Below are positions 1-64,000 of a DNA stretch of 64,000 bases, piece by piece. The position numbers and the translations under genes were made by a program. Origin of the DNA: Syntrophales bacterium (GTDB lineage: Bacteria; Desulfobacterota; Syntrophia; Syntrophales; UBA2210); the NCBI GenBank assembly GCA_028718565.1, contig JAQULO010000001.1:27736-91735 (forward strand), in the 5' to 3' direction. The notes beneath the pieces are model-generated. The model saw nothing but the letters and a program-made list of their open reading frames with translations. It ran no database searches and had not been told where the DNA came from. Positions within the stretch are counted from its first letter, which is position 1. The number at the start of each line of letters is the position of its first letter.

Positions 1-11
1 GGCTGGGTCTG

Positions 12-1505
12 TTATAACCGGACATCTCTCTTTGCCCGCATATGGGGGAAAAGTATTACGTCCCGGATGGATGGAGAGTTGGTAAAAAGCATGACCAGCC
101 GATCTATCCCTATTCCTTCACCCGCAGTCGGCGGCATACCATATTCCAGGGCACTTATGTAGTCTTCGTCCATTTCATGGGCCTCCTTGTCTCCTGCCTC
201 CCTTTCCTTCAACTGCATGGCAAATCTGTTTCTCTGGTCCTCGGGATCATTGAGTTCTGAAAAGGCATTGGCAAGTTCTCTGCCATAGATATACAACTCG
301 AACCGATCGGTAAAACCGCCGTCGCCGGCACTTTTCCTCGAAAGAGGTGAAACCTCTATGGGATAACTGGTAACGAAGGTCGGCTGAATGAGCCTGGCCT
401 CAGCCACTTCCTCGAAGATGGCCACGATGATCTTCCCCAACGGCTCATCGTCTTCAACCGCCAGCCCCAGGACTCTTGCATACTTCGCGGCTTTTGCCTG
501 GTCTTCCAGGATATCGGGTGTGGCGTCTGAGTGTTTCAGAATAGCCTCTTTCACCGTAAGTCTCTGCCAGGGGCGGGCAAGGTCAAGTTTGATGCCCTGA
601 TATTCAATCTGAAGAGAACCTAATATCTCCGTGGCGACAGAGGTGATCATCTCTTCAGTCATAACGATCAGGTCTTCATATGTGGCGTAGGCCTGATAGA
701 ATTCCATCATGGTAAATTCAGGATTGTGAGAGGTTGATACCCCTTCATTCCTGAAATTTCTGTTTATCTCAAAAACCCGATCAAGCCCTCCGACGATCAG
801 GCGCTTCAGGTACAGCTCGGGCGCGATTCGCAGATACAGGTCCATGTCAAGGGTGTTATGGTACGTTTTGAATGGTCGCGCCACCGCGCCACCGGCCATA
901 GGGTGCATCATCGGCGTTTCCACTTCAAGAAAGTCTCGATCCTGCATGAAGTCGCGAATCAGTTTTATAACCCTGCTTCGCGTATAAAAGACCTCTTTGA
1001 CCCCCGGATTCATGATAAGATCGACGGGTCTCTGCCGGTACCTGGCTTCGACATCGGTGAGTCCGTGCCATTTCTCGGGTAAGGGCCGTATCGCCTTTGA
1101 CAGGAGCCGCACATTATCGGCATCGACAGTTAACTCGCCTGTTTTCGTCTTAACTAGCCCCCCCGAGATAAAGACGATATCTCCGACATCGAATTTTTTA
1201 AAGATGGAATATGCGTCCTTACCGACCTTGTCTCTTGCTATATACCCCTGTATTCGACCTTCCCTATCCTGAATGCTCACGAAAGCGGCCTTGCCGAAGT
1301 TTCGCACCGCCATCAATCGTCCCGCCAATGTAAACTTTTCTTCAATCCCTGTCAGATCCTCGTTATCCATATCGCCGAACCGGTCGATCACGGACTTGGT
1401 GGTCGCGGTTACCTTCGCATCATTCGGGTAGAGTTCAACCCCCATATCTTGCAGGGCCTTCATCTTCTCCTCCCGCTTTCTCAGCAACTCACTCTTCTCA
1501 TCCAT
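12..1505 (-). CDS. lysS: Lysine--tRNA ligase, class II
   Basis: 497-aa ORF of full LysS length. Class II aaRS motifs are visible (NRNFRNEG...HNPEFT, GEGIGIDRLVM), with an N-terminal OB-type anticodon-binding region. Confidence 0.95.
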   Translation of the reverse strand: MDEKSELLRKREEKMKALQDMGVELYPNDAKVTATTKSVIDRFGDMDNEDLTGIEEKFTLAGRLMAVRNFGKAAFVSIQDREGRIQGYIARDKVGKDAYSIFKKFDVGDIVFISGGLVKTKTGELTVDADNVRLLSKAIRPLPEKWHGLTDVEARYRQRPVDLIMNPGVKEVFYTRSRVIKLIRDFMQDRDFLEVETPMMHPMAGGAVARPFKTYHNTLDMDLYLRIAPELYLKRLIVGGLDRVFEINRNFRNEGVSTSHNPEFTMMEFYQAYATYEDLIVMTEEMITSVATEILGSLQIEYQGIKLDLARPWQRLTVKEAILKHSDATPDILEDQAKAAKYARVLGLAVEDDEPLGKIIVAIFEEVAEARLIQPTFVTSYPIEVSPLSRKSAGDGGFTDRFELYIYGRELANAFSELNDPEDQRNRFAMQLKEREAGDKEAHEMDEDYISALEYGMPPTAGEGIGIDRLVMLFTNSPSIRDVILFPHMRAKRDVRL

Positions 1506-1787
1506 CAGCTAATCCCCTCATGAACGCCCATTCGTACGTTAATTCCATAATAACGGATATAAGTTAGTTGGTTTCTCATTCACAAACAAGCATTTTTTCG
1601 CAAGTTCAAGGGAATAAAGGGATTGACACAGAGGTTGCGGAAAAGGGCCCCTTTTGAACAGAAACTAACTAAACCCGTAAGGCAGTCCTAACTATATCCT
1701 TTTCCCCATTTAGTCAAGGATTTTGAGAAAAAGCATTGACAAAAAAACTCTATAATAATAGCATGCTGGCCTGTTCGGGTAGAGCAG

Positions 1788-2831
1788 GTGTATGAGGACC
1801 GGGATGAAACGGCAGCCCTACTCCGTGACATTGAAAGGCGTTGTATAGTGAAAAACATCATAAGCAAGAAGAGGGCTCTCGAGATTATCGACCGTTTTCA
1901 CCGTTCAAAGGTGCTGGTAGTCGGAGATATTATGGTTGACCAGTTTATCTGGGGAAAGGTATCGCGAATCTCACCGGAGGCCCCGGTACCGGTGGTGAAA
2001 GTAACCTCTGAGAGCCTCCTCCTGGGTGGCTGTGCCAATGTGTTGAACAACGTGTTTTCCATGGGAGGGAAAGTCGCCGTCTCCGGGATTGTCGGATCCG
2101 ACACCATGGGCAGGTGGCTGATAGATACCTTACAGAAGATGACCGTCGATACGGCAGGCGTCATTGTGGAACAGGAGCGCCCAACCATAGTCAAAACAAG
2201 GATCATCGCACACAATCAACAGGTGGTGAGATTTGACAGGGAAGATAAGAGCCCGGTTACCCAGAACAGCCTTCAGAGGATCATAGCGTATATAGAATCC
2301 ATGGAAGACGACCTCGGGGCGGTGATCATATCGGATTACAATAAAGGGGTCTTTTCGGAACAGCTCATCAGGAAGATACGAGAGATAACGACAAAGCGGG
2401 GAATCATCCTGTGCATCGATCCCAAGCAGAGCGACTTTTCCCTGTACCGCGGGTGCGATCTGATAACGCCTAATCACCAGGAAACCGAACACGCACTTGG
2501 CATGGAACTTGAGAACAGCGATGATATCACCAAAGGCGGCAAAACCCTCATCAGAAAATTTGGGTTCAGGGGACTTCTGATAACAAGGGGAGAAGAGGGG
2601 ATGACCCTCTTTGAAGGTGACGGCGGGGTCACACATATCCCCACTGTAGCCAGGGAGGTCTTCGATGTAACAGGTGCAGGTGACACGGTGATAGGTGTCT
2701 TTGCCCTCTGCGTTGCGGCTGGGGCAACATTCACGGAGGCCGCCTTTCTTGCCAATCACGCAGCAGGCATTGCGGTCGGCAAGGTAGGTACTGCGCCGGT
2801 TTATCAGGACGAATTGAGGAAAGCGCTATGA
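1788..2831 (+). CDS. hldA: D-glycero-beta-D-manno-heptose-7-phosphate kinase (RfaE domain I, PfkB family), stand-alone
   Basis: PfkB/ribokinase signatures (VLVVGDIMVDQF near the N-terminus, DVTGAGDTV near the C-terminus). Length matches the kinase half of HldE. The ORF-track start is GTG 1788; an in-frame GTG at 1848 is an alternative. Confidence 0.8.
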   Translation: MYEDRDETAALLRDIERRCIVKNIISKKRALEIIDRFHRSKVLVVGDIMVDQFIWGKVSRISPEAPVPVVKVTSESLLLGGCANVLNNVFSMGGKVAVSGIVGSDTMGRWLIDTLQKMTVDTAGVIVEQERPTIVKTRIIAHNQQVVRFDREDKSPVTQNSLQRIIAYIESMEDDLGAVIISDYNKGVFSEQLIRKIREITTKRGIILCIDPKQSDFSLYRGCDLITPNHQETEHALGMELENSDDITKGGKTLIRKFGFRGLLITRGEEGMTLFEGDGGVTHIPTVAREVFDVTGAGDTVIGVFALCVAAGATFTEAAFLANHAAGIAVGKVGTAPVYQDELRKAL

Positions 2832-3382
2832 GCAGGCCAACCTTCCCTGAACCGGTAAAGACAGTCTCCAGCGTCTTCTCCGGGAGCACGGATATGTTGC
2901 ACGGGGCCATAGCAGTCATGTCAGATAGATTGGGCAAAATTGATTACATAAGCGCTTTGTTGCCCTTTGCATACACCGATTACTATGCCAAAGAATCGGG
3001 GCCTTCCCTTGTCAGGCGGTTCATCTCTTTTGAAACCCTGGTGCCCCCCGATACGCTTCCCGACATAAAGTTATCCACGAACAGCATAGAAGAAAAATTT
3101 ATGAGAGAAGGCAACCGGCTTGTAAATATAGACCCGGGATATCTGTCTCAAGCCCATCTGATCCTTGCCACGGGAAAGGCCTACACACATCGTCCCTATA
3201 TCAGGGACGGCATATATGCCGATCTGACCCTCGTCTTCGTAAATCATACCTTCCGGAGTCTCGAGTGGACCTACCCCGATTATGCGGACAAGGATATCAT
3301 CTTGATGTTCAACAATATACGCGAGAGATACGCCCTACAACTTGCCCAGGATAAGGGTGCAAAATATCGTTTAACGGTGTAA
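2828..3382 (+). CDS. Conserved hypothetical protein (DUF4416-like)
   Basis: 184-aa ORF whose ATG overlaps the hldA stop (ATGA), which suggests translational coupling. The family label is from memory of DUF4416-sized proteins and is tentative. Confidence 0.5.
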   Translation: MSRPTFPEPVKTVSSVFSGSTDMLHGAIAVMSDRLGKIDYISALLPFAYTDYYAKESGPSLVRRFISFETLVPPDTLPDIKLSTNSIEEKFMREGNRLVNIDPGYLSQAHLILATGKAYTHRPYIRDGIYADLTLVFVNHTFRSLEWTYPDYADKDIILMFNNIRERYALQLAQDKGAKYRLTV

Positions 3383-3441
3383 CAATACACACGGCAAGGA
3401 CGGAACACCCCAATGCCCCGTCCGGACCAGGAGAAGAATCT

Positions 3442-4329
3442 ATGATACGAAGCATGACAGGCTACGGAAGATCGGAATCCGTCTTTGCGGGTAAAAAACT
3501 GGCCGTAGAAATCAAATCCCTCAACCACAAAAACCTGGAAAGCAGCGTGCGGCTCCCTGCCTTTCTCTCCGCCCTAGAGATACATATCAAGAAGAGGGTG
3601 ATGGAGCGAATCTCCCGTGGGAGAGTTGAGGTGAACGTCAGGATAGATTCAGACCCTGGAGCAAATGGTGGAGACAAGCTGGAGGCAAACATCCCCCTCA
3701 TCAGTAGCTATTATGCCCTGCTGAGGGGCCTGAAGGAATCGTTCAATCTCACCGACGAGATAACCCTGAGTACCCTCGTCGGGCTGAAGGGCGGCATCTG
3801 TACGTCGGAAACAGAGATCGACCCTGAGCAAATATGGAGCACGCTGGAAGGGGCTCTGGACGCATCCATTGATTCCCTCGTGCAGATGAAGGAGGCCGAG
3901 GGCAGGCTCCTCTATGAAGATTTCACTGCACGTCTCGGCACGGTTACATCCTGCGTAGAGACGTTAAAGGCGCGGATCCCGGAGGTGACCAACAATTACC
4001 AGGATAGGCTTTCGGCCCGAATCAGGGAACTGCTGGACGGCATGGCTTGCGATGAATCAAGGCTGATTCAGGAAGTTGCTATAATGGCCGAAAAGAGCGA
4101 TATTACCGAGGAGATAGTCCGCCTTGCAAGTCACATAAAGCAGTTTGGCGAGATGCTGCTGAGCAGTGATGATACCATCGGCAGGAAAATGGATTTTCTG
4201 CTACAGGAAATGCACAGAGAAATAAATACGATCGGTTCCAAGAGCAACGACCTTAGCATATCCGGCACCGTAATAGAGATAAAGACGGAACTTGCCAAGC
4301 TGAGGGAGCAGGTCCAAAATATCGAGTAA
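3442..4329 (+). CDS. yicC: YicC family stress-induced protein / endoribonuclease
   Basis: N-terminus MIRSMTGYGR and C-terminal ...LREQVQNIE are hallmarks of YicC. The conserved yicC-gmk-rpoZ gene order supports the call. Confidence 0.85.
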   Translation: MIRSMTGYGRSESVFAGKKLAVEIKSLNHKNLESSVRLPAFLSALEIHIKKRVMERISRGRVEVNVRIDSDPGANGGDKLEANIPLISSYYALLRGLKESFNLTDEITLSTLVGLKGGICTSETEIDPEQIWSTLEGALDASIDSLVQMKEAEGRLLYEDFTARLGTVTSCVETLKARIPEVTNNYQDRLSARIRELLDGMACDESRLIQEVAIMAEKSDITEEIVRLASHIKQFGEMLLSSDDTIGRKMDFLLQEMHREINTIGSKSNDLSISGTVIEIKTELAKLREQVQNIE

Positions 4330-4378
4330 AATACGGTTTTCGGGTTAGAAGAAAGACCGACAAAACAAACACCGTGGA

Positions 4379-5017
4379 GTGGACAACATGAAACATACCG
4401 ATACACAGGGACTCCTCATGGTCATTTCCGCCCCCTCAGGCGCCGGGAAAACCACTCTGTGCAAAAGGCTCTTGGCTGAATTTTCCGATCTGCGTTTCTC
4501 TGTGTCCTGCACCACACGCCCCGCGAGAAAGGGGGAGAAGGACGGCAGGGATTACCACTTTATCTCCGTGGAAGATTTCACGAGGAGACAGGCGAACAGC
4601 GAATTTGTAGAGTGGGAAGAGATCTACGGTCATCTTTACGGAACACTCAAAAGGGATATAGAAGATATAATCACTCGGGGCCATGACGTCATACTGGACG
4701 TCGATACGAGGGGGGCCCGCAATGTAAAGGAACAGTACCCTTGGGGTATTTTCGTCTTCATCATGCCGCCATCCGTGGAAGTCCTTAAGGAAAGATTAAA
4801 AAAACGCGGCTCGGAAACCGACGACATTATAAAGGTTCGCTTCGACAAAGCCATGGAAGAGATACGGGCAAATGAATGGTATGATTATGTTGTATTTAAT
4901 GATATGATGCACGATTCTGTGAATATAATGAGATCCGTGTATATCGCCGAAAAGAACAGGCGATCTCGGCTACAGGGCAGAATAGATTACTTTTATCGCA
5001 TAACCGGAGGTATATAA
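4379..5017 (+). CDS. gmk: Guanylate kinase
   Basis: P-loop ISAPSGAGKTTL and a typical Gmk core (YHFIS..F, EWEEIYGHLYGT). Confidence 0.93.
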   Translation: MDNMKHTDTQGLLMVISAPSGAGKTTLCKRLLAEFSDLRFSVSCTTRPARKGEKDGRDYHFISVEDFTRRQANSEFVEWEEIYGHLYGTLKRDIEDIITRGHDVILDVDTRGARNVKEQYPWGIFVFIMPPSVEVLKERLKKRGSETDDIIKVRFDKAMEEIRANEWYDYVVFNDMMHDSVNIMRSVYIAEKNRRSRLQGRIDYFYRITGGI

Positions 5018-5020
5018 ACC

Positions 5021-5311
5021 ATGGCACGAGTTACCGTAGAGGATTCCCTGGAAAGGGCAAGGAACAGATTTGCCCTGACGCACCTTACGACCCTGAGGGC
5101 AAAGCAACTCCTGAGGAAAGCGAAACCCCTGAGCGAAAAGAAAAACAATCGGGAGATCGTTACCGCTTTGCGGGAAATAGCGGAAGGAAAAGTGATATAT
5201 TCCCACCCCGAAGTTCTCGACGCAAAATCAGCCGATATTGAGCTGGTTGAACTCATAGAAAACAACAGGGGTGTGGTCGAAGATGCAAATGCCGAACCGA
5301 TGCCGAGATAA
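5021..5311 (+). CDS. rpoZ: DNA-directed RNA polymerase subunit omega
   Basis: 96 aa with N-terminus MARVTVEDSLE..NRF.L, typical of RpoZ. It lies directly after gmk. Confidence 0.9.
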   Translation: MARVTVEDSLERARNRFALTHLTTLRAKQLLRKAKPLSEKKNNREIVTALREIAEGKVIYSHPEVLDAKSADIELVELIENNRGVVEDANAEPMPR

Positions 5312-6023
5312 GCTGATATTTGCCCTTGATCTGGGAGAAGACCTGGACGAGGCTGTCAGGTGGACCGACCTGCTGAGGGATCACGTGGGGATGTTCAAGG
5401 TAGGTAAGGAGGCATTCACCCGTTTCGGTCCCCGGATTGTATCGGACATACTGGAAAGGGGCGGAAAGGTCTTTCTTGATCTGAAGTTTCATGACATCCC
5501 GAACACCGTGGCAATGGCCTCCCAGGCGGCTGTAAAACTTGGCATTTCCATGTTCAACTTGCACGCGCTTGGAGGGCGGGAGATGATGGGGCGGGCGGTC
5601 GATTCCGTCAACAAAACCGCGAGCATTCTAAGGATTACCCCTCCGGTGCTCCTTGCGGTAACGGTTCTTACCAGCTTGAATGATTCCGACATCAAAGAGA
5701 TAGGATTTGGATGCACTACCGGGGAGCTCGTTCTAAAACTCGCGATCTCGGCCAGAGACGCGGGGGTTTCCGGCGTTGTGGCATCGGCGCAGGATGTCCT
5801 TCCCATACGGAAGGCGTGTGGAGAAGACTTTATTATTGTAACCCCAGGCATACGACCGGGTAACAAGGTGGCGAGTGACGACCAGAAGCGGGTGTTGACG
5901 CCAAGGGATGCCATCGCCATGGGGGCGGATTATCTAGTGGTGGGCAGGCCCATACGTCTGGCTGATGACCCCGTTGCCACAGCGAACAGCATTACAGAAG
6001 ACATATCCAAGGGGCTCCGCTAA
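5289..6023 (+). CDS. pyrF: Orotidine-5'-phosphate decarboxylase
   Basis: Motifs LIFALDL and FLDLKFHDIPNTV. The ORF opens at 5271 inside rpoZ; the Met at 5289 (MPNRCRDKLIFALD) is the more plausible start. Confidence 0.9.
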   Translation: MPNRCRDKLIFALDLGEDLDEAVRWTDLLRDHVGMFKVGKEAFTRFGPRIVSDILERGGKVFLDLKFHDIPNTVAMASQAAVKLGISMFNLHALGGREMMGRAVDSVNKTASILRITPPVLLAVTVLTSLNDSDIKEIGFGCTTGELVLKLAISARDAGVSGVVASAQDVLPIRKACGEDFIIVTPGIRPGNKVASDDQKRVLTPRDAIAMGADYLVVGRPIRLADDPVATANSITEDISKGLR

Positions 6024-6052
6024 GATTTCAGATCCTACCTGGAGGAAAATCA

Positions 6053-6805
6053 ATGCAGGTAATCTACGGCGTTCATCCGGTTGAGGAGGCACTGAAGGAT
6101 GGGGGCAAAATAGAGAAGGTTTTCCTGACCAGAGAGGGGGGTCGGGGCAGTTCCCGTGAGATAGCGGAACTCGCCTCCCGGAGAAAGATATCCGTAGTCT
6201 TCACAGACAGAGAGCACCTGAATACCATCGCCGGGACAAGGCACCATCAGGGTGTCATCTGTATATGCGAGGAGTATCAATATTTTGACATTAATGCGAT
6301 CCTTGGGAGTTGCACATCCTCCAAAAATACTTTAGTTTTGATCCTTGACGGCATTACAGACCCACAAAACCTTGGTTCGCTCATACGAACGGCCCTCTGT
6401 TTCGGCGTGGCAGGATTGGTCATACCGGAAAATCGAGCGGCATCCGTTACCCCCTCCGTCATAAAGGCTTCTGCAGGCGCGGCTCTCCATCTCCCCATTG
6501 CCAGGGTAGTGAACATATCGAAAACAATTGATCTACTAAAAGAAGAGGGCTTCTGGATATACGGTGCCGATGCCGGCTGCGGGGAAGTGCTAAGCTCCCC
6601 CGATTACAGCAACCATGCAGGCATCGTACTGGGGAGCGAGGGGAAGGGGATACGACCGCTGGTAAGAAAGAAATGTGATGTCCTGATCTCTATCCCGATA
6701 ACCGACAGCATCGATTCCCTGAACGTGTCCGTCGCCGGAGGCATTATCCTCTACGAAATAACTAGCCATTGGGACACCCTGAAGATACAGGGAGAAAGGA
6801 GGTAG
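6053..6805 (+). CDS. rlmB: 23S rRNA (guanosine-2'-O)-methyltransferase, SpoU/TrmH family (RlmB-like)
   Basis: SpoU motifs LILDGITDPQNLGSLIRTA, IVLGSEGKGIR and SLNVSVAGGI, with an N-terminal substrate-binding domain. Confidence 0.85.
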   Translation: MQVIYGVHPVEEALKDGGKIEKVFLTREGGRGSSREIAELASRRKISVVFTDREHLNTIAGTRHHQGVICICEEYQYFDINAILGSCTSSKNTLVLILDGITDPQNLGSLIRTALCFGVAGLVIPENRAASVTPSVIKASAGAALHLPIARVVNISKTIDLLKEEGFWIYGADAGCGEVLSSPDYSNHAGIVLGSEGKGIRPLVRKKCDVLISIPITDSIDSLNVSVAGGIILYEITSHWDTLKIQGERR

Positions 6806-6807
6806 AG

Positions 6808-8019
6808 ATGCCGGTATATCTGTGGGAGGGGACGACAAAAAAGGGTGAGAAGAAAACGGGCGAATTGACGGCCGCGGATGAAAGCAGCGTAAGAATCCAG
6901 TTGCGCCGCCAGCACATCAAGCCTGATAATATAAAGAAAAAGCCCAAAGATCTTTTTGAGAACATCCCCTTTCTTCAGCAGAAGGTCAAAGAAAAAGACA
7001 TAGTGGTGTTCGCGAGACTGTTCGCCACGATGATCAATGCAGGACTGCCTATCATCCAGTGCCTCGACCTGCTGGGCGAAGAGGAAAAAAACAAGACTTT
7101 TGCAAAGGTCATCAAAACAATAAAACAAGACATTGAGGGGGGGAGCTCCCTCTCTGAGGCCCTGAAGAAATACCCGACTATGTTTGATGACCTCTTCGTA
7201 AACCTGGTCGCTGCCGGAGAGGCAGGCGGCATCCTGGACGTTATTCTCAATCGTCTTTCCGCATATATGGAAAAGGCGATGGAGCTGAAACGGAAGGTAA
7301 AGGGGGCCATGACGTATCCGGTTACCGTCCTCGTGGTTGCCTTCGCAGTTGTTATTTTGCTCCTGTACAAGGTTGTCCCCGTTTTTGAGGAGATGTTTTC
7401 AAGCATGGGGTCGGCTCTGCCGGGCCCCACGCAATTCCTTGTTGATATGAGCCGCTTTGTCCAGAACAACATATTATACATACTGGGCACAATCGTCCTT
7501 TTCGTTTTCGCCTTCAAGAGATATTACAGAACCGAGCGGGGAAGACTTCAGATAGATCGTACCGTGCTCAAGTTGCCCGTCTTCGGACTTCTGCTCAAGA
7601 AGGTTGCTGTGGCAAAATTTTCACGGACCCTTTCCACCATGATGAGCAGCGGGGTCCCTATACTTGACGGACTTGAGATCGTCAGCAAGACGGCGGGGAA
7701 CAAAATAGTCGAGAACGCCCTGATGAACACCAGAAAAAGCATAAGTGAAGGAAGAACCATAGCAGAACCCCTGTCCGAAGCAGGGATATTCCCCTCCATG
7801 GTTGTCTCCATGATAGCGGTCGGTGAAAACACCGGGGCTCTGGATGCCATGCTGGAGAAGATCGCTGACTTTTATGACTCCGAAGTCGATGTCGCAGTAG
7901 GTGCCATGACGGCACTCCTCGAACCCATGATGATGGTGTTTTTGGGCGGTGTTGTGGGGGGTATGATAGTGGCCCTGTATCTGCCCATCTTTTCCATGGC
8001 GGGCGCTGTTGGTGGATAA
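6808..8019 (+). CDS. pilC: Type IV pilus assembly / type II secretion platform protein (PilC/GspF family)
   Basis: Duplicated GspF domain with three TM segments. Start chosen at MPVYLWEG (6808), preceded by GGAGG; the ORF opens at 6769. Confidence 0.85.
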   Translation: MPVYLWEGTTKKGEKKTGELTAADESSVRIQLRRQHIKPDNIKKKPKDLFENIPFLQQKVKEKDIVVFARLFATMINAGLPIIQCLDLLGEEEKNKTFAKVIKTIKQDIEGGSSLSEALKKYPTMFDDLFVNLVAAGEAGGILDVILNRLSAYMEKAMELKRKVKGAMTYPVTVLVVAFAVVILLLYKVVPVFEEMFSSMGSALPGPTQFLVDMSRFVQNNILYILGTIVLFVFAFKRYYRTERGRLQIDRTVLKLPVFGLLLKKVAVAKFSRTLSTMMSSGVPILDGLEIVSKTAGNKIVENALMNTRKSISEGRTIAEPLSEAGIFPSMVVSMIAVGENTGALDAMLEKIADFYDSEVDVAVGAMTALLEPMMMVFLGGVVGGMIVALYLPIFSMAGAVGG

Positions 8020-8032
8020 GGGAGCTAAAAAA

Positions 8033-8109
8033 TGGTCGGGATGGCGCGATTTGAACGCGCGACTCCTGCGTCCCGAACGCAGTGCCCTACCAGGCTGGGC
8101 CACATCCCG
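8033..8109 (-). tRNA. tRNA-Pro (anticodon CGG), CCA encoded
   Basis: The reverse complement reads CGGGATGTGGCCCAGCCTGGTAGGGCACTGCGTTCGGGACGCAGGAGTCGCGCGTTCAAATCGCGCCATCCCGACCA. It folds as a cloverleaf with a 7-bp acceptor stem, anticodon loop TTCGGGA and T-loop GGTTCAAAT. Confidence 0.92.
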
Positions 8110-8263
8110 ACAAGGGCATTGACTATATAATTTCCCCCTAAATGTCCATAAAAAAATGAGGTGTGCCGTAATATACGCCAAAAGGGAGCTGTGGCTTGTC
8201 TGAGGCAAAAATTCATGATATTGAGGGATCTAATGTTGTTGTTATGCAGGAGGAATCAGCTAC

Positions 8264-8680
8264 GTGATAATTTATGATCTTAAGTGTGAGAAGAAACACA
8301 CCTTTGAAGGATGGTTTAACGACAGGGAAGCCTTTGAAGCGCAGAAAAAGAAAAAACTCGTCACATGCCCTGTATGCGGCAGCTCAGACATAGGTATAGT
8401 TCCTTCCTCCATCACGATCATGGGGAGGGAAACAGAGGGACTGAAGAATACAAGCAGCAAGGAAATCTCCCCCATGAAGGCGCTCAAGTTGTTCCATGAA
8501 TACATGGATAAGACATTTGAAGACGTGGGGAGCAGATTTGCCGAAGTTGCTCTGCGGATACATGCCGGCGAGGAAGACGTCCGGAGCATCAAGGGTACTA
8601 CGACAGAAAGGGAAGAGGCCACACTCACGGAAGAGGGCGTTCCCTTCGTAAAGATCCCCATACCGAAATTCGACAGTTGA
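8264..8680 (+). CDS. DUF1178-like zinc-ribbon protein
   Basis: 138 aa with N-terminus MIIYDLKCEKKHTFEGWF....CPVCGS, characteristic of the DUF1178 family. GTG start. Confidence 0.6.
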   Translation: MIIYDLKCEKKHTFEGWFNDREAFEAQKKKKLVTCPVCGSSDIGIVPSSITIMGRETEGLKNTSSKEISPMKALKLFHEYMDKTFEDVGSRFAEVALRIHAGEEDVRSIKGTTTEREEATLTEEGVPFVKIPIPKFDS

Positions 8681-8696
8681 CAGGCCCTTTCTTCAA

Positions 8697-11006
8697 ATGG
8701 AAAAACGCTACAATAATGTTCTGGACCTGATAGGGAATACTCCTATTGTAGAGATCCGCCGTCTTAATCCCAATAAAAAAGTTACGGTCTATGCAAAGCT
8801 GGAGGGGGTCAACCCCGGCGGATCGATCAAGGACAGGACAGCGCTATACATGATAGAAAGGGCCGAGGAGAGGGGCGCCCTCACCCCGGAGAAGACCATT
8901 CTGGAAGCCACCAGTGGCAACACCGGCATAGGCCTTGCCCTCGTTGCGGCAGTCAAAGGATATCCCCTTACGCTGACCATGCCTGAATCGGCGAGCGAGG
9001 AGAGAAAGAAGATATTAAAGGCCATGGGTGCCCACATGCGGCTTACACCGGCCGAGTTCGGGACAGATGGTGCGATAGAGGTGGCGTACGAGATGCTGCG
9101 CGAGGAGCCGGAGAAGTACTTCGCCACCGATCAGTTCAATACCGAAGACAACGTAATGGCCCACTACCACGGCACGGCGGAGGAGATCTGGCAGCAGACG
9201 GACCGAAAGGTCACCATGGTGGTAGCAACCCTGGGGACGTCCGGGACCGTCATGGGGATCTCCAGGAGACTTAAGGAATACAACAAAGATATCAGGATAA
9301 TAGGCGTAGAGCCCTATCTCCACCACAAGATTCAGGGGCTAAAGAACATGAAAGAATCCTACCGCCCCGGTATCTTTGAAAAAAAGAGGCTTGACGAAAA
9401 AATCAATATCCTGGATGAAGATGCATTCAAGATGGCCAGGGCACTGGCCCGCACCGAAGGGTTATTCGTCGGCATGAGTTCCGGCGCCGCCATGCACGTG
9501 GCCCTCGAGAAGGCACGGGAAATGGAAGAGGGGGTGATTGTGGTCATCTTTCCCGACAGCGGGGAGAGATATCTCAGCACGTCACTCTTTTCGGACCGTG
9601 AAGAAACCTCACTTCGCCTATACAACACGCTCACCCGGGCCAAGGAATCGTTCAAACCGTTAGGCAACTCTCATGTCTTGATGCATTCATGCGGACCGAC
9701 CATGCACGAGGTCCCTCACATCGGAACCTACCGGCGCTTCGTCGTGGCGGACATGATAGCCCGGTACCTGGAATTCAAGGGATACAGCGTCAAGCATGTC
9801 TCGAACATAATAGACCTGGCCGACCGATCCGTGCGTGGCGCCGAAAGGGTCGGCATGAATATCGGTGAGTTCACCCGGGGGCACACCGAGGCATTCTTCG
9901 GCGACCTTAACAAGCTCAATATCAACCATGATGACACCTATCCGGCGGCGAGTGAGAATGTCGATTCGATGATACAGTTGGCGGAGCGGCTCGTGGAGAA
10001 GGGGTATGCTTACGAAAAACTGAGGTCCGTTTATTTCGACATATCGCGGCTTGACGACTACGGGGTCTTATCAAAGATAGACCTGGCAAACGTGCGACAC
10101 TCACAGACGGTAGACCAGGACAATTACGCAAAGGACAGCCCCGTAGACTTCAACCTCCTCAAGCGCTCAACCCTGACGGAGTTGAAGGAGGGAATCTATT
10201 TCAAGACCAAGTGGGGGAACGTGAGGCCGGGCTGGCACCTTGAATGCGCGGCCCTGTCCATGAAATACCTGGGGGAAACCTTCGATATCTACCTGAGCGG
10301 CGCCGATATTATCTTCCCGCACTGCGAGAACGTCATGGCGATAGGAAAGGCCGCTACGGGGAAGAATATTGCAAACTATTGGCTCGCCTCTGAACTCGTC
10401 ATGCTGGACGGCAAGAAGATGTCACGCTCCCTGAACAACTTCTTTTCCGTGGGCGACCTTGAAGAGCGAGGATACACCGGGCGTGAAATCAGGTTTTTTC
10501 TCCTCAGCTCCCATTACCGAAAACCGCTCAGTTTTTCGTTCGGCGCGCTTGACACCGCCGGCAACACGGTAAAGAGACTCAATAACTTCATCCAGAGACT
10601 GCTACGCCTCACCCCGGGAGATGGCTACGCGGAAACCGACCAACTCATCTACGACGTCAGGAAGGGATTCGCCGAAGCGATGGACGACGACTTCAATATA
10701 TCGGGTGCCCTGGCCTCTCTGTTTGAATTTGTAAGAACGGTAAATATCCCTCTGGCGGCGAGCCGGCTTGATGCCAGGCAGAGAGACCTGGTTCTTGATA
10801 CCATGAATCGTATCAACTCCGTACTGCGCATTATGGATTTCGAGGAGAAAACACTCAGTGAAGATGCCACGCGGCTCATGGAGGAAAGAAGGCAGGCCAG
10901 GTCTGTTGGCAACTGGAAAGAATCCGACCGCCTGCGCCAGGAGCTTGCAACGTTGGGGGTTCTTGTTCATGACACTGAGAAGAATACTACGTGGACCCTG
11001 CAATAA
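8697..11006 (+). CDS. Fusion protein: cysteine synthase (CysK/CysM, PLP-dependent) + cysteinyl-tRNA synthetase-like domain
   Basis: One uninterrupted 769-codon ORF. Residues 1-300 carry GGSIKDR (PLP Lys), TSGNTG, GTSGT and SSGAA. Residues 306-769 are colinear with CysRS (LRLYNTLTR..., SCGPT, HIGT, WHLEC, FPHCEN, KMSRS, DDDFN, C-terminal tail). Confidence 0.9.
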   Translation: MEKRYNNVLDLIGNTPIVEIRRLNPNKKVTVYAKLEGVNPGGSIKDRTALYMIERAEERGALTPEKTILEATSGNTGIGLALVAAVKGYPLTLTMPESASEERKKILKAMGAHMRLTPAEFGTDGAIEVAYEMLREEPEKYFATDQFNTEDNVMAHYHGTAEEIWQQTDRKVTMVVATLGTSGTVMGISRRLKEYNKDIRIIGVEPYLHHKIQGLKNMKESYRPGIFEKKRLDEKINILDEDAFKMARALARTEGLFVGMSSGAAMHVALEKAREMEEGVIVVIFPDSGERYLSTSLFSDREETSLRLYNTLTRAKESFKPLGNSHVLMHSCGPTMHEVPHIGTYRRFVVADMIARYLEFKGYSVKHVSNIIDLADRSVRGAERVGMNIGEFTRGHTEAFFGDLNKLNINHDDTYPAASENVDSMIQLAERLVEKGYAYEKLRSVYFDISRLDDYGVLSKIDLANVRHSQTVDQDNYAKDSPVDFNLLKRSTLTELKEGIYFKTKWGNVRPGWHLECAALSMKYLGETFDIYLSGADIIFPHCENVMAIGKAATGKNIANYWLASELVMLDGKKMSRSLNNFFSVGDLEERGYTGREIRFFLLSSHYRKPLSFSFGALDTAGNTVKRLNNFIQRLLRLTPGDGYAETDQLIYDVRKGFAEAMDDDFNISGALASLFEFVRTVNIPLAASRLDARQRDLVLDTMNRINSVLRIMDFEEKTLSEDATRLMEERRQARSVGNWKESDRLRQELATLGVLVHDTEKNTTWTLQ

Positions 11007-11131
11007 CGATCCGGCAAGGTATGCTGCCCCCTGATTTTGTCTTAACCTGGGGATGTCCTATGAAAAGAGCCTACAAATCGCAGGACCTCCCCCGTTGCAA
11101 ATGTTCAGGATGTAGGGTTGGGTTGGGGTCC

Positions 11132-11510
11132 TCACCTGCCGTATACATGTCTCTTGAACAAACCCGTCAGCGGTGTCTCCACCCCCTTGAGCGCAAGTAA
11201 AATGCTGTCGGAAACGCGGGAGTTGTATCGTTCGCTCAGTTCGCGGCAGACATACCGTATCGTTTTTGCCTCGTTCCGACGGAAACCGTCGGGATAGATG
11301 GCGTCGACCAGTCGGCTATCCGATCCGGGGAGAGCTTCAACATCTCAGCCGGGGTTGAGGCTAGGGCAAAGAGCCTGCGGGTAGCCACCTCGGTCACTTC
11401 ATCCTTGGTCCTCAGACTGAGAATGGTGGAGATAAGGATATGAAACTATAGGTGTTTTTTGTGAGAGCGTCAACAGCAGTTATTATATCGGAGTCTTTCA
11501 TACGCCATAA
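11132..11510 (-). pseudogene. nth: Endonuclease III (nth) remnant
   Basis: Minus-strand translation gives [45 protein letters not shown]. After a 1-nt shift near 11305-11315 it continues [47 protein letters not shown].... A TAG (11446-11448) sits directly upstream of the HhH-GPD core, and the C-terminal Fe-S cluster loop is missing. Confidence 0.6.
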
Positions 11511-11569
11511 TGCCCAGCGACCGGAATCCTGGATCAGAGATTACCGGAAAACCGGTCGCCGAAGATTTC

Positions 11570-12403
11570 TTATTCGTATCCCTCTTCATCGGCAAGAATG
11601 TCGAGATGCAGCGTCGCTATATCCTCCACGTCCAGGTTCGGCGCCTTCTCCGCTTTTCTGAAGTCGACCGCCTTTATGTACTTATTGCAGACGTTGCACA
11701 CATCGACCCGGTACTTCTCCTCTTCCTCGATGGTGAAGTAGGCGAGAGTCTGTTGGTCTTCATTCCCGCAGAAGGGGCAGCGAATTCGTTTGAACTGCCA
11801 ATCAAATCCGCACTGACTGCAGAAGAGAAATCTCTTTCCCCCCTCTCCTCTGAGCTCCGAGATCTTCGGTTCTCTGCCGCATATGGGGCAGTACCCCTCA
11901 GACCACTTCGACCCGGCAATAGTGTCTCCGTACTTTTCAGAGAGGACCTCCAGCGCCGGCCGCAGGCTCTCTTCGACAAGGAAACCAAGCAGATCAAAGA
12001 CCCCTTCTTCACTCTCATCCTCTGCATCTTCATCCTGCTGTAGGATGAAGGACTCGCGGACCATCTCCCGGTAGTCCAGCTCCCCGGAATTGATCTTCCG
12101 TATTATTTCACCGGTTTCTTCCAGGTCCCGCTTCTGAGCTATCTCGAGGAGGGAGATAAAGTACTCCTTCGGTTCTTCAAGCTCAAAGGTGCCCTCGGGG
12201 AAATCGACGAGGGGCAACCCCCCGGTAAGTTTTTTTTCTATAAGCGATTCATCTATGTTAAAGATATCACCCTGAGCCTTGCGGCGGTACGTTTCTCTCA
12301 GGATAAGGACCTCTTCAAGGATATCGAGCAGTTCTTCATAATGGGGGTTCATATGTTTGTACCCGTCAATTGTCTTCAGGGTGTCTCTCAGTACTTGCGC
12401 CAT
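11570..12403 (-). CDS. fdhE: Formate dehydrogenase accessory protein FdhE
   Basis: 277 aa with paired CxxC motifs (CPICG, CSQCG, CPFCG, CNVCNKY) in FdhE spacing. It is the last gene of the fdn operon. Confidence 0.85.
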   Translation of the reverse strand: MAQVLRDTLKTIDGYKHMNPHYEELLDILEEVLILRETYRRKAQGDIFNIDESLIEKKLTGGLPLVDFPEGTFELEEPKEYFISLLEIAQKRDLEETGEIIRKINSGELDYREMVRESFILQQDEDAEDESEEGVFDLLGFLVEESLRPALEVLSEKYGDTIAGSKWSEGYCPICGREPKISELRGEGGKRFLFCSQCGFDWQFKRIRCPFCGNEDQQTLAYFTIEEEEKYRVDVCNVCNKYIKAVDFRKAEKAPNLDVEDIATLHLDILADEEGYE

Positions 12404-12565
12404 GCTTCACCTCATATGGGGTTTTAAAACGAAGCCCCCCTATATATGCTTTATCCCACAAATTCAAGAAATTATTGCCCCAGCAAAAAGGGGCCCGTTC
12501 TCGATGGAACAGGCCCCTCATGATCAACAGATCTTCACTCCTGCATGCAGGCGCAGATCAAATTG

Positions 12566-13204
12566 CTACTTTGAAACCTCCAGCTTTCCAGCTTCTTCCA
12601 TCTCTTTTAACCATTTCGGACACTGTTTCTCCGCCCAGGGTCGTGTGACCCATCCCGTCAGGATAGCTGACACAGAACCGGGGACACCAACGGTTCCCAG
12701 ATACAAATGGATAAAGAAGAAGGGGAAGATGACCAAGAACCCGAGGGCGTGCAGGGGGTACATCCACCGTACCAGTTCCACCGGAAGACCCAGCGGGAAC
12801 CACATGACCAGCCCGGTGATAATCATAACGATCCCGAAACCTGCCACCGCCCAGAAGAATGCCTTCTGGCCGGGGTTGTATTTCCCCGTCTCGGGAACCT
12901 TGTCCACATGCCACAGGTAACCACCTGCCACCATAATCCACTCCAGATCCTGGGGAAACTCGAATATGCCGGCCTCCTTCCACCATATCAATATGGCGAA
13001 GGCAAGTGACGGGATAAAGACAAGCCCGGAAAAGTTGTGGATCAGTTTCAGCGTTTTCAATCCTCCGACAGGAACCGCAAGAAAATTGAACGAATGGAAC
13101 ATCATTCCCAGCCCCGAAACCATAAGGATCAGGCAGGAAATGGCCATGCACCAGTGCACTATTCTCTCAAACCCATCGGATGCTTTTATCATTCCTTTTT
13201 TCAT
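12566..13204 (-). CDS. fdnI: Formate dehydrogenase gamma subunit (cytochrome b)
   Basis: 212 aa with four predicted TM helices and conserved His residues. It lies immediately downstream of fdnH. Confidence 0.85.
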   Translation of the reverse strand: MKKGMIKASDGFERIVHWCMAISCLILMVSGLGMMFHSFNFLAVPVGGLKTLKLIHNFSGLVFIPSLAFAILIWWKEAGIFEFPQDLEWIMVAGGYLWHVDKVPETGKYNPGQKAFFWAVAGFGIVMIITGLVMWFPLGLPVELVRWMYPLHALGFLVIFPFFFIHLYLGTVGVPGSVSAILTGWVTRPWAEKQCPKWLKEMEEAGKLEVSK

Positions 13205-13205
13205 T

Positions 13206-14000
13206 TTATTCGCCTCCTTCCTTGCTTACCTGATCCCCATCGCCGCTGGTGTCCTTGGGACCGTGTGTGATGTAGTGTAAGAAGGATCCCGCTATAACAC
13301 CGCCGGCGGCAAGCAGGCTGAGCGGCTTGAGCCAGTCTTTCCAAGCAACAACAGAGAGGGGCACTCTCGGTTTCTCCGGAAGCTTGTCATAGATGGCAGC
13401 CTTCCTCGGAAGAACGTATACCATGTGCGTTCCATCCACAAAGGTGTCTCCGTAGACGGAGGCGTCGCCGCCCAGTTCCTTCGCCCTCGCATATGCCACT
13501 TTCAGCATCTCATCCTTATCGCCGAAGCGCAGGGCGTCGGTCGGACAGGCCTTGACACAGGCCGGTTCCATCGCGTTGTCGATCCTCGAATAACACATAT
13601 CGCACTTGAGGACCTTGTCGGTCTCAGCATCATATTTAGGCACTTCAAAGGGACATGCAAAGACGCATTCCTTGCACCCGATGCACTTACTGCCGTCAAG
13701 AGCGACGGTACCGTACTCGGTATGGGAAAGCGCACCACTCGGACAGACCTTCACACAGGCTGCATCGGTGCAGTGCATGCATGCATCATGTCTGAACAGC
13801 CAGTCAACCCCGCTATCATCAGATATTTCTTGAAATCTTATAATATTCCAGGTGTTCGGCTGAAGATCAGGCGGGTTCTGATAAGTCCCCGTGTTGACAG
13901 TCTGCCGGGCAGGCAACTGGTTCCACTGCTTGCACGCCAACTGGCATCCCCTGCAACCGGTACACTTGGAAAGATCACACAGTTTGATTTTCTCAGACAT
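13206..14000 (-). CDS. fdnH: Formate dehydrogenase beta subunit (4x[4Fe-4S])
   Basis: Ferredoxin-type cluster motifs CTGCRGCQLACK, CMHCTDAACVKVCP, CIGCKECVFACP and CDMC...CVKACP, plus a C-terminal TM anchor. Confidence 0.9.
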   Translation of the reverse strand: MSEKIKLCDLSKCTGCRGCQLACKQWNQLPARQTVNTGTYQNPPDLQPNTWNIIRFQEISDDSGVDWLFRHDACMHCTDAACVKVCPSGALSHTEYGTVALDGSKCIGCKECVFACPFEVPKYDAETDKVLKCDMCYSRIDNAMEPACVKACPTDALRFGDKDEMLKVAYARAKELGGDASVYGDTFVDGTHMVYVLPRKAAIYDKLPEKPRVPLSVVAWKDWLKPLSLLAAGGVIAGSFLHYITHGPKDTSGDGDQVSKEGGE

Positions 14001-14003
14001 GGC

Positions 14004-17000
14004 TTACACCTCCTTCCTTTCGACATTTACCATGAAGGCCTTGCTCTCCGGAATCATGGTATTGGCGTCTCCGATAAACGGAGTTACTATGTTGGCGGAA
14101 TCACCAAAGGTAAAGACTTCCGGCTTCTTATCACCATGCACGTATTCCCTCATCTTTGTGGTAATCCAGCCGTAGTGCCATGGAATACCGACCTCATGAA
14201 CCGTATTGCCGTCGATATTGAAGGGTTTCCATCTGTCTGTCACGATCGCCACGGCATCGACCTGTCCCCTGACTGATTTCACGGTTACTATCTCGCCGTT
14301 TTTGATCCCCTTATTCTTGGCAAGCTCAATGCCCATCTCCACGAACATGGAGGGCTGCATCTCCGCGAGCCAGGGACACCACCTCGTCATAAGGCCGGTC
14401 TGCCAGTGCTCGCTCACCCGATACGTTGAACAGACGATCGGGAACCGCGGATCGCAGGTTGCCCTCGCATCCACATCCGTCCCCGTTCCCTCTTTATCCC
14501 ATCTCTTGATTGTAGGATTGACGAACTGCGGTGACATGAGGTTGCTCTCAACGGGGCATTCCAGGGGTTCATAGTGCTCCGGGAAGGGACCGTCCACCAG
14601 CCCGGGACCAAAGATCGAACCGACTCCATCGGGCTTCATAATAAAGGGGGGCCTTCCAGCGCCCGGTGCGGCGACGCCATCCGGCACATCGCCGACCCAC
14701 GAGGAACCATTCCACACAATAACGGGATGCTCTTTGTCCCAGGGCCTCCCTGTCTCCGGATCAACGGAGGCGCCGTTGTAGATGATTCTCCGGTTAACCG
14801 GCCAGCTCCACGACCATTCGGGATACAGACCAATGCCGGATTCATCTTTTTTGCTCCGGCGGGCCGCCATATTTCCCTTCTCGGTATAGGAATTACAGTA
14901 GAGCCAGTTGCCCGAAGAGGTAGACCCGTCACCCTGGAGAAAGGCGAAACTGGGAACCAAAGTACCCTTCTTGTACAGCGTGCCGTTGATCTCCTTATCT
15001 TCAAGGAAGTAGCCGTTGATCTCCTTGGCGATATAATGGGCATCCAGGTGCCGGACCTTGCCGTCAATATCCTTGGGTCCATAATCCCAAGTCATCTGTG
15101 TGATGGCCTCTTTCAGCGGGCCGCCTTCCTCTTCGTACAGCTCCTTGATTCTGTAGAAGAGCTCCGAGATTATCTCACCGTCAGGCATGGCCTCCCCGGG
15201 AGAATCGACCGCCTTGTACCGCCACTGCATCCAGCGACTGCTGTTGGTGATACTGCCCTCCTTTTCAATTGAAGCGGAGCAGGGAAGCATGAAGACCTCC
15301 GTCTTTATCTTCTTCGGATCCATATCCGGCCCCTTCCAGAAGGAGCCAGTCTCGTTGTCGAAGATATTGACATTCACCATCCAGTCCAGCTTGCCCATGG
15401 CCTGCCGGGTCTTGTTGGAACTGGCACCGCTGCACGCGGGGTTCTGCCCCCACGCGAAGAAGCCGGTGAAATTTTCTTTGTACATCGCGTCGAAGAGGCT
15501 TAGCCACGAGTAGTTCTTCCCGTCATCCAGCTTTGGCAAGTATGTATAGGAATCTTCCAGAGAAACACCCGTTCCGTAGTGGGCCCTCAGAAGGCTTGCC
15601 ACATACTTGGGGTAGTTATTCCACCAGTTCAGGCTGTTGGGTTCAACGGTTGTGGGGGTATTCTTGGCGTCATACTCGGCCAGGGTCGGCAGGGACGCCA
15701 CAGGGGTTTTCAGGTACCCAGGCAGGATATGGAAAAGGAGACATTGGTCGGTGGAGCCCTGTACGTTGGACTCGCCCCTGAGGGCATTGACCCCGCCGCC
15801 GGCCACACCCATATTCCCCAAGAGGAGCTGAATGATAGACATCGTTCTGATATTCTGAACGCCGACTGTATGCTGGGTCCATCCCATGGCATACATGATC
15901 GTCCCCGCTTTTCCTGTAGCACCGGTCTTTGCATACTCCTCATAAACCTCAAGGAGTTTCTCCTTCGGCGTACCGGCAATCCTGGAGACGATATCCAGAT
16001 TGTATCGGGAATAATGTCTCTTCAAGAGTTGATACACGCAGTTGGGATCCTTGAGGCTCATATCCTTCTTGGCGACACCGGCCGAATCGGTCTGGAAGGA
16101 CCACGAGGACTTATCGTACTTGGCGTCCTTGAGACCGGAGAATACGCCATCATTATCTCCGGGGAGTTTGAAGTCGGCATTGACCAGGAACGGGGCGTTG
16201 GTATAGTACTTGACATATTTTTCCTGGATCAGGTTGTTCTCCAGAATATAGTTGATCATACCGCCCAGGAAGGCTATGTCGCTTCCCGATCTCAGGGAGG
16301 CATAGATGTCAGCTTTAGAAGAGGTCTGCGTGAATCGGGGATCCACGCTGATCAGCTTCGCGCCGTTTTCCTTGGCCTTGGTTACATACTTGAATGAGAT
16401 AGGGTGATTGGAAGCCGCGTTACTTCCCATGATTAACACACAATCACTGTACTGGATATCGATCCAGTGATTGGTCATTGCACCGCGTCCGAACGACTCT
16501 GCCAGAGCCGCAACAGTGGCGGAGTGTCAGATACGGGCCTGATGTTCAATATAGACCAGGCCCAACCCCCTCAAGAATTTTTGATAAATGAAGCACTCTT
16601 CGTTGTCCATGGCGGCGCTGCCGACGGAAGCTATACCCTCCGTCCTGTTCACCACCTGGCCCTTTTCGTTCTTAAGGGTAAAACTTGCGTCTCTGCTTTT
16701 CTTGACGTTCTTGGCGATCTTATCGATCATCCACTCCCAGGATTTCTCTTCCCACTTGTCGGAGTAAGGCGCCCGGTAGAGCGGTTTGTCAAGACGATTT
16801 TTGTTGACCGAAAGCTGATAGATGGATCCGCCCTTACTACAGAGTGATCCTTGGTTCACAGGATGATCCGGATCCCCCTCTGTGTTGATAACCTTCCCGT
16901 CTCGAGCGGATACGATTATTCCGCACCCAACGGCACAGTAAGGGCAGACCGTGGTGGTCTCTTTTGCATACTTGATCTTTAACGGCTGCGCGTGAGCTGC

Positions 17001-17084
17001 CACCGGCTTCAGATTGATACCGATCCCGCTCGCCATCAGCGCAGTTCCAGAAATCTTCAAGAAGCCTCTTCTGCTGATATCCAT
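14004..17084 (-). CDS. fdnG: Formate dehydrogenase alpha subunit, selenocysteine-containing, Tat-exported
   Basis: ORFs 16527-17123 and 14004-16478 share a frame and are joined by TGA at 16529-16527, reading ...IEHQARI-U-HSATVAALAESFGRGAMTNHW, the FdnG Sec context. Twin-arginine signal MDISRRGFLK and CPYCAVGCG are present. AAGGAG lies 8 nt upstream of ATG 17084. Confidence 0.93.
16494..16510 (-). promoter_or_regulatory. Candidate bacterial SECIS hairpin for fdnG
   Basis: The mRNA reads CGGCUCU-GGC-AGAGUCG, a 7-bp stem (one G-U pair) with a GGC apical loop. The stem begins 16 nt after the UGA and the loop lies about 24 nt after it. Confidence 0.5.
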
Positions 17085-17633
17085 AACATGCACTCCTTTC
17101 TGAAAGTTTTGATACCCAAGCACTCACTTCTTCTCTCCTTTCCAAGCACGGGAGGCACAGCCGTTTCCAGCCATACCCATTGTCCGCTCTTCATGGAAAA
17201 TTCTTCGTTAGAAGAGACGGATTCGGAGCACATTATCTCTACATCATCTTCAATTATCCCCTTGGGTTACTAATGAATTGGAAACCAATTGAAAGCTACA
17301 ATAAAGAGCTGAATCAACGGTCGGGCTATATAGACTATGAGGTGTTTTGTCAAGATCTTTTAGAAATTTCAGCAGTGATTTCTATATATTATGCCATAAT
17401 TGACATAAGCTTTGGCAAGTTCACCCGCCCTCCGATAGTAGGGCCGGAGAGTCGCCACAAAACACAAATTTCACTTTTGAATATCCGGAATATCTAGAAC
17501 AGCTATCCTGTTGACATGTTGTCGCCGTATGTGCTCCTATGTGCTCTATAGAAAGAGCTTTATAACCCTAATTTCACAGGGTCAACGGGATTTTAATTTT
17601 TTTGATGGCGGCTGAGTGGGATGCCTTTTTTTC

Positions 17634-17662
17634 TTGACAGGACGCCTTAAAATACATATGTC
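17634..17662 (+). promoter_or_regulatory. Candidate sigma70-type promoter for the hydrogenase operon
   Basis: TTGACA (17634-17639), a 17-nt spacer, then TATGTC. It sits about 135 nt upstream of the small-subunit start. Pattern match only. Confidence 0.25.
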
Positions 17663-17797
17663 CCTCAAGACATAACCTGTGGCGTGTCGCCGTGGAGAAG
17701 ATTCCGGCATGTAACGGATTAAGAACTAGTATGCGCCTGGCCAGGGTAGCGAAGAGTCTCGATAGAAATAATTGTTTGGATATAGAAAGGGGACAAT

Positions 17798-18973
17798 ATG
17801 GGTAGGAAATCTAAATACGAAAACACTATAAGCAAGCAATACGGTGAGTTGATGGCTTACTGCAAGGGCCATATGGAACAGATGGATAAGACGTTACCGG
17901 AACCGGTTGAAGATTTCCAGACGCTTTTGCAAGAGCGTGGCATCAGTAGAAGAAGTTTTATCAAGTGGACATCGTTGATGACTACAGCGTTGATGCTGCC
18001 ACCCATCTTCCGTCCCATGGTCGCCAAAGCAGCAGAAAATTTTAGTCGTCTTCCCGTCGTCTGGCTTCATTTCGCTGAATGCACGGGTTGCAGCGAAGCC
18101 TTATTGCGTTCTTCTTATCCCAATGTGGACGACATTCTCCTGGACACTATTTCTTTGGAATACCATGAAACACTGATGGCAGCCGCCGGTTATCAGGCCG
18201 AACAGAATCTGGAAAAGGCAATCAACGATTTTAACGGCAAGTTTATCTGTGTCATTGAAGGCGCCCTGCCTCAGGGGCTGGATGGAAAATACCTGACCCT
18301 TGGCCCCAAGGGAAAAACAGGCGTTGAAGTGGCCAAGGAAGTAACATCCAAGGCAGCAGCGGTCATTTGCATTGGTAGTTGTTCTTCTTTCGGCAACGTT
18401 CAAGCCGCCAAACCAAACCCAACGGATTCAGCTGGAATTGGGGATGTATTGGGAATTACAACTGTTAACATCGCCGGTTGCCCGCCTAACTCTGCCAACT
18501 TCACGGGAACCTTGCTCCATTTTCTGATGTTCGGCGCGTTGCCGCCCCTGGATTCTCTGGGAAGGCCTACATGGGCTTACGGCAAGCGAATCCACGACTT
18601 CTGTGAAAGACGGCCCCACTATGACGCAGGAGAGTACGTGGAAGAATGGGGTGACGGCGGCGCAATGAAAAGCTGGTGTTTATATAAAGTCGGCTGCAAA
18701 GGGCCGTATACGTTTGCAAACTGTAGCAAGGTCCGATTCAATGACGGTGTCTCATGGCCGGTTATGGGCGGTCATGGGTGTATGGGGTGCACCGAACCCG
18801 GATTCTGGGATACCATGGCCCCTCTTGAAAAACCCATTGCAGATACGACCATCGGTGGCGGTGAAAAGACGGTTGACAAGATTGGCGCCGTTTTAACAGC
18901 CGTTACCGTCGCAGGCGTTGCCGCTCACGCGGGTCTGAGCGCCATCAAGCACAGGGGACAAAACAAAGAATAA
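17798..18973 (+). CDS. hyaA: [NiFe] hydrogenase small subunit, Tat signal
   Basis: Twin-arginine motif SRRSFIKW, Fe-S cysteines (ECTGCSE, GSCSSFG, GCPPN, CxxC...) and a C-terminal TM anchor. The true start may be an internal Met (MEQMDK...). Confidence 0.93.
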   Translation: MGRKSKYENTISKQYGELMAYCKGHMEQMDKTLPEPVEDFQTLLQERGISRRSFIKWTSLMTTALMLPPIFRPMVAKAAENFSRLPVVWLHFAECTGCSEALLRSSYPNVDDILLDTISLEYHETLMAAAGYQAEQNLEKAINDFNGKFICVIEGALPQGLDGKYLTLGPKGKTGVEVAKEVTSKAAAVICIGSCSSFGNVQAAKPNPTDSAGIGDVLGITTVNIAGCPPNSANFTGTLLHFLMFGALPPLDSLGRPTWAYGKRIHDFCERRPHYDAGEYVEEWGDGGAMKSWCLYKVGCKGPYTFANCSKVRFNDGVSWPVMGGHGCMGCTEPGFWDTMAPLEKPIADTTIGGGEKTVDKIGAVLTAVTVAGVAAHAGLSAIKHRGQNKE

Positions 18974-19017
18974 GCTCCTCATAGCAACAAGAAGACAATC
19001 TTCCCAGGAGGAATAGC

Positions 19018-20688
19018 ATGTCACAAAGAATCATCATAGATCCAATCACACGAATTGAAGGACACTTGAGAATAGAGGTCGAGGTTGAGAATAATATCAT
19101 TAGAGACGCATGGGCAAGCATCACCCTGTGGCGTGGCATAGAAACTATTTTGAAGGGAAGGGATCCGAGGGACGCGGGGCTCATGGTTCAGCGTTTCTGC
19201 GGTGTTTGCACCTATTCCCATTACGAGTCAAGCATTCTGGCCTGTGAAGATGCCTTCGGGGTAAAACCGCCACCCAACGCGAGAATCGTCCGTAATTTGA
19301 TTAACGGCGCCCAGTTCCTGACCGACCATGTCATGCATTTTTATCATCTTCACGGCCTGGACTGGGTAGACATTGTCAGCGCCCTTTCCGCGAATCCTAA
19401 AAAAGCCGTTGAAATGGCAAAAGGTTATCATTCTAATCCATATAACTGTTCTGAAACACACTATAAAGCCGTTCAAGACAGGCTGACAAAATTTGTAAAA
19501 TCCGGCCGACTCGGCCCGTTCTCCAATGCTTACTGGGGCAACCCATCTTTCAAACTTCCCCCTGAAGCCAACCTGATCATCGTGTCCCACTACCTGGACG
19601 CCCTTCAGGTCTCCAAGGTCGGCGCCCAGATGATGGCCATCTTCGGCGGGAAAAACCCCCATCCGCAAACGCTTGTTGTCGGCGGCATTACTTCCGTCGC
19701 GGATGCGCTTGATGTACATCGCATAGGGGAATATCTCTTCCGACTGAAAGAACTCAAGAATTTCGTCGAAACGGCATACATACCGGATGTACTCATTGCG
19801 GCGACCCATTACAAGGATGAAGGCGCAGACGGTGTCGGTGCCGGGGTGAAGAACTATCTTGCCTACGGTGGCTTCCCCCTGGATGATAATTGGAATAAAC
19901 TGTTATTCCCCAGAGGCAGGGTCGTGGATGGCGATATCGCCAATCCCCTTGAGATGGACGAGAGGAAAATCACGGAAGAGGTCTTCCATTCCTGGTACAA
20001 AGACGGCGAGGGCCTCCATCCCTTTGACGGCAAAACGGATCCCGACTACACCGGTTACGACGAAAACTCACATGTGAGAGGAGATGAAAAATACTCCTGG
20101 TGCAAAACCCCGCAATACGACGGACAGCCTTACGAAGTCGGCCCATTGGCGCGTTTTATTGTCGCTTACGCCCAGGGCCACACAGAAATCAAAAATCTGG
20201 TGGATACTACACTGAAAGCGGCGGGCCTGCCCGTTACCGTTTTGTTCTCCACCCTGGGACGAACGGCCGCACGCGCGCTGGAAACAAAGTACATAGGAGA
20301 CCACATCGAGGAATGGGTCAACGAACTGGTGACAAACATTAAAGGGGGCGATACCAGAACGTGGACACGATGTGATGTCCCCGAGAAAGGTCAGGGCCGT
20401 GGCATGGTCGAAGTTCCAAGGGGCGCATTGGGACACTGGGTCAAAATCGAAAACAGGGTTATTTCCAATTACCAGGCCGTCGTGCCCTCGACGTGGAACT
20501 GCGCACCGAGAAACAAGTCCGGCGTAAAGGGCCCCTATGAACAGGCCCTGATCGGCACCAGACTGGCCAATGTTGATCAACCCCTTGAAATCCTGAGAAC
20601 GATTCATTCCTTTGATCCATGTATGGCCTGTGCGGTTCACATCATAGATCCAAAGACCAATGAAGTGAGGGAATTTAAGGTAGCCTAA
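19018..20688 (+). CDS. hyaB: [NiFe] hydrogenase large subunit
   Basis: N-terminal RIEGHLRIE and RFCGVCTYSH. The C-terminal DPCMACAVH is followed by a 15-aa extension (IIDPKTNEVREFKVA) of the kind removed by the maturation protease. Confidence 0.95.
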   Translation: MSQRIIIDPITRIEGHLRIEVEVENNIIRDAWASITLWRGIETILKGRDPRDAGLMVQRFCGVCTYSHYESSILACEDAFGVKPPPNARIVRNLINGAQFLTDHVMHFYHLHGLDWVDIVSALSANPKKAVEMAKGYHSNPYNCSETHYKAVQDRLTKFVKSGRLGPFSNAYWGNPSFKLPPEANLIIVSHYLDALQVSKVGAQMMAIFGGKNPHPQTLVVGGITSVADALDVHRIGEYLFRLKELKNFVETAYIPDVLIAATHYKDEGADGVGAGVKNYLAYGGFPLDDNWNKLLFPRGRVVDGDIANPLEMDERKITEEVFHSWYKDGEGLHPFDGKTDPDYTGYDENSHVRGDEKYSWCKTPQYDGQPYEVGPLARFIVAYAQGHTEIKNLVDTTLKAAGLPVTVLFSTLGRTAARALETKYIGDHIEEWVNELVTNIKGGDTRTWTRCDVPEKGQGRGMVEVPRGALGHWVKIENRVISNYQAVVPSTWNCAPRNKSGVKGPYEQALIGTRLANVDQPLEILRTIHSFDPCMACAVHIIDPKTNEVREFKVA

Positions 20689-20704
20689 AGTCAATAAGGA
20701 GGTC

Positions 20705-21379
20705 ATGGTGGAAACAATAGTACCAAAAAAAGAATGGTCCGTGGCCATAAGGCTCAATCACTGGAGCACGGTGGTTGCCATATTTATACTGATTGCGACG
20801 GGTTTTTATATTGCGGCCCCCTTTACCGTCAACGCAGGAGAAACGGTAAATAAGTTTTTGATGGGGGATGTACGCTTCTGGCACATCTTCTTCGGTGTCT
20901 TGCTGGTATTCGCCTTTCTCTGGAGGGTGTACCTGGCGTTCTTCTCCCGATTCCATGCGGATTGGAAAGACTTTTTCGCGTGGACAGACAAGAAGAATTT
21001 CATCAAACAGATCAAATTTTACTTGCTTATCTCAAAGGAACGGCCCGACCATAATTATCTCTATGGGCCGCTGCAGTCATTGGCATACGCAGGGCTGCTC
21101 TTCCTGCTGTTCTTGATTGTTTTGACGGGACTTATTCTGCTTGGAGCGGGTTATCACGCGGGATGGACCAGTTTGGTCTATACACTGGTCAAGCCTTTTG
21201 AAAACCTGATGGGTGGCTTGGCCGTGGTCAGATGGATTCACCATATCCTGACCTGGTGTTTCATCCTGTTTATCGTGGTGCATGTTTACATGGCATTCTG
21301 GTACGATGCCGTCTTGCAGGAGGGCACCATATCGTCAATGATCAGCGGCAAGGTTTTCAGAAAAAACCACAGCAAATAG
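20705..21379 (+). CDS. hyaC: Ni/Fe-hydrogenase b-type cytochrome subunit
   Basis: 224 aa with four TM helices and a RLNHW-type N-terminus. Third gene of the structural operon. Confidence 0.88.
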   Translation: MVETIVPKKEWSVAIRLNHWSTVVAIFILIATGFYIAAPFTVNAGETVNKFLMGDVRFWHIFFGVLLVFAFLWRVYLAFFSRFHADWKDFFAWTDKKNFIKQIKFYLLISKERPDHNYLYGPLQSLAYAGLLFLLFLIVLTGLILLGAGYHAGWTSLVYTLVKPFENLMGGLAVVRWIHHILTWCFILFIVVHVYMAFWYDAVLQEGTISSMISGKVFRKNHSK

Positions 21380-21416
21380 TTAAGCGTGTGACCTCCATTT
21401 TGATAGATATAAAGAA

Positions 21417-21446
21417 AAAGGGGAGATAGTTTGTCTCCCCTTTTTT
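21417..21446 (+). terminator. Rho-independent terminator after hyaC
   Basis: GGGGAGA-tagtttg-TCTCCCC hairpin followed by TTTTTT. Confidence 0.8.
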
Positions 21447-21458
21447 AAACGCAAGGTT

Positions 21459-21959
21459 ATGAAAAAAAAGAATTTTATAACCGTATTAGGACTGGGGAAT
21501 ATCCTTCTTTCCGACGAAGGGTTCGGCGTGCACTTTATCCGGTGGTTTTCAGAGAGATACCGTCTGCCGGATGACGTTGAGATGATTGACGGGGGAACTC
21601 TTGGTTATGCCCTGCTTGACCAGATAGGTGACTGCCAACACCTGATCGTACTAGATGCCATCAAGATGCAAGATACGCCCGGCTCCCTGTACCGCTTCAC
21701 ACGGGAAGCCCTTGAACTTCACATGCCCCCGCCCACTTCGGCACATGAGGTCGTGTTTCTGGATGTGATCTGTAAAGCGGAACTTATTGAACAGGCACCG
21801 GATGATGTGATTTTTCTGTGCATCGTCCCCGAAGCGTATGGCGATCTTTGTTTGGAGATGACCGTGACGTCAAAAGAAAAGTTCCCCAATATGGAAACAC
21901 TGTTACTGAAAGAATTATCGATTCACGGAATCGTGCCGGAGAGGACCATTCATGCATGA
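21459..21959 (+). CDS. hyaD: Hydrogenase maturation endopeptidase
   Basis: N-terminal VLGLGNILLSDEGFGVH and an internal DGG motif typical of HyaD/HybD/HupD. Confidence 0.9.
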   Translation: MKKKNFITVLGLGNILLSDEGFGVHFIRWFSERYRLPDDVEMIDGGTLGYALLDQIGDCQHLIVLDAIKMQDTPGSLYRFTREALELHMPPPTSAHEVVFLDVICKAELIEQAPDDVIFLCIVPEAYGDLCLEMTVTSKEKFPNMETLLLKELSIHGIVPERTIHA

Positions 21960-22296
21960 GCTATCCTTGACCCGGTCTATCCTGGATATCATTGAAGACT
22001 ACGCTCGAAGGCATCACTTCAAGAAGGTAAATTCCGTAAAACTTTCTTTCGGCAGGATATCCTCCATTGAGCCTAAATCACTGGAATTTGCCTTTACAAT
22101 ACAATCTAAAGACACGAAAGCTCAAGGTGCACGCCTTGAATTTGATATTTTGCCTGTTGTCATATATTGCATGTCCTGCGGAAAAGACATGGAGGTGGAT
22201 GCTTACACCGCAACATGTCCCGAGTGCCGGGGAGAAGACGTGCTCTTGGCCGGAGGCACTCAGGAACTAAAACTCGTTGAACTGGATGTTGATTAA
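21952..22296 (+). CDS. hypA: Hydrogenase nickel insertion protein HypA
   Basis: MHELSL N-terminus and the zinc site CMSCG...CPECRG. Confidence 0.92.
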   Translation: MHELSLTRSILDIIEDYARRHHFKKVNSVKLSFGRISSIEPKSLEFAFTIQSKDTKAQGARLEFDILPVVIYCMSCGKDMEVDAYTATCPECRGEDVLLAGGTQELKLVELDVD

Positions 22297-22313
22297 AAAA
22301 GAGGTAGCTTTCT

Positions 22314-22544
22314 ATGTGTATCGGGTTCCCCGGTAAAATCGTTTCGATTGACCAGGATAATTACGCCATCATTGATATCAGTGGCACCAGACGGGAGGTA
22401 TGTCTCGATCTGATTGACGAGGATGTGACTATCGGAGATTACGTTATATCCCATGCCGGTTACGCCATACACAGGATCGATGAAGAACTGGCTAAAGACA
22501 AACTCGATCTATTGAGAGAGTTGATTGAAAATGAAATATATTGA
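22314..22544 (+). CDS. hypC: Hydrogenase assembly chaperone HypC/HupF
   Basis: 76 aa beginning MCIGFPGKI, with the essential Cys2. Confidence 0.92.
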   Translation: MCIGFPGKIVSIDQDNYAIIDISGTRREVCLDLIDEDVTIGDYVISHAGYAIHRIDEELAKDKLDLLRELIENEIY

Positions 22545-23619
22545 CGAATATCGAGACCCAGCTTTAGCAAAAGGCCTGCTTGATAAAATTGCAGGGCTGT
22601 CGAAAAAAATTGGACAACCGGTAACTATAATGGAGTTTTGCGGCAGCCATACCTACGCCATCGGTCGCTTCGGAATTCGGAACATGCTACCAGGAAATAT
22701 TAACCTGATTTCCGGCCCCGGTTGTCCTGTCTGCGTAACCTCAATTCACGATGTAGACGTGGCGCTGCATCTGGCATCACAAAAAAACGTTATTTTCGCC
22801 ACTTTCGGTGATATGTTGAGGGTTCCCGGCTCGCACGGAAACAGCTTGCAGAATACCCGTGCCTCCGGCGCGGATGTTCGGGTAGTCGCCTCGGCAGCAA
22901 ATTGCATCTCTCTGGCAGAGACCAACAAAGATAAAGAAGTTATTTTTATGGGAATTGGTTTTGAGACGACCTCTCCCACAATCGCTTCAACAATTCTGAC
23001 CTGTCATAAAAAAAGGATTCCCAACTTCTCCGTTTTTCCCGTGAACAAAGTCATCCCCCCCGTCGTCATTGCCCTTATCGATGATCCGGCGCTCAACATT
23101 GATGCTTTCCTCTGCCCGGGACACGTGAGCACTATCATCGGAACGAACGCATATGAGCCCATAACTCAGGCAGGCCGGGCCGCCGTCATCACGGGTTTTG
23201 AACCAGTGGATATCCTGGAAGGCATCTTCATGGTCCTGGCCCAGATTACGAAAAACAGAAAAACCGTCGCCATTCAGTACAGCCGCGGGGTAAAACCGGA
23301 AGGAAACCCACGGGCCAGGGAAGTCATGACGTCAGTGTTTTACCGGGGCTCCTCGGAATGGAGGGGACTTGGCACCATTCCGGAAAGTGGTCTTCTCCTT
23401 AAAGAATCCTATAAAGCATTTGATGCACTGAATAAATTCGAAGTGCCCGAAATACGTTCCATAGAGATTAAAGGTTGCTGCTGCGGTGATATCCTACGGG
23501 GGATAAAGACTCCAAACGAGTGTCCTCTGTTCAAACGCGTCTGCAACCCTTTGAACCCTGATGGCCCCTGTATGGTTTCCTCGGAAGGTACATGCGCGAC
23601 CTACTATAAATATCATTAA
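22525..23619 (+). CDS. hypD: Hydrogenase formation protein HypD
   Basis: Motifs GPGCPVCVT, GFETTSPT, CPGHVS and a C-terminal Cys cluster. Confidence 0.93.
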   Translation: MKMKYIDEYRDPALAKGLLDKIAGLSKKIGQPVTIMEFCGSHTYAIGRFGIRNMLPGNINLISGPGCPVCVTSIHDVDVALHLASQKNVIFATFGDMLRVPGSHGNSLQNTRASGADVRVVASAANCISLAETNKDKEVIFMGIGFETTSPTIASTILTCHKKRIPNFSVFPVNKVIPPVVIALIDDPALNIDAFLCPGHVSTIIGTNAYEPITQAGRAAVITGFEPVDILEGIFMVLAQITKNRKTVAIQYSRGVKPEGNPRAREVMTSVFYRGSSEWRGLGTIPESGLLLKESYKAFDALNKFEVPEIRSIEIKGCCCGDILRGIKTPNECPLFKRVCNPLNPDGPCMVSSEGTCATYYKYH

Positions 23620-23654
23620 CCGCAATTTGATATTGTTCGTGGAAGGAGCAGAAA

Positions 23655-24320
23655 ATGAAGATCAGTGTCGTAAAAAATGTGTTGGACGCAAACGACCGGA
23701 TTGCTATGGACAATCGGACGTTATTCGATACAAACAAGACCTATGTCATCAACCTCATGAGCTCTCCGGGCGCGGGAAAGACAACGCTTGTGGAAAAAAC
23801 AATCGAGGCACTTAAGGACAAGTACGTCATATCTGTTATCGAAGGAGATATTCAAGATACGTGCGATGCCGACAGGGTCGCCAAACTGGGTATTCCCGTG
23901 GTGCAGATCAACACGGGCGGCGCCTGTCATATCGACGGGAACATGGTCCGTGAGGCTTTGCCCGCCTTCAATCTCGAGAAGACTGACCTGTTGGTAGTGG
24001 AAAATGTCGGAAATCTCGTCTGTCCTGCTGAATTCAAGGTCGGCGAAAACGTCAAAGTCATGATTTTAAGTACCCCCGAAGGCGCCGATAAACCTGCAAA
24101 ATACCCCCTGATGTTTCAGGAATCTTCGGTCATGATTATCAACAAGATGGATCTTATCCCCTACGTCGATTTCGATATGAAACGGGCCAAGAGGGACGCG
24201 CTGGTAAGCAATAAGGACCTGAAAATATTTGAGGTATCATGTAAGACATCTTCGGGGCTATCAGATTGGTTCCAGTGGCTCGAGGATCAAATAGAATCTT
24301 TTAGGAAGTCAAGCCCGTGA
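23655..24320 (+). CDS. hypB: Hydrogenase nickel incorporation GTPase HypB
   Basis: P-loop SSPGAGKTTL, plus ENVGNLVCP and NKMDL. Confidence 0.93.
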   Translation: MKISVVKNVLDANDRIAMDNRTLFDTNKTYVINLMSSPGAGKTTLVEKTIEALKDKYVISVIEGDIQDTCDADRVAKLGIPVVQINTGGACHIDGNMVREALPAFNLEKTDLLVVENVGNLVCPAEFKVGENVKVMILSTPEGADKPAKYPLMFQESSVMIINKMDLIPYVDFDMKRAKRDALVSNKDLKIFEVSCKTSSGLSDWFQWLEDQIESFRKSSP

Positions 24321-26623
24321 TCAAAAGAGTCCGTTATCATTTTGCCGGTATCGTCCAAGGAGTAGGGTTCCGCCCCTTCATCTACCGAATGGCCCGGCAG
24401 CATACCTTGGCAGGTTTCGTGCAAAATCGACCCGATGGCGTTGTGGTGGAAGTCGAGGGCCCCGGCCCATCCATTGACGCCTTTATCTCGGATGTTAATG
24501 CCCACCTCCCCCCTCTTGCGGACGTGATCCATCTTTCCGTGAATGAAGCAACTATTAGGAAGGACAGTGAATTCAAAATTATAGCGAGTGACACGGATGG
24601 CGAGGCGAATGTACATATTACCCCGGATATTGCCACCTGCGGGGAGTGCCTCGGAGAACTGTTTGATCCAAAAGACCGGCGGTACCACTACCCTTTCATT
24701 AATTGCACAAATTGCGGCCCAAGGCTGACCATCATAGGCGCCATTCCCTATGACCGGGTCAATACTTCCATGGCCTGCTTTCCCATGTGCCCTGAATGTC
24801 TGAACGAGTACCGGGATCCGGCGGATCGGCGTTTCCACGCTGAACCCAACGCCTGTCCGGTATGCGGTCCAAGGCTGACCCTGCTTGACGAAGATGGTCA
24901 GCAATTGCCCACAACAGATCCCCTGCAAACCGCCTGCGATAAGCTCTTCAGCGGTGGCATAATCGCCATCAAGGGGTTAGGGGGCTTTCACCTCTGCGTG
25001 GATGCCTGCAATGACGCCGCCATCAAACGACTGCGGTCACGCAAATATCGTGAAGCAAAGCCACTGGCCATTATGGTCAAGAATATAAAATACGCCTGTC
25101 AGATTGCACGGGTTAACGACGTAGAGAAGGTCCTGTTGGAGTCCTTTCAACGCCCTGTTGTGCTCCTGAAGAAAAAAAACCTGCTGGTTTCGGAAGGGGT
25201 TGCCCCCGGCATGGGCAACCTCGGCATCATGCTGCCTTATACACCCATTCAGCATCTCCTTTTCGAGAAAGGGTTCCCAGCGCTGGTTATGACCAGCGCC
25301 AACCAGACGGATGAGCCTATCTGTATCGGTAATCGGGAAGCCATCACCCGATTGAAAGGGATCGCCGACTTTTTTTTAGTTCATAACCGGGATATCCTGG
25401 TGCGTTGTGACGACTCGATTGCCATGGTCGCCGCCGACAAACCTATCCTGATGAGACGTTCAAGAGGATATGTTTCGAAGCCACTCATGCTTCGGGAAAC
25501 GTATCCAGATATCCTGGCCTTAGGACCTCAGTCGAAAACAACGATCTGCATCTTGAAAGACAACCTAGCTTTTTTAAGCCCCCACATCGGTGATCTGGAA
25601 ACACCTCAGGCACGGGATTTCCTGCATGAAAGCACAAACCTCATGTCTCAAATCGCCCAATGCCGCCCCAAGCGGGTAGCCTGTGACCTTCATCCAGGCT
25701 ATTACACCACGCGGGCTGCCCTTAATATGGAAGACATGGAAGAGGTCATCCCCGTTCAGCATCACCACGCGCATGTCGTAAGCTGCATGGCTGAAAACGG
25801 CATAACAGGTCAGGTCATCGGACTTGCCATGGACGGCACCGGATACGGATCGGATGGCCACATCTGGGGAGGAGAATTTCTGGTTGCCGATGAGGCCGAC
25901 TTTACACGATTCGGACATCTTTCTTATTATCTGTTGCCCGGAGGGGAAAAAGCCATTCACGAACCATGGCGCATTGCAACAAGCCTCTTGCGAAACACCT
26001 TTGGGGATGATGATTGGCATGATTATGCACAACAATTGGATGTTGTACCGGAAGAGCGTTATTACCCCCTGATGGAGAAGATCATGCGCAACCGGATCAA
26101 CAGTCCTTTCACCTCCAGTCTGGGAAGACTGTTCGATGGCGTTGCCGTTATCCTGGGCCTGCGACAAAAAGTCTCTTTTGAAGGACAGACCGCCATGGAA
26201 ATGGAAGCCATCGCCACAAAACAAGAAATGGATTCCCTGCCCTTTGATATTACAGCGGGGGGAAACTGTTTCCTCCTTGACTTTTCCCCTGCTATTCGCA
26301 AGATCACGGAATCTCTTCTCGCCGGACAATCGAAAGGATCTCTCGCATGGGCCTTCCATTATTGCCTACAGAAAGCCCTTTGTGAAATGGCTATTCGCAT
26401 TCGTAAACAAACAGGGCTGAATCGAACGGTACTGACCGGTGGCTGTTTTCAAAACCGTATCCTCCTGGAAGGATGCTTACAGGAATTAGAAGATGCAGGA
26501 TTTGATGTTTTTATCCATCGACGGGTGCCTACCAATGATGGGGGGATTTCTCTGGGACAGGCGGTCTGTGCCAGCGCCAGGGTGAAAACCGGCTTATCTT
26601 CGCCAGGCAAACCGGCACATTAA
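24317..26623 (+). CDS. hypF: Carbamoyltransferase HypF
   Basis: Acylphosphatase-like N-terminus, two zinc-finger pairs (CGECLGEL...CTNCGPR and CPECLNEY...CPVCGPR), then YrdC-like and Kae1-like domains. GTG start overlaps the hypB stop. Confidence 0.95.
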   Translation: MIKRVRYHFAGIVQGVGFRPFIYRMARQHTLAGFVQNRPDGVVVEVEGPGPSIDAFISDVNAHLPPLADVIHLSVNEATIRKDSEFKIIASDTDGEANVHITPDIATCGECLGELFDPKDRRYHYPFINCTNCGPRLTIIGAIPYDRVNTSMACFPMCPECLNEYRDPADRRFHAEPNACPVCGPRLTLLDEDGQQLPTTDPLQTACDKLFSGGIIAIKGLGGFHLCVDACNDAAIKRLRSRKYREAKPLAIMVKNIKYACQIARVNDVEKVLLESFQRPVVLLKKKNLLVSEGVAPGMGNLGIMLPYTPIQHLLFEKGFPALVMTSANQTDEPICIGNREAITRLKGIADFFLVHNRDILVRCDDSIAMVAADKPILMRRSRGYVSKPLMLRETYPDILALGPQSKTTICILKDNLAFLSPHIGDLETPQARDFLHESTNLMSQIAQCRPKRVACDLHPGYYTTRAALNMEDMEEVIPVQHHHAHVVSCMAENGITGQVIGLAMDGTGYGSDGHIWGGEFLVADEADFTRFGHLSYYLLPGGEKAIHEPWRIATSLLRNTFGDDDWHDYAQQLDVVPEERYYPLMEKIMRNRINSPFTSSLGRLFDGVAVILGLRQKVSFEGQTAMEMEAIATKQEMDSLPFDITAGGNCFLLDFSPAIRKITESLLAGQSKGSLAWAFHYCLQKALCEMAIRIRKQTGLNRTVLTGGCFQNRILLEGCLQELEDAGFDVFIHRRVPTNDGGISLGQAVCASARVKTGLSSPGKPAH

Positions 26624-26643
26624 AAAATAGGAAGGTTGCTCAA

Positions 26644-27654
26644 ATGAAAGATGACATCATCCTGCTTGGCCACGGCGGCGGTGGATTGCTGAGCCATGAG
26701 CTGGTTACCCGGAAGTTCCTCCCTCTTTTCAGGAATAGCTACCTGGAGCGCATGGAGGACGGGGCCGTCCTTGAAATTGATGGGACAAAGCTTTGTTTTT
26801 CCACGGATTCCTATGTGGTCAACCCCATCTTTTTTCCGGGTGGAGATATCGGGTCTCTTGCCGTCCACGGTACGGTCAACGATCTGTCCATGTGTGGGGG
26901 CACGCCTTTGTTCTTGAGCGCGGGCTTTATCATTGAAGAAGGCTTTCCCATGGAACAACTTGAAAAAATTATCGCATCCATGGCGCAGGCAGCCGGAAGT
27001 GCACACATCCAAATCGTCACAGGGGATACCAAGGTTGTGGCCCGGGGGGCAGCAGACGACCTTTACATAAACACCACCGGCATCGGTGTCATCCGCTACG
27101 AGGGTACGATTTCCGTCAGCAGCATCGCTCCCGGTGATGTTATCATCCTAAATGGCACCATCGGCGATCACGGGGCCGCCATCCTAAGCAAAAGAGAAAA
27201 TCTCGGATTCAATACGGAGCTTCTTTCCGATTCAGCCCCTCTCAATGGGCTCGTGGAAAAGATTCTGAAGGCAAGTCCTAATATCCACTGCATGCGTGAC
27301 GCCACTCGTGGGGGGCTCGGCGCGATTATGGCCGAAATTGCCGATCAGTCAAGATGTCAAATCATTCTCGAAGAAAAAGAGATCCCCGTGAAAGACATCG
27401 TCAAGGGGATCTGCGAAATCCTGGGGTTTGATCCCATCTTTTTAGCTAATGAGGGGAAAATGGTCGTATTTTGTTCCCAGGCGGATGCCCAAAAAGTTTT
27501 GAAAACCATGAAGGCCCACCCATATGGCACAGGTGCTGCGATAATAGGGCGGGTTGGGGAAAAGAACACCGGACGTCTCATTTTAAACACGCTTATCGGG
27601 GGCTCCAGGGTAATAGATTTGCCGCCGGGGGAACTGGTTCCTCGTATTTGCTGA
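26644..27654 (+). CDS. hypE: Hydrogenase expression/formation protein HypE
   Basis: AIR-synthase-like fold with the diagnostic C-terminal ...PRIC. Confidence 0.93.
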   Translation: MKDDIILLGHGGGGLLSHELVTRKFLPLFRNSYLERMEDGAVLEIDGTKLCFSTDSYVVNPIFFPGGDIGSLAVHGTVNDLSMCGGTPLFLSAGFIIEEGFPMEQLEKIIASMAQAAGSAHIQIVTGDTKVVARGAADDLYINTTGIGVIRYEGTISVSSIAPGDVIILNGTIGDHGAAILSKRENLGFNTELLSDSAPLNGLVEKILKASPNIHCMRDATRGGLGAIMAEIADQSRCQIILEEKEIPVKDIVKGICEILGFDPIFLANEGKMVVFCSQADAQKVLKTMKAHPYGTGAAIIGRVGEKNTGRLILNTLIGGSRVIDLPPGELVPRIC

Positions 27655-28003
27655 GGAAACATCAGGGTGTCTGAGCCCGAGTTTCCTGGAATGTTGATTC
27701 TTCAGTCTACCATTTTTTTGATAAGGCTAAAGGGGGAGAGATTTTGGTTGTACGGGAGATTACGGAGGCTATGGATAGACGATGAGATCGCAAAGGAGCA
27801 TTGGCATCTGCCTATAATCTCCTCCATCGACACGGGTGGCTCAAACTGCGCCCGGAACAAACGACATCCCCGCGTTCCGGTCAGGACGCGAATCACCCTC
27901 TAGCTCCCTCCGGCGAATCCGACCTCTTGATAAAATCCGTTTTCATACCCCCGTGATATCGCGGGGGCACTAACTTGTACAAGAATTGTTTTGTGACAAC
28001 CCC

Positions 28004-29338
28004 TTACAATTGTTTCTTCAAAACATGGGCCGCCGTATGAATGATATCCCAGGACCCGCCGAAGGGAGGGCTATAGGCAAGGTCCAAGTAGCCAAGCTCA
28101 TCAAGCCCCATCCCGGACCAAAGACATGCCGACAGGGTGTTTATGCGGCCTACCGCTCCGCTCTGCCCCACTGCCTGCGCGCCCAGCAGTTTTCCTGATG
28201 CCTTGTCCGCAATCAGTTTGAGACCTAATCGGTGCCCTTCCCCCATAGAGGCCGCTGCCGACCTGCCCCAGATTATGGTACCTGCGGGGGCATATCCACT
28301 CCGCTGTGCCTCACGCTCGTCAAGACCTGTCATAGCAACCTCCAGGCCAAAGACCTTGAAGGATTGCGCCCCTACAACTCCAAGGAACGTCAGGGGATAT
28401 CCCCCGATATTCCGCCCGGCAACCCTCCCCTGCTTGTTCGCTATATCCCCCAGCGGGATGTGTACCCATCTCTTGCTCACCCGGTGATATGATTCACAAC
28501 AATCACCAGCGGAGAAGATCTCCTCACGTGAGGTGCGTTGCGAGGAATCCACTCGGATGGCACCCGATTCACCTACGGCAAGACCTGCCTCACGCGCCAA
28601 GTTCGTCTCGGGCTTCACGCCGAGGGCAAAGATGATGATGTCCGTATCTATCTTCTCTTTGTCGGTCACGAGGGACAAACGCGTTTGTGCTCCCCTTTCA
28701 ACGGCAACAGGAGACTGGTGGGCCATAAAGGTTACACCATTGTTGGTCAGTTCCTCCAGAACCACCGTAGAAAAAGCCGGATCCCATTTTTTGACCGGAA
28801 GTTCACCCCGGTATACGATACGAGTATCCAGACCGCGGGACTTCAAGGCCTCTCCCATCTCCATGGCGATAAAACCGGCCCCGACTATCGTGGCCTTACT
28901 GCACTGGTTGCTCTTGATGTATTCCTTGATGTTCAGGCCGTCGCGCAGGTTCTTAAGGACAAAAACCCCGTCCAGGTCCGTGCCCGGTATGTTGGGCAGG
29001 GTTGGTACAGCACCCGTTGCCAGGACGAGGACGTCGTATGGTATCCGTTCGCCCCCCGCCAGAAGGACGATCCCCTCATCGACCCCAATTCCCTCAACCC
29101 GGGTATTGAGTTTTACCTGTATCCCTGTTTCTTCAAACTTTTCAGGGGTCCTTGCTATAAGCTTTTTAGAATCCTTTATTACATCACCGATGTAATAGGG
29201 CATGGGTCAGGCAGCATATGAGACAAATTCCCCCCCCTCCAGCATGGTTACATCCAGAGATGGATCTCGCCTCTTTGCCTCCGCGGCGGCGGATGCCCCC
29301 CCTGCACCCCCTCCAACGATCACAAGCTTTCTGTTCAT
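28004..29338 (-). CDS. Selenocysteine-containing pyridine nucleotide-disulfide oxidoreductase (CoA-disulfide reductase / NADH oxidase family)
   Basis: Called ORF 28004-29203 starts at MPYYIGD and lacks the FAD-binding N-terminus. The same frame continues upstream through TGA (29209-29207) to ATG 29338, giving MNRKLVIVGGGAGGASAAAEAKRRDPSLDVTMLEGGEFVSYAA-U-PMPYYIGDVI. This supplies the GxGxxG motif and places U where the family has its redox Cys (SFANCGLPYY). ATG overlaps the lgt stop (ATGA). A SECIS-like hairpin follows the TGA. Confidence 0.85.
29177..29197 (-). promoter_or_regulatory. Candidate bacterial SECIS hairpin for the Sec-oxidoreductase
   Basis: The mRNA reads UAUUACAUC-GGU-GAUGUAAUA, a perfect 9-bp stem with a GGU apical loop. 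The stem starts 9 nt after the UGA and the loop is about 18-21 nt after it. Confidence 0.65.
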
Positions 29339-30186
29339 GTGTCCCCCCTTTGTCTTTTTTTAATCCCCATTACGATTATGCCGAGAACGATCATGCCAAC
29401 GCAGAGCATCTGTCCCATGCTGAGTTCCCATGCAAAAAGTCCGACCTGGGGATCGGGTTGTCTGAAAAATTCAATAAAAAACCGTACCGTTCCATATCCA
29501 ATAAGATATAAAGAAAAGAAGTTTCCGGTTAAATACTCCTTTTTTCTGACACTCCACAGGATCACGAACAAGAAGATCCCTTCAAAAAAGGCCTCATACA
29601 ACTGGGACGGGTGACGGAGGGTATGGAGCAGGTCCAGCGGGAAATACATCCCCCACCACACATCCGTAACGCGACCGTACAGTTCACCATTCAGAAAATT
29701 CCCGATTCTCCCAAAGGTATATCCCATGGGTATTGCCGGACAGAAGAGGTCCGCAAAGCGCCAAAAACTGATATTACGCCTGCGGAAAAAAAAGATGGAG
29801 ACCAGGAGAATCCCTACAAGCCCGCCATGGTAAGACAGGCCGCTGATTCCGACAAACCGGAACCCGTCTGAGATGTCAAAGGGTAAAACAATGGATAGTG
29901 GGTGAGCCGCGTAGTATTCAAGATTATAGAAGAGGACATATCCCAGCCGCCCACCTATCAGTAGGGCCCCTATCGCCCATACAAAATAGTCCTGGATCGT
30001 CTCCTTCGAGTACTCGAACTTTTCATTCTGTATCCTATGGATAACGAGGAGATATACAACGGAAAAGGCAACAAGATACATGAGCCCGTAGTACCGAAGC
30101 TGAAAGGAACCTATTTCCAGAAACGCCGGGTTGATATGCTCCGGGATATGTTGCCAGAAATCTATCAGTCGGGCCATCGCACGCAT
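29335..30186 (-). CDS. lgt: Prolipoprotein diacylglyceryl transferase
   Basis: 283 aa, polytopic, with motifs YGLMYLVAF, GGRLGYVLFY and FGRIGNFLNGELYG. Confidence 0.92.
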   Translation of the reverse strand: MRAMARLIDFWQHIPEHINPAFLEIGSFQLRYYGLMYLVAFSVVYLLVIHRIQNEKFEYSKETIQDYFVWAIGALLIGGRLGYVLFYNLEYYAAHPLSIVLPFDISDGFRFVGISGLSYHGGLVGILLVSIFFFRRRNISFWRFADLFCPAIPMGYTFGRIGNFLNGELYGRVTDVWWGMYFPLDLLHTLRHPSQLYEAFFEGIFLFVILWSVRKKEYLTGNFFSLYLIGYGTVRFFIEFFRQPDPQVGLFAWELSMGQMLCVGMIVLGIIVMGIKKRQRGDT

Positions 30187-30257
30187 CTTTCCTCAGACAT
30201 CACATTTAATTCGTACCCTTCCTCTGTCCGCCGGCAGACCGCCGGCACAGATCACCC

Positions 30258-30455
30258 TCAAGTGGACGAGCAGGAAGGCCCGGATGACGAACAGCTCTGG
30301 CAGGACCCATGAGACCCAGCAGGTCGGGAGATGATCTTCTCAACCTTTTTCTTTCCGCATGCGGGACACGATATTTCCTTGTCGTCATCCTGCGAAAACC
30401 GGATCAGTTCAAATTCCTCACCGCAGTGTATGCATCTATATTCATAGATAGGCAT
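30258..30455 (-). CDS. FmdB-family zinc-ribbon protein (CxxC_CxxC_SSSS type)
   Basis: MPIYEYRCIHCG...CPACG followed by a Ser/Cys-rich tail. Confidence 0.8.
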   Translation of the reverse strand: MPIYEYRCIHCGEEFELIRFSQDDDKEISCPACGKKKVEKIISRPAGSHGSCQSCSSSGPSCSST

Positions 30456-30659
30456 CGTTATTTCTCCATCGTAAATAATGGTTTTACAAACGGCTGTTTC
30501 GAAAAAGCAGATACTTCATGAAACCATGATAAACATTTGTAAGAACCACCGCAGAATACCCGTCCTATGGACGGGGATGAATGCGGAGCGGTGGTAAGGG
30601 GGATGCAGCCCCCCTCCGCCAACTTGATAAGATGCCCCGCCTTGCAGGCGGGTAATTCA

Positions 30660-31625
30660 CTAATATGCTTGACCTCTGACACCATCGACATAGAGCGAGG
30701 CGCTGTGCGCGGCTGTCGCTCCATCGCCGCAGGCGGTTACCACCTGCCGGAGAGACTTGCTGATGCAGTCCCCGCAGGCGAAGATGCCTTCAGCCGATGT
30801 CTTCATATCACGATCGGCTGCAATATAGCCATCCGCGTCGATATCGACAACCTCTTTGACAATATCAGTGTTGGGAATAAGACCGACAAAGATAAACACC
30901 CCCTCGACAGGGATCTCCTCCGTCCGGCCAGGATCTTTAACATTTCGTATCCTCACACCGGTTACGCCATCCTCTCCTAGGATTTCCTCCACGGTGGAAT
31001 CCCAGGCGAAGGTGATCTTCTCATTGGCAACAGCCCGCTGCTGCAGCACAGCTGTCGCGCGCAGGCGGTCTCTCCGGTGAATCAGAGTGACCTTCGAGGC
31101 GAATTTCGTAAGATAGATGGCTTCCTGGACGGCGGTATCTCCGCCTCCGACCACCGCGACTTCCCTGTTCCGGTAAAAGGGAGCATCGCAGGTGGCACAG
31201 TACGATATGCCCCTGCCCACCATTTCCTCCTCCCGCGGTACTCCCAGGCGGCTCCAGGCGGCCCCCGTGGAGACAATGACGGAAAGGGTCCTGTAAGCGC
31301 CTCTGTCGGTGACGACCTCCCACCCTTCAACATCTCCCAATTGCACCCGGTGTATCCGGCTCACCTGCTCAGGCTTGATCTCCAGGCCGAACGAAACAGC
31401 CTGTTTTTTGAAGGTTTCGTTAATCTCAAACCCGCCGATCGCGGGGATTCCGGGATAGTTTTCTATCATATCCGTCATGGTGATCTGGCTGGCCTGGGCG
31501 TTCCCCTCCAGCAGCAGTGTCTTCATATCGGCCCTGGACGCGTAGAGCCCCGCGGTCAGCCCTCCGGGGCCACCCCCCACTATAACAATATCATAGGTAT
31601 CCTTTGGTATCTGTATGTCTGCCAC
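30660..31625 (-). CDS. trxB: Thioredoxin-disulfide reductase
   Basis: FAD motif IVGGGPGG, redox centre CATCD and NADPH motif VVGGGDTA. Confidence 0.93.
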   Translation of the reverse strand: MADIQIPKDTYDIVIVGGGPGGLTAGLYASRADMKTLLLEGNAQASQITMTDMIENYPGIPAIGGFEINETFKKQAVSFGLEIKPEQVSRIHRVQLGDVEGWEVVTDRGAYRTLSVIVSTGAAWSRLGVPREEEMVGRGISYCATCDAPFYRNREVAVVGGGDTAVQEAIYLTKFASKVTLIHRRDRLRATAVLQQRAVANEKITFAWDSTVEEILGEDGVTGVRIRNVKDPGRTEEIPVEGVFIFVGLIPNTDIVKEVVDIDADGYIAADRDMKTSAEGIFACGDCISKSLRQVVTACGDGATAAHSASLYVDGVRGQAY

Positions 31626-31914
31626 AAGTTCCCCCTCTTTCAGAGTATACCGGTCAGTTTAGTCACATTTCCCGCTTTGTCAAGCGCCAAGCCCGCATGC
31701 TCTGTTGTCTATTCACCAGTGCCGACCGGTACGTGGGCCCGAACCCTCTGTCGTGCCGGGAGTCGCCCCGGTTCACCATCGTCAAAGAACCCATCAATAT
31801 GTTGACAAAAAGGGGCACTTGGTGAGAGGTTCTCTATGACGAGACCGCACGGGAATTGTCCGGTCCCTCGCGTCCACGGTTCAAACCTGTGGGCGTTACT
31901 CCGGGGAGCATTGA

Positions 31915-33912
31915 ATGGAAGCACTTAAAATAATAACTGATTTTACCCCCAAGGGGGATCAGCCGCAGGCAATAGATAGGCTTGTGGAGGGGGTTGATAG
32001 GGGGCTGAAACATCAGGTGCTCCTGGGGATCACCGGTTCGGGGAAGACCTTTACAATCGCCAATGTCATAGAGGCACGGCAGCGCCCCGCCCTTGTCATT
32101 GCCCACAACAAGACCTTGGCGGCCCAGCTCTACAATGAATTCAAGGTCTTTTTCCCGAATAACGCCGTCGAGTATTTCGTCAGCTACTATGACTATTACC
32201 AGCCCGAGGCCTACATCCCGACTACCGACACCTATATCGAAAAGGACTCCGCCATCAATGACCGGATAGACAAGATGCGTCATTCGGCCACTCGTTCCCT
32301 GTTGCAGAGGCGGGATGTGATCGTCGTGGCCAGCGTGTCCTGTATCTACGGTATAGGCGCGCCGGATAAGTACGCCGGCATGCAGATTCCTCTGGAAAAA
32401 GATATGGAGATCGGGAGAGACAATCTCCTGAAAAGGCTGGTAGAGGTACAGTATGAACGAAACGATATCGACTTTCATCGCGGCACCTTCCGTGTCAGGG
32501 GCGATATTGTAGAGATATTTCCCGTGTACGAAGAAGAACTGGCCCTTAGGGTGGATTTTTTTGGCGATGTAATTGAGTCCATATCGATTGTTGACCCCCT
32601 TCGTGGGAAAACGATAAACAAACTCGACCGAACCACCATATATCCGGGAAGCCACCACGTGGCGACGCGGGATACCATCAAACGGGCCATCTCGGCAATA
32701 CGGGAAGAACTGTCAGATAGCCTTAACTTTCTGAACTCGCAGAACAAGCCTCTGGAGGCGCAACGTATCGAGCAGAGGACCATGTTCGATATAGAGATGA
32801 TGGAGGAGATGGGATACTGCCAGGGGATAGAGAACTACTCCCGGCACCTGACGGGACGTATGCCGGGACAACCACCCCCCACGCTGATGGAGTACCTGCC
32901 CAGTGATGCCCTTGTGATTATCGATGAGAGCCATGCCTCGGTTCCGCAGATAAACGCCATGTACCGTGGGGACCGGTCGAGGAAAAGCACCCTTATAGAA
33001 CACGGGTTCCGTCTGCCATCCGCCCTTGACAACCGGCCCCTTACCTTCAAGGAGTTCGAGGCCTTTCCGAACCAGAGGATATACGTATCGGCCACGCCCG
33101 CAGATTATGAACTGGAGCAGTCGGGAGGCGTCTTTGTGGAGCAGATAATTCGCCCCACGGGTCTTATGGACCCGGAGATTGTGATCAGGCCGGTCGCCAG
33201 TCAGGTGGATGACCTGTTCGGCGAGATCAACCGACGGGTAGAGCAGGGGGACCGCGTCCTGGTCACCGTGCTGACGAAGAGGATGGCCGAGAACCTCACG
33301 GAACATTACCACGACCTGGGGATGAAAGTGGCGTATCTTCACTCCGATGTCCAGACCCTCGATCGGGTCGCGATCATTCGTGACCTTCGCATGGGAAAGT
33401 ACGATGTCCTGATCGGGATTAACCTTCTCAGAGAGGGGCTCGATATTCCGGAAGTCTCCCTGGTAGCCATCCTTGACGCGGACAAGGAAGGATTCCTGCG
33501 TTCCAAAAGGTCGCTGGTACAGACGAGCGGGCGCGCGGCGCGCAACATCAAGGGACAGGTCATCATGTACGCGGACAAGATTACCGCCGCAATCCAGGGC
33601 TGTATTGATGAGACGAAAAGAAGACGACATATACAAGAGCGGTTTAACGAAGAAAACAATATCACCCCGGAATCCATCAAAAAAGAGATGCACGATATCC
33701 TCAGCTCTGCCTATGAGGCGGATTATGTAACGGTCAGTGTTGATGAAAAGATGGCGGCCTACGTATCCGGAGATGTCCCCGCCATGATAAAAAAGCTCGA
33801 AGGAGAAATGAAACAGGCGGCCAAGAAACTCGAATTCGAGAAAGCGGCACAGATCAGGGACGAGATCAAGGAACTGTCACGCATAGAAACCGAAATCGGA
33901 CTGTGGAAGTAA
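31915..33912 (+). CDS. uvrB: Excinuclease ABC subunit B
   Basis: Walker [11 protein letters not shown], helicase motifs and a C-terminal UVR domain ([16 protein letters not shown]). Confidence 0.97.
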
Positions 33913-33940
33913 GAGAACTGTTTGACCCCGGTATTTGCGC

Positions 33941-35791
33941 ATGGATGAAAACCTAAGACAGGAAAAGATACGAAACGCCCCGGCGCGTTCGGGCGTCTAC
34001 CTCATGAAGGATGGTGACGGCCACGTTATCTACGTCGGCAAGGCAAAAAATCTTCGCGCCCGCATACGTGCCTACTTCGGAGGAACAGACCCGCGCCGGA
34101 TGATCCCATTTCTGGTATCCCGGATACAGGATCTGGAATTCATCGTCACGGATACGGAAAAAGAAGCCCTCATCCTTGAAAACAATCTGATCAAAAAGCA
34201 CCGGCCCCGGTACAATGTCAACCTGCGGGATGACAAGAATTTCTACAGCCTGCGGGTCGACACCACCCAGGACTTCCCCCGCTTCCATCTGGTCCGGAGC
34301 ATCAAGAAAGACAGTGCGCGATATTTCGGGCCCTACTCGTCAAGCGCCTCAATGAAAGAGACTTTTTGGTACCTGCACCGCATATTCCCTCTCCGAACCT
34401 GCCGGGACCTGGAGTTCAAAACGAGGGAAAGGCCCTGTATGGAATTCCAGATCAACCGATGCCTTGCCCCCTGTTGCGGGCTTGTTACCTCCGCCGACTA
34501 CCGCAGGCTTGTGGCCGACGCTACCCTGTTTCTGGAAGGACGCAGCGGAAAACTTGTTCGGCAGCTCCGCTCACAGATGGACCGGTTATCCGAAGGGCTG
34601 CATTTTGAGGAGGCGGCCCGGATACGGGACAAGATCAGCGCAATTGAGACAACCCTGGAAAAGCAGCGGATCGTGTCCCCCTCTTTCAAAGACCAGGATG
34701 TCTTCGGTTCGCACCGTGTAGATGACCGGCTGCAGATCTATGCTATTCATGTCAGGAAGGGGGCCATCATGGGGCAGAGAAGTTTCCCCCTTGTGAAGAC
34801 ACGAATGGAAACCGCCGAGGCCCTCTCGTCTCTTTTGAAACAGTACTACAACGCGGGTGTAACCGTTCCCCGTGAGGTTATCGTTCCTGAGCGGATGGAA
34901 GATGCGGAGATTATCGAACAGTGGCTCACGGAAAAGAGGGATGGAAAGGTATCGCTTATAGTCCCCCGCCGGGGGAACACAAAGGCCCTCCTTGCCATGG
35001 CGCTGTCAAATGCCGAAAACGCACTGCGGGCCTCGGATAAACAGGAAACGGACCATGAGGGGACCCTTGAAGAGATCGAAAGTCTTCTCCTGCTGAAGAA
35101 GGCCCCCCGCCGCATAGAGTGCTTCGATATATCCAACATCGGAGGAAACTATGCCGTCGGGTCAATGGTTGTCTTTACAGGGGGAGCCCCTGACAAGGCG
35201 CGCTATCGACGCTTCAGGATACGGACGAAAGAGGGGGCCGACGATTACGGGATGATGCGCGAGGTCTTGGAACGGCGCTATGGGAAAGGTTTGGATCTCC
35301 CCGATTTGATCATGGTCGACGGTGGCAAGGGGCAGCTCGGTGTCGCGCTCTCCGTCCTGGAGGAACGGGGTATACAGGGGGTGGATGTCATCGGCCTGGC
35401 AAAGGAAGCACACGCCTTTTCGGCAGTAGCATCTTCCACTGTGTCACGCGACAGGGACCGTGTCTATCTTCCGAACCGAAAGAACCCTTTGTATCTTGAC
35501 AAGCACCCGCGGGCGCTCTTCCTGCTTCAGGGGGTGAGGGACGAGGCCCACCGTTTCGCGATAACCTACCACCGCACACTGAAGTCACAGAAGGATTTCA
35601 GTTCCATCCTCGACAATGTTCCGGGAATCGGCGCGGTCAGGAAGAAGGCACTCCTAACCTTTTTCAGGGATGTCAACAAGATAGCGAATGCATCCCGGGA
35701 AGAGCTTGAAAAAATCCCGGGAATAGGGGACAATGCGGCGCGTACGATATTTGAATATTTCCATACCCCCGAAAAGGGGCCTGACCTTTAA
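33941..35791 (+). CDS. uvrC: Excinuclease ABC subunit C
   Basis: GIY-YIG (GVYLMKD..VIYVGKAKNLR), UVR domain (FEEAARIRDKI), endonuclease V-like domain and a C-terminal (HhH)2. The ATG at 33941 is preferred over TTG 33935. Confidence 0.96.
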   Translation: MDENLRQEKIRNAPARSGVYLMKDGDGHVIYVGKAKNLRARIRAYFGGTDPRRMIPFLVSRIQDLEFIVTDTEKEALILENNLIKKHRPRYNVNLRDDKNFYSLRVDTTQDFPRFHLVRSIKKDSARYFGPYSSSASMKETFWYLHRIFPLRTCRDLEFKTRERPCMEFQINRCLAPCCGLVTSADYRRLVADATLFLEGRSGKLVRQLRSQMDRLSEGLHFEEAARIRDKISAIETTLEKQRIVSPSFKDQDVFGSHRVDDRLQIYAIHVRKGAIMGQRSFPLVKTRMETAEALSSLLKQYYNAGVTVPREVIVPERMEDAEIIEQWLTEKRDGKVSLIVPRRGNTKALLAMALSNAENALRASDKQETDHEGTLEEIESLLLLKKAPRRIECFDISNIGGNYAVGSMVVFTGGAPDKARYRRFRIRTKEGADDYGMMREVLERRYGKGLDLPDLIMVDGGKGQLGVALSVLEERGIQGVDVIGLAKEAHAFSAVASSTVSRDRDRVYLPNRKNPLYLDKHPRALFLLQGVRDEAHRFAITYHRTLKSQKDFSSILDNVPGIGAVRKKALLTFFRDVNKIANASREELEKIPGIGDNAARTIFEYFHTPEKGPDL

Positions 35792-35887
35792 CGGCTTGTG
35801 ATGCCTCCGTATGCCCCGGAGTCACGGGCGGCAGAGAACGTGGCTGGCTTGTCTTACAACAAGACCTGCGGAGAAAAACGATTGATC

Positions 35888-37288
35888 ATGAAACATATCA
35901 CTCCTCACCGTTTTGCGTCCTTTCCGTTGCTGTTTATGGCCATCATTGTGGTGTCCGGATGTGCGGCGAAGGAAAAGCTGTACTATGCCGCCCCCACGCT
36001 TCTCCCGGGAACCCAGCGCGCCATGAAGATCGCTGGCTTCTGGGAGGGCCGTCACCCCTTTCCGGACAAGCTTATCCTGGATAGTAAGGGCATAAACAGA
36101 CTTAATCTGTACGTGCAGGATGCGCTGGAATTGACCCATGATATCACCCGGCTTCCGTACCCCCTTCCGCGCGACTATATCCTGAGCAAGACAAATGAAA
36201 TCACCGATTATTATGTTGGTCTATCTCTTTACCACGAAGACGGCAGCAGGATAACGCATCGATTTTATGAGGAGATGAAGGCGAGGATGGACCTGATCTC
36301 TCTCCCATCCGGAATTGACACGCGATATGGCCTTGTCGTTCGCTACACCGATCAGCGTGTTTTCCCCACAAGCGAGGCCGCGTACGCGAAGTCACACGAT
36401 ATAGACTTCGATGAACTTCAAAACAGCGCCCTCGATATCGGGACGCCTGTAGCCGTGGTACATGCAAGCCTGGATGGGAAGTGGTTCTACGTTATGGATC
36501 CTCTCAATGCGGGGTGGGTCCCGGTGGAAGCTGTAGCCCTGTGCAGCCTGGACGATCTTAAAAAGTTTATCGGCGCGGAGCCGTTTGCCGTAGTGACGCG
36601 GCCTAAGGGGGAAGTTTTTCTGGATTCCGGCATGAGAGCTTATTATGATTATGCACGAATGGGTGTAAGGCTTCCGATCCGTGAAGAGAGCAGGGACGGC
36701 ATTGCCGTAATCCGCCTGCCCCTCCGGGGGGAGGACGGATCATTGTCCGAGCAGGCGGGGTACATCAGAGAGGATGATATCCATCAGGGATATCTGCCCT
36801 ACACCCCCCGCACGATAATCCGGCAGGCGTTTGAACTTATCAACGCGCCCTACGGCTGGGGCGGCATGTACGGCGAACAGGACTGTTCCCGTTTTGTTCA
36901 GGAGATCTTCGCGACGGTCGGGGTATCACTCCCCAGAAATTCCTCGAAACAGTCCCAGGTGGGGGACCTTCTCGGCGAGTATCCCGGCAATACGGCGAAG
37001 GAGACCAAACTGGATATATTGTCCCGGAAGGCGATCGGGGGATGCACCCTGTTATACCTGAGGGGGCACATCATGTTGTTCCTCGGAACGATTGAAGGCA
37101 CCCCCTATGCAATACACAGTACCTGGGGCTATCGGGAGCCTCTGTGGTGGGGGGAGAGGACCCGTGTCATCAATCGCGTCGCCGTGACAAATCTTTCTCT
37201 GGGAGAGGGATCAAAAAAAGGGTCGTATCTGGAGCGGCTGCGCTCAATCAGGTTGATTTCATTCTCCGACCCCCAAAAAGAATCATAG
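35888..37288 (+). CDS. NlpC/P60 (C40) peptidase lipoprotein with SH3-like domains
   Basis: Lipobox IVVSGC after MKHITPH... . C-terminal catalytic region YGWGGMYGEQDCSRFVQEIF ... GHIMLFLG. The ORF opens at 35798. Confidence 0.8.
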   Translation: MKHITPHRFASFPLLFMAIIVVSGCAAKEKLYYAAPTLLPGTQRAMKIAGFWEGRHPFPDKLILDSKGINRLNLYVQDALELTHDITRLPYPLPRDYILSKTNEITDYYVGLSLYHEDGSRITHRFYEEMKARMDLISLPSGIDTRYGLVVRYTDQRVFPTSEAAYAKSHDIDFDELQNSALDIGTPVAVVHASLDGKWFYVMDPLNAGWVPVEAVALCSLDDLKKFIGAEPFAVVTRPKGEVFLDSGMRAYYDYARMGVRLPIREESRDGIAVIRLPLRGEDGSLSEQAGYIREDDIHQGYLPYTPRTIIRQAFELINAPYGWGGMYGEQDCSRFVQEIFATVGVSLPRNSSKQSQVGDLLGEYPGNTAKETKLDILSRKAIGGCTLLYLRGHIMLFLGTIEGTPYAIHSTWGYREPLWWGERTRVINRVAVTNLSLGEGSKKGSYLERLRSIRLISFSDPQKES

Positions 37289-37358
37289 AGCCGGGTAACC
37301 GTCCCTGCCAAGCAAACATTCAAAATTCCTTGACAATCTTTTTGAGGGTGTCTGGTTT

Positions 37359-37883
37359 TCAGGACTTTCCGTGGTGGAGATATCCTGCGGACATCCGACG
37401 AGCGCAGTCGGCCTGGAAGAAAGAGAATCCTACACAGGCGACCCTGATCCCCTTAGACCGAAGGAAGGAGGCCGTTTGTCTTATTTGGGCGTGATGGTCT
37501 GGCCCACAATCACAATTCGTTGGTCTTTGTTGAAGGCGATGGCTTCGTCAGGAGCCAGATTGAAATAGACCCGATGGTATTCGGCAAGACTCACGGAATC
37601 GTTTTTTTTGGTAGAGACGTAGTATTCCTTCAAGCTGTTCGGTATCGAGCCGGGCCGCAAAGGAAGCATACTCCAGGGCCCGTGCAAGGGTGTCGCGAGG
37701 GGTTCTATTTCCCTTCACCTTGACAACGACAGTTGTGCCGTGCCGATCAATACCCAGAAGATCAATGAAGCCTCCGAAATTCGTGACTACTTGGCGACCA
37801 ACGATGAGAAGTTTTCCTTCTTCAATAATGCCATCAGGATTTGACTCAAGCCAGTCCTCCAGTACGGCTTCTTCATGATTCAA
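37359..37883 (-). pseudogene. NucS/DUF91-like PD-(D/E)xK nuclease, frameshifted
   Basis: Frame 1 reads ...LIVGRQVVTNFGGFIDLLGIDRHGTTVVVKVK...ALEYASFAARL. The homology continues in a second frame (LKEYYVS...NKDQRIVIVGQTITPK*) and a third (IRQTASFLRSKGIRVACVGFSFFQAD...). That implies at least two disabling lesions. Confidence 0.6.
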
Positions 37884-38039
37884 TTGAAACGGGTTTGAAC
37901 GTATCCACCAAACTTACCATCGGTGTGAATGCCAAAGAGTCTCATGTTATCCTTTCATACGCCGAACGTGCTACTCACCTGTCGGTGTGAAGCGCAGCGG
38001 AACACCGGTCAGGTGCAGTAGATGGTTGGGAGTACTACT

Positions 38040-39080
38040 TTATTCATCAAGAAGCGGTTTGAGTCTCCAAATATTCGCAAAGTTATAATACCACGACTTG
38101 TTCCCCTCGGTAGCGGTTGATGCACCTGCATCGGAAGTGAAATACAAATACCCATCGGTACCCCAGTCGATGAAATTCTCATTCGTGCCACCTGTGGTCA
38201 ACTGAACGACATGCCCCCCGTCGCGTTTCATGCAATAGACATGCATTTCCCCATCTCTATCGGAAAGAAAGGCTATCCACTTGCCATCAGGTGACCATAC
38301 AGGAAAGACGTTTTTATCGGTGCCAGAAGTCAACTGCGTAACCTGGCCGCTGTTCAGATTAAACAGGAAACACTGAGACTTTTTGCCAACGGAACGATCA
38401 AAAGCTAATAGCTTCTCAGTTGGGTGCCATCTCGGAGAAGCCCCCTCGGCATAGACTGTGAAGTTGCCGCCGTTAGAATCAACTGTGCATAAATTATACG
38501 TACCGCCAAGGACGGTAAGAAAAGCAATCATGGAGCCGTCAGGACTGACATCGGGCTGACTATCGTAGTCGCCTAATGCGGAGGGACTTATGAAAGTCAT
38601 GCCGACACCACCCGCTGGCGTTCTAACCAAAACGGGCTTGCCCATTTTATAATGCTGAAAAACAAACTTGCTACAGTCTGGATATCAGGCTGCATCACTC
38701 GCATATGGCCCCGCGACAAGCTTCCTTCCTGGCTTTCCTATCTCCATCAGGACTACGCTAAAGCCTGCACTTAAATCCTTCATTGAAATTTGACCTTTTT
38801 TCTCCACCTTTGTCGTGTCAAATGTCGTATAGAGCAACCGAGAACCATCCGGGCTGAGTCGAGGCCAAAACTGTGGCGCTTGGTCGTTCGTGACCCGCGA
38901 GATTTCGAGTGTGTTTGCCGTTGCTGTCGGGGCGGGAGGTGGCTTCGGCGGCTCTGGCGCTGGCGTAGGTCGTGTATACGTGGGCTGTGGAGGTGCAGCG
39001 CAGCCCGCCATGAGTAGAGCCAGCACCATTCCGATCATTCCTATTCGTCGTATGTGTGTCATTTTCATCCCTCCCAACAA
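38040..39080 (-). pseudogene. TolB-like PD40 beta-propeller lipoprotein interrupted by an in-frame TGA
   Basis: ORFs 38685-39080 (lipobox LLMAGC, LSPDGSRLLY) and 38040-38645 (VSPDGSMIAF, WSPDGKWIAF) share a frame. They are separated only by TGA 38687-38685, in ...ASDAA-TGA-YPDCSKFVF. That is the position of the W in the WSPDG repeat. Confidence 0.6.
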
Positions 39081-39308
39081 GTTATTCTATAGTTTCCGGA
39101 TATCTCCACAACAATCTGACATCTTCAGGACACCAGACTATAACCCTTTGGCCGTATCTTTGCGGTCATAGACTGGCGGTTTCTCCCACCCCGTTATAAA
39201 TACGACGGGATGTATATAAATCTCTTGACAGGTATTCCGCAACCATTTATTCCTCTTTTTCCGGATATCATGCCAAATTAAGATTATAATGAAATGGGAG
39301 AACTCAAC

Positions 39309-39505
39309 ATGTCGGCAATCCCTTCCGCATTACAGTCCAGATTTGAGGAGCATCTAAGGATCAGGGCAATTCCGAGCAACCTGCATGAGCCGTATCAAAA
39401 GTATTCCGCTATTATCTGGACAATATCTCAACATCCTTACTGGTTTCTCAAGAGCAAGGCCGATTAACACATATACTGTCCCCGTATTTCCCTGCAAAAG
39501 CCTAA
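39309..39505 (+). pseudogene. Tyrosine-recombinase (integrase) N-terminal fragment, frameshifted and truncated
   Basis: MSAIPSALQSRFEEHLRIRAIPSNLHEPYQK, then in another frame FRYYLDNIS.... This resembles the N-terminal SAM-like domain of integron-type/phage integrases (..YQKWLRYYLDF..) as I recall them. No catalytic domain follows. Confidence 0.35.
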
Positions 39506-39594
39506 CCGGAAATTGCCGATTCTCTGCTGTTAATGTATCCCCATAGCCATGATGAGATATTTCAGGTTTGGCGTGATTTCATTTTCATGGTAGG

Positions 39595-40443
39595 GTGGTG
39601 CAGGTTTTGTGGCGGTTGCGATCTTCCGGTAGCCGTTGTTTCAAGAAAGGAAAAACCCTGTTGAAAGAGAAGCGCTCGAAATTGTACCTGCATCTTAAAA
39701 AGTGGCTCGAAAAGGCCTCGGTGGATTATGGTATGATCGGAGAGGGTGACCGGGTGCTGGTCGGTGTCTCGGGCGGGGTGGATAGCCTTGTGCTCCTTGA
39801 CCTTCTCAACACCCCCATGGTGTTTCTCCCGCGATTTTCGATCCTAGCGGTCAATATAGACATGGGGTTTGATGAAGAATACGTGGGGTACGCCACGCTG
39901 GAAAGGTACCTTAAGGAAAACGGTTACGAGTACGTTATGGAGAAGACCGATATAGGTCCCCTGGCGCACAGTGACTACAACAAAAAAAATCCCTGCTTTC
40001 TCTGTTCACGGATGAGGAGAAAGAGGATATTCGAGATAGCAAACGAAAACGGGTGCAATAAGATAGCCTTCGCGCACCACAAGGACGACATCATAGAGAC
40101 ATTGCTGATCAACATCTTCTACGGCCGGGAGATCAGCACAATGATGCCGGACCAGTCGGTGTTCGGGGGGAAGTTTCACCTTATCCGGCCCTTCGCGTAT
40201 ATCAGGGAACCTCTGATCAAGAAGTACGCAAAGGAAAGAGGTCTGCCCGTGGTAGAAAACATCTGTCCCACAAGTAAAACCTCGCGCAGGATATATATAA
40301 AGAGGCTTCTTGATGATATGGAGAGGGACAATAAGGACGTGCGCGAAAATATCTTCAAGGCTATGAGCCATGTGAAGATGGACTATCTTCCGGGACGAGA
40401 CGTGGATGATGACACACCATGCAAAATATCCGCTGAATTGTAA
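39595..40443 (+). CDS. ttcA: tRNA 2-thiocytidine(32) synthetase TtcA
   Basis: PP-loop VGVSGGVDS, Fe-S cysteines CFLCSRMRR and CPTS, and colinearity with TtcA. The start (GTG 39595) is uncertain. Confidence 0.85.
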   Translation: MVQVLWRLRSSGSRCFKKGKTLLKEKRSKLYLHLKKWLEKASVDYGMIGEGDRVLVGVSGGVDSLVLLDLLNTPMVFLPRFSILAVNIDMGFDEEYVGYATLERYLKENGYEYVMEKTDIGPLAHSDYNKKNPCFLCSRMRRKRIFEIANENGCNKIAFAHHKDDIIETLLINIFYGREISTMMPDQSVFGGKFHLIRPFAYIREPLIKKYAKERGLPVVENICPTSKTSRRIYIKRLLDDMERDNKDVRENIFKAMSHVKMDYLPGRDVDDDTPCKISAEL

Positions 40444-40452
40444 GGGTTAATA

Positions 40453-40932
40453 ATGGCAAAGCAGAATAAGCCCACAGAGAAAATCATATGCCAGAACAAA
40501 CTGGCACGTCGTAACTACTTCATAGAAGACACTTATGAGGCGGGAATTGTCCTTGCCGGGACCGAGGTGAAGGCGCTTCGCGAAGGCAGGGGAAACATGA
40601 AGGACAGCTACGCCCAGGTTAAGAACGGGGAGGTGTTTGTCTACGATCTGCACATAAGCCCCTATTCCCACGGCAACCGCTCCAATCACAGTGCGCTGAG
40701 GATTCGCAAACTGTTGCTGCATAAACAAGAAATAAAGAAACTCTATGGGAAATCAAACGAGAAAGGACTTACCCTCGTTCCACTGAGACTGTATTTCAAG
40801 AACGGAAAGGTGAAGGTGGAGATCGGTGTCGGAAAGGGCAAAAAGCTGTATGACAAGAGGGATGATATCAGGCAAAGAGACGATATGAGATATGCAGAGA
40901 GGGACATGAGCTCACGGAACAGGGGCTTATAA
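40453..40932 (+). CDS. smpB: SsrA-binding protein
   Basis: 159 aa with [25 protein letters not shown] and LLLHKQEI. Confidence 0.95.
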
Positions 40933-40998
40933 CGAATCGAGCCAGCCAGTTCTTTGAGGTGTTGACTTTTTTGAAGGGGAAGGATAATCTGCGGGAAA

Positions 40999-42363
40999 TT
41001 GAAGGGTTTGGTTGCTTCCCCCTCCCGTTGGGGCGAAAGACCTGCGGTCGAGGATATCAAGGTTGACCCTACATGCGAGAGATTATTAAAAACATTGGAA
41101 TACGAACTTACCTTTAAGCTCATCTTATTGGTTATCCTGATCGTCCTGTCGGCATTCTTTTCCGGTTCCGAGGCGTCAATATTTTTTCTTACCCCCCTTC
41201 ATCTCCACAAGATGAAGGAGGAAAGGATTCCTTTTACGGCCTCCGTACTGAAACTCCTCGGGCGCCCCCGGAGACTTCTCGTCACCATTCTTACAGGGAA
41301 TGAGTCCGTCAATATCGCCATCGCCGCCCTGATGACGTCCGTCTCTATCTACTTCTTCGGAACAGAGGGCAAATGGATTGCAATAGCCGTTGCAAGTATC
41401 ACCCTTATTATCTTTGGCGACGCGATACCAAAGAACTTTGCGATCGTCCATCCCATGAGGGTTTCCAGTGCCGTTGCGCTGCCGCTGGTTTTTTTAATCT
41501 GGCTGCTGCGCCCGGTGGTCTGGTTCCTCGAAAAAATATCGGATCTGTTTATATTACTCTTCAGCAAGGATAGACGGACGGAGGACGAAGCGCTGACCGA
41601 AGACACATTTAAGGCGCTGGTTGACGCAGGCCATCAGGAGGGCGCGCTGGAAGAATCCCAGAAGGACCTGATCCACAAGGTGTTTAAACTTGCCGACACA
41701 AGGGTGTCGGATATCATGATACCGAGAGTCGATATGTTTTGCCTCCCGGTATCCATGAATATACGAGAAATAGAACGGGACATCATACGGGAACGCGTAG
41801 CCCGGATACCCATCTATGGAACGGACAGGGACAACATCCTGGGTCTTCTGCACGCCAAACACCTTTTGGCTGAAGTGGCCAAGGGACAGAAGAGGGGTGG
41901 CTGGCAGCATCTGATCACGAAGCCCTACTTCGTTCCTATGGAAAAGAGGGCGGACCAGATGCTCAGAGATTTTCAGAGAAGAAGCCTTCAGATGGCCATC
42001 GTGGTTGACGAGTATGGGGGAGTAGCCGGACTGGTAACCCTGTATGATATTCTCAGGAATCTCTTCTTTGATATCTATGAAAAAAATGGTGATACCCGGG
42101 AGATGTTTCGCCGGATCAGCGAAGATACCCTTATCGTCTCCAGCATGATGGACATTGAGGATTTCAGCAAGCTTGTAGATATTCCGATTGCAACGGAGGA
42201 GTTTGACACGGCGGGAGGGTTCGTATTTCACCTGTTTGGAAAACTGCCGGCGGAGGGTGAGGCAATATCGGTGGGAAGCTACACCTTCACGGTGGAAACA
42301 ATAGACAAGGCGAGGATACTGAGCGTACGCATCACGAAGAGGGAGGGCCCGCAGGATGACTGA
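40999..42363 (+). CDS. Hemolysin-family membrane protein (DUF21/CNNM + CBS pair + CorC_HlyC)
   Basis: N-terminal TM domain (FFSGSEAS), a CBS pair and a C-terminal CorC transporter-associated domain. The true start is probably the in-frame TTG at 41095. Confidence 0.85.
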   Translation: MKGLVASPSRWGERPAVEDIKVDPTCERLLKTLEYELTFKLILLVILIVLSAFFSGSEASIFFLTPLHLHKMKEERIPFTASVLKLLGRPRRLLVTILTGNESVNIAIAALMTSVSIYFFGTEGKWIAIAVASITLIIFGDAIPKNFAIVHPMRVSSAVALPLVFLIWLLRPVVWFLEKISDLFILLFSKDRRTEDEALTEDTFKALVDAGHQEGALEESQKDLIHKVFKLADTRVSDIMIPRVDMFCLPVSMNIREIERDIIRERVARIPIYGTDRDNILGLLHAKHLLAEVAKGQKRGGWQHLITKPYFVPMEKRADQMLRDFQRRSLQMAIVVDEYGGVAGLVTLYDILRNLFFDIYEKNGDTREMFRRISEDTLIVSSMMDIEDFSKLVDIPIATEEFDTAGGFVFHLFGKLPAEGEAISVGSYTFTVETIDKARILSVRITKREGPQDD

Positions 42364-43648
42364 TCTCCTGCTTCTCCTCCCCATTTTCGTATTCCTCCTC
42401 TTGGAAGGGCTCTTCTCCGGGGGAGAGATCTCCCTGGTAGCCTGCGATATCAACATCATGAGGCGCAAGGCAAAAAAGGGATCACGTTCCGCAGCCATGG
42501 CGTTGAAGCTGATGGAAACGCCGGAATGGTTTCTAGCCACTACACTGACCGGCACGAATCTCTGCGCCGTCAGTAACACCGCTCTCACCACGGCTCTGTT
42601 TATATCCATGTTCGGACCCGAAACGGGTGCGCTCCTCGCCGTCGTCGTTATGGTACCCCTCATCCTGATAGTGGGGGAGGTGATACCGAAAAGCCTCTTT
42701 CAGCAGAACGCGGATCGCATGGCACCTAAAATTTCCTGGTTTTTATGGATCGCCTCGTGGATTTTGTATCCCGTTGTATTTATGCTCTCAAGAATCTCTC
42801 GAAGGGTCCTTTCCGCGTTCTCGGGGAACAAGGATCTCGCGTATGCTTCTTACATCACAAAGCACGGACTGGAATCACTCCTGCGGGACGGGAAAAGCGG
42901 GGATATCATGAAGTCGGAAAAAGAGATGATACAGAGGATCTTCGATTTTTCCGACTCCACGGCCGGTCAGATCATGGTCCCCCTCTCCAATCTAACCGTT
43001 GTGTCGGCACAGATGACCATCAATGAGGCCACCCCCATTATTATCGACAAAGGGTATTCTCAGATACCGGTGTATAGCGATCAAACATTTAATATTATTG
43101 GGATATTATATTCTTTTGATATCCTGGAGGCCCTCTCCAAAAAAGATCAGGGACTCTTCTCTCCCGAAGAAATCCATGTTGAAAATTATACGAAAAAAGC
43201 TGTTCTGTACATACCTGAAACGAAACTGGCAAAGGACCTTTTCTTTGAACTACAGGACAGAGGAGAGCATATGGCCGTCATCGTTGATGAATATGGCGGG
43301 GCTGTGGGCATTGTCACCATCGAAGACATCTTGGAAGAGATCGTCGGTGAAATTGAAGACGAATACCACAGTGACGGCACTACGTTGTATAGAAAGGTCG
43401 GGCCGGGGAGATATCTCTTTGACGCGCAGGCAAAGATAGACACCGTCCGCAGTCTCCTGCCCGTTGCAATTCCCTTGGGAGACTATGAAACACTCGGCGG
43501 GTTTCTGCTGTACAAGATGGGACGAATCCCCAAGAGAAGGGATATCTTCAGGCATGATACGATGACCTTTGTCATCGAGGATGCCGACATGAAGATGATC
43601 CGTGAAGTGCTGGTCGTCCTCCCTCCCGGCATGGACTTGATCAGGTAG
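42356..43648 (+). CDS. Hemolysin-family membrane protein (DUF21/CNNM + CBS pair + CorC_HlyC), paralog
   Basis: Same architecture as the upstream gene (LFSGGEISL ... CBS pair ... CorC). It overlaps that gene by 8 nt. Confidence 0.85.
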
Positions 43649-43662
43649 AAAGGAATCGTCAC

Positions 43663-44427
43663 ATGATACACAGGAAACGGGGAAGGCTGGCCGCCATTAT
43701 CCTGGCAGCCGGTAAGGGAACACGAATGAAGTCCGATCTAACTAAGGTCCTGCATCCCCTCTGCGGAAGATCCATGGTATGGTACGTGACAGCGCTTGCG
43801 CGAAAGCTTGGCGCAGAAAAAACCGTCATGGTTGTGGGGCATCAGGCTGCCCTGGTTATGGAGGCGATGACCGGAGAGGACCTTACCTATGCCGTTCAGG
43901 AAGAGCAGTTGGGCTCCGCCCACGCCGTCCTTCAGGCGGGCAACGCACTTCATGGCTTCGATGGAGACGTGCTGATACTGTGTGGTGATGTTCCCCTGCT
44001 TCTTCCCGCCACCATAGAGGCCCTGCTGGAAAACCACCGTTCAAACAAAGATGCCATCACCGTGATGACCGCTCTCCTCAATGACCCCGGCAGTTATGGA
44101 AGGGTGGTAAAGAATGAGGCTGGAGAGGTCCTGAAGATCGTCGAGGCACGTGATGCCAATGAAGAGGAAAAGGCGATCAGGGAGATCAACACAGGCATAT
44201 ACTGCGCCCGCAGCGACTTCCTCTTTGAGGCTGTGCGGAAGATAGGCAACACAAACTCCCAGGGGGAATACTACTTTACCGATATCTTCGAGATCGCCCG
44301 CAGACAGCAGCGCAGGACCGGGTCATTCGTACTGCGCGATCCCTCCGAGGCCATGGGAATCAACACCGTCGCTGACTTGGAGGTCGCGGAGAGGATCATG
44401 AAAACCAGATACCAACGTTCAGTGTAA
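43663..44427 (+). CDS. GlmU-like N-acetylglucosamine-1-phosphate uridyltransferase domain only (no LbH acetyltransferase domain)
   Basis: AAIILAAGKGTRMKSDLTKVLHPL, QEEQLGSAHAV, LCGDVPLL and NTGIYC...EYYFTDI are colinear with GlmU residues 1 to about 250. A stop codon lies where the left-handed beta-helix domain would begin. Confidence 0.8.
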   Translation: MIHRKRGRLAAIILAAGKGTRMKSDLTKVLHPLCGRSMVWYVTALARKLGAEKTVMVVGHQAALVMEAMTGEDLTYAVQEEQLGSAHAVLQAGNALHGFDGDVLILCGDVPLLLPATIEALLENHRSNKDAITVMTALLNDPGSYGRVVKNEAGEVLKIVEARDANEEEKAIREINTGIYCARSDFLFEAVRKIGNTNSQGEYYFTDIFEIARRQQRRTGSFVLRDPSEAMGINTVADLEVAERIMKTRYQRSV

Positions 44428-44575
44428 CGGAACGGAAGGGATGCACCGCGAATCCCATTTATGGGAAGTGAAAGATTGTCCCTCTATGACGCACTTTGCG
44501 ATTGACTTCAAAAGACGAAATTGTTAGAAAAACGGGTTCTGAAAATTTAAAATGCTCTTCGTGAGGAGGATTGCC

Positions 44576-46981
44576 ATGGAAACCAAGAAGCTTGTGCTCT
44601 GGTTTAATGAAATAGAGTTGGATGATATTCCACAGGTTGGTGGGAAGAATGCGTCTCTGGGTGAAATGATACGCGAGCTTACGGGCGAGGGAGTCAATAT
44701 CCCGGACGGCTTTGCCGTGACCGCCGATGCGTACCGGTATCTTCTGGAATCTTCCGGGATACGGGACGAAATGGAGCATATCCTTTCCGATCTGGATACG
44801 CACGACATGCACAACCTTAGCAAAAAAGGTAAAAAGATACGATCCCTTATCTATGATTCTGAGGTTCCGGAGGATCTCAACCAGGCAATCCTTGACGCCT
44901 ACGGGAAACTCTGCGAGGAGTACGGGGAGGATACCGACGTGGCCGTTCGATCTTCCGCGACGGCGGAAGACCTGCCCGATGCGAGTTTTGCCGGACAGCA
45001 GGAGACATACTTGAACATCAGGGGCAAGGATGCCCTGCTGGATGCATGCAAGAGGTGCTTCGCCTCTCTCTTTACTAACAGGGCCATTTCATACCGGGAA
45101 GACAAGAGCTTTGATCATATGTCGATCGCGCTCTCCATCGGCGTCCAGAAGATGGTGCGGTCCGATCTTGCGGCCTCCGGCGTTATCTTCTCCATCGATA
45201 CCGAATCGGGGTTCAGGGACGCCGTCCTGCTCACTGGTTCGTACGGCCTTGGTGAGATGGTTGTCCAGGGCACGGTCAATCCCGATGAATTTTATGTGTT
45301 CAAACCAACCCTTAAAACGGGACACAAGCCGATCCTCCAGAAGAAACTGGGAACAAAAGAGGTCAAGATGATCTACGCATCAGGGGAAAAAGACCCTGTA
45401 AAGATTGTCCCGGTGGCGGAAGAGGAGCGAAAACAATTCTGTATCACAGAGGAAGAGATCCTGACGCTTGCACGGTGGACGGCTATTATAGAAGACCACT
45501 ACTCCAAAAAGGCCGGATATTTCAAACCCATGGATATCGAGTGGGGCAAAGATGGAAATACCGGCAAACTATTCATCCTGCAGGCCCGGCCCGAAACCGT
45601 TCAGTCCCAGAGGGATGTCAATGTCCTGGAAAGTTACAAACTTGCTGAAACGGGAAAGCTCCTCGTTACGGGAACGGCGGTCGGATCAAAGATCGGCGCC
45701 GGTCCGGCGCATGTTATAGAAAGCGCCAACGACATCAAAGATTTCAAGAAGGGAGAGATCCTGATCACCGATATGACCGACCCCGATTGGGAACCCATCA
45801 TGAAGAACGCCACCGCTATCATAACGAACAAGGGTGGACGTACCTGCCACGCCGCCATTATCAGTAGAGAACTTGGTGTTCCCTGTATAGTGGGCACGGG
45901 AGACGGGACCAAGAAGCTGAAGGGTGTCAAAGAGGTAACGGCATCGTGTTCCGAAGGCGAGGTGGGGAATGTCTATGAAGGCCTCTTGAAGTACGATGTC
46001 AAGAAGATAAACCTGGAAAGCCTGGAACGCCCCAAGACCAAGATCATGATGAATGTCGGTAATCCCGAGCTCGCCTTTGACGTGGCATCAATTCCCAACG
46101 ACGGAGTGGGACTGGCGCGTCTGGAATTTATCATAAGCAATTTTATACAGATACACCCGATGGCCCTGTTACAGTTTGACACGTTGGAGGATAAAGAGAC
46201 CAAAAAGGCCATAGAGGACCTCACGCTGGGGTACGAAAACAAGACTGATTTCTTCGTGGACAAGCTGGCGCAGGGGGTGGCGAAGATAGGCGCCGCCTTC
46301 TATCCCAATGATGTCATCGTCAGAATGAGCGATTTCAAAAGCAATGAGTACGCCAACCTGATCGGTGGTCCGCTCTTCGAAGTCGAAGAGGAAAACCCCA
46401 TGATAGGATTCCGGGGCGCGTCGCGGTATTATGACGATCGCTACAGGGACGGGTTTAACCTTGAATGTGAGGCGATGCTCAAAGTGCGCAACGAGATGGG
46501 GCTCTCCAACGTTAAGCTGATGATCCCCTTCTGTAGAACCGTAGATGAGGCCAAAAAGGTTGTCGCTATCATGGCGCAAAATGGCCTTATCCAAGGAGAA
46601 AATGGCCTTGAGTTGTACATGATGGTCGAGATTCCCAGTAACGTCATCCTGCTAGAGGAGTTCGGCAAAATCTTCGACGGATTCTCCATCGGATCAAACG
46701 ACCTGACCCAGCTAACACTTGGGCTCGACAGGGATTCCGCCCTGATAGCCCATATTTTTGATGAGCGAAATGATGCCGTTACCAGCCTCATACGGGACGC
46801 AATCACCAAGGCAAACAAGATAGGGAAGAAGATTGGTATCTGTGGACAGGCCCCGAGTGATTACCCCGAGTTTGCCGAGTTTCTGGTCGAATGCGGGATC
46901 AACAGCATCTCTCTCATCTCCGACACCGTTATTGAAGCAACACTGAACGTACTGAAGACAGAAAAGGCACTGGGTAAGTAG
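44576..46981 (+). CDS. ppsA: Phosphoenolpyruvate synthase
   Basis: ATP-grasp N-terminus (VGGKNASLGEM), phosphohistidine swivel (GGRTCHAAIISRELG) and a PEP-utilising C-terminus (GSNDLTQ, GICGQAP). Start at METKK (44576). Confidence 0.96.
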   Translation: METKKLVLWFNEIELDDIPQVGGKNASLGEMIRELTGEGVNIPDGFAVTADAYRYLLESSGIRDEMEHILSDLDTHDMHNLSKKGKKIRSLIYDSEVPEDLNQAILDAYGKLCEEYGEDTDVAVRSSATAEDLPDASFAGQQETYLNIRGKDALLDACKRCFASLFTNRAISYREDKSFDHMSIALSIGVQKMVRSDLAASGVIFSIDTESGFRDAVLLTGSYGLGEMVVQGTVNPDEFYVFKPTLKTGHKPILQKKLGTKEVKMIYASGEKDPVKIVPVAEEERKQFCITEEEILTLARWTAIIEDHYSKKAGYFKPMDIEWGKDGNTGKLFILQARPETVQSQRDVNVLESYKLAETGKLLVTGTAVGSKIGAGPAHVIESANDIKDFKKGEILITDMTDPDWEPIMKNATAIITNKGGRTCHAAIISRELGVPCIVGTGDGTKKLKGVKEVTASCSEGEVGNVYEGLLKYDVKKINLESLERPKTKIMMNVGNPELAFDVASIPNDGVGLARLEFIISNFIQIHPMALLQFDTLEDKETKKAIEDLTLGYENKTDFFVDKLAQGVAKIGAAFYPNDVIVRMSDFKSNEYANLIGGPLFEVEEENPMIGFRGASRYYDDRYRDGFNLECEAMLKVRNEMGLSNVKLMIPFCRTVDEAKKVVAIMAQNGLIQGENGLELYMMVEIPSNVILLEEFGKIFDGFSIGSNDLTQLTLGLDRDSALIAHIFDERNDAVTSLIRDAITKANKIGKKIGICGQAPSDYPEFAEFLVECGINSISLISDTVIEATLNVLKTEKALGK

Positions 46982-47002
46982 CCGAAGCCCCCGAACAAAA
47001 TA

Positions 47003-47041
47003 AAAAGGATATGCGGCTTTTTAGCCGCATATCCTTTTTTA
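47003..47041. terminator. Bidirectional rho-independent terminator between ppsA and rnpB
   Basis: AAGGATATGCGGC-ttttta-GCCGCATATCCTT, a 13-bp stem flanked by an A-run upstream and a T-run downstream. Confidence 0.85.
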
Positions 47042-47050
47042 ATGTGCGTC

Positions 47051-47422
47051 AGAGTAGATCTATAAGCCGAGTTCTGTTCCTCTTCCCGGTTTCCCTGAAA
47101 GAGTGATGATCATTCATCTGGGACAGCAGTTGCCTGCTGCCTCAAGCAACCTACCCGGAAACTTCGGACGGGCCGCCCTCAAACGTTTCCCTATTTGGTC
47201 TTGCTCCGGATGGGGTTTACCAAGCTTTCCCGGTCACCCGGGAAACTGGTGAGCTCTTACCTCGCCTTTTCACCCTTACCCCGAAAAAAATCGGGGCGGT
47301 ATATTTTCTGTGGCACTTTCCTTAGGGTCGCCCCCAGTCGCCGTTAGCGACCATCCAGCCCTGTGGAGCTCGGACTTTCCTCCGGCCCGCTGGCGCGGAC
47401 CCGCGATCATCCGATCTGCTCT
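47051..47422 (-). ncRNA. rnpB: RNase P RNA, bacterial type A
   Basis: The reverse complement contains universally conserved blocks: GGAGGAAAGTCCGAGCTCCACAGGGC, GTAAGGGTGAAAAGG, GGTAAGAGCTCACCAG, GGTAAACCCCATCCGGAGCAAGACCAAATAGG, CAGATGAATGATCATC and ACAGAACTCGGCTTAT. P1 pairing defines the ends. Confidence 0.93.
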
Positions 47423-47445
47423 GACATGCCGTGTGTAACATACTT

Positions 47446-47874
47446 TTAAACTAGACCCAACTCATCATCGATAGCCTCATTGGCGAGCCGGTCGGCCACG
47501 GCATTCTCACTGCGAGGCACGTGATCGACGGTATATCCATCGAACAATACTAGGTGCTTCTGCACCTCTTTCATGAGTTCCTTCAGTCTGCTGTTCTTTA
47601 CCCGGTATGCACCCTGTATCTGCCGAACCAGGAGCTCTGAATCGAGAAAAATGCGGATGTTTTTGTACCCATCCCTGAGGGTTTCTTTCAACCCCAGAAT
47701 AAGGGCGCCATACTCCGCCTCGTTATTGGTGCAAGAGCCTAGGAACTGCTTTGCCGTTTTCACCACGTTCCCCTGCTCATCGAACAAGACTGCCCCCGCC
47801 CCGCCACTCCCGGGGTTACCACGACATGCCCCGTCGGTATACAGCCGGATCGCTCTTCCCTCAGACATCGGCAT
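47446..47874 (-). CDS. rnhA: Ribonuclease HI
   Basis: YTDGACRGNPG..GGAGAVL, NNEAEYGALILGL, DSELLV and a C-terminal D..AN. The start is probably the Met at 47874 or 47868. Confidence 0.9.
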   Translation of the reverse strand: MPMSEGRAIRLYTDGACRGNPGSGGAGAVLFDEQGNVVKTAKQFLGSCTNNEAEYGALILGLKETLRDGYKNIRIFLDSELLVRQIQGAYRVKNSRLKELMKEVQKHLVLFDGYTVDHVPRSENAVADRLANEAIDDELGLV

Positions 47875-48580
47875 TTCTGTCTTCCCAGTAAATAATCCTC
47901 TCACAATGCGGACACAGCATCAGTTTATCATGCCTCTGCAATTCGTTGTACATCTGTGGAGGAATGTTCATGTGACATCCGTAGCAGACAGCCTTCCACA
48001 CGGGGACGACGGCGCGGCCGTTCTTTCTGCCTTTTATCATATCAAATTTTTTGAGAAGGCTTGTTTTTGTTCTGCTTCTTACTTCGTCCCTTCTTTTCAG
48101 CACCTTCTCCAGTTCGGAGCCGATGGAATTTAGTTCCTCTTCCATCTTCCGCATCTCATTTTCGCATGTGGAACGGTGCCCGGCTGTTTCGCTCTCCTTT
48201 ACATTCAACCTCTCTCCGGCCCCGTCGATCTGCTCAAGTATATGAATTATTTCGTCCTCGACTGCGCTGTTCTTCTCATGTATGGCGTCTATCTCTTTCA
48301 ATATTGCTTCATATTCTTTGTTGGTCTTGACCTCAAGCAGACGGCCTTTTGCCTTTTTCGCATTTTCGATACCATTTTTCAGCGCGGTTTCCTTTACCTT
48401 GTGATCGGCCCTCAGCATCTCAACCCTTTGTTCGTCTTCCGCCAGCTCCCTTTCGATGCTCTCCAATTTCTCGCCAATCCGGTTTATTTCCTGCGGCAAA
48501 TCTACCCGACCTGCCGTCAGCTTATCCATCTCAAACGTTATCTTCTGAAGTTCAATCAGCAAAAATATCTGCTCTTTCAA
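47861..48580 (-). CDS. Coiled-coil zinc-ribbon protein (COG1579/DUF164-like)
   Basis: Long heptad-rich coiled coil followed by CYGCHMNIPPQ...CPHCERIIY. The likely start is TTG 48580, preceded by AAAGGGGAAG. The ORF opens at 48637. Confidence 0.75.
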   Translation of the reverse strand: MKEQIFLLIELQKITFEMDKLTAGRVDLPQEINRIGEKLESIERELAEDEQRVEMLRADHKVKETALKNGIENAKKAKGRLLEVKTNKEYEAILKEIDAIHEKNSAVEDEIIHILEQIDGAGERLNVKESETAGHRSTCENEMRKMEEELNSIGSELEKVLKRRDEVRSRTKTSLLKKFDMIKGRKNGRAVVPVWKAVCYGCHMNIPPQMYNELQRHDKLMLCPHCERIIYWEDRNADV

Positions 48581-48713
48581 AAAGCTTCCCCTTTCCGACC
48601 GATGTACAAAAAAAAGTGCACCAAAATCTTGGTGCACCCCTTAGTAAAAAATCGCACATGATTGATCCTGCTGGTATCTGTATTTTTCCAAAATCCCCAT
48701 ATCCTGTTTTCAA

Positions 48714-48789
48714 TGGTGGGCCCACCTGGGTTCGAACCAGGGACCTACCGGTTATGAGCCGGTGGCTCTTCCAGCTGAGCTATGGGCCC
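48714..48789 (-). tRNA. tRNA with CAU anticodon (elongator Met or Ile2/lysidine type; not initiator), CCA encoded
   Basis: The reverse complement reads GGGCCCATAGCTCAGCTGGAAGAGCCACCGGCTCATAACCGGTAGGTCCCTGGTTCGAACCCAGGTGGGCCCACCA. It has a G1-C72 pair and no GGG/CCC anticodon stem, so it is not tRNA-fMet. Confidence 0.9.
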
Positions 48790-48819
48790 AAAGACACTTT
48801 GAGCTGACTGAAAACCGGT

Positions 48820-48848
48820 TTTCTATACCGTATTGAAATGGTTGTCAA
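48820..48848 (-). promoter_or_regulatory. Candidate sigma70-type promoter for the CAU tRNA
   Basis: On the minus strand, TTGACA is followed by TATAGA at 15 nt or TAGAAA at 17 nt, about 30 nt upstream of the tRNA 5' end. Pattern match only. Confidence 0.3.
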
Positions 48849-48942
48849 GAAAATTTATGGACAGAACACGGCATGGGCAGGCCCTCGACCCGTCATCAAC
48901 AGAGGACACTGAATGTTACCAGACCATCATATCAAAGGCTTC

Positions 48943-50304
48943 TTACATAAAGAGATGTCCCGATAATTCTTTTATGGTATCGATGGTAACTCGGGTCATC
49001 TGTGTGTCCGTCACCGTCTCACTAAAGGAAGTCCCGGGCAGGATGCAGCGGTTGAACCCCATCCTGGCCGCTTCTTTGATCCTTTCATCCATCCGGCCGA
49101 CATTGCGTACCTCCCCCGTCAGTCCCACCTCACCGAAAACAATGGTTTCGGCATCAATCGGCCTGTTCAGAAAACTAGACATCAGGGATGAAATGATCCC
49201 GAGATCCACCGCCGGCTCGTCAAGCTTCACGCCGCCGGCAACATTGATAAAGATATCGTGATTCCCCAGGTGCAACCCGCACACCTTCTCCATCACGGCG
49301 GCAAGGAGCGACACCCGGTTGTGATCCACCCCAATGGTCGTCCTTCTGGGTATCCCGAAGGTGTTCTCGCTGACCAGGGCCTGTATCTCCACCAGCAGCG
49401 GTCGTGTCCCTTCCATACTGGGCACAACCACCGACCCTGGCGCGCCCCTCGGCCGTTCCGATAGGAACAGGGCCGAAGGATTCGATATCTCAACAAGGCC
49501 ATGTTCCCTCATTTCAAAAACACCGATTTCATTGGTAGGGCCATATCTGTTTTTTACATTGCGTATAATCCGGAAAGCATGCCCCGAGTCTCCCTCAAAA
49601 TACAGGACCGTATCAACCATGTGTTCTAGTATTTTTGGACCTGCTATCAACCCTTCCTTTGTCACATGACCAATCAGGAATATTGGGATCCCTGTCTTCT
49701 TCGACATCATGATGAGCTTCCCCGATGTCTCCTTTATCTGGCTCACACTCCCGGGGGCGGAGGTGATCGCCGATGAGTACACCGTCTGGATGGAGTCGAT
49801 AACCACGATCCCGGGACGCATCTCGCGTATATGTCTCAAAATGTTCTCAAGCGACACCTCGACAAGCACCATCAGGTTTTTCGATGAGGCCCCTATACGT
49901 CCGCCCCGGAGTTTGATCTGGCGTGCCGATTCCTCCCCCGACACATAGAGGACCACCAGCCCGCTTGCGGCAAGATTCTGCATGACCTGCAGGAGGAGGG
50001 TGGATTTCCCTATGCCGGGATCACCCCCTATCAGTACGGCGGAGCCCCCCACGATACCTCCCCCCAGTACCCGATCTATTTCGGCGATCCCCGTCAGGAG
50101 TCGATCCTTTTCATCCGCCGTGATGGTGTCGATAGACAGGGGCTCCTCATTGAAGCATGCCCCCAGAGAGCCTTCGCCCGGAGTTACCCGCTCCTCTTCC
50201 TCAACACATTGATTCCATTCGCCGCAGGAGGGACACCTGCCGAGCCACTTTGCGGACTGATGCCCACAGTTCTGACAGAAAAAGGTGGTCTTTATTTTTT
50301 TCAT
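48943..50304 (-). CDS. radA: DNA repair protein RadA/Sms
   Basis: Zinc finger FCQNCGHQSAKWLGRCPSCGEWN, Walker A GDPGIGKSTLLLQ, KNRYG and a Lon-protease-like C-terminus. Start at MKKIKTTF (50304); the ORF opens at 50451. Confidence 0.95.
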   Translation of the reverse strand: MKKIKTTFFCQNCGHQSAKWLGRCPSCGEWNQCVEEEERVTPGEGSLGACFNEEPLSIDTITADEKDRLLTGIAEIDRVLGGGIVGGSAVLIGGDPGIGKSTLLLQVMQNLAASGLVVLYVSGEESARQIKLRGGRIGASSKNLMVLVEVSLENILRHIREMRPGIVVIDSIQTVYSSAITSAPGSVSQIKETSGKLIMMSKKTGIPIFLIGHVTKEGLIAGPKILEHMVDTVLYFEGDSGHAFRIIRNVKNRYGPTNEIGVFEMREHGLVEISNPSALFLSERPRGAPGSVVVPSMEGTRPLLVEIQALVSENTFGIPRRTTIGVDHNRVSLLAAVMEKVCGLHLGNHDIFINVAGGVKLDEPAVDLGIISSLMSSFLNRPIDAETIVFGEVGLTGEVRNVGRMDERIKEAARMGFNRCILPGTSFSETVTDTQMTRVTIDTIKELSGHLFM

Positions 50305-50549
50305 ACATACCCTCCAGATGTATAAGCTATGGCTCCCATAGCCAGCAAACACTAACCAATTTAGCCATTTTGCGCAACTTAAAACCCCGTGCGCCAGTGT
50401 TCCTGGAGGATTTTTCCGGCGGTTCATGTGCCATGACCACCTACCTACCAACGCCCCCGAAAATTGTGAAACACCTCACTTATGGATGGACACGCAATCA
50501 TCATTCTGGTATGAACACGGTTTTCTAACAAATCAGCGAAGGGGTCTTT

Positions 50550-51677
50550 ATGAACAATCCAAACTTCAGTTCCGGTCCGTGCTCCAAGAGGCCGGGGTGG
50601 ACGGTCGATATATTAAAGGGGGCAGCCCTCGGACGTTCTCACCGCAGTGCGCTCGGCAAGGAGAAGCTGGCCGGGGCGATAACCGAGAGTAAAAGAATAC
50701 TTGGCGTACCGGAAGGGTACTTGCTCGGGATACTCCCCGGCTCCGACACCGGCGCGTTTGAGGGGGCCATGTGGTCGCTTCTGGGGCCCCGCCCGGTAAC
50801 GGTACTCGTGTGGGAGAGCTTCAGTAAGGGGTGGGCAACGGATGTGGACAAACAGCTGAAGCTCAGCCCCACCATTCTGGAGGCGGATTATGGGCAGATC
50901 CCAGAGCTTGGGGGCATCGACTGGTCGAATGACGTGGTCTTTGTGGCCAATGGAACAACCAGTGGCGTCAGAATCCCCAATTGGAAATGGATCCCCGACG
51001 ATCGGGAAGGCCTGACCCTGTGCGATGCAACCAGCGCAGTCTTTGCCATGGATATCGAGTGGGCAAAGGTTGATGTCCTAGCCTACTCCTGGCAGAAGTG
51101 CCTGGGAGGGGAAGCCGCCCACGGGGTGCTGATCCTGAGCCCTCGGGCCATTGAACGGTTGGAGTCTTATGACCCTCCGTGGCCGATGCCGAAGATATTC
51201 CGCCTTACAAAGGGGGGCAAGGTAACCAAGGCGATCTTTAAAGGGGATACAATCAATACCCCTTCGATGCTCTGTGTGGAGGATTATCTGGATGCCCTAG
51301 CGTGGGCTGGGGGGCTCGGCCTGGCTGGTCTTATCGAAAAGAGCAAAGCTAACCTGAGGGTCGTGGAGCAGTGGGTCAGCCTTACGGACTGGATTGACTT
51401 TCTTGCCGAGTCCGAGGATATCCGATCCAGCACATCCGTCTGCCTGAAGATTACGGACAGCAGGTTTCAGGCGCTGTCCAAGGAGGATCAGTCGGCGTTT
51501 GTCAAAGATATTGCGGGGAAACTGAGCAGAGAGGACATCGCCCATGATATAGCTTCATACAAGGATGCCCCTCCGGGGTTTCGTATATGGTGCGGGCCCA
51601 CCGTGGAGGAATCAGATATCAGGACGGTTGTGAAGGGGCTGGAGATGACGTGCCTGCTCAGGATGGAGAGTCTGTGA
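50550..51677 (+). CDS. serC: Phosphoserine aminotransferase (short, SerC_2 type)
   Basis: 375 aa beginning [13 protein letters not shown], with a class V aminotransferase fold. It is adjacent to serA. Confidence 0.85.
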
Positions 51678-51728
51678 ATATCGGCTTGAAACGCCGGTGA
51701 CAATACAAGAGAAAGGATACAACTACTC

Positions 51729-54640
<2,912 letters not shown>

Positions 54641-54759
54641 CTTTTACAGCTCGAAGGAGTCACGTCGGCAAGACATATCGGGACAGTGAGCAAAAAACCA
54701 CTGCTTACACAGTACCGGGCAACAATTCACGAGGGGGCGTTATTATTAAAGGCATTTCG

Positions 54760-55140
54760 TTGGATTCACAAAGGCTTGTTATTCACTGCGTCAATGCGAC
54801 GCTGGACAGAAAAGCAGAAGACATCGTCATCCTCAGCGTGAAGGACATCTCCTCCTTCGCTGACTACTTTGTTATATGCAGCGGAAACTCGGACCGGCAG
54901 ATACAGTCGCTGGCCGATCATGTCGGACAGAAGCTGAAGACGGTTGGAGTATTCCCCTTGGGAGTTGAAGGGGAACATTCCGGAAGCTGGATACTGATGG
55001 ATTACGGCGATGTGATACTGCATATATTCTACAAGCCCGTTAGAGAGTTTTATGATATCGAGGCTCTGTGGTCGGATGCGCCCAGGATGACCGTCGAAGA
55101 ATCCGTACAGGAACTGACCGTACTCAATGATGATATGTGA
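54760..55140 (+). CDS. rsfS: Ribosomal silencing factor RsfS
   Basis: LDRKAEDIVILSV...FADYFVICSG.SDRQIQSLA...EG...WILMDYGDVILHIF...REFYDIEALW. The ORF opens at 54637, but its first 40 or so residues look non-coding. The TTG 54760 start is a guess. Confidence 0.8.
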   Translation: MDSQRLVIHCVNATLDRKAEDIVILSVKDISSFADYFVICSGNSDRQIQSLADHVGQKLKTVGVFPLGVEGEHSGSWILMDYGDVILHIFYKPVREFYDIEALWSDAPRMTVEESVQELTVLNDDM

Positions 55141-55861
55141 AGTAAAAGAAATGGCCTTTGGCCTTGCCGACATGCTGTTTCCCCCGACGTGCCTGACATG
55201 CGGGGCTGCTTTGCCCGGTCGAGGAGAAGACCCCTTTTGTGCCGAATGCCTAAGCGTAATACAATATACAGTCCCTCCCCTGTGCACCGCCTGCGGACTT
55301 CCCTTTACAACGATTCAGGGGGCGGATCATCTCTGTGAGGAATGTATCCGGTCGAGACCTCCCTTTTCAGTGGCCAGATCGTTGGGCAAGTATGAGGCAA
55401 CACTCCTCGATGCTGTCCACTTGTTCAAGTATCATGGAAAGATATCGGCAGGAGAGGCCTTAGGGCGGATGATGGCGCGAGCCCCGTACGATTCCCTGGC
55501 AACAGGGGAATATTCTCTGGTCATCCCCGTCCCACTTCATCCGAAGAGATTGAGGGAACGAGGATTTAATCAGTCGCTTGTCCTTTCACGGCAGGTATCC
55601 AACCGGTTCAACATACCCCTTGATTTTTTGACTCTCAGGAGAACGGTTCACACCGAGGCACAGGTCAAACTCTCGGGGCGCAAGCGAAGGACAAATGTAC
55701 GGGGAGCCTTTGAAGTAACGGATAAAGACAGGATAAAAGGGCACAGGATAGTGCTGATAGATGATGTATACACCACCGGCAGCACAGTCACGGAGTGTTC
55801 GAAGGTGCTGATGAGAAACGGTGCGCACGAGGTGGCGGTGCTCACGCTGGCGAGGGCTTGA
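55127..55861 (+). CDS. comF: ComF-family phosphoribosyltransferase-like protein
   Basis: N-terminal double CxxC zinc motifs (CLTCG, CAEC, CTACG, CEEC) and a PRT motif IVLIDDVYTTGST. Confidence 0.85.
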   Translation: MMICEVKEMAFGLADMLFPPTCLTCGAALPGRGEDPFCAECLSVIQYTVPPLCTACGLPFTTIQGADHLCEECIRSRPPFSVARSLGKYEATLLDAVHLFKYHGKISAGEALGRMMARAPYDSLATGEYSLVIPVPLHPKRLRERGFNQSLVLSRQVSNRFNIPLDFLTLRRTVHTEAQVKLSGRKRRTNVRGAFEVTDKDRIKGHRIVLIDDVYTTGSTVTECSKVLMRNGAHEVAVLTLARA

Positions 55862-55887
55862 GGGTGAGGTCACACAGGGAGATGCGT

Positions 55888-56391
55888 ATGAACAAGATGC
55901 TGTCCAGGGAAGATTTGAAAGAGAGGGTTGCGGAGCTCAAGCGGGAGGGAAAACGGATTGTCTTCACCAACGGCTGTTTTGATATCCTCCACATAGGACA
56001 TGTCAAATATCTCGAGCAATCAAAAGGGCTGGGCGACATTCTGATCCTTGCCCTTAACAGCGACTCTTCGGTGCGATCCATCAAGGGGCCGCTGAGGCCC
56101 ATTGTTCCCGAGGATGAAAGGGCGTACATAATGGCATCCCTCAAGGTGGTGGATTATGTGACCATCTTCGATGAAGACACCCCTCTCGCGTTGATAGAGT
56201 ATATCGAACCCGACATCCTGGTCAAGGGAGGGGACTGGAGCCGGGACACCGTTGTCGGCCGCGAATCGGTGGAGAAGAGAGGAGGGAGGGTCATCATTAT
56301 CCCACAGTTCGACGGAACCGGGGCCGATCACCCTGCCTCGACAACCGGCGTAATAGAAAGGATCATGAACGCTTACACAAAAGGGGCTTGA
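55888..56391 (+). CDS. hldC: D-glycero-beta-D-manno-heptose-1-phosphate adenylyltransferase (RfaE domain II), stand-alone
   Basis: Cytidylyltransferase motif FTNGCFDILHIGH, with length and C-terminus matching the HldE C-terminal domain. Start at MNKMLS (55888); the ORF opens at 55795 inside comF. Confidence 0.85.
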   Translation: MNKMLSREDLKERVAELKREGKRIVFTNGCFDILHIGHVKYLEQSKGLGDILILALNSDSSVRSIKGPLRPIVPEDERAYIMASLKVVDYVTIFDEDTPLALIEYIEPDILVKGGDWSRDTVVGRESVEKRGGRVIIIPQFDGTGADHPASTTGVIERIMNAYTKGA

Positions 56392-56397
56392 TTTTTC

Positions 56398-56426
56398 TTT
56401 ACAAAAACAGGTCCATTGTATATAAA
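56398..56426 (+). promoter_or_regulatory. Candidate sigma70-type promoter for dksA
   Basis: TTTACA, a 17-nt spacer, then TATAAA, about 40 nt upstream of the dksA ATG. Pattern match only. Confidence 0.4.
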
Positions 56427-56463
56427 ATACGATTTACTTTAAAGAAGGTGGGGATGGAAGTTG

Positions 56464-56826
56464 ATGAAATCGGAGCAGCTTGAATATTTCAAGGGCCTTT
56501 TCACGCAGAAGCTTGAGGAGTTGTTGGGTGAGGCGGGCAAAACCGTTTCCGAAATGACAGGAGGAACGGAGAGTTTCCCCGATGTAACGGACAGGGCATC
56601 CCAGGAGTCCGACAGGAACTTTGAGCTGAGGATCAGAGACAGGGAAAGAAAGTTGGCAAAGAAGATGAGGGAGGCCCTCCAGCGCATTGACGATGGCACC
56701 TTTGGTGTCTGCGAGGTATGCGGGAAAAAGATATCCGAAAAAAGATTGATGGCGCGTCCGGTTACCACCCTTTGTATAGACTGCAAGACAAAGCAAGAAG
56801 AGCAGGAAAAGCAGAGGGGCGAATAG
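56464..56826 (+). CDS. dksA: RNA polymerase-binding transcription factor DksA (C4 zinc finger)
   Basis: Coiled-coil N-terminus and CEVCGKKI...CIDCK. GGTGGGGA SD upstream of ATG 56464. Confidence 0.88.
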   Translation: MKSEQLEYFKGLFTQKLEELLGEAGKTVSEMTGGTESFPDVTDRASQESDRNFELRIRDRERKLAKKMREALQRIDDGTFGVCEVCGKKISEKRLMARPVTTLCIDCKTKQEEQEKQRGE

Positions 56827-56950
56827 GGGGGTTACCCAAGCCCCAACTGCCCCGAGGGTACAACCCCTTATCCGTGAAAACAACATGCCGTTTTGTCGTT
56901 CCCTATCGTCTCCACGTAACGATGCCGCCCAGGCACCGTCCTCATCGGCA

Positions 56951-57500
56951 ATGGGAAAACCCGTCCTCTGTACTATTTTTTACTGATCGTATCTCTTTGT
57001 TTCATCCCGACGGGATTTGCCTATATTCTCTCCCCCCAACGGGTGCTGGAGCCTTTTCTAAGGGCGTACCGAGGCGTGCATACCGTAAAGATCGACGTGG
57101 AAACCACGATATATGGGGATTCGTACGGCGAGAGGGAGATCAGGGGGCAACTCCTGGTAAAGGGAGGAGGCCTCTTCAGATCCGCGAGAGGGTGCCCGCA
57201 GGGGGACACTGTTCTCGTGCAGGAGGGAGGAAAAGGCTTCTCCCTCTGCGGTTCGTCGGGGTGGGAATATCCGGTGGAGACAAGGTCGTTTTGAGGGCTC
57301 AATATTTGGATTATCGTCAGACGGACAAAGAGCTTTGGTTCCCCGGAAAGATAGAGTACTACATCAATGATACCCTGTCTGCCGTCAGCATACTGCGTAA
57401 TATATCCGTAAATGAGAAGCTGTCCGAAACCTTATTCAAGATACCTGAGGGGAGCGTGGGCATCTCCCCTGTGACAGACTTTCTCAACATCAAGGAATAG
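56951..57500 (+). pseudogene. LolA-like / outer-membrane lipoprotein-sorting-like protein, disrupted by two -1 frame changes
   Basis: ATG 56951 (MGKPVLCTIF) hits a stop after the T6 run at 56976-56981. The next frame continues LLIVSLCFIPTGFAYILSPQRVLEPFLRAYRGVHTVKIDVETT...VLVQEGGKG and stops at 57294. A third frame carries ...GDKVVLRAQYLDYRQTDKELWFPGKIEYYINDTL...NEKLSETLFKIP to 57500. Confidence 0.55.
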
Positions 57501-57503
57501 CCG

Positions 57504-59915
57504 GTGTTTGTCAACGTAGCCATCAGCATACCATCTGCGGCCACCTTTACCTATGGCGTCCCGGATGACATGGAAGGGCAGATCGCCGTCGGCAAGCGGG
57601 TCCTTGTACCGCTCGGCAGGAGGAACGTGACGGGCTATATCGTCGAATCGATTTTCTCGACAGACACACCATCCGTCAAAGACATTATCGACCTGCTTGA
57701 CAGCGAACCGCTTTTCAACGCACAGGACCTTGAATTCTACCGGTGGATCTCGGAATACTATATGTATCCGCTGGGGAAAACGCTCAAGTCTTCTCTCCCT
57801 GGGGGGATAGATATTGAGAGCAACCGTTGGGTCTGCCTGTCAGACAATCGTCCTGTGGAGAATAGCGATCTGCCCGATGCACAGCGCAATATCTTAGGAA
57901 TATTGGCCGATTACCCCAAGGGTTTGTCGGTCACTAAGCTGAAAAAGACCGCCGGAAGAAAAAGTGTCATCTCTGAACTCAAGGGTCTTCAAGACCTGCA
58001 ATTCATCAATGTGGGGGACCGGGTCGGAAAAGCCACGATAACAAAGAAGCAAGAAACAAGGGTAGCAATACGATCCCCCCTTCCCCCAAACGTCACCTTG
58101 ACAGAGAAACAGGGTAAAATCTGCGAGTTTTTGGAGAGGCATGGCGAGACCGACATATCGAGCCTCCGCTCGGAATTCAAGAATGTCCGGGCTACGATAA
58201 CAAGCATGGAAAAGAAGGGCCTCCTTGATATGTCCACGCACGAGGTCTACCGAAGCCCGGCCCGTTCCCCCCATATCGGGAAGGAAAATTCCGCTATACG
58301 GTTAAACGAGCAGCAGGAGAAGGCGCTCGGAGAGATAGCGGAGGGAATCACCTCCCACCGCTACTTTCCCTGTCTGCTCCACGGCGTTACAGGGAGCGGA
58401 AAGACCGAGGTGTACCTCAAGGCGATAGAGGAGACTGTGGCCTTGGGGGGCAGTGCCATCTACCTCGTACCGGAGATAACGCTGACACCGCAACTGATGA
58501 GCAGGATACAAAACAGGTTTGACGGAAAGATAATCGCCATCCTGCACAGCGGTATCGGGCAAAGCGCAAAATATGATGAATGGCGAAGGATCCAGAGGGG
58601 CGATGCCCGGATCGTCGTAGGGGCGAGATCGGCCATATTTGCCCCGGTCAGAGACCTGCGGCTTATCATCGTCGATGAGGAGCATGACTCCTCATACAAA
58701 CAGGGGGAGCACCTTCCCTACAATGCGCGCGATCTTGCAATCGTACGAGCAAAACAGGGGGCGGCCACGGTGATTCTCGGATCGGCGACGCCCGCCATTC
58801 AGACATACTTCAACACGCAAAACAGAAATTTCAAACTCCTCGAGCTGACCCGGCGGGTTGCCGGAAGGGATCTCCCCCGCGTCGATATCATCGATATGAA
58901 ACAAGAAGGGGGGAACACGCCCCCCCTGTTCTCCCGGCCCCTGATAGACGCCGTCAGGGAAACCCTTGGTGCCGGCAAGCAGACACTCCTCTTTCTCAAC
59001 AGGCGGGGGTTTCATACCTTTCTCTACTGTCTCGACTGCGGCTACATATTCAAATGCCTCAACTGTTCCGTCTCCATGACACACCACATGAACGACGGAT
59101 ACCTGATGTGTCATTACTGCAACTTCCGCGTCAAAGCCCCCCCGGCATGTCCCACTTGCGGCGGCTCCCGGATACACAGCTACGGCATGGGAACCGAGAG
59201 GGTGGAGGAAGAAATTGCAACACTTTTCCCCGACGCAAGGGTGGGAAGGATGGATAGCGATTCTACCTCGAGGAAGGGGGCATACGAAAAGATTCTCACA
59301 TCCCTCGACAGGGGCGAGATAGATATCCTTGTGGGGACACAAATGATCACGAAGGGGCATGACTTCCCCGGCGTTACCCTGGTCGGGGTGGTATCGGCGG
59401 ACACCTCTCTGAATGTCCCTGATTTCAGGGCCGCGGAAAAGACCTTTCAGGTGCTGACGCAGGTCTCAGGGAGAGGGGGCAGGGGTGATTCGCCGGGGAG
59501 GGTGATCGTACAGACCGTTAACCCGAACAACAGTACCATACGACTGGCCCGGGACCATAACTATATCAGTTTCTATCATGACGAGATTGCAATGCGCCAG
59601 GGACTCGGCTATCCCCCCTTTAGCCGCATGGTAAATCTTGTCATATCCTCAACGAACGAAGCTGCGGCTGCCGACTGTGCCAAAAAGCTCCACCCTGTTG
59701 CCAGAGATATGGCCCAACTGGGAGGGGGAACGGTTGCCGTCCTGGGACCCGCAGAGGCCCCTCTTTACAAGGTCAAGGGCAGATACCGGTGGCAACTGCT
59801 TCTCAAGGGAAAGAATATACCGGCGCTGCACTCCCTCGCCGAGCAGATCCTGGGATACAACAAGGACAGCACTCTTCGCATCAAGGTGGATGTAGATCCG
59901 GTGAATTTTATGTAG
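57504..59915 (+). CDS. priA: Primosomal protein N' (replication restart helicase PriA)
   Basis: Walker A GVTGSGKTEVY, DEEH box IIVDEEHD, the Cys-rich zinc region (CLDCGYIFKCLNCS...CHYCNF...CPTCGG) and helicase motifs. GTG start. Confidence 0.96.
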   Translation: MFVNVAISIPSAATFTYGVPDDMEGQIAVGKRVLVPLGRRNVTGYIVESIFSTDTPSVKDIIDLLDSEPLFNAQDLEFYRWISEYYMYPLGKTLKSSLPGGIDIESNRWVCLSDNRPVENSDLPDAQRNILGILADYPKGLSVTKLKKTAGRKSVISELKGLQDLQFINVGDRVGKATITKKQETRVAIRSPLPPNVTLTEKQGKICEFLERHGETDISSLRSEFKNVRATITSMEKKGLLDMSTHEVYRSPARSPHIGKENSAIRLNEQQEKALGEIAEGITSHRYFPCLLHGVTGSGKTEVYLKAIEETVALGGSAIYLVPEITLTPQLMSRIQNRFDGKIIAILHSGIGQSAKYDEWRRIQRGDARIVVGARSAIFAPVRDLRLIIVDEEHDSSYKQGEHLPYNARDLAIVRAKQGAATVILGSATPAIQTYFNTQNRNFKLLELTRRVAGRDLPRVDIIDMKQEGGNTPPLFSRPLIDAVRETLGAGKQTLLFLNRRGFHTFLYCLDCGYIFKCLNCSVSMTHHMNDGYLMCHYCNFRVKAPPACPTCGGSRIHSYGMGTERVEEEIATLFPDARVGRMDSDSTSRKGAYEKILTSLDRGEIDILVGTQMITKGHDFPGVTLVGVVSADTSLNVPDFRAAEKTFQVLTQVSGRGGRGDSPGRVIVQTVNPNNSTIRLARDHNYISFYHDEIAMRQGLGYPPFSRMVNLVISSTNEAAAADCAKKLHPVARDMAQLGGGTVAVLGPAEAPLYKVKGRYRWQLLLKGKNIPALHSLAEQILGYNKDSTLRIKVDVDPVNFM

Positions 59916-60356
59916 AGCAGGCTGGCCTCTTCCCGCCCCATTTTGCGTTCCGCAGCTCGACAGGGCTATCTTCCCGCGTAAAAACTGAAAAAATCACCCA
60001 CGAAAACAAGTCACAAGAGACTCACCCCACCTTTTAACGGTCCAATCCAACGTAGTATCTTTCCATGGAAACCTCCTTGTGGTTTATTTCTGGGCGAGTC
60101 CATCCCACCCAGCAGCTTGCGTTTAAAAACATTGTGAACCGCCGGGAGGGTTCCTGCAATCTATATTGCTTAGCATTCAAACACCATTATTTTTCACAAA
60201 GGAACCATTAGGAGATGGTAAGGATATCGGATAACAGTGTAGAGTAAAGAAACCAATTAAATCATCTATATAAAGCATCATTTCCCCTATTGACTATTTT
60301 TGAAACTCCAGGGCATTTGATCTGTGTCTACCACCCTTTTTACCTGTCCGTCTGCG

Positions 60357-61085
60357 TCACTCTTTTCTGGCGAGCACGTGGTAGCCGAAGCATAGAAGTT
60401 CGGAAGAACCGTTGTCCGTTGTGCTGAAACGTTGCAGCATCCGCAGGGCAATGAATATGCTCAATCTTTCAATGAGCCCCGGCTTTTTTTTTGAATACCG
60501 TTTCGAAATAGATTCTATCCTATCCATCTCCTGCGCGACAAATTCGAAGAAATTACCATTGGGAATTATTTCAATAATGTAGAGGCCCTGTGCTGTCAAA
60601 TGTGTCTCATACCAGTATTTGTTGAAACCGGTACTGAAATGGTAAGGAGAAAAGTGTGTCAGTGAGCAGAAGGGAGCGGTCAGAATCAAGTGGCCCTTCG
60701 GTTTGAGAAGGCGCGAAAATTCCTTTATAGCGCGATCGGGTTGAGGCAGATGCTCCAGAACTTCTATGCACATGATTGCATCAAAGGAGGCATCGGGTTC
60801 CGGAATCGCCGTGATGTCGCTCACGATATCAAGCGTTCCATAATCAAACGTTTGTGTCTGTAGGCCGGCATCATCTCCTTGGCCGTCATACTGCCCGAAA
60901 TCTTGAGAGACATAGTTCAAATGCTCGCAGAATGACCGGTAACGTCGGGTTCCAGCGCCCGCGTCCAATATCCTGCTCTTTGTCGGCAGGGCTTGCAGTC
61001 TTTCCCTCAACCAGCGGTCACGGGAGGCCTCATTGTCTTTTCCGACGGATGGCCGCAGGGACCGTACCAGGTTCGTGATGCTCAT
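60357..61085 (-). CDS. Class I SAM-dependent methyltransferase
   Basis: SAM motif I (ILDAGAGTRRY), post-I acidic residue and motif II (DAIMCIEVLEHL). Confidence 0.8.
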   Translation of the reverse strand: MSITNLVRSLRPSVGKDNEASRDRWLRERLQALPTKSRILDAGAGTRRYRSFCEHLNYVSQDFGQYDGQGDDAGLQTQTFDYGTLDIVSDITAIPEPDASFDAIMCIEVLEHLPQPDRAIKEFSRLLKPKGHLILTAPFCSLTHFSPYHFSTGFNKYWYETHLTAQGLYIIEIIPNGNFFEFVAQEMDRIESISKRYSKKKPGLIERLSIFIALRMLQRFSTTDNGSSELLCFGYHVLARKE

Positions 61086-61177
61086 TTCAGCTCTTTTGCC
61101 CCCAAGAGACGAATCTCATTCCGTGTCAGTGATTCTTCCGTGACCTAAGCTGTTTCGACGGTGATGTTGTCCTACTC

Positions 61178-61918
61178 TTACGGAGTTCCTCTTGAATAGA
61201 CATCCCCAAATATCATGTTACCTGGTAAAGACGTGAGAACCTCACAGATTTCTTTTTCCCCGATCCACTCATCAAGGGCAAATTTCATCGATTCTTCGAT
61301 CGAATAATTAAAGTTTTTCATTCCAAGTGATGACAGATATTGTATGCTCAGTATCGAAGGTTCTATGATCTCTTGCACAAACTCGAAAGAGATATGGGGT
61401 ACCGGCCGGGATAAACCCTGAAGAACCTTATATTCATACCCCTCCACATCAATTTTGATAAAGTCGGGCACGCCGTATTGGTCAATAAGTTTGTCAAGGG
61501 TTGTGATTGATACCATTGTCGTAGTACCCCAGGTGCAATCGGCAAACCTCCCGCTTGATTTTACGCGATTGATCCATTCCGATGAAAACGACGAGATCGT
61601 AGGCTCATCATCACACACCATCATCGTTTCTTGATGTTCCCTGTCTCCGAGGGCCTGTTGTATCAGCACGACATTTTTGTTGTTTTTATATTTACCCCTC
61701 AGTATCTTCATACATCTGTCTTGGGGTTCTATGGCAATGACCGAGGCGCCCAGCTTCAAAAATATATCGGTCCTATTCCCAATGTTCGCCCCAACATCAA
61801 AGCACAGGGATTTACCCCCTATCATGGTGGAATAGAATTCCATCATAGCCGTCTTGCGGCGATACTCATTCGGCTTGAACAATTTCAGATACACGTTCTG
61901 CACGTCCTTCAGCGTCAT
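61178..61918 (-). CDS. FkbM-family methyltransferase
   Basis: CFDVGANIGNRTDIF, AIEPQ and IDVEGYEYKVLQG, typical of FkbM (TIGR01444-like). Confidence 0.8.
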   Translation of the reverse strand: MTLKDVQNVYLKLFKPNEYRRKTAMMEFYSTMIGGKSLCFDVGANIGNRTDIFLKLGASVIAIEPQDRCMKILRGKYKNNKNVVLIQQALGDREHQETMMVCDDEPTISSFSSEWINRVKSSGRFADCTWGTTTMVSITTLDKLIDQYGVPDFIKIDVEGYEYKVLQGLSRPVPHISFEFVQEIIEPSILSIQYLSSLGMKNFNYSIEESMKFALDEWIGEKEICEVLTSLPGNMIFGDVYSRGTP

Positions 61919-62067
61919 GGGTGAACTCCTCTAATCTCAAAATATCTCCCATCTGAATAAAACGGCCTCCTGACGAAGAGGAGCCCTTTCTCGGTATCAG
62001 ACCCCTTCCCCTACATCACGGGCGTATTCTTTCCCACAGGTTGAAACACGCGGGCCGGGACGTCGTT

Positions 62068-62856
62068 TCACAATCGATGCGTTTTATTGCTGAGGAGTAT
62101 GTCATCGGGGTACCTGACAACAACTTCAAACCCAGCCAACTCTTTCAGGAGCTGTTTAAGCGGCAGCTGCCCCTCATAGAGCTCCTTATTACTGTATTCG
62201 GTGTAGAGGAAACGCGTGTTTTTCAGGGCGGTTCTTCCTCCCTGGATAACATCGATTTCGGCACCTTGAACATCCATCCATATAAAATCAAATGTATCTA
62301 TTCCCTGTTCCGTACACCATGTATCCAGCTTCTTTGTCGGGATGACGATGTTTTTTTCAAACTTACACCATGGGTGGGCCAGCATATGGTTGTTGGGTTT
62401 GCGAATCGAGCCTGAATAATCCCACCCTTCGGGCATTTCTTCGGTTTCCTGCCCCCCGCTCATATAGAAAACTTCTTCTCCATCTTTGTTGCTGATAGCA
62501 TATTCGTAGAAATGTATTTCATCTCGCTCCCCGATTCTTTTTCTGAAACGTGATGCGGCCCTGGGGTCGGGCTCAAAGCAGAAAATTCTGGGGGAGTCGA
62601 AGACTTCCAGAAACCAGAGCGTATTACTTCCGTCATTGCAGCCAATTTCCAAAATTGTCGGATCGGGCCGGGAAACAAGCTGGGATATAAACTCTTTGGT
62701 GATGGGCGAATCCGTTATGGGAGGTTCTCCCTTAAGATGGTAATATAAAAGGGTGGGTAATTTTCTCAGCCTTGACAGGACACCTGCTTCTTTTCCATAT
62801 TGTTTCATCTTTTCACCATGGTACAACGTAATAGGCAGTTCCACGCGGTGGCCCAA
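62068..62856 (-). CDS. FkbM-family methyltransferase
   Basis: ILEIGCNDGSNTLWF, CFEPDP and MDVQGAEIDVIQGG. The start may be the internal Met at 62808. Confidence 0.8.
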   Translation of the reverse strand: MGHRVELPITLYHGEKMKQYGKEAGVLSRLRKLPTLLYYHLKGEPPITDSPITKEFISQLVSRPDPTILEIGCNDGSNTLWFLEVFDSPRIFCFEPDPRAASRFRKRIGERDEIHFYEYAISNKDGEEVFYMSGGQETEEMPEGWDYSGSIRKPNNHMLAHPWCKFEKNIVIPTKKLDTWCTEQGIDTFDFIWMDVQGAEIDVIQGGRTALKNTRFLYTEYSNKELYEGQLPLKQLLKELAGFEVVVRYPDDILLSNKTHRL

Positions 62857-62927
62857 GAAAGACTCTTATTCCATATTGCGGAGCTGCGACTTATAACACA
62901 GTGCGCAAGATCGCTGCAAGGTCTTCT

Positions 62928-63905
62928 CTACACAAGGCACGCGCGACGGGTAAAGTCAGGAGAGATTTCCTGATGAGCACTTTCATTTATAAAGCCGTAC
63001 AGATTTCCGATATCCAATTGATACCCCTGCTGCCACCGCTCCAGTAAGAAATCTTGGTGAATATCCCCGTATAAGTTTTTAATTTCTTTCTGCACCTTAT
63101 TGCAGGGTATGTTGACGATTTTTGATTTTTTGTACGCCACTCCCAGACGGAATGAAAAAAAATGACGAAACTTCTGTAATTGATCCTCAAGGGTGTTTGG
63201 TGCGGAAAAATCGATTAACCGTATCATGGTGGTGATTTCCCGGGTTGAAAAGAAGTGACCATCCAGAGAGACCGGATATGACCAATCATGTGCTCCCTGA
63301 TCCCATCTCCAAACAATTTTATCTGTATCTTTTATGATGTCCGGCATGAATGAAGGCAAAGGCTGCTCATCGTTTATGGTGTAGCATCTTCTCAGATTTG
63401 CTCCCATCCGTAAAGATGGCACAAACTTATCCATGTCGAATTTGACAAGATCCGCCATATTAAACTCTTCGGTAAAGATGATGTCGTCCACCAGAAAAAA
63501 AACCTTTTCGGCCGTAAGCGCCTCAAGGAGATGGAGAAGGTCCTTGCGAAAAGAATTTTCATGCTCCTGTTTTATGAAGGAGATTTGGCGATCGGCACAT
63601 AATGTGATTACATCCTCATATGCTTTCTGATGGGATGTGTTCGTCGTGTGGTATAAAACGTACAGGGGAACGGGTGAAGCCACCTTTTCCTGATATGTTG
63701 TCAAGAGCGCATGAAGTTGGAGGGCCCTGTCTTTTGAGAAAATAACGCACTCGGCTGGATATTCTCCGGATTTATCCACCCATTGCGTTCTTGATTCATA
63801 GAGCGAAGCAAACGCGTTTCGTTCCCAAAGCACCGAAGAGTCTTGAAGTGTCAGATCGAAAGGTTTTAGCAAGAAGTTAATGTTTGCCCTGATGAATTTA
63901 TTCAT
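62928..63905 (-). CDS. Hypothetical protein, possibly a GT-A-fold glycosyltransferase
   Basis: 325-aa ORF. It has an N-terminal strand-helix pattern (ECVIFSKDRALQLHALL) and a DxD-like FFLVDDIIF, in a polysaccharide-modification context. I recognise no family. Confidence 0.35.
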   Translation of the reverse strand: MNKFIRANINFLLKPFDLTLQDSSVLWERNAFASLYESRTQWVDKSGEYPAECVIFSKDRALQLHALLTTYQEKVASPVPLYVLYHTTNTSHQKAYEDVITLCADRQISFIKQEHENSFRKDLLHLLEALTAEKVFFLVDDIIFTEEFNMADLVKFDMDKFVPSLRMGANLRRCYTINDEQPLPSFMPDIIKDTDKIVWRWDQGAHDWSYPVSLDGHFFSTREITTMIRLIDFSAPNTLEDQLQKFRHFFSFRLGVAYKKSKIVNIPCNKVQKEIKNLYGDIHQDFLLERWQQGYQLDIGNLYGFINESAHQEISPDFTRRACLV

Positions 63906-64000
63906 TATTCTTCATTTTGTACGAACTAACACATTGTTGTATCTTGGCGGCTGTCTCATGTCTCCATCGCCCCAGAAACCGGGGGCCCGCACGATAGAAA

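Follow-up and report, generated by a model that had tools for sequence, protein, structure and literature searches.

In the Syntrophales, a cysteine synthase and a cysteinyl-tRNA synthetase (CysRS) are joined in a single polypeptide. This CysM-CysRS fusion, encoded in a 64-kb window (the whole stretch of DNA that was analysed), is genuine and conserved across the order, and it appears to be unstudied. At a probability of roughly 50%, we favour a bifunctional enzyme that would link the making of cysteine to the charging of tRNA-Cys, the metal site of its synthetase half having been remodelled. The architecture, its conservation in Syntrophales, the motif states, the split and fused relatives and the separate clade are observed; both enzymatic activities, their coupling or channelling and any role as the sole CysRS are inferred.

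The fusion gene lies on the forward strand (8697..11006) and is the single uninterrupted open reading frame that the original prediction described, with 769 codons, an ATG start and no internal stop. The public entry for the 769-residue protein is MDD5722137.1, and the ortholog in S. aciditrophicus is Q2LQ77 (WP_011416196.1). A CysM-type PLP cysteine synthase (residues 1-300; 8697..9596, forward strand) is followed by a 5-residue linker, REETS (9597..9611, forward strand), which joins the CysM C-terminus to residue 2 of a full-length class I CysRS. A frameshift or stop at the junction (9590-9615), named in advance as an observation that would count against the fusion, was not seen, and the linker contains neither a stop nor an internal start codon. 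Pfam confirmed the suspected combination of PALP and tRNA-synt_1e, both at full length, with PALP at residues 9-287 (1e-73), tRNA-synt_1e at 319-621 (3e-81), DALR_2 at 658-710 (6e-10) and CysS_C at 720-766 (2.7e-10). All of the motifs quoted in the original prediction are present: GGSIKDR, TSGNTG, GTSGT, SSGAA, HIGT, NIIDLADR, SGADIIFPHCENV, KMSRS and DDDFN.

The 120 best database matches include 116 proteins of the same architecture and length (66-100% identity, many independent contigs), among them the one encoded in the complete genome of S. aciditrophicus. The notion that a sequencing or assembly artefact merged two separate genes is already refuted, since the fusion recurs with the same length and linker on independent contigs and in this finished genome, which excludes a frameshift or chimera. 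Purifying selection on both halves is strong, with 219 positions conserved in at least 99% of the 116 full-length relatives. Among PDB chains, none covers both halves. An AF2 model of the full protein reached a pLDDT of 73.6; the CP domain and the active-site loops are modelled at low confidence, pLDDT falls below 50 at residues 293-303, and the pTM of 0.56 makes the model too uncertain to orient the two active sites.

The synthase half carries every PLP fold-type II catalytic motif of E. coli CysM (2BHS) and M. tuberculosis CysM (3DKI). The PLP lysine is K45 (codon 8829-8831, within GGSIKDR), and this lysine, the TSGNTG Asn loop, the GTSGT phosphate loop and SSGAA are invariant in the Syntrophales family. 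The closest solved structure is E. coli CysM (2bhs, 1.4e-76), and the residue opposite Arg210 of that enzyme is K216, likewise basic. The fusion differs from the two CysM enzymes in its clade-typical loop, IQGLKNMKESY, and in its 465-residue C-terminal CysRS module. The half scored 364.7 with the cysKM model TIGR01136, above the cut-off of 344.15, but only 370 bits with the CysM equivalog TIGR01138, below the cut-off of 394.2; it is therefore CysM-like, yet not classifiable as a CysM ortholog. Retention of the carboxylate-binding TSGNTG loop indicates a free amino-acid substrate, and tRNA-dependent cysteine synthesis by this half was rejected on that ground.

The CysRS half consists of a catalytic module (Rossmann plus CP; residues 306-625, 9612..10571) and the helical DALR and C-terminal anticodon-binding domains (DALR_2 and CysS_C; residues 626-769, 10572..11003), all on the forward strand. 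Residues 306-767 are colinear with residues 2-459 of E. coli CysRS (1li5, 1.1e-79), bearing out the predicted colinearity from the first residues to the C-terminal tail, and the catalytic Rossmann, DALR and anticodon-binding domains expected of a class I CysRS are all present. Compared with E. coli CysS (1LI5/1U0B; TIGR00435), the half is full-length and about 36% identical in conserved columns, and it shares the Rossmann/CP/DALR/anticodon order, Cys28, Trp205, Cys209, His234 and Asp229, and the HIGx and KMSxS signatures. It differs in the N-terminal CysM, in Thr68 to Ile, His235 to Cys, Glu238 to Val, Lys269 to Arg and GG to SG, and in belonging to a separate clade. With TIGR00435, the window protein scored 380.9 bits, above the cut-off of 340 and below the canonical 456-517, on a scale where a relative with dead ATP motifs (P0124) also passes with 367.

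The elements expected for ATP and anticodon binding are in place. HIGT occupies residues 341-344 (9717-9728) and KMSRS residues 574-578 (10416-10430), and H341, G343, D537 and the K574-M-S-R-S stretch are each conserved in at least 99% of the 116 members. Among the zinc and thiol elements, C332 (E. coli C28; 9690-9692) is kept in 97%, W513 (W205) in 98%, and C517 (C209; 10233-10247 together with W513) and H542 (H234) in 100%. In the anticodon-binding domain, R731, R735, W740, D744, R747 and D759 are as in canonical CysRS.

Set against this conservation are four anomalies, I372 (9810-9812), C543, V546 and R577, at the E. coli positions T68, H235, E238 and K269; C543 and V546 lie with H542 in FPHCENV (residues 540-546, 10314-10334). 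Cys28, Cys209, His234 and Glu238, which we take to be the protein zinc ligands of E. coli CysRS, and Thr68, which presumably contacts the substrate amino group, are positions whose invariance was computed here. T68, E238 and K269 are invariant among about 55 canonical CysRS representatives, and H235 has one exception. The fusion retains C332, C517 and H542 with the Glu and the Thr replaced, and the new states are those of the family: V546 is Val in 93% of the 116 members, I372 Ile in 92%, C543 Cys in 99% and R577 Arg in 100%. The exchange of Glu for Val at the presumed zinc ligand with a new neighbouring Cys, pointed out in the original prediction, is thus real and fixed in the family; the change of Thr68 to Ile was absent from its motif list. 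Its broader statement that the class I signatures are altered stands for FPHCENV and KMSRS, but not for HIGT. The fourth position, with codon ACC at 9726-9728 in the window, is T, S or N in the family, and it is Asn (HIGN) in most canonical representatives, so that HIGT is an ordinary HIGH-type sequence for CysRS. KMSRS is present as stated; all 116 members carry Arg where all canonical representatives carry Lys, but the motif marks the whole clade rather than the window family alone. K269R need not abolish charging, since the E. coli K269A mutant reportedly kept its protein-synthesis function (PMC5660078).

These replacements bear on a serious rival, which we consider possible though on balance doubtful, namely that an ordinary cysS is also present and the fused module is a repurposed paralog, an ATP-dependent ligase whose rebuilt pocket accommodates another thiol substrate or uses a different metal centre. 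The synthase would then feed the module directly, and the candidates include cysteine persulfide, some other compound made by the fused CysM and a Cys3His site. The changes T68I, H235C, E238V and K269R fall at near-invariant canonical positions and the new residues are fixed, a pattern suggestive of selection for a new state. The retained thiol-binding core (C28, C209, H234 and W205) and anticodon-binding domain speak against a paralog, as do the genomic surroundings described below.

In neighbour-joining trees, the CysRS half sits in a distinct clade (bootstrap 88-90%). Most of the examined clade members are CysM fusions; in one case, a stand-alone CysM gene immediately precedes the CysRS gene. 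Adjacent cysM-cysS genes occur in L006, with a 2-bp gap, and in L015, whose CysRS motifs are fully canonical, and a Nanoarchaeota MAG (P0128) carries an independent CysM-CysRS fusion with canonical motifs. Most plausibly, the fusion is derived from such a neighbouring cysM-cysS gene pair. The separate clade, with several losses of aminoacylation motifs, and the low TIGR00435 score (381) also favour a paralog, as a clade with these losses appears dispensable for charging; the repeated loss of HIGH and KMSKS suggests that at least some members coexist with another Cys-tRNA route. As a separate observation, the NCBI cysS model gives every one of these proteins the name 'cysteine--tRNA ligase', among them at least one that has neither HIGH nor KMSKS; we take this model to be a GTDB bac120 marker, in which case the proteins may affect marker-based analyses.

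In Desulfobacterales and Desulfobulbales, the ATP motifs of the fused relatives are lost, but the cysteine/zinc pocket and the anticodon domain are kept, next to an intact CysM half. These proteins lend some credit to the idea that the CysRS-like module is a non-catalytic sensor, binding cysteine and/or tRNA-Cys and controlling the synthase to which it is fused. Such a sensor would resemble HisZ, a HisRS paralog without catalytic activity through which HisG is regulated in histidine biosynthesis. In both systems, a synthetase-derived module is physically coupled to an enzyme making its own amino acid, and the HisZ logic fits the ATP-dead relatives. The window protein, by contrast, keeps its ATP motifs, is covalently fused, and has as its partner the last step of the pathway rather than the first. 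Its family is the reverse of these relatives, with HIG, D537 and KMSRS in at least 99% of the 116 members and a changed cysteine pocket, the opposite of what a sensor predicts. The combination of lost ATP motifs and retained amino-acid binding that marks a pseudo-synthetase is seen only in the Desulfobacterales and Desulfobulbales proteins, and a sensor is accordingly unlikely for the window family. Since sister lineages lack the ATP motifs but 0 of the 116 Syntrophales members have lost them, selection on catalysis can be argued in Syntrophales.

Two other cysteine chemistries had been suggested for the module, and neither fared well. A CysRS-type persulfide synthase would use PLP on the KIIK and KMSKS lysines, as reported for the E. 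coli and mammalian CARS enzymes, and both the Cys-SSH production reported for CysRS enzymes (PMC5660078) and the sulfide-rich habitat of the organism are in its favour. However, the mechanism requires Lys73, Lys76, Lys266 and Lys269 as PLP sites (PMC5660078), and at these positions the window protein reads R377, R380, K574 and R577. Position 73 is Arg in 91% of the family, 76 is variable and 269 is Arg in 100%; as Arg at positions 73 and 269 is incapable of forming a Schiff base, we rejected the CARS mechanism and regard a persulfide synthase of this type as very improbable. An MshC-like cysteine ligation is likewise disfavoured. MshC, the Cys:GlcN-Ins ligase, is a CysRS-derived ATP-dependent cysteine ligase whose zinc site, too, is not known to include a Glu ligand, but it is not known to carry an anticodon-binding domain. 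The window protein retains that domain, has no mycothiol context and scored 181 bits with TIGR03447 (cut-off 485.1), so MshC identity was rejected.

The genomic surroundings are of a housekeeping kind, with a conserved yicC-gmk-rpoZ-pyrF-...-fusion synteny, and in S. aciditrophicus the fusion gene lies near the rplK/rpoB cluster. Partner genes of a special pathway are absent, which again disfavours a paralog. A conserved third partner, for example a sulfur carrier, cysE or SepRS, was sought in the examined neighbourhoods and none was found; only a DUF1178 zinc-ribbon gene (8264..8680, forward strand), 16 bp upstream of the fusion gene, recurs, and only in Syntrophales. It adjoins the fusion in S. 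aciditrophicus too; the two are not neighbours in the clade's other lineages, which makes a functional partnership improbable. Within the same 64-kb window are serC and serA, suppliers of O-phosphoserine.

A second cysS, which the paralog reading calls for, was not seen within 64 kb of the window genome or 22 kb of S. aciditrophicus, and tblastn of both halves against the 64-kb window matched only the fusion gene itself. With the canonical representative P0143 as seed, a protein search yielded Aminicenantes and Acidobacteria sequences alone and no second cysS from Syntrophales; with the L015 CysRS as seed, the matches came from DPANN and Patescibacteria. A contig search had no Syntrophales locus among the matches listed, and the proteomics supplements contained nothing relevant. 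Literature searches on the fusion, Syntrophus CysRS and the protein accessions found no functional description, in agreement with the original prediction.

Coupled synthesis and charging has evidence on both sides. In the favoured mechanism, the N-terminal CysM-type half would make L-cysteine from O-phospho- or O-acetylserine and a sulfur donor, and the C-terminal module would activate the cysteine with ATP and pass it to tRNA-Cys. The fusion would place cysteine synthesis beside tRNA charging, and we propose that new cysteine is thereby used without a free pool accumulating; channelling of new cysteine onto tRNA-Cys, judged from sequence, is compatible with the evidence. The determinants of ATP and anticodon binding are retained in this module, and the metal/cysteine pocket is a rebuilt one, with three of the four zinc ligands left (Cys, Cys and His), Glu replaced by Val, a new Cys beside the His, and Thr replaced by Ile. 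The conserved fusion, the invariant CysM motifs, the retained ATP, zinc/thiol and anticodon elements, the recurrent cysM-cysS linkage (L006, L015 and P0128), the housekeeping synteny and the presence of serC and serA all count for coupled charging. Against it count the changes at T68, H235, E238 and K269, since a sole housekeeping enzyme would be expected to keep its Cys/Ser-discriminating pocket, the repeated loss of HIGH and KMSKS in the clade, and the TIGR00435 score, far below the canonical range and near that of the ATP-dead relative.

A functional parallel is the SepRS-SepCysE-SepCysS transsulfursome of anaerobes, which physically ties the formation of cysteine to that of Cys-tRNA (PMC5424206, PMC8762117). 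There is no homology, as SepRS is a class II synthetase and SepCysS a PLP enzyme of fold type I. The transsulfursome forms its amino acid on the tRNA, in contrast to the free substrate indicated for the fusion by its TSGNTG loop. More speculatively, and only as a tentative proposal, the clade may be an unrecognised cysteine-synthesis/tRNA-Cys system. In Syntrophales it would be the sole route to Cys-tRNA-Cys, with cysteine or persulfide handed from the PLP site to a Cys/Cys/His(+Cys) metal site, and in Desulfobacterales and Desulfobulbales it would be an ATP-dead, HisZ-like sensor of cysteine or tRNA-Cys controlling CysM.

CysRS is a textbook synthetase that attains very high specificity without editing by means of its zinc-thiolate pocket. 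Here, a whole bacterial order has near-invariant positions of that pocket replaced and the synthetase fused to the very enzyme that produces its substrate. If the fusion is the sole CysRS, the pocket is shown to be rebuildable, and the protein would be a natural case in which ordinary class I and PLP components link amino-acid synthesis directly to charging. A hand-over to the rebuilt site, if true, would make the fusion a class I equivalent of the transsulfursome of methanogens, and the ATP-dead relatives hint at a protein that is to cysteine what HisZ is to histidine. If the fused module is instead a paralog, it points to undescribed cysteine or sulfur chemistry in syntrophic anaerobes.

The fusion gene (8697..11006, + strand) is a single ORF of 769 codons that opens with ATG and is free of internal stops, and a scan of its junction found no start codon that would give a separate product. 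Pfam assigned a PLP-dependent PALP domain to residues 9-287 (1e-73), a class I CysRS catalytic domain to residues 319-621 (3e-81), DALR_2 to residues 658-710 and a CysRS anticodon-binding domain to residues 720-766, and the linker between the halves consists of five residues, REETS. In NCBIfam, the CysRS half scored 380.9 bits against TIGR00435 cysS (cut-off 340), and the CysM half scored 364.7 bits against the cysK/M subfamily TIGR01136 (cut-off 344) and stayed under the CysM equivalog cut-off (370 vs 394 bits). Among solved proteins, the CysM half aligned best with E. coli and Salmonella CysM (2bhs, 1.4e-76), and the CysRS half matched residues 2-459 of E. coli CysRS (1li5) end to end (1.1e-79). 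The original prediction of an uninterrupted ORF joining a complete cysteine synthase to a full-length CysRS was borne out by both the domain sets and these alignments. Our search found no solved structure covering both halves, and the AF2 model of the whole protein (pLDDT 73.6, pTM 0.56) recovered both folds, with a mutual orientation of the active sites too uncertain to be read.

The fusion, MDD5722137.1 from a Syntrophales MAG, is conserved. The 120 listed matches from a search of 5.8 billion proteins (66-100% identity) all had the two-part architecture, 116 of them at full length (about 769 aa), and were spread over many independent contigs labelled Syntrophales, Syntrophaceae or Deltaproteobacteria. 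Since the intact fusion recurs on these contigs and in the finished Syntrophus aciditrophicus SB genome (Q2LQ77 / WP_011416196.1 / ABC76162.1), an assembly artefact, such as a frameshift or stop at the junction, is refuted. The order yicC, gmk, rpoZ, pyrF, SpoU methylase, pilC-type, DUF1178 and fusion is common to the window and S. aciditrophicus; in the latter, the next few kb lead into the rpmG-secE-nusG-rplKAJL-rpoB cluster. In the window, tRNA-Pro(CGG) lies at 8033-8109 (- strand), just upstream of the DUF1178-fusion pair. The alignment of the 116 full-length Syntrophales relatives (hereafter the window family) shows strong purifying selection on both halves: column conservation averages 0.83 in CysM and 0.80 in the catalytic part of CysRS, and reaches at least 99% at 219 positions.

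CysRS discriminates cysteine by a zinc-thiolate contact, without editing (PMC7373986). We mapped the motifs onto E. coli CysRS by HMMER alignment, and compared the 116 family members with ~55 canonical CysRS representatives, drawn from 1.84 billion cluster representatives. All of the predicted motifs were found in place, including Thr344 (ACC, 9726-9728), but HIGT is not a divergent signature: the commonest canonical form is HIGN, HIGH is a minority, and the fourth position is T, S or N within the window family. The genuine anomalies are Ile372 (E. coli Thr68 in NxTD; 92% of the window family vs invariant Thr), Cys543 (His235; 99% vs His with one exception), Val546 (Glu238; 93% vs invariant Glu) and Arg577 (Lys269; 100% vs invariant Lys). 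We take Cys28, Cys209, His234 and Glu238 to be the zinc ligands of the E. coli enzyme, and Thr68 presumably contacts the substrate amino group; the alignment itself addressed their invariance. The active site retains Cys332 (Cys28), Trp513 (Trp205), Cys517 (Cys209), His542 (His234), Asp537 (Asp229), His341 and Gly343, and the anticodon domain retains R731, R735, W740, D744, R747 and D759.

In neighbour-joining trees, the CysRS half belongs to a distinct clade (88-90% bootstrap) with the hallmarks HxGxxRR, HxSG and KMSRS. The KMSRS alteration is common to the whole clade rather than peculiar to the window family, which groups with P0121, a 60%-identical fragment, at 100% support. Linkage to CysM holds for most of the clade members that we examined, and no member was seen in a context excluding it. 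Fused members include the proteins P0122, P0286 and P0132/P0271, several N-terminally truncated fragments and, among the loci listed, L009, L011-L014, L017, L026, L042 and L083, hosted by Desulfobacterales, Desulfobulbales and other Thermodesulfobacteriota MAGs; these loci, with P0132/P0271, P0124, P0125 and P0130, include the fusions with lost ATP motifs described below. At L006, the two parts are split into a PALP gene (9108-9998, 296 aa) and the CysRS-like P0133 (10001-11455, 484 aa) with a 2-bp gap. Outside the clade, a cysS of DPANN/CPR (Patescibacteria) type with fully canonical motifs (L015, about 1140-2429) directly follows a separate cysM (about 180-1085), and P0128 from a Nanoarchaeota MAG is an independent CysM-CysRS fusion, also with fully canonical motifs. 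Because linkage occurs both within and outside the clade, cysM-cysS coupling is recurrent, and the simplest account of the window gene is fusion of such an operon. In a Deltaproteobacteria MAG, the fused P0286 is immediately preceded by a gene for a HAD-family hydrolase (L008, 2698-3387; PF12710, a family that we take to include phosphoserine phosphatase). The clade member P0130 (525 aa) has a low-complexity (GNGVP)n insertion within the helical domain, and has lost KMSKS and Trp205.

The Desulfobacterales/Desulfobulbales fusions keep every CysM catalytic motif, the anticodon domain and largely the cysteine/zinc pocket (C28, NxTD, WHxxC, FPHHENE), whereas HIGH has become HLGE, NLSL, QLSE or DISG, Asp229 is Glu, Asn or His in most, and KMSKS is gone. 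Judged by these motifs, they cannot be working synthetases, and their hosts must have another route to Cys-tRNA; we regard them as candidate pseudo-synthetases that may be the cysteine counterpart of HisZ. The window family is the reverse, with the ATP motifs conserved in at least 99% of the 116 members and the cysteine pocket rebuilt. A purely regulatory, HisZ-like role would suit the ATP-dead relatives but not the window family, for which it is improbable. TIGR00435 fails to separate these states: canonical proteins scored 456-517 bits, the window protein 381, S. aciditrophicus 375, P0124 367, P0125 328 and P0271 302 (cut-off 340). P0124 passes despite lacking HIGH and KMSKS, and automatic annotation will name proteins of this sort cysteine--tRNA ligase; if TIGR00435 is, as we assume, a GTDB bac120 marker, marker counts may include them too.

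We give about even odds to the window protein being a bifunctional enzyme, in which the CysM half would make cysteine, the CysRS half would activate it and charge tRNA-Cys, and the fusion would hold both steps together. This reading draws on the intact and invariant ATP, thiol/zinc and anticodon determinants, the housekeeping location of the gene, and ATP motifs that have decayed in none of the 116 Syntrophales members, unlike in the sister lineages. A zinc site with three ligands, taking the substrate thiolate as the fourth, is chemically reasonable, and MshC presumably has such a site. Since E. coli K269A reportedly keeps its protein-synthesis function (PMC5660078), K269R need not disable charging. 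Counting against bifunctionality are the changes at positions that are all but constant in genuine CysRS, the loss of aminoacylation tolerated elsewhere in the clade, and the low HMM score. The rebuilt pocket would be best explained by a repurposed paralog coexisting with a normal cysS, but this rather doubtful alternative requires a second cysS in the genome. Neither a further cysS nor a cysK/M was found in the 64-kb window, the two protein searches that started from canonical CysRS gave matches in other phyla, and no listing of S. aciditrophicus synthetases was found in papers and supplements. Cysteine persulfide formation by the published CARS mechanism, which requires Lys73, 76, 266 and 269 (PMC5660078), is very improbable, as positions 73 and 269 are Arg in the window protein. 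MshC-like ligation, also suggested originally, is excluded by the score (181 against 485) and the retained anticodon domain.

The synthase half is CysM-like rather than CysK-like, and its Lys216 aligns with Arg210 of E. coli CysM, which would allow an anionic substrate, for example O-phosphoserine. The window also encodes serC and serA (50550-53312, + strand), phosphoserine transaminase (566 bits against TIGR01365, but without a Pfam match at 1e-5) and 3-phosphoglycerate dehydrogenase, which together lead to O-phosphoserine, on which the CysM half may act. Synthesis of cysteine on tRNA by this half is unlikely, given the intact carboxylate-binding TSGNTG loop.

Elsewhere in the window, two ORFs (14004-17123, - strand) encode a formate dehydrogenase catalytic subunit with an in-frame TGA at 16527-16529 (context ARI-U-HSATV), probably a selenocysteine codon; after them come genes for FeS, cytochrome b and FdhE proteins (11570-14000). 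Directly upstream of this operon, at 17119-17240 (- strand), is a riboswitch for the molybdenum/tungsten cofactor (RF01055, 65 bits). Genes for NiFe hydrogenase small and large subunits and cytochrome b, and then the maturation genes hypD, hypB-like, hypF and hypE-like, occupy 17798-27654 (+ strand). Class A RNase P RNA (340 bits) and tRNA-Met(CAT) are at 47047-47422 and 48714-48789, both on the - strand.

The fusion architecture is already in public databases, under the name cysteine--tRNA ligase. The original prediction knew of no functional description, and full-text literature searches likewise found none of the CysM-CysRS fusion or its clade. The window fusion is not a categorically new system, as it builds on known kinds: CysRS, CysM, and synthetase fusions and paralogs with amino-acid metabolism. 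It goes beyond an ordinary domain fusion in being conserved across a whole order, in having its pocket rebuilt at positions that are essentially constant in canonical CysRS, and in having mirror-image, ATP-dead relatives.

Follow-up and report, generated by a model that had tools for sequence, protein, structure and literature searches.

The CoA-disulfide reductase (CoADR)/NADH oxidase (Nox) family has included a tabulated selenocysteine (Sec) member since 2004 (Kryukov & Gladyshev 2004, as cited in PMC1794560, PMC9312934 and PMC13188914). The representative is the Geobacter metallireducens protein WP_011365774.1 (PMC1794560, PMC9312934, PMC13188914), and the published Sec motif of this TIGR03385/PRK09564/COG0446 protein is U-G-x-P (PMC13188914). 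The family is placed under 'Predicted (71)' and is not experimentally verified (PMC9312934 Table 1). In a 2006 survey, it was listed only for G. metallireducens, with none for Syntrophus aciditrophicus (among PMC1794560, PMC9312934 and PMC13188914). The surveys in these three sources do not name the Syntrophales clade considered here.

The present locus lies in a 64-kb stretch of DNA from a Syntrophales bacterium, hereafter the window. According to the preliminary description of this stretch, NADH oxidase homologs containing Sec had been predicted in selenoproteome surveys, which the 'Predicted (71)' entry of PMC9312934 Table 1 confirms. It also stated that none is known to have been characterised biochemically, and our full-text literature searches returned no biochemical study of Sec-containing CoADR/NADH oxidase homologs and nothing that contradicts the statement. 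Given that the Sec family has been predicted since 2004, the window gene adds a Syntrophales member rather than a new principle. Judging from its sequence, the locus very probably encodes a single FAD/NAD(P)H oxidoreductase of homodimer type, which belongs to the CoA-disulfide reductase/NADH oxidase/NADH peroxidase group and has Sec44 as its flavin-proximal redox residue.

Results

The gene occupies positions 28004..29338 of the minus strand and comprises 444 codons followed by a TAA stop (28006-28004). From the ATG at 29338, the frame runs through 43 codons to a TGA at 29209-29207 (29207..29209, minus strand), which is codon 44, and then through 400 codons to the TAA at 28004. The translation from 29338 to 28004, MNRKLVIVGGGAGGASAAAEAKRRDPSLDVTMLEGGEFVSYAA*PMPYYIGD..., contains this single internal stop, and the ORF is otherwise intact, with no further stops and no frameshifts. 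Only part of this frame had been called, as an ORF of 399 aa starting at MPYYIGD (28004..29203, minus strand). The preliminary description had pointed out that this call lacks the FAD-binding N-terminus, and extension in the same frame from ATG 29338 indeed restores the motif VGGGAGG. Translation of the minus strand likewise bears out its placing of the TGA at codon 44. Two further features that it reported were read directly in the sequence: the ATG (29338-29336) overlaps the stop codon of lgt (TGA, 29337-29335) as ATGA, and a Shine-Dalgarno-like AAGGGGGGA (29342..29350, minus strand) ends 3 nt before the ATG.

The truncated call is not confined to this genome. Among the matches listed, all public homologues with more than 70% identity, and 15 more at 62-65%, are N-terminally truncated calls of 398-405 aa or shorter. 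As a result, Syntrophales annotation misses two parts of a conserved redox enzyme, its FAD fold and its catalytic residue, and exposing this systematic mis-calling is of practical value.

With U read as C, a Pfam search identified the 444-aa protein as a complete Pyr_redox_2/Pyr_redox/Pyr_redox_dim flavoprotein. PF07992 covers residues 4-285 (E 1.9e-54), PF00070 residues 148-224 (70.8 bits versus a cut-off of 22) and PF02852 residues 326-427 (42.7 bits versus a cut-off of 25.3). The GxGxxG FAD-binding Rossmann motif, VGGGAGG, corresponds to residues 8-14 and is supplied only when the start is placed at ATG 29338. The best PDB match, 6ruz, aligns end to end (query 1-437 with 6ruz 1-439, E 2.2e-90). 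On alignment to CoADR/Nox structures, codon 44 falls in the column of the catalytic Cys of 6ruz, 5l1n, 4fx9 and 3kd9, as the preliminary description had expected; the aligned catalytic segments are VSYGA-C-GLPY in 6ruz and VSHAP-C-GIPY in 4fx9 and 3kd9. In this enzyme group, the one redox-active Cys close to the flavin (Cys42/43/44) lies within an S-x-x-x-C-x-x-P-Y segment. The best-scoring NCBIfam models (TIGR03385, NF007123 and NF010037) all remained below their equivalog cut-offs (390.9 versus 578.8, 384 versus 458 and 222.9 versus 394). A CoA-disulfide substrate is therefore not established, and the protein should not be filed as a CoADR equivalog.

The ortholog set comprised 80 Syntrophales loci, which together with the window gene gave 81 family members, 71 Sec forms and 10 Cys forms. 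The closest relative (L001) is a Syntrophales metagenome-assembled genome with 86% amino-acid identity. Codon 44 is TGA in 70/80 orthologs and TGC or TGT in the other ten, such that residue 44 is Sec or Cys in 81/81 family members. The 70 genomes with TGA at the identical codon were assembled independently and come from different studies, and the Cys-form orthologs read straight through the codon-44 column. The division into TGA forms and Cys forms with a conserved N-terminal frame, for which the preliminary description had proposed looking, is thus observed. In the Sec forms, the motif is U-P-M-P in the window and U-P-x-P in 70/71 cases, the exception (L002) having U-L-V-P.

The region upstream of the TGA behaves as coding sequence. 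All 80 orthologs keep the 43 upstream codons in the same frame and register, and all use the homologous start, M or V. Constraint on codons 1-43 is at the protein level: amino-acid entropy is 0 at G9, G14, S16, A18, A19, E20 and R23, while the third positions of these codons vary by about 0.95 to 1.9 bits (0.95 being the twofold Glu20 codon). Codon 46, the Met of the called start, is Met in only 52/71 Sec forms and Thr, Leu, Ile or Val in 19/71, so there is no conserved restart codon. The orthologs thus do not genuinely start at the MPYYIG Met, a possibility raised in the preliminary description.

Downstream of the TGA, codons 48-54 (YYIGDVI) contain a candidate Sec insertion element (SECIS) inside the coding sequence (29177..29197, minus strand). 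It is a 9-bp perfect inverted repeat, TATTACATC-GGT-GATGTAATA, at 29197-29177, with the stem formed by 29197-29189 and 29185-29177 and a GGU loop at 29188-29186. The perfect 9-bp hairpin that had been reported is therefore present, but only eight of its nine base pairs are conserved in orthologs: the conserved core consists of the inner 8 bp (29196-29189 with 29185-29178), and only a minority of relatives share the outer U-A pair of the window. A lower stem extension, CCC...GG, was considered as a further conserved part and rejected because codons 47 and 55-56 vary. The window contains six distinct perfect hairpins of at least 9 bp, versus about 1.5 in shuffles, and the SECIS candidate is the only one with a 3-nt loop. 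The bacterial SECIS (bSECIS) model calls for a 3-9 nt loop with G in its first two positions, a 4-16 bp upper stem, a distance of 16-37 nt from the UGA and an MFE of at most -7.5 kcal/mol (PMC13188914). The window hairpin has a GGU loop and a stem of 8-9 bp, is spaced 18 nt from the UGA and folds at -8.8 kcal/mol (40 nt), and so falls within all four of these constraints, while the hairpins of some orthologs reach only -5.7 kcal/mol, weaker than the -7.5 threshold of the model. Compared with shuffles, the single-sequence folding energy is unremarkable (z -0.45 for 73 nt and -1.85 for 40 nt), so the significance of the hairpin derives from its position and from comparative data rather than from folding energy. 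A scan of the whole window at the Rfam gathering threshold returned no SECIS family; its matches were confined to RNase P RNA, a Moco riboswitch and two tRNAs.

The comparative data show a sequence constraint specific to the TGA forms, as had been proposed. All eight core pairs form in 71/71 Sec forms versus 1/10 Cys forms (Fisher p 3.8e-11). Synonymous sites within the stem have an entropy of 0-0.11 bits, whereas the third position of the loop is free (1.37 bits). The exact arrangement TATTACATC..GATGTA is present in 67/71 Sec forms, where codon usage across the gene would predict about 0.01, and Val53 is encoded by GTA in 71/71 Sec forms although GTA accounts for 13% of Val codons. All four Sec-form variants stay paired, with a compensatory change from C-G to U-A in L076 and a G-U pair in three loci. 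Six of the eight pairs never vary, which makes classical covariation nearly uninformative; covariation support is thin because the stem is almost invariant. The Cys forms keep the peptide largely intact (PYYIGDV is exact in 4/10) yet have lost the pairing, and in L013, L032 and L050 synonymous changes (GAC, GTC and TAT) break pairs.

With regard to Sec decoding in this genome, fdnG (ORF 17123..14004, minus strand; CDS about 17084..14004) carries a Sec codon, as described previously: an in-frame TGA at 16529-16527 (16527..16529, minus strand) in the motif HQARI-U-HSATV. The hairpin downstream of this UGA resembles that of the flavoprotein gene, with a GGC triloop on an apical stem of 8 bp. TGA also serves as an ordinary stop in 12/44 window genes. 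Pfam scans and ARAGORN, which reported only tRNA-Pro and tRNA-Met, detected no selA, selB, selC or selD in the 64-kb window; the canonical Sec-UGA and SECIS of fdnG imply that the Sec machinery is encoded elsewhere in the genome. The neighbouring hypE, a member of the AIRS family, was considered as selD and rejected, since it scored 456 bits with TIGR02124 and 43 bits with the selD model (cut-off 125).

The flavoprotein gene ends a conserved trxB - zinc ribbon - lgt - flavoprotein run on the minus strand, and profile matches agree with the identities given earlier for its neighbours. The run begins with trxB, for thioredoxin-disulfide reductase (30660..31625; TIGR01292, 363.4 bits versus a cut-off of 343.45). 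It continues with the Cys form of a 65-aa FmdB-type CxxC...CxxC zinc-ribbon protein (30258..30455; PF09723 Zn_ribbon_8, 61.6 bits) and with lgt, for prolipoprotein diacylglyceryl transferase (29335..30186; PF01790, E 3.5e-69, 233 bits), which overlaps the flavoprotein gene by 4 nt. Across the ortholog set, lgt lies in the same-strand upstream flank in 57/80 loci, in several of which the gap to the flavoprotein gene ranges from hundreds of bases to about 1.5 kb. The zinc-ribbon gene could be identified in 19 related loci, and 50/80 loci, of Sec and Cys forms alike, gave a trxB match, which in one case was weak and lay downstream of the flavoprotein gene. For a strictly anaerobic Syntrophales bacterium, this gene run is consistent with a function in thiol or oxidant homeostasis.

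Discussion

These results support the reading given in the preliminary description, namely that Sec replaces the catalytic Cys in a flavoprotein of the CoADR/Nox family. Several other explanations of the UGA can be envisaged. The TGA could be a true stop, the product being the 399-aa protein from Met46 and the upstream 43 codons a separate short ORF or non-coding. This is the product that gene callers predict throughout public data (398-405 aa or shorter, among the matches listed), and TGA does terminate other genes in the window. Such a protein would, however, have neither the catalytic residue nor the beta-alpha-beta FAD fold with its GxGxxG motif. Moreover, the upstream codons are under amino-acid rather than synonymous constraint in 80/80 orthologs, the supposed initiator is Thr, Leu, Ile or Val in 19/71 Sec forms, and the Cys-form orthologs read through the codon-44 column, all of which makes a true stop highly improbable. 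There is next to no chance that the TGA stems from faulty sequencing or assembly of a Cys-44 gene, or from a mutation that recently made such a gene a pseudogene. Ten orthologs do carry TGC or TGT, one base from TGA, but the occurrence of TGA at the same codon in 70 independently assembled genomes effectively refutes this explanation, and neither the intact remainder of the ORF nor the TGA-specific conserved hairpin downstream agrees with it.

A different question is whether near-cognate suppression places a standard amino acid, such as Cys or Trp, at UGA-44, with a hairpin that only stimulates read-through or is conserved for some other reason. In other systems, read-through can be promoted by a hairpin that follows a stop codon, and the sel genes are absent from the 64-kb window. 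On the other hand, alternation of UGA and Cys at a redox-active site is the standard signature of a selenoprotein, and the hairpin agrees with the bSECIS model, also in its spacing and in the two G residues that open the loop. It also shares its 8-bp stem and GGN triloop with the SECIS of this genome's fdnG, and the Sec of the fdnG family has been established by experiment. Lineages that lose the TGA gain Cys only, after which the hairpin decays. We consider read-through with a standard amino acid very unlikely. The frozen codons 48-54 might also stem from codon bias, from conservation of the amino acids or from a signal in the DNA rather than from an RNA structure for Sec insertion, as YYIGDVI is also a conserved protein motif beside the active site, covariation is minimal and the single-sequence fold is not significantly above shuffles. 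That the Cys forms largely retain the peptide and lose the pairing, through synonymous breaks in L013, L032 and L050, argues against such causes. So do the use of the minority codon GTA (13%) at Val53 in every Sec form, the location of the sole free third position in the loop and the preservation of pairing by all four Sec-form variants, and we regard a non-RNA cause as extremely improbable.

If Sec is inserted at codon 44, the hairpin located 13-33 nt after the UGA would act as a bacterial SECIS during translation, recruiting SelB.GTP.Sec-tRNA(Sec) so that UGA-44 would be read as Sec and not as a stop. By homology, NAD(P)H would then reduce FAD, and FADH2 would return an oxidised Sec44 adduct to the selenolate. 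This adduct may be Se-S-R, formed with CoA, CoA persulfide or polysulfide, or Se-OH, formed after H2O2 or O2. Pairs of closely related Sec and Cys forms, such as L013 (Cys) and the window clade (Sec), with about 70% identity, offer a natural set for measuring the contribution of selenium at a flavin-proximal one-residue redox centre, and the chemistry that they could address is that of Se-OH or Se-S-CoA.

The protein had previously been called a single-Cys flavoprotein. This holds insofar as there is one flavin-proximal redox residue, Sec44, but not strictly, since Cys280, directly after the FAD-binding GD motif, is invariant in the 81/81 family members examined, and Cys281 is present in 69/81. 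Cys280 could act as the resolving thiol and form a selenenylsulfide, Sec44-Se-S-Cys280. The Syntrophales clade would then be a two-centre Se/S subclass of the 'single-Cys' flavoproteins with a distinct mechanism, in which Sec is ancestral and dominant. The basis cited for ancestral and dominant Sec is its presence in 70/80 species, the existence of two lineages of paralogous Sec forms, and a minimum of seven independent reversions to Cys. We regard this extended proposal as unlikely.

Comparison with known systems

The closest structural relatives are the NADH oxidase of Thermus thermophilus (6ruz) and the CoADR of Pyrococcus horikoshii (4fx9, 3kd9, 5l1n), which are homologous end to end with the window protein (E 2e-90 and about 1e-79) and share its three-domain layout and catalytic-residue column. 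They use Cys in this column, whereas the window protein has Sec. A further difference follows the FAD-binding GD motif, where the solved CoADR/Nox proteins have Val-Ala and the window family has Cys280, usually with Cys281. The NADH peroxidase of Enterococcus faecalis (1joa, 1npx) has the same fold and a single flavin-proximal redox residue, but it is a weaker match (E about 1e-58) than the CoADR-type proteins. Read by eye, the N-terminal motif of the window protein, GGAGGAS, is CoADR-like, in contrast to SSHGG (His10) of the peroxidase. This peroxidase is the archetype of Cys-sulfenic-acid flavoprotein catalysis and, by analogy, a Sec-SeOH/selenolate cycle is conceivable in the window enzyme.

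The G. metallireducens family is the closest described selenoprotein family. Its assignments (COG0446, PRK09564 and TIGR03385) are also the best NCBIfam matches of the window protein and the JGI names of its homologs, and its representative comes from an anaerobic deltaproteobacterial lineage and is predicted only. The published U-G-x-P corresponds to U-P-M-P-Y in the window, both falling in the catalytic C-G-x-P-Y column. The window protein and its relatives are thus of a U-P-x-P type and differ from the Geobacter-type U-G-x-P, in a comparison made by published motif and domain family only.

As for Sec insertion, the window hairpin shares a small apical loop starting with GG, the stem, the spacing and the MFE with the bacterial SECIS consensus, represented by the bSECISearch model and the E. 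coli fdhF archetype. Its loop is a minimal GGN triloop of 3 nt with a free third base, in contrast to the consensus. The E. coli fdhF SECIS carries a bulged U, and the window hairpin has no conserved bulged U of this type. Mammalian thioredoxin reductase is also a pyridine-nucleotide disulfide oxidoreductase that uses Sec. In that enzyme, Sec is part of a GCUG extension at the C-terminus and is supplied with electrons by a CxxxxC disulfide close to the flavin, whereas in the window protein Sec is predicted to be the flavin-proximal centre itself. Insertion differs as well, the mammalian enzyme relying on a eukaryotic SECIS in the 3'-UTR and the window gene carrying its hairpin in the coding region.

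Reading frame and catalytic site

On analysis, the flavoprotein gene (28004..29338, minus strand) proved to be a full-length ORF in which UGA occupies the catalytic column and which carries a SECIS subject to Sec-specific constraint. Its minus-strand translation from ATG 29338 gives MNRKLVIVGGGAGGASAAAEAKRRDPSLDVTMLEGGEFVSYAA, TGA (29209-29207) and PMPYYIGD... up to TAA 28006-28004, of which the mechanical ORF list held only the 399-aa piece 28004..29203. This ATG and the stop codon of the preceding gene overlap as ATGA, with AAGGGGGGA ending 3 nt 5' of the ATG. By sequence reading, translation and ORF list, the preliminary description of the locus was found to be accurate in frame, TGA, ATGA overlap, upstream AAGGGGGGA and hairpin. 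The run of trxB (TIGR01292, above cut-off), FmdB-type zinc ribbon (PF09723), lgt (PF01790) and flavoprotein gene, which it had also claimed, was confirmed by profile matches. At 36 nt past the flavoprotein stop stands a hairpin rich in GC, CCCCCG-(8 nt)-CGGGGG (27948-27967, minus strand). It has no U-tract downstream and was not reported by the terminator scan; the trxB-lgt-flavoprotein transcript may end here.

For domain and structure matches, U was entered as C. The 444-aa product comprises, according to Pfam, Pyr_redox_2 (residues 4-285, E 1.9e-54), Pyr_redox (148-224) and Pyr_redox_dim (326-427). Over its whole length it can be aligned with structurally solved members of the CoA-disulfide reductase (CoADR), NADH oxidase (Nox) and NADH peroxidase (Npx) group, namely T. 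thermophilus NADH oxidase (6ruz, E 2.2e-90), Pyrococcus CoADR (5l1n, 4fx9 and 3kd9, E about 1e-79), Shewanella persulfide-reductase-type enzymes and E. faecalis NADH peroxidase (E about 1e-58). In all alignments displayed, the catalytic Cys (VSYGA-C-GLPY, VSHAP-C-GIPY) stands opposite codon 44, where Sec had been proposed to replace it. The top NCBIfam models are CoADR equivalogs; as the scores fall below the curated cut-offs (390.9 versus 578.8, 384 versus 458), the flavoprotein belongs to the structural group but does not qualify as a CoADR equivalog.

A Cys-Cys pair (codons 280-281; 28496-28501, minus strand) directly follows the FAD-binding GD motif, in GDCCESYH. Cys280 is present in 81/81 family members and Cys281 in 69/81, in Sec and Cys forms alike, whereas the solved homologs have Val-Ala at these positions. 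The pair could provide a resolving thiol, or could merely belong to the flavin pocket. The trxB of the window likewise has GDC.

Orthologs and evolution

Among the homologues listed by a protein-collection search, to which the counts refer, all those above 70% identity are N-terminally shortened calls of 398-400 aa or less, and 15 more shortened calls (399-405 aa, 62-65% identity) are mixed among full-length forms of 438-479 aa (54-70%). The shortened calls begin just past the TGA, with the NCBI entries among them labelled 'FAD-dependent oxidoreductase', and amount to an annotation error made systematically in Syntrophales MAGs. A genome scan yielded 80 loci with an ortholog, in genomes of Syntrophales, Syntrophaceae and Smithella, and these loci split as anticipated into Sec forms, with TGA at codon 44 (70/80), and Cys forms, with TGC or TGT (10/80). 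Orthologs lacking the upstream codons would have spoken against recoding; the homologous start and the 43 in-frame codons are kept in 80/80 loci. Amino-acid entropy is 0 at G9, G14, S16, A18, A19, E20 and R23, while the third positions of these codons show variation of roughly 0.95-1.9 bits (0.95 being the twofold Glu20 codon), so the upstream 43 codons are translated and under protein-level selection. A conserved internal start at codon 46, the restart Met of the gene callers, is ruled out, given that Met occurs there in just 52 of the 71 Sec forms (70 loci and the window gene).

Upstream of the gene, lgt is found in 57 and trxB in 49 of the 80 loci, with both Sec and Cys forms. A paralogous Sec clade (L046-L049, L051, L052, L054-L059, L063-L065, L072 and L077) is devoid of trxB-lgt neighbours and consists of Sec forms except for one member. 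In the two loci checked, L052 and L065, a PAS-LuxR regulator lies upstream, and the flavoprotein gene (4001-5332) stands between an HpaB/AbfD-like gene, resembling 4-hydroxybutyryl-CoA dehydratase, and a C_GCAxxG_C_C 'putative redox-active protein', itself of a listed selenoprotein family. Both paralogs occur together, as TGA forms, in one MAG (L019 and L046). In a neighbour-joining tree, Cys forms occur at no fewer than seven separate places inside Sec clades, so that Sec looks ancestral, with repeated reversion to Cys.

SECIS and Sec decoding

The perfect 9-bp inverted repeat TATTACATC-GGT-GATGTAATA (29197-29177, minus strand) starts 9 nt past the TGA. Of the six distinct perfect hairpins of at least 9 bp in the 64-kb window, no other has a loop of 3 nt. 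Published bSECIS constraints are a loop of 3-9 nt with G within its first two positions, a stem of 4-16 bp, 16-37 nt from UGA, and an MFE of at most -7.5 kcal/mol (PMC13188914). On folding, the window hairpin falls within them (GGU loop, 8-9 bp, 18 nt, -8.8 kcal/mol); its energy alone is not unusual versus shuffles.

Across the 71 Sec forms, the stem codons 48, 50, 52 and 53 have a third-position entropy of 0, and codon 49 has one of 0.11. The value is 1.37 bits at Gly51, the codon whose third base ends the loop. Val53 is GTA in 71/71, compared with a GTA share of only 13% among the other Val codons of these genes, and the exact TATTACATC..GATGTA is found in 67/71, with about 1% expected from codon usage. 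The four exceptions still pair, three through A-U to G-U changes and L076 through a compensatory C-G to U-A change. As the stem hardly varies, covariation support is thin. The expectation that TGA forms keep the hairpin and Cys forms mostly do not was borne out: all 8 pairs form in 71/71 Sec forms and 1/10 Cys forms (Fisher p 3.8e-11, phylogenetic non-independence ignored). PYYIGDV, the motif adjoining the active site within which the SECIS sits, is intact in four Cys forms and differs by one or two residues in the other six. Nine have lost 1-3 pairs, L013, L032 and L050 via synonymous changes. The remaining one, the TGC form L034 (4001-5314), retains the 8-bp hairpin (TATTACATCGGTGATGTAAT) and seems to have switched recently from Sec to Cys, leaving a remnant SECIS, a phenomenon described previously (PMC1794560).

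In loci with CCG at codon 45 (e.g. L020, L025, L043, L046, L049 and L052), RNAfold favours an alternative helix of (G)ACCGAUG with CAUCGGU within the first 26 nt from the TGA, which hides the UGA and competes with the SECIS 5' arm. With CCC in the window gene this helix is weaker, and it may be incidental.

The Sec codon reported for fdnG (about 17084..14004, minus strand) was recovered as an in-frame TGA (16529-16527) within the canonical HQARI-U-HS motif. A Moco/Tuco riboswitch (RF01055, 17119-17240, minus strand, 65 bits) precedes the gene, and an fdnH-like gene, a cytochrome b gene and fdhE follow it. The fdnG hairpin shares the apical design of the flavoprotein SECIS, an 8-bp stem with a GGN triloop (GGC versus GGU), and this apex starts 27 nt from the U of UGA. 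TGA is the ordinary stop of 12/44 Pfam-supported window genes. The 64-kb window contains no sel genes or tRNA-Sec, so we infer the Sec machinery rather than see it. Elsewhere in the window, a 769-aa ORF (8697-11006, plus strand) carries an N-terminal PALP domain (PF00291, E 1e-73), a cysteine-synthase-type PLP enzyme, fused to a complete cysteinyl-tRNA synthetase (tRNA-synt_1e, DALR_2, CysS_C); this unusual fusion joins Cys synthesis with Cys-tRNA charging.

Predicted function and relation to previously predicted selenoproteins

Catalysis by the Cys enzymes Npx, Nox and CoADR is well studied. By analogy, NAD(P)H would reduce the FAD of the flavoprotein, and FADH2 would then reduce an oxidised residue 44. 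The oxidised form may be a selenenylsulfide linking Sec to CoA, persulfide or polysulfide or, alternatively, a selenenic acid formed after reaction with peroxide or O2. The N-terminal GGAGGAS and the ANKQG segment read as closer to CoADR-type enzymes than to the His10/Arg303 Npx type. Because of this resemblance we favour, at roughly an even chance, a predicted CoA-linked (per)sulfide/disulfide reductase over an NADH oxidase/peroxidase, itself a possible but rather less probable prediction.

In line with the preliminary description, selenoprotein inventories list this family; they give it as 'NADH oxidase' for G. metallireducens (PMC1794560) and for the Olavius delta-1 symbiont (PMC1976440), and as PRK09564 for GOS data (PMC2398784). 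That description also states that no member is known to have been characterised biochemically, and no biochemical study of a selenoprotein of the NADH oxidase/CoADR family was found in the literature searched. Syntrophus aciditrophicus had no such selenoprotein in the 2006 survey (PMC1794560), which agrees with the Cys forms in Syntrophus-labelled MAGs (L032, L050). The window gene is thus a correctly identified, mis-annotated new member of a known predicted selenoprotein family, to which our analysis adds the prevalence of Sec in Syntrophales (70/80 orthologs), two Sec paralogs and a SECIS within PYYIGDV. Where the tabulated family has the Sec motif UGxP, with TIGR03385 (PMC13188914), the window flavoprotein has U-P-M-P at the corresponding column.
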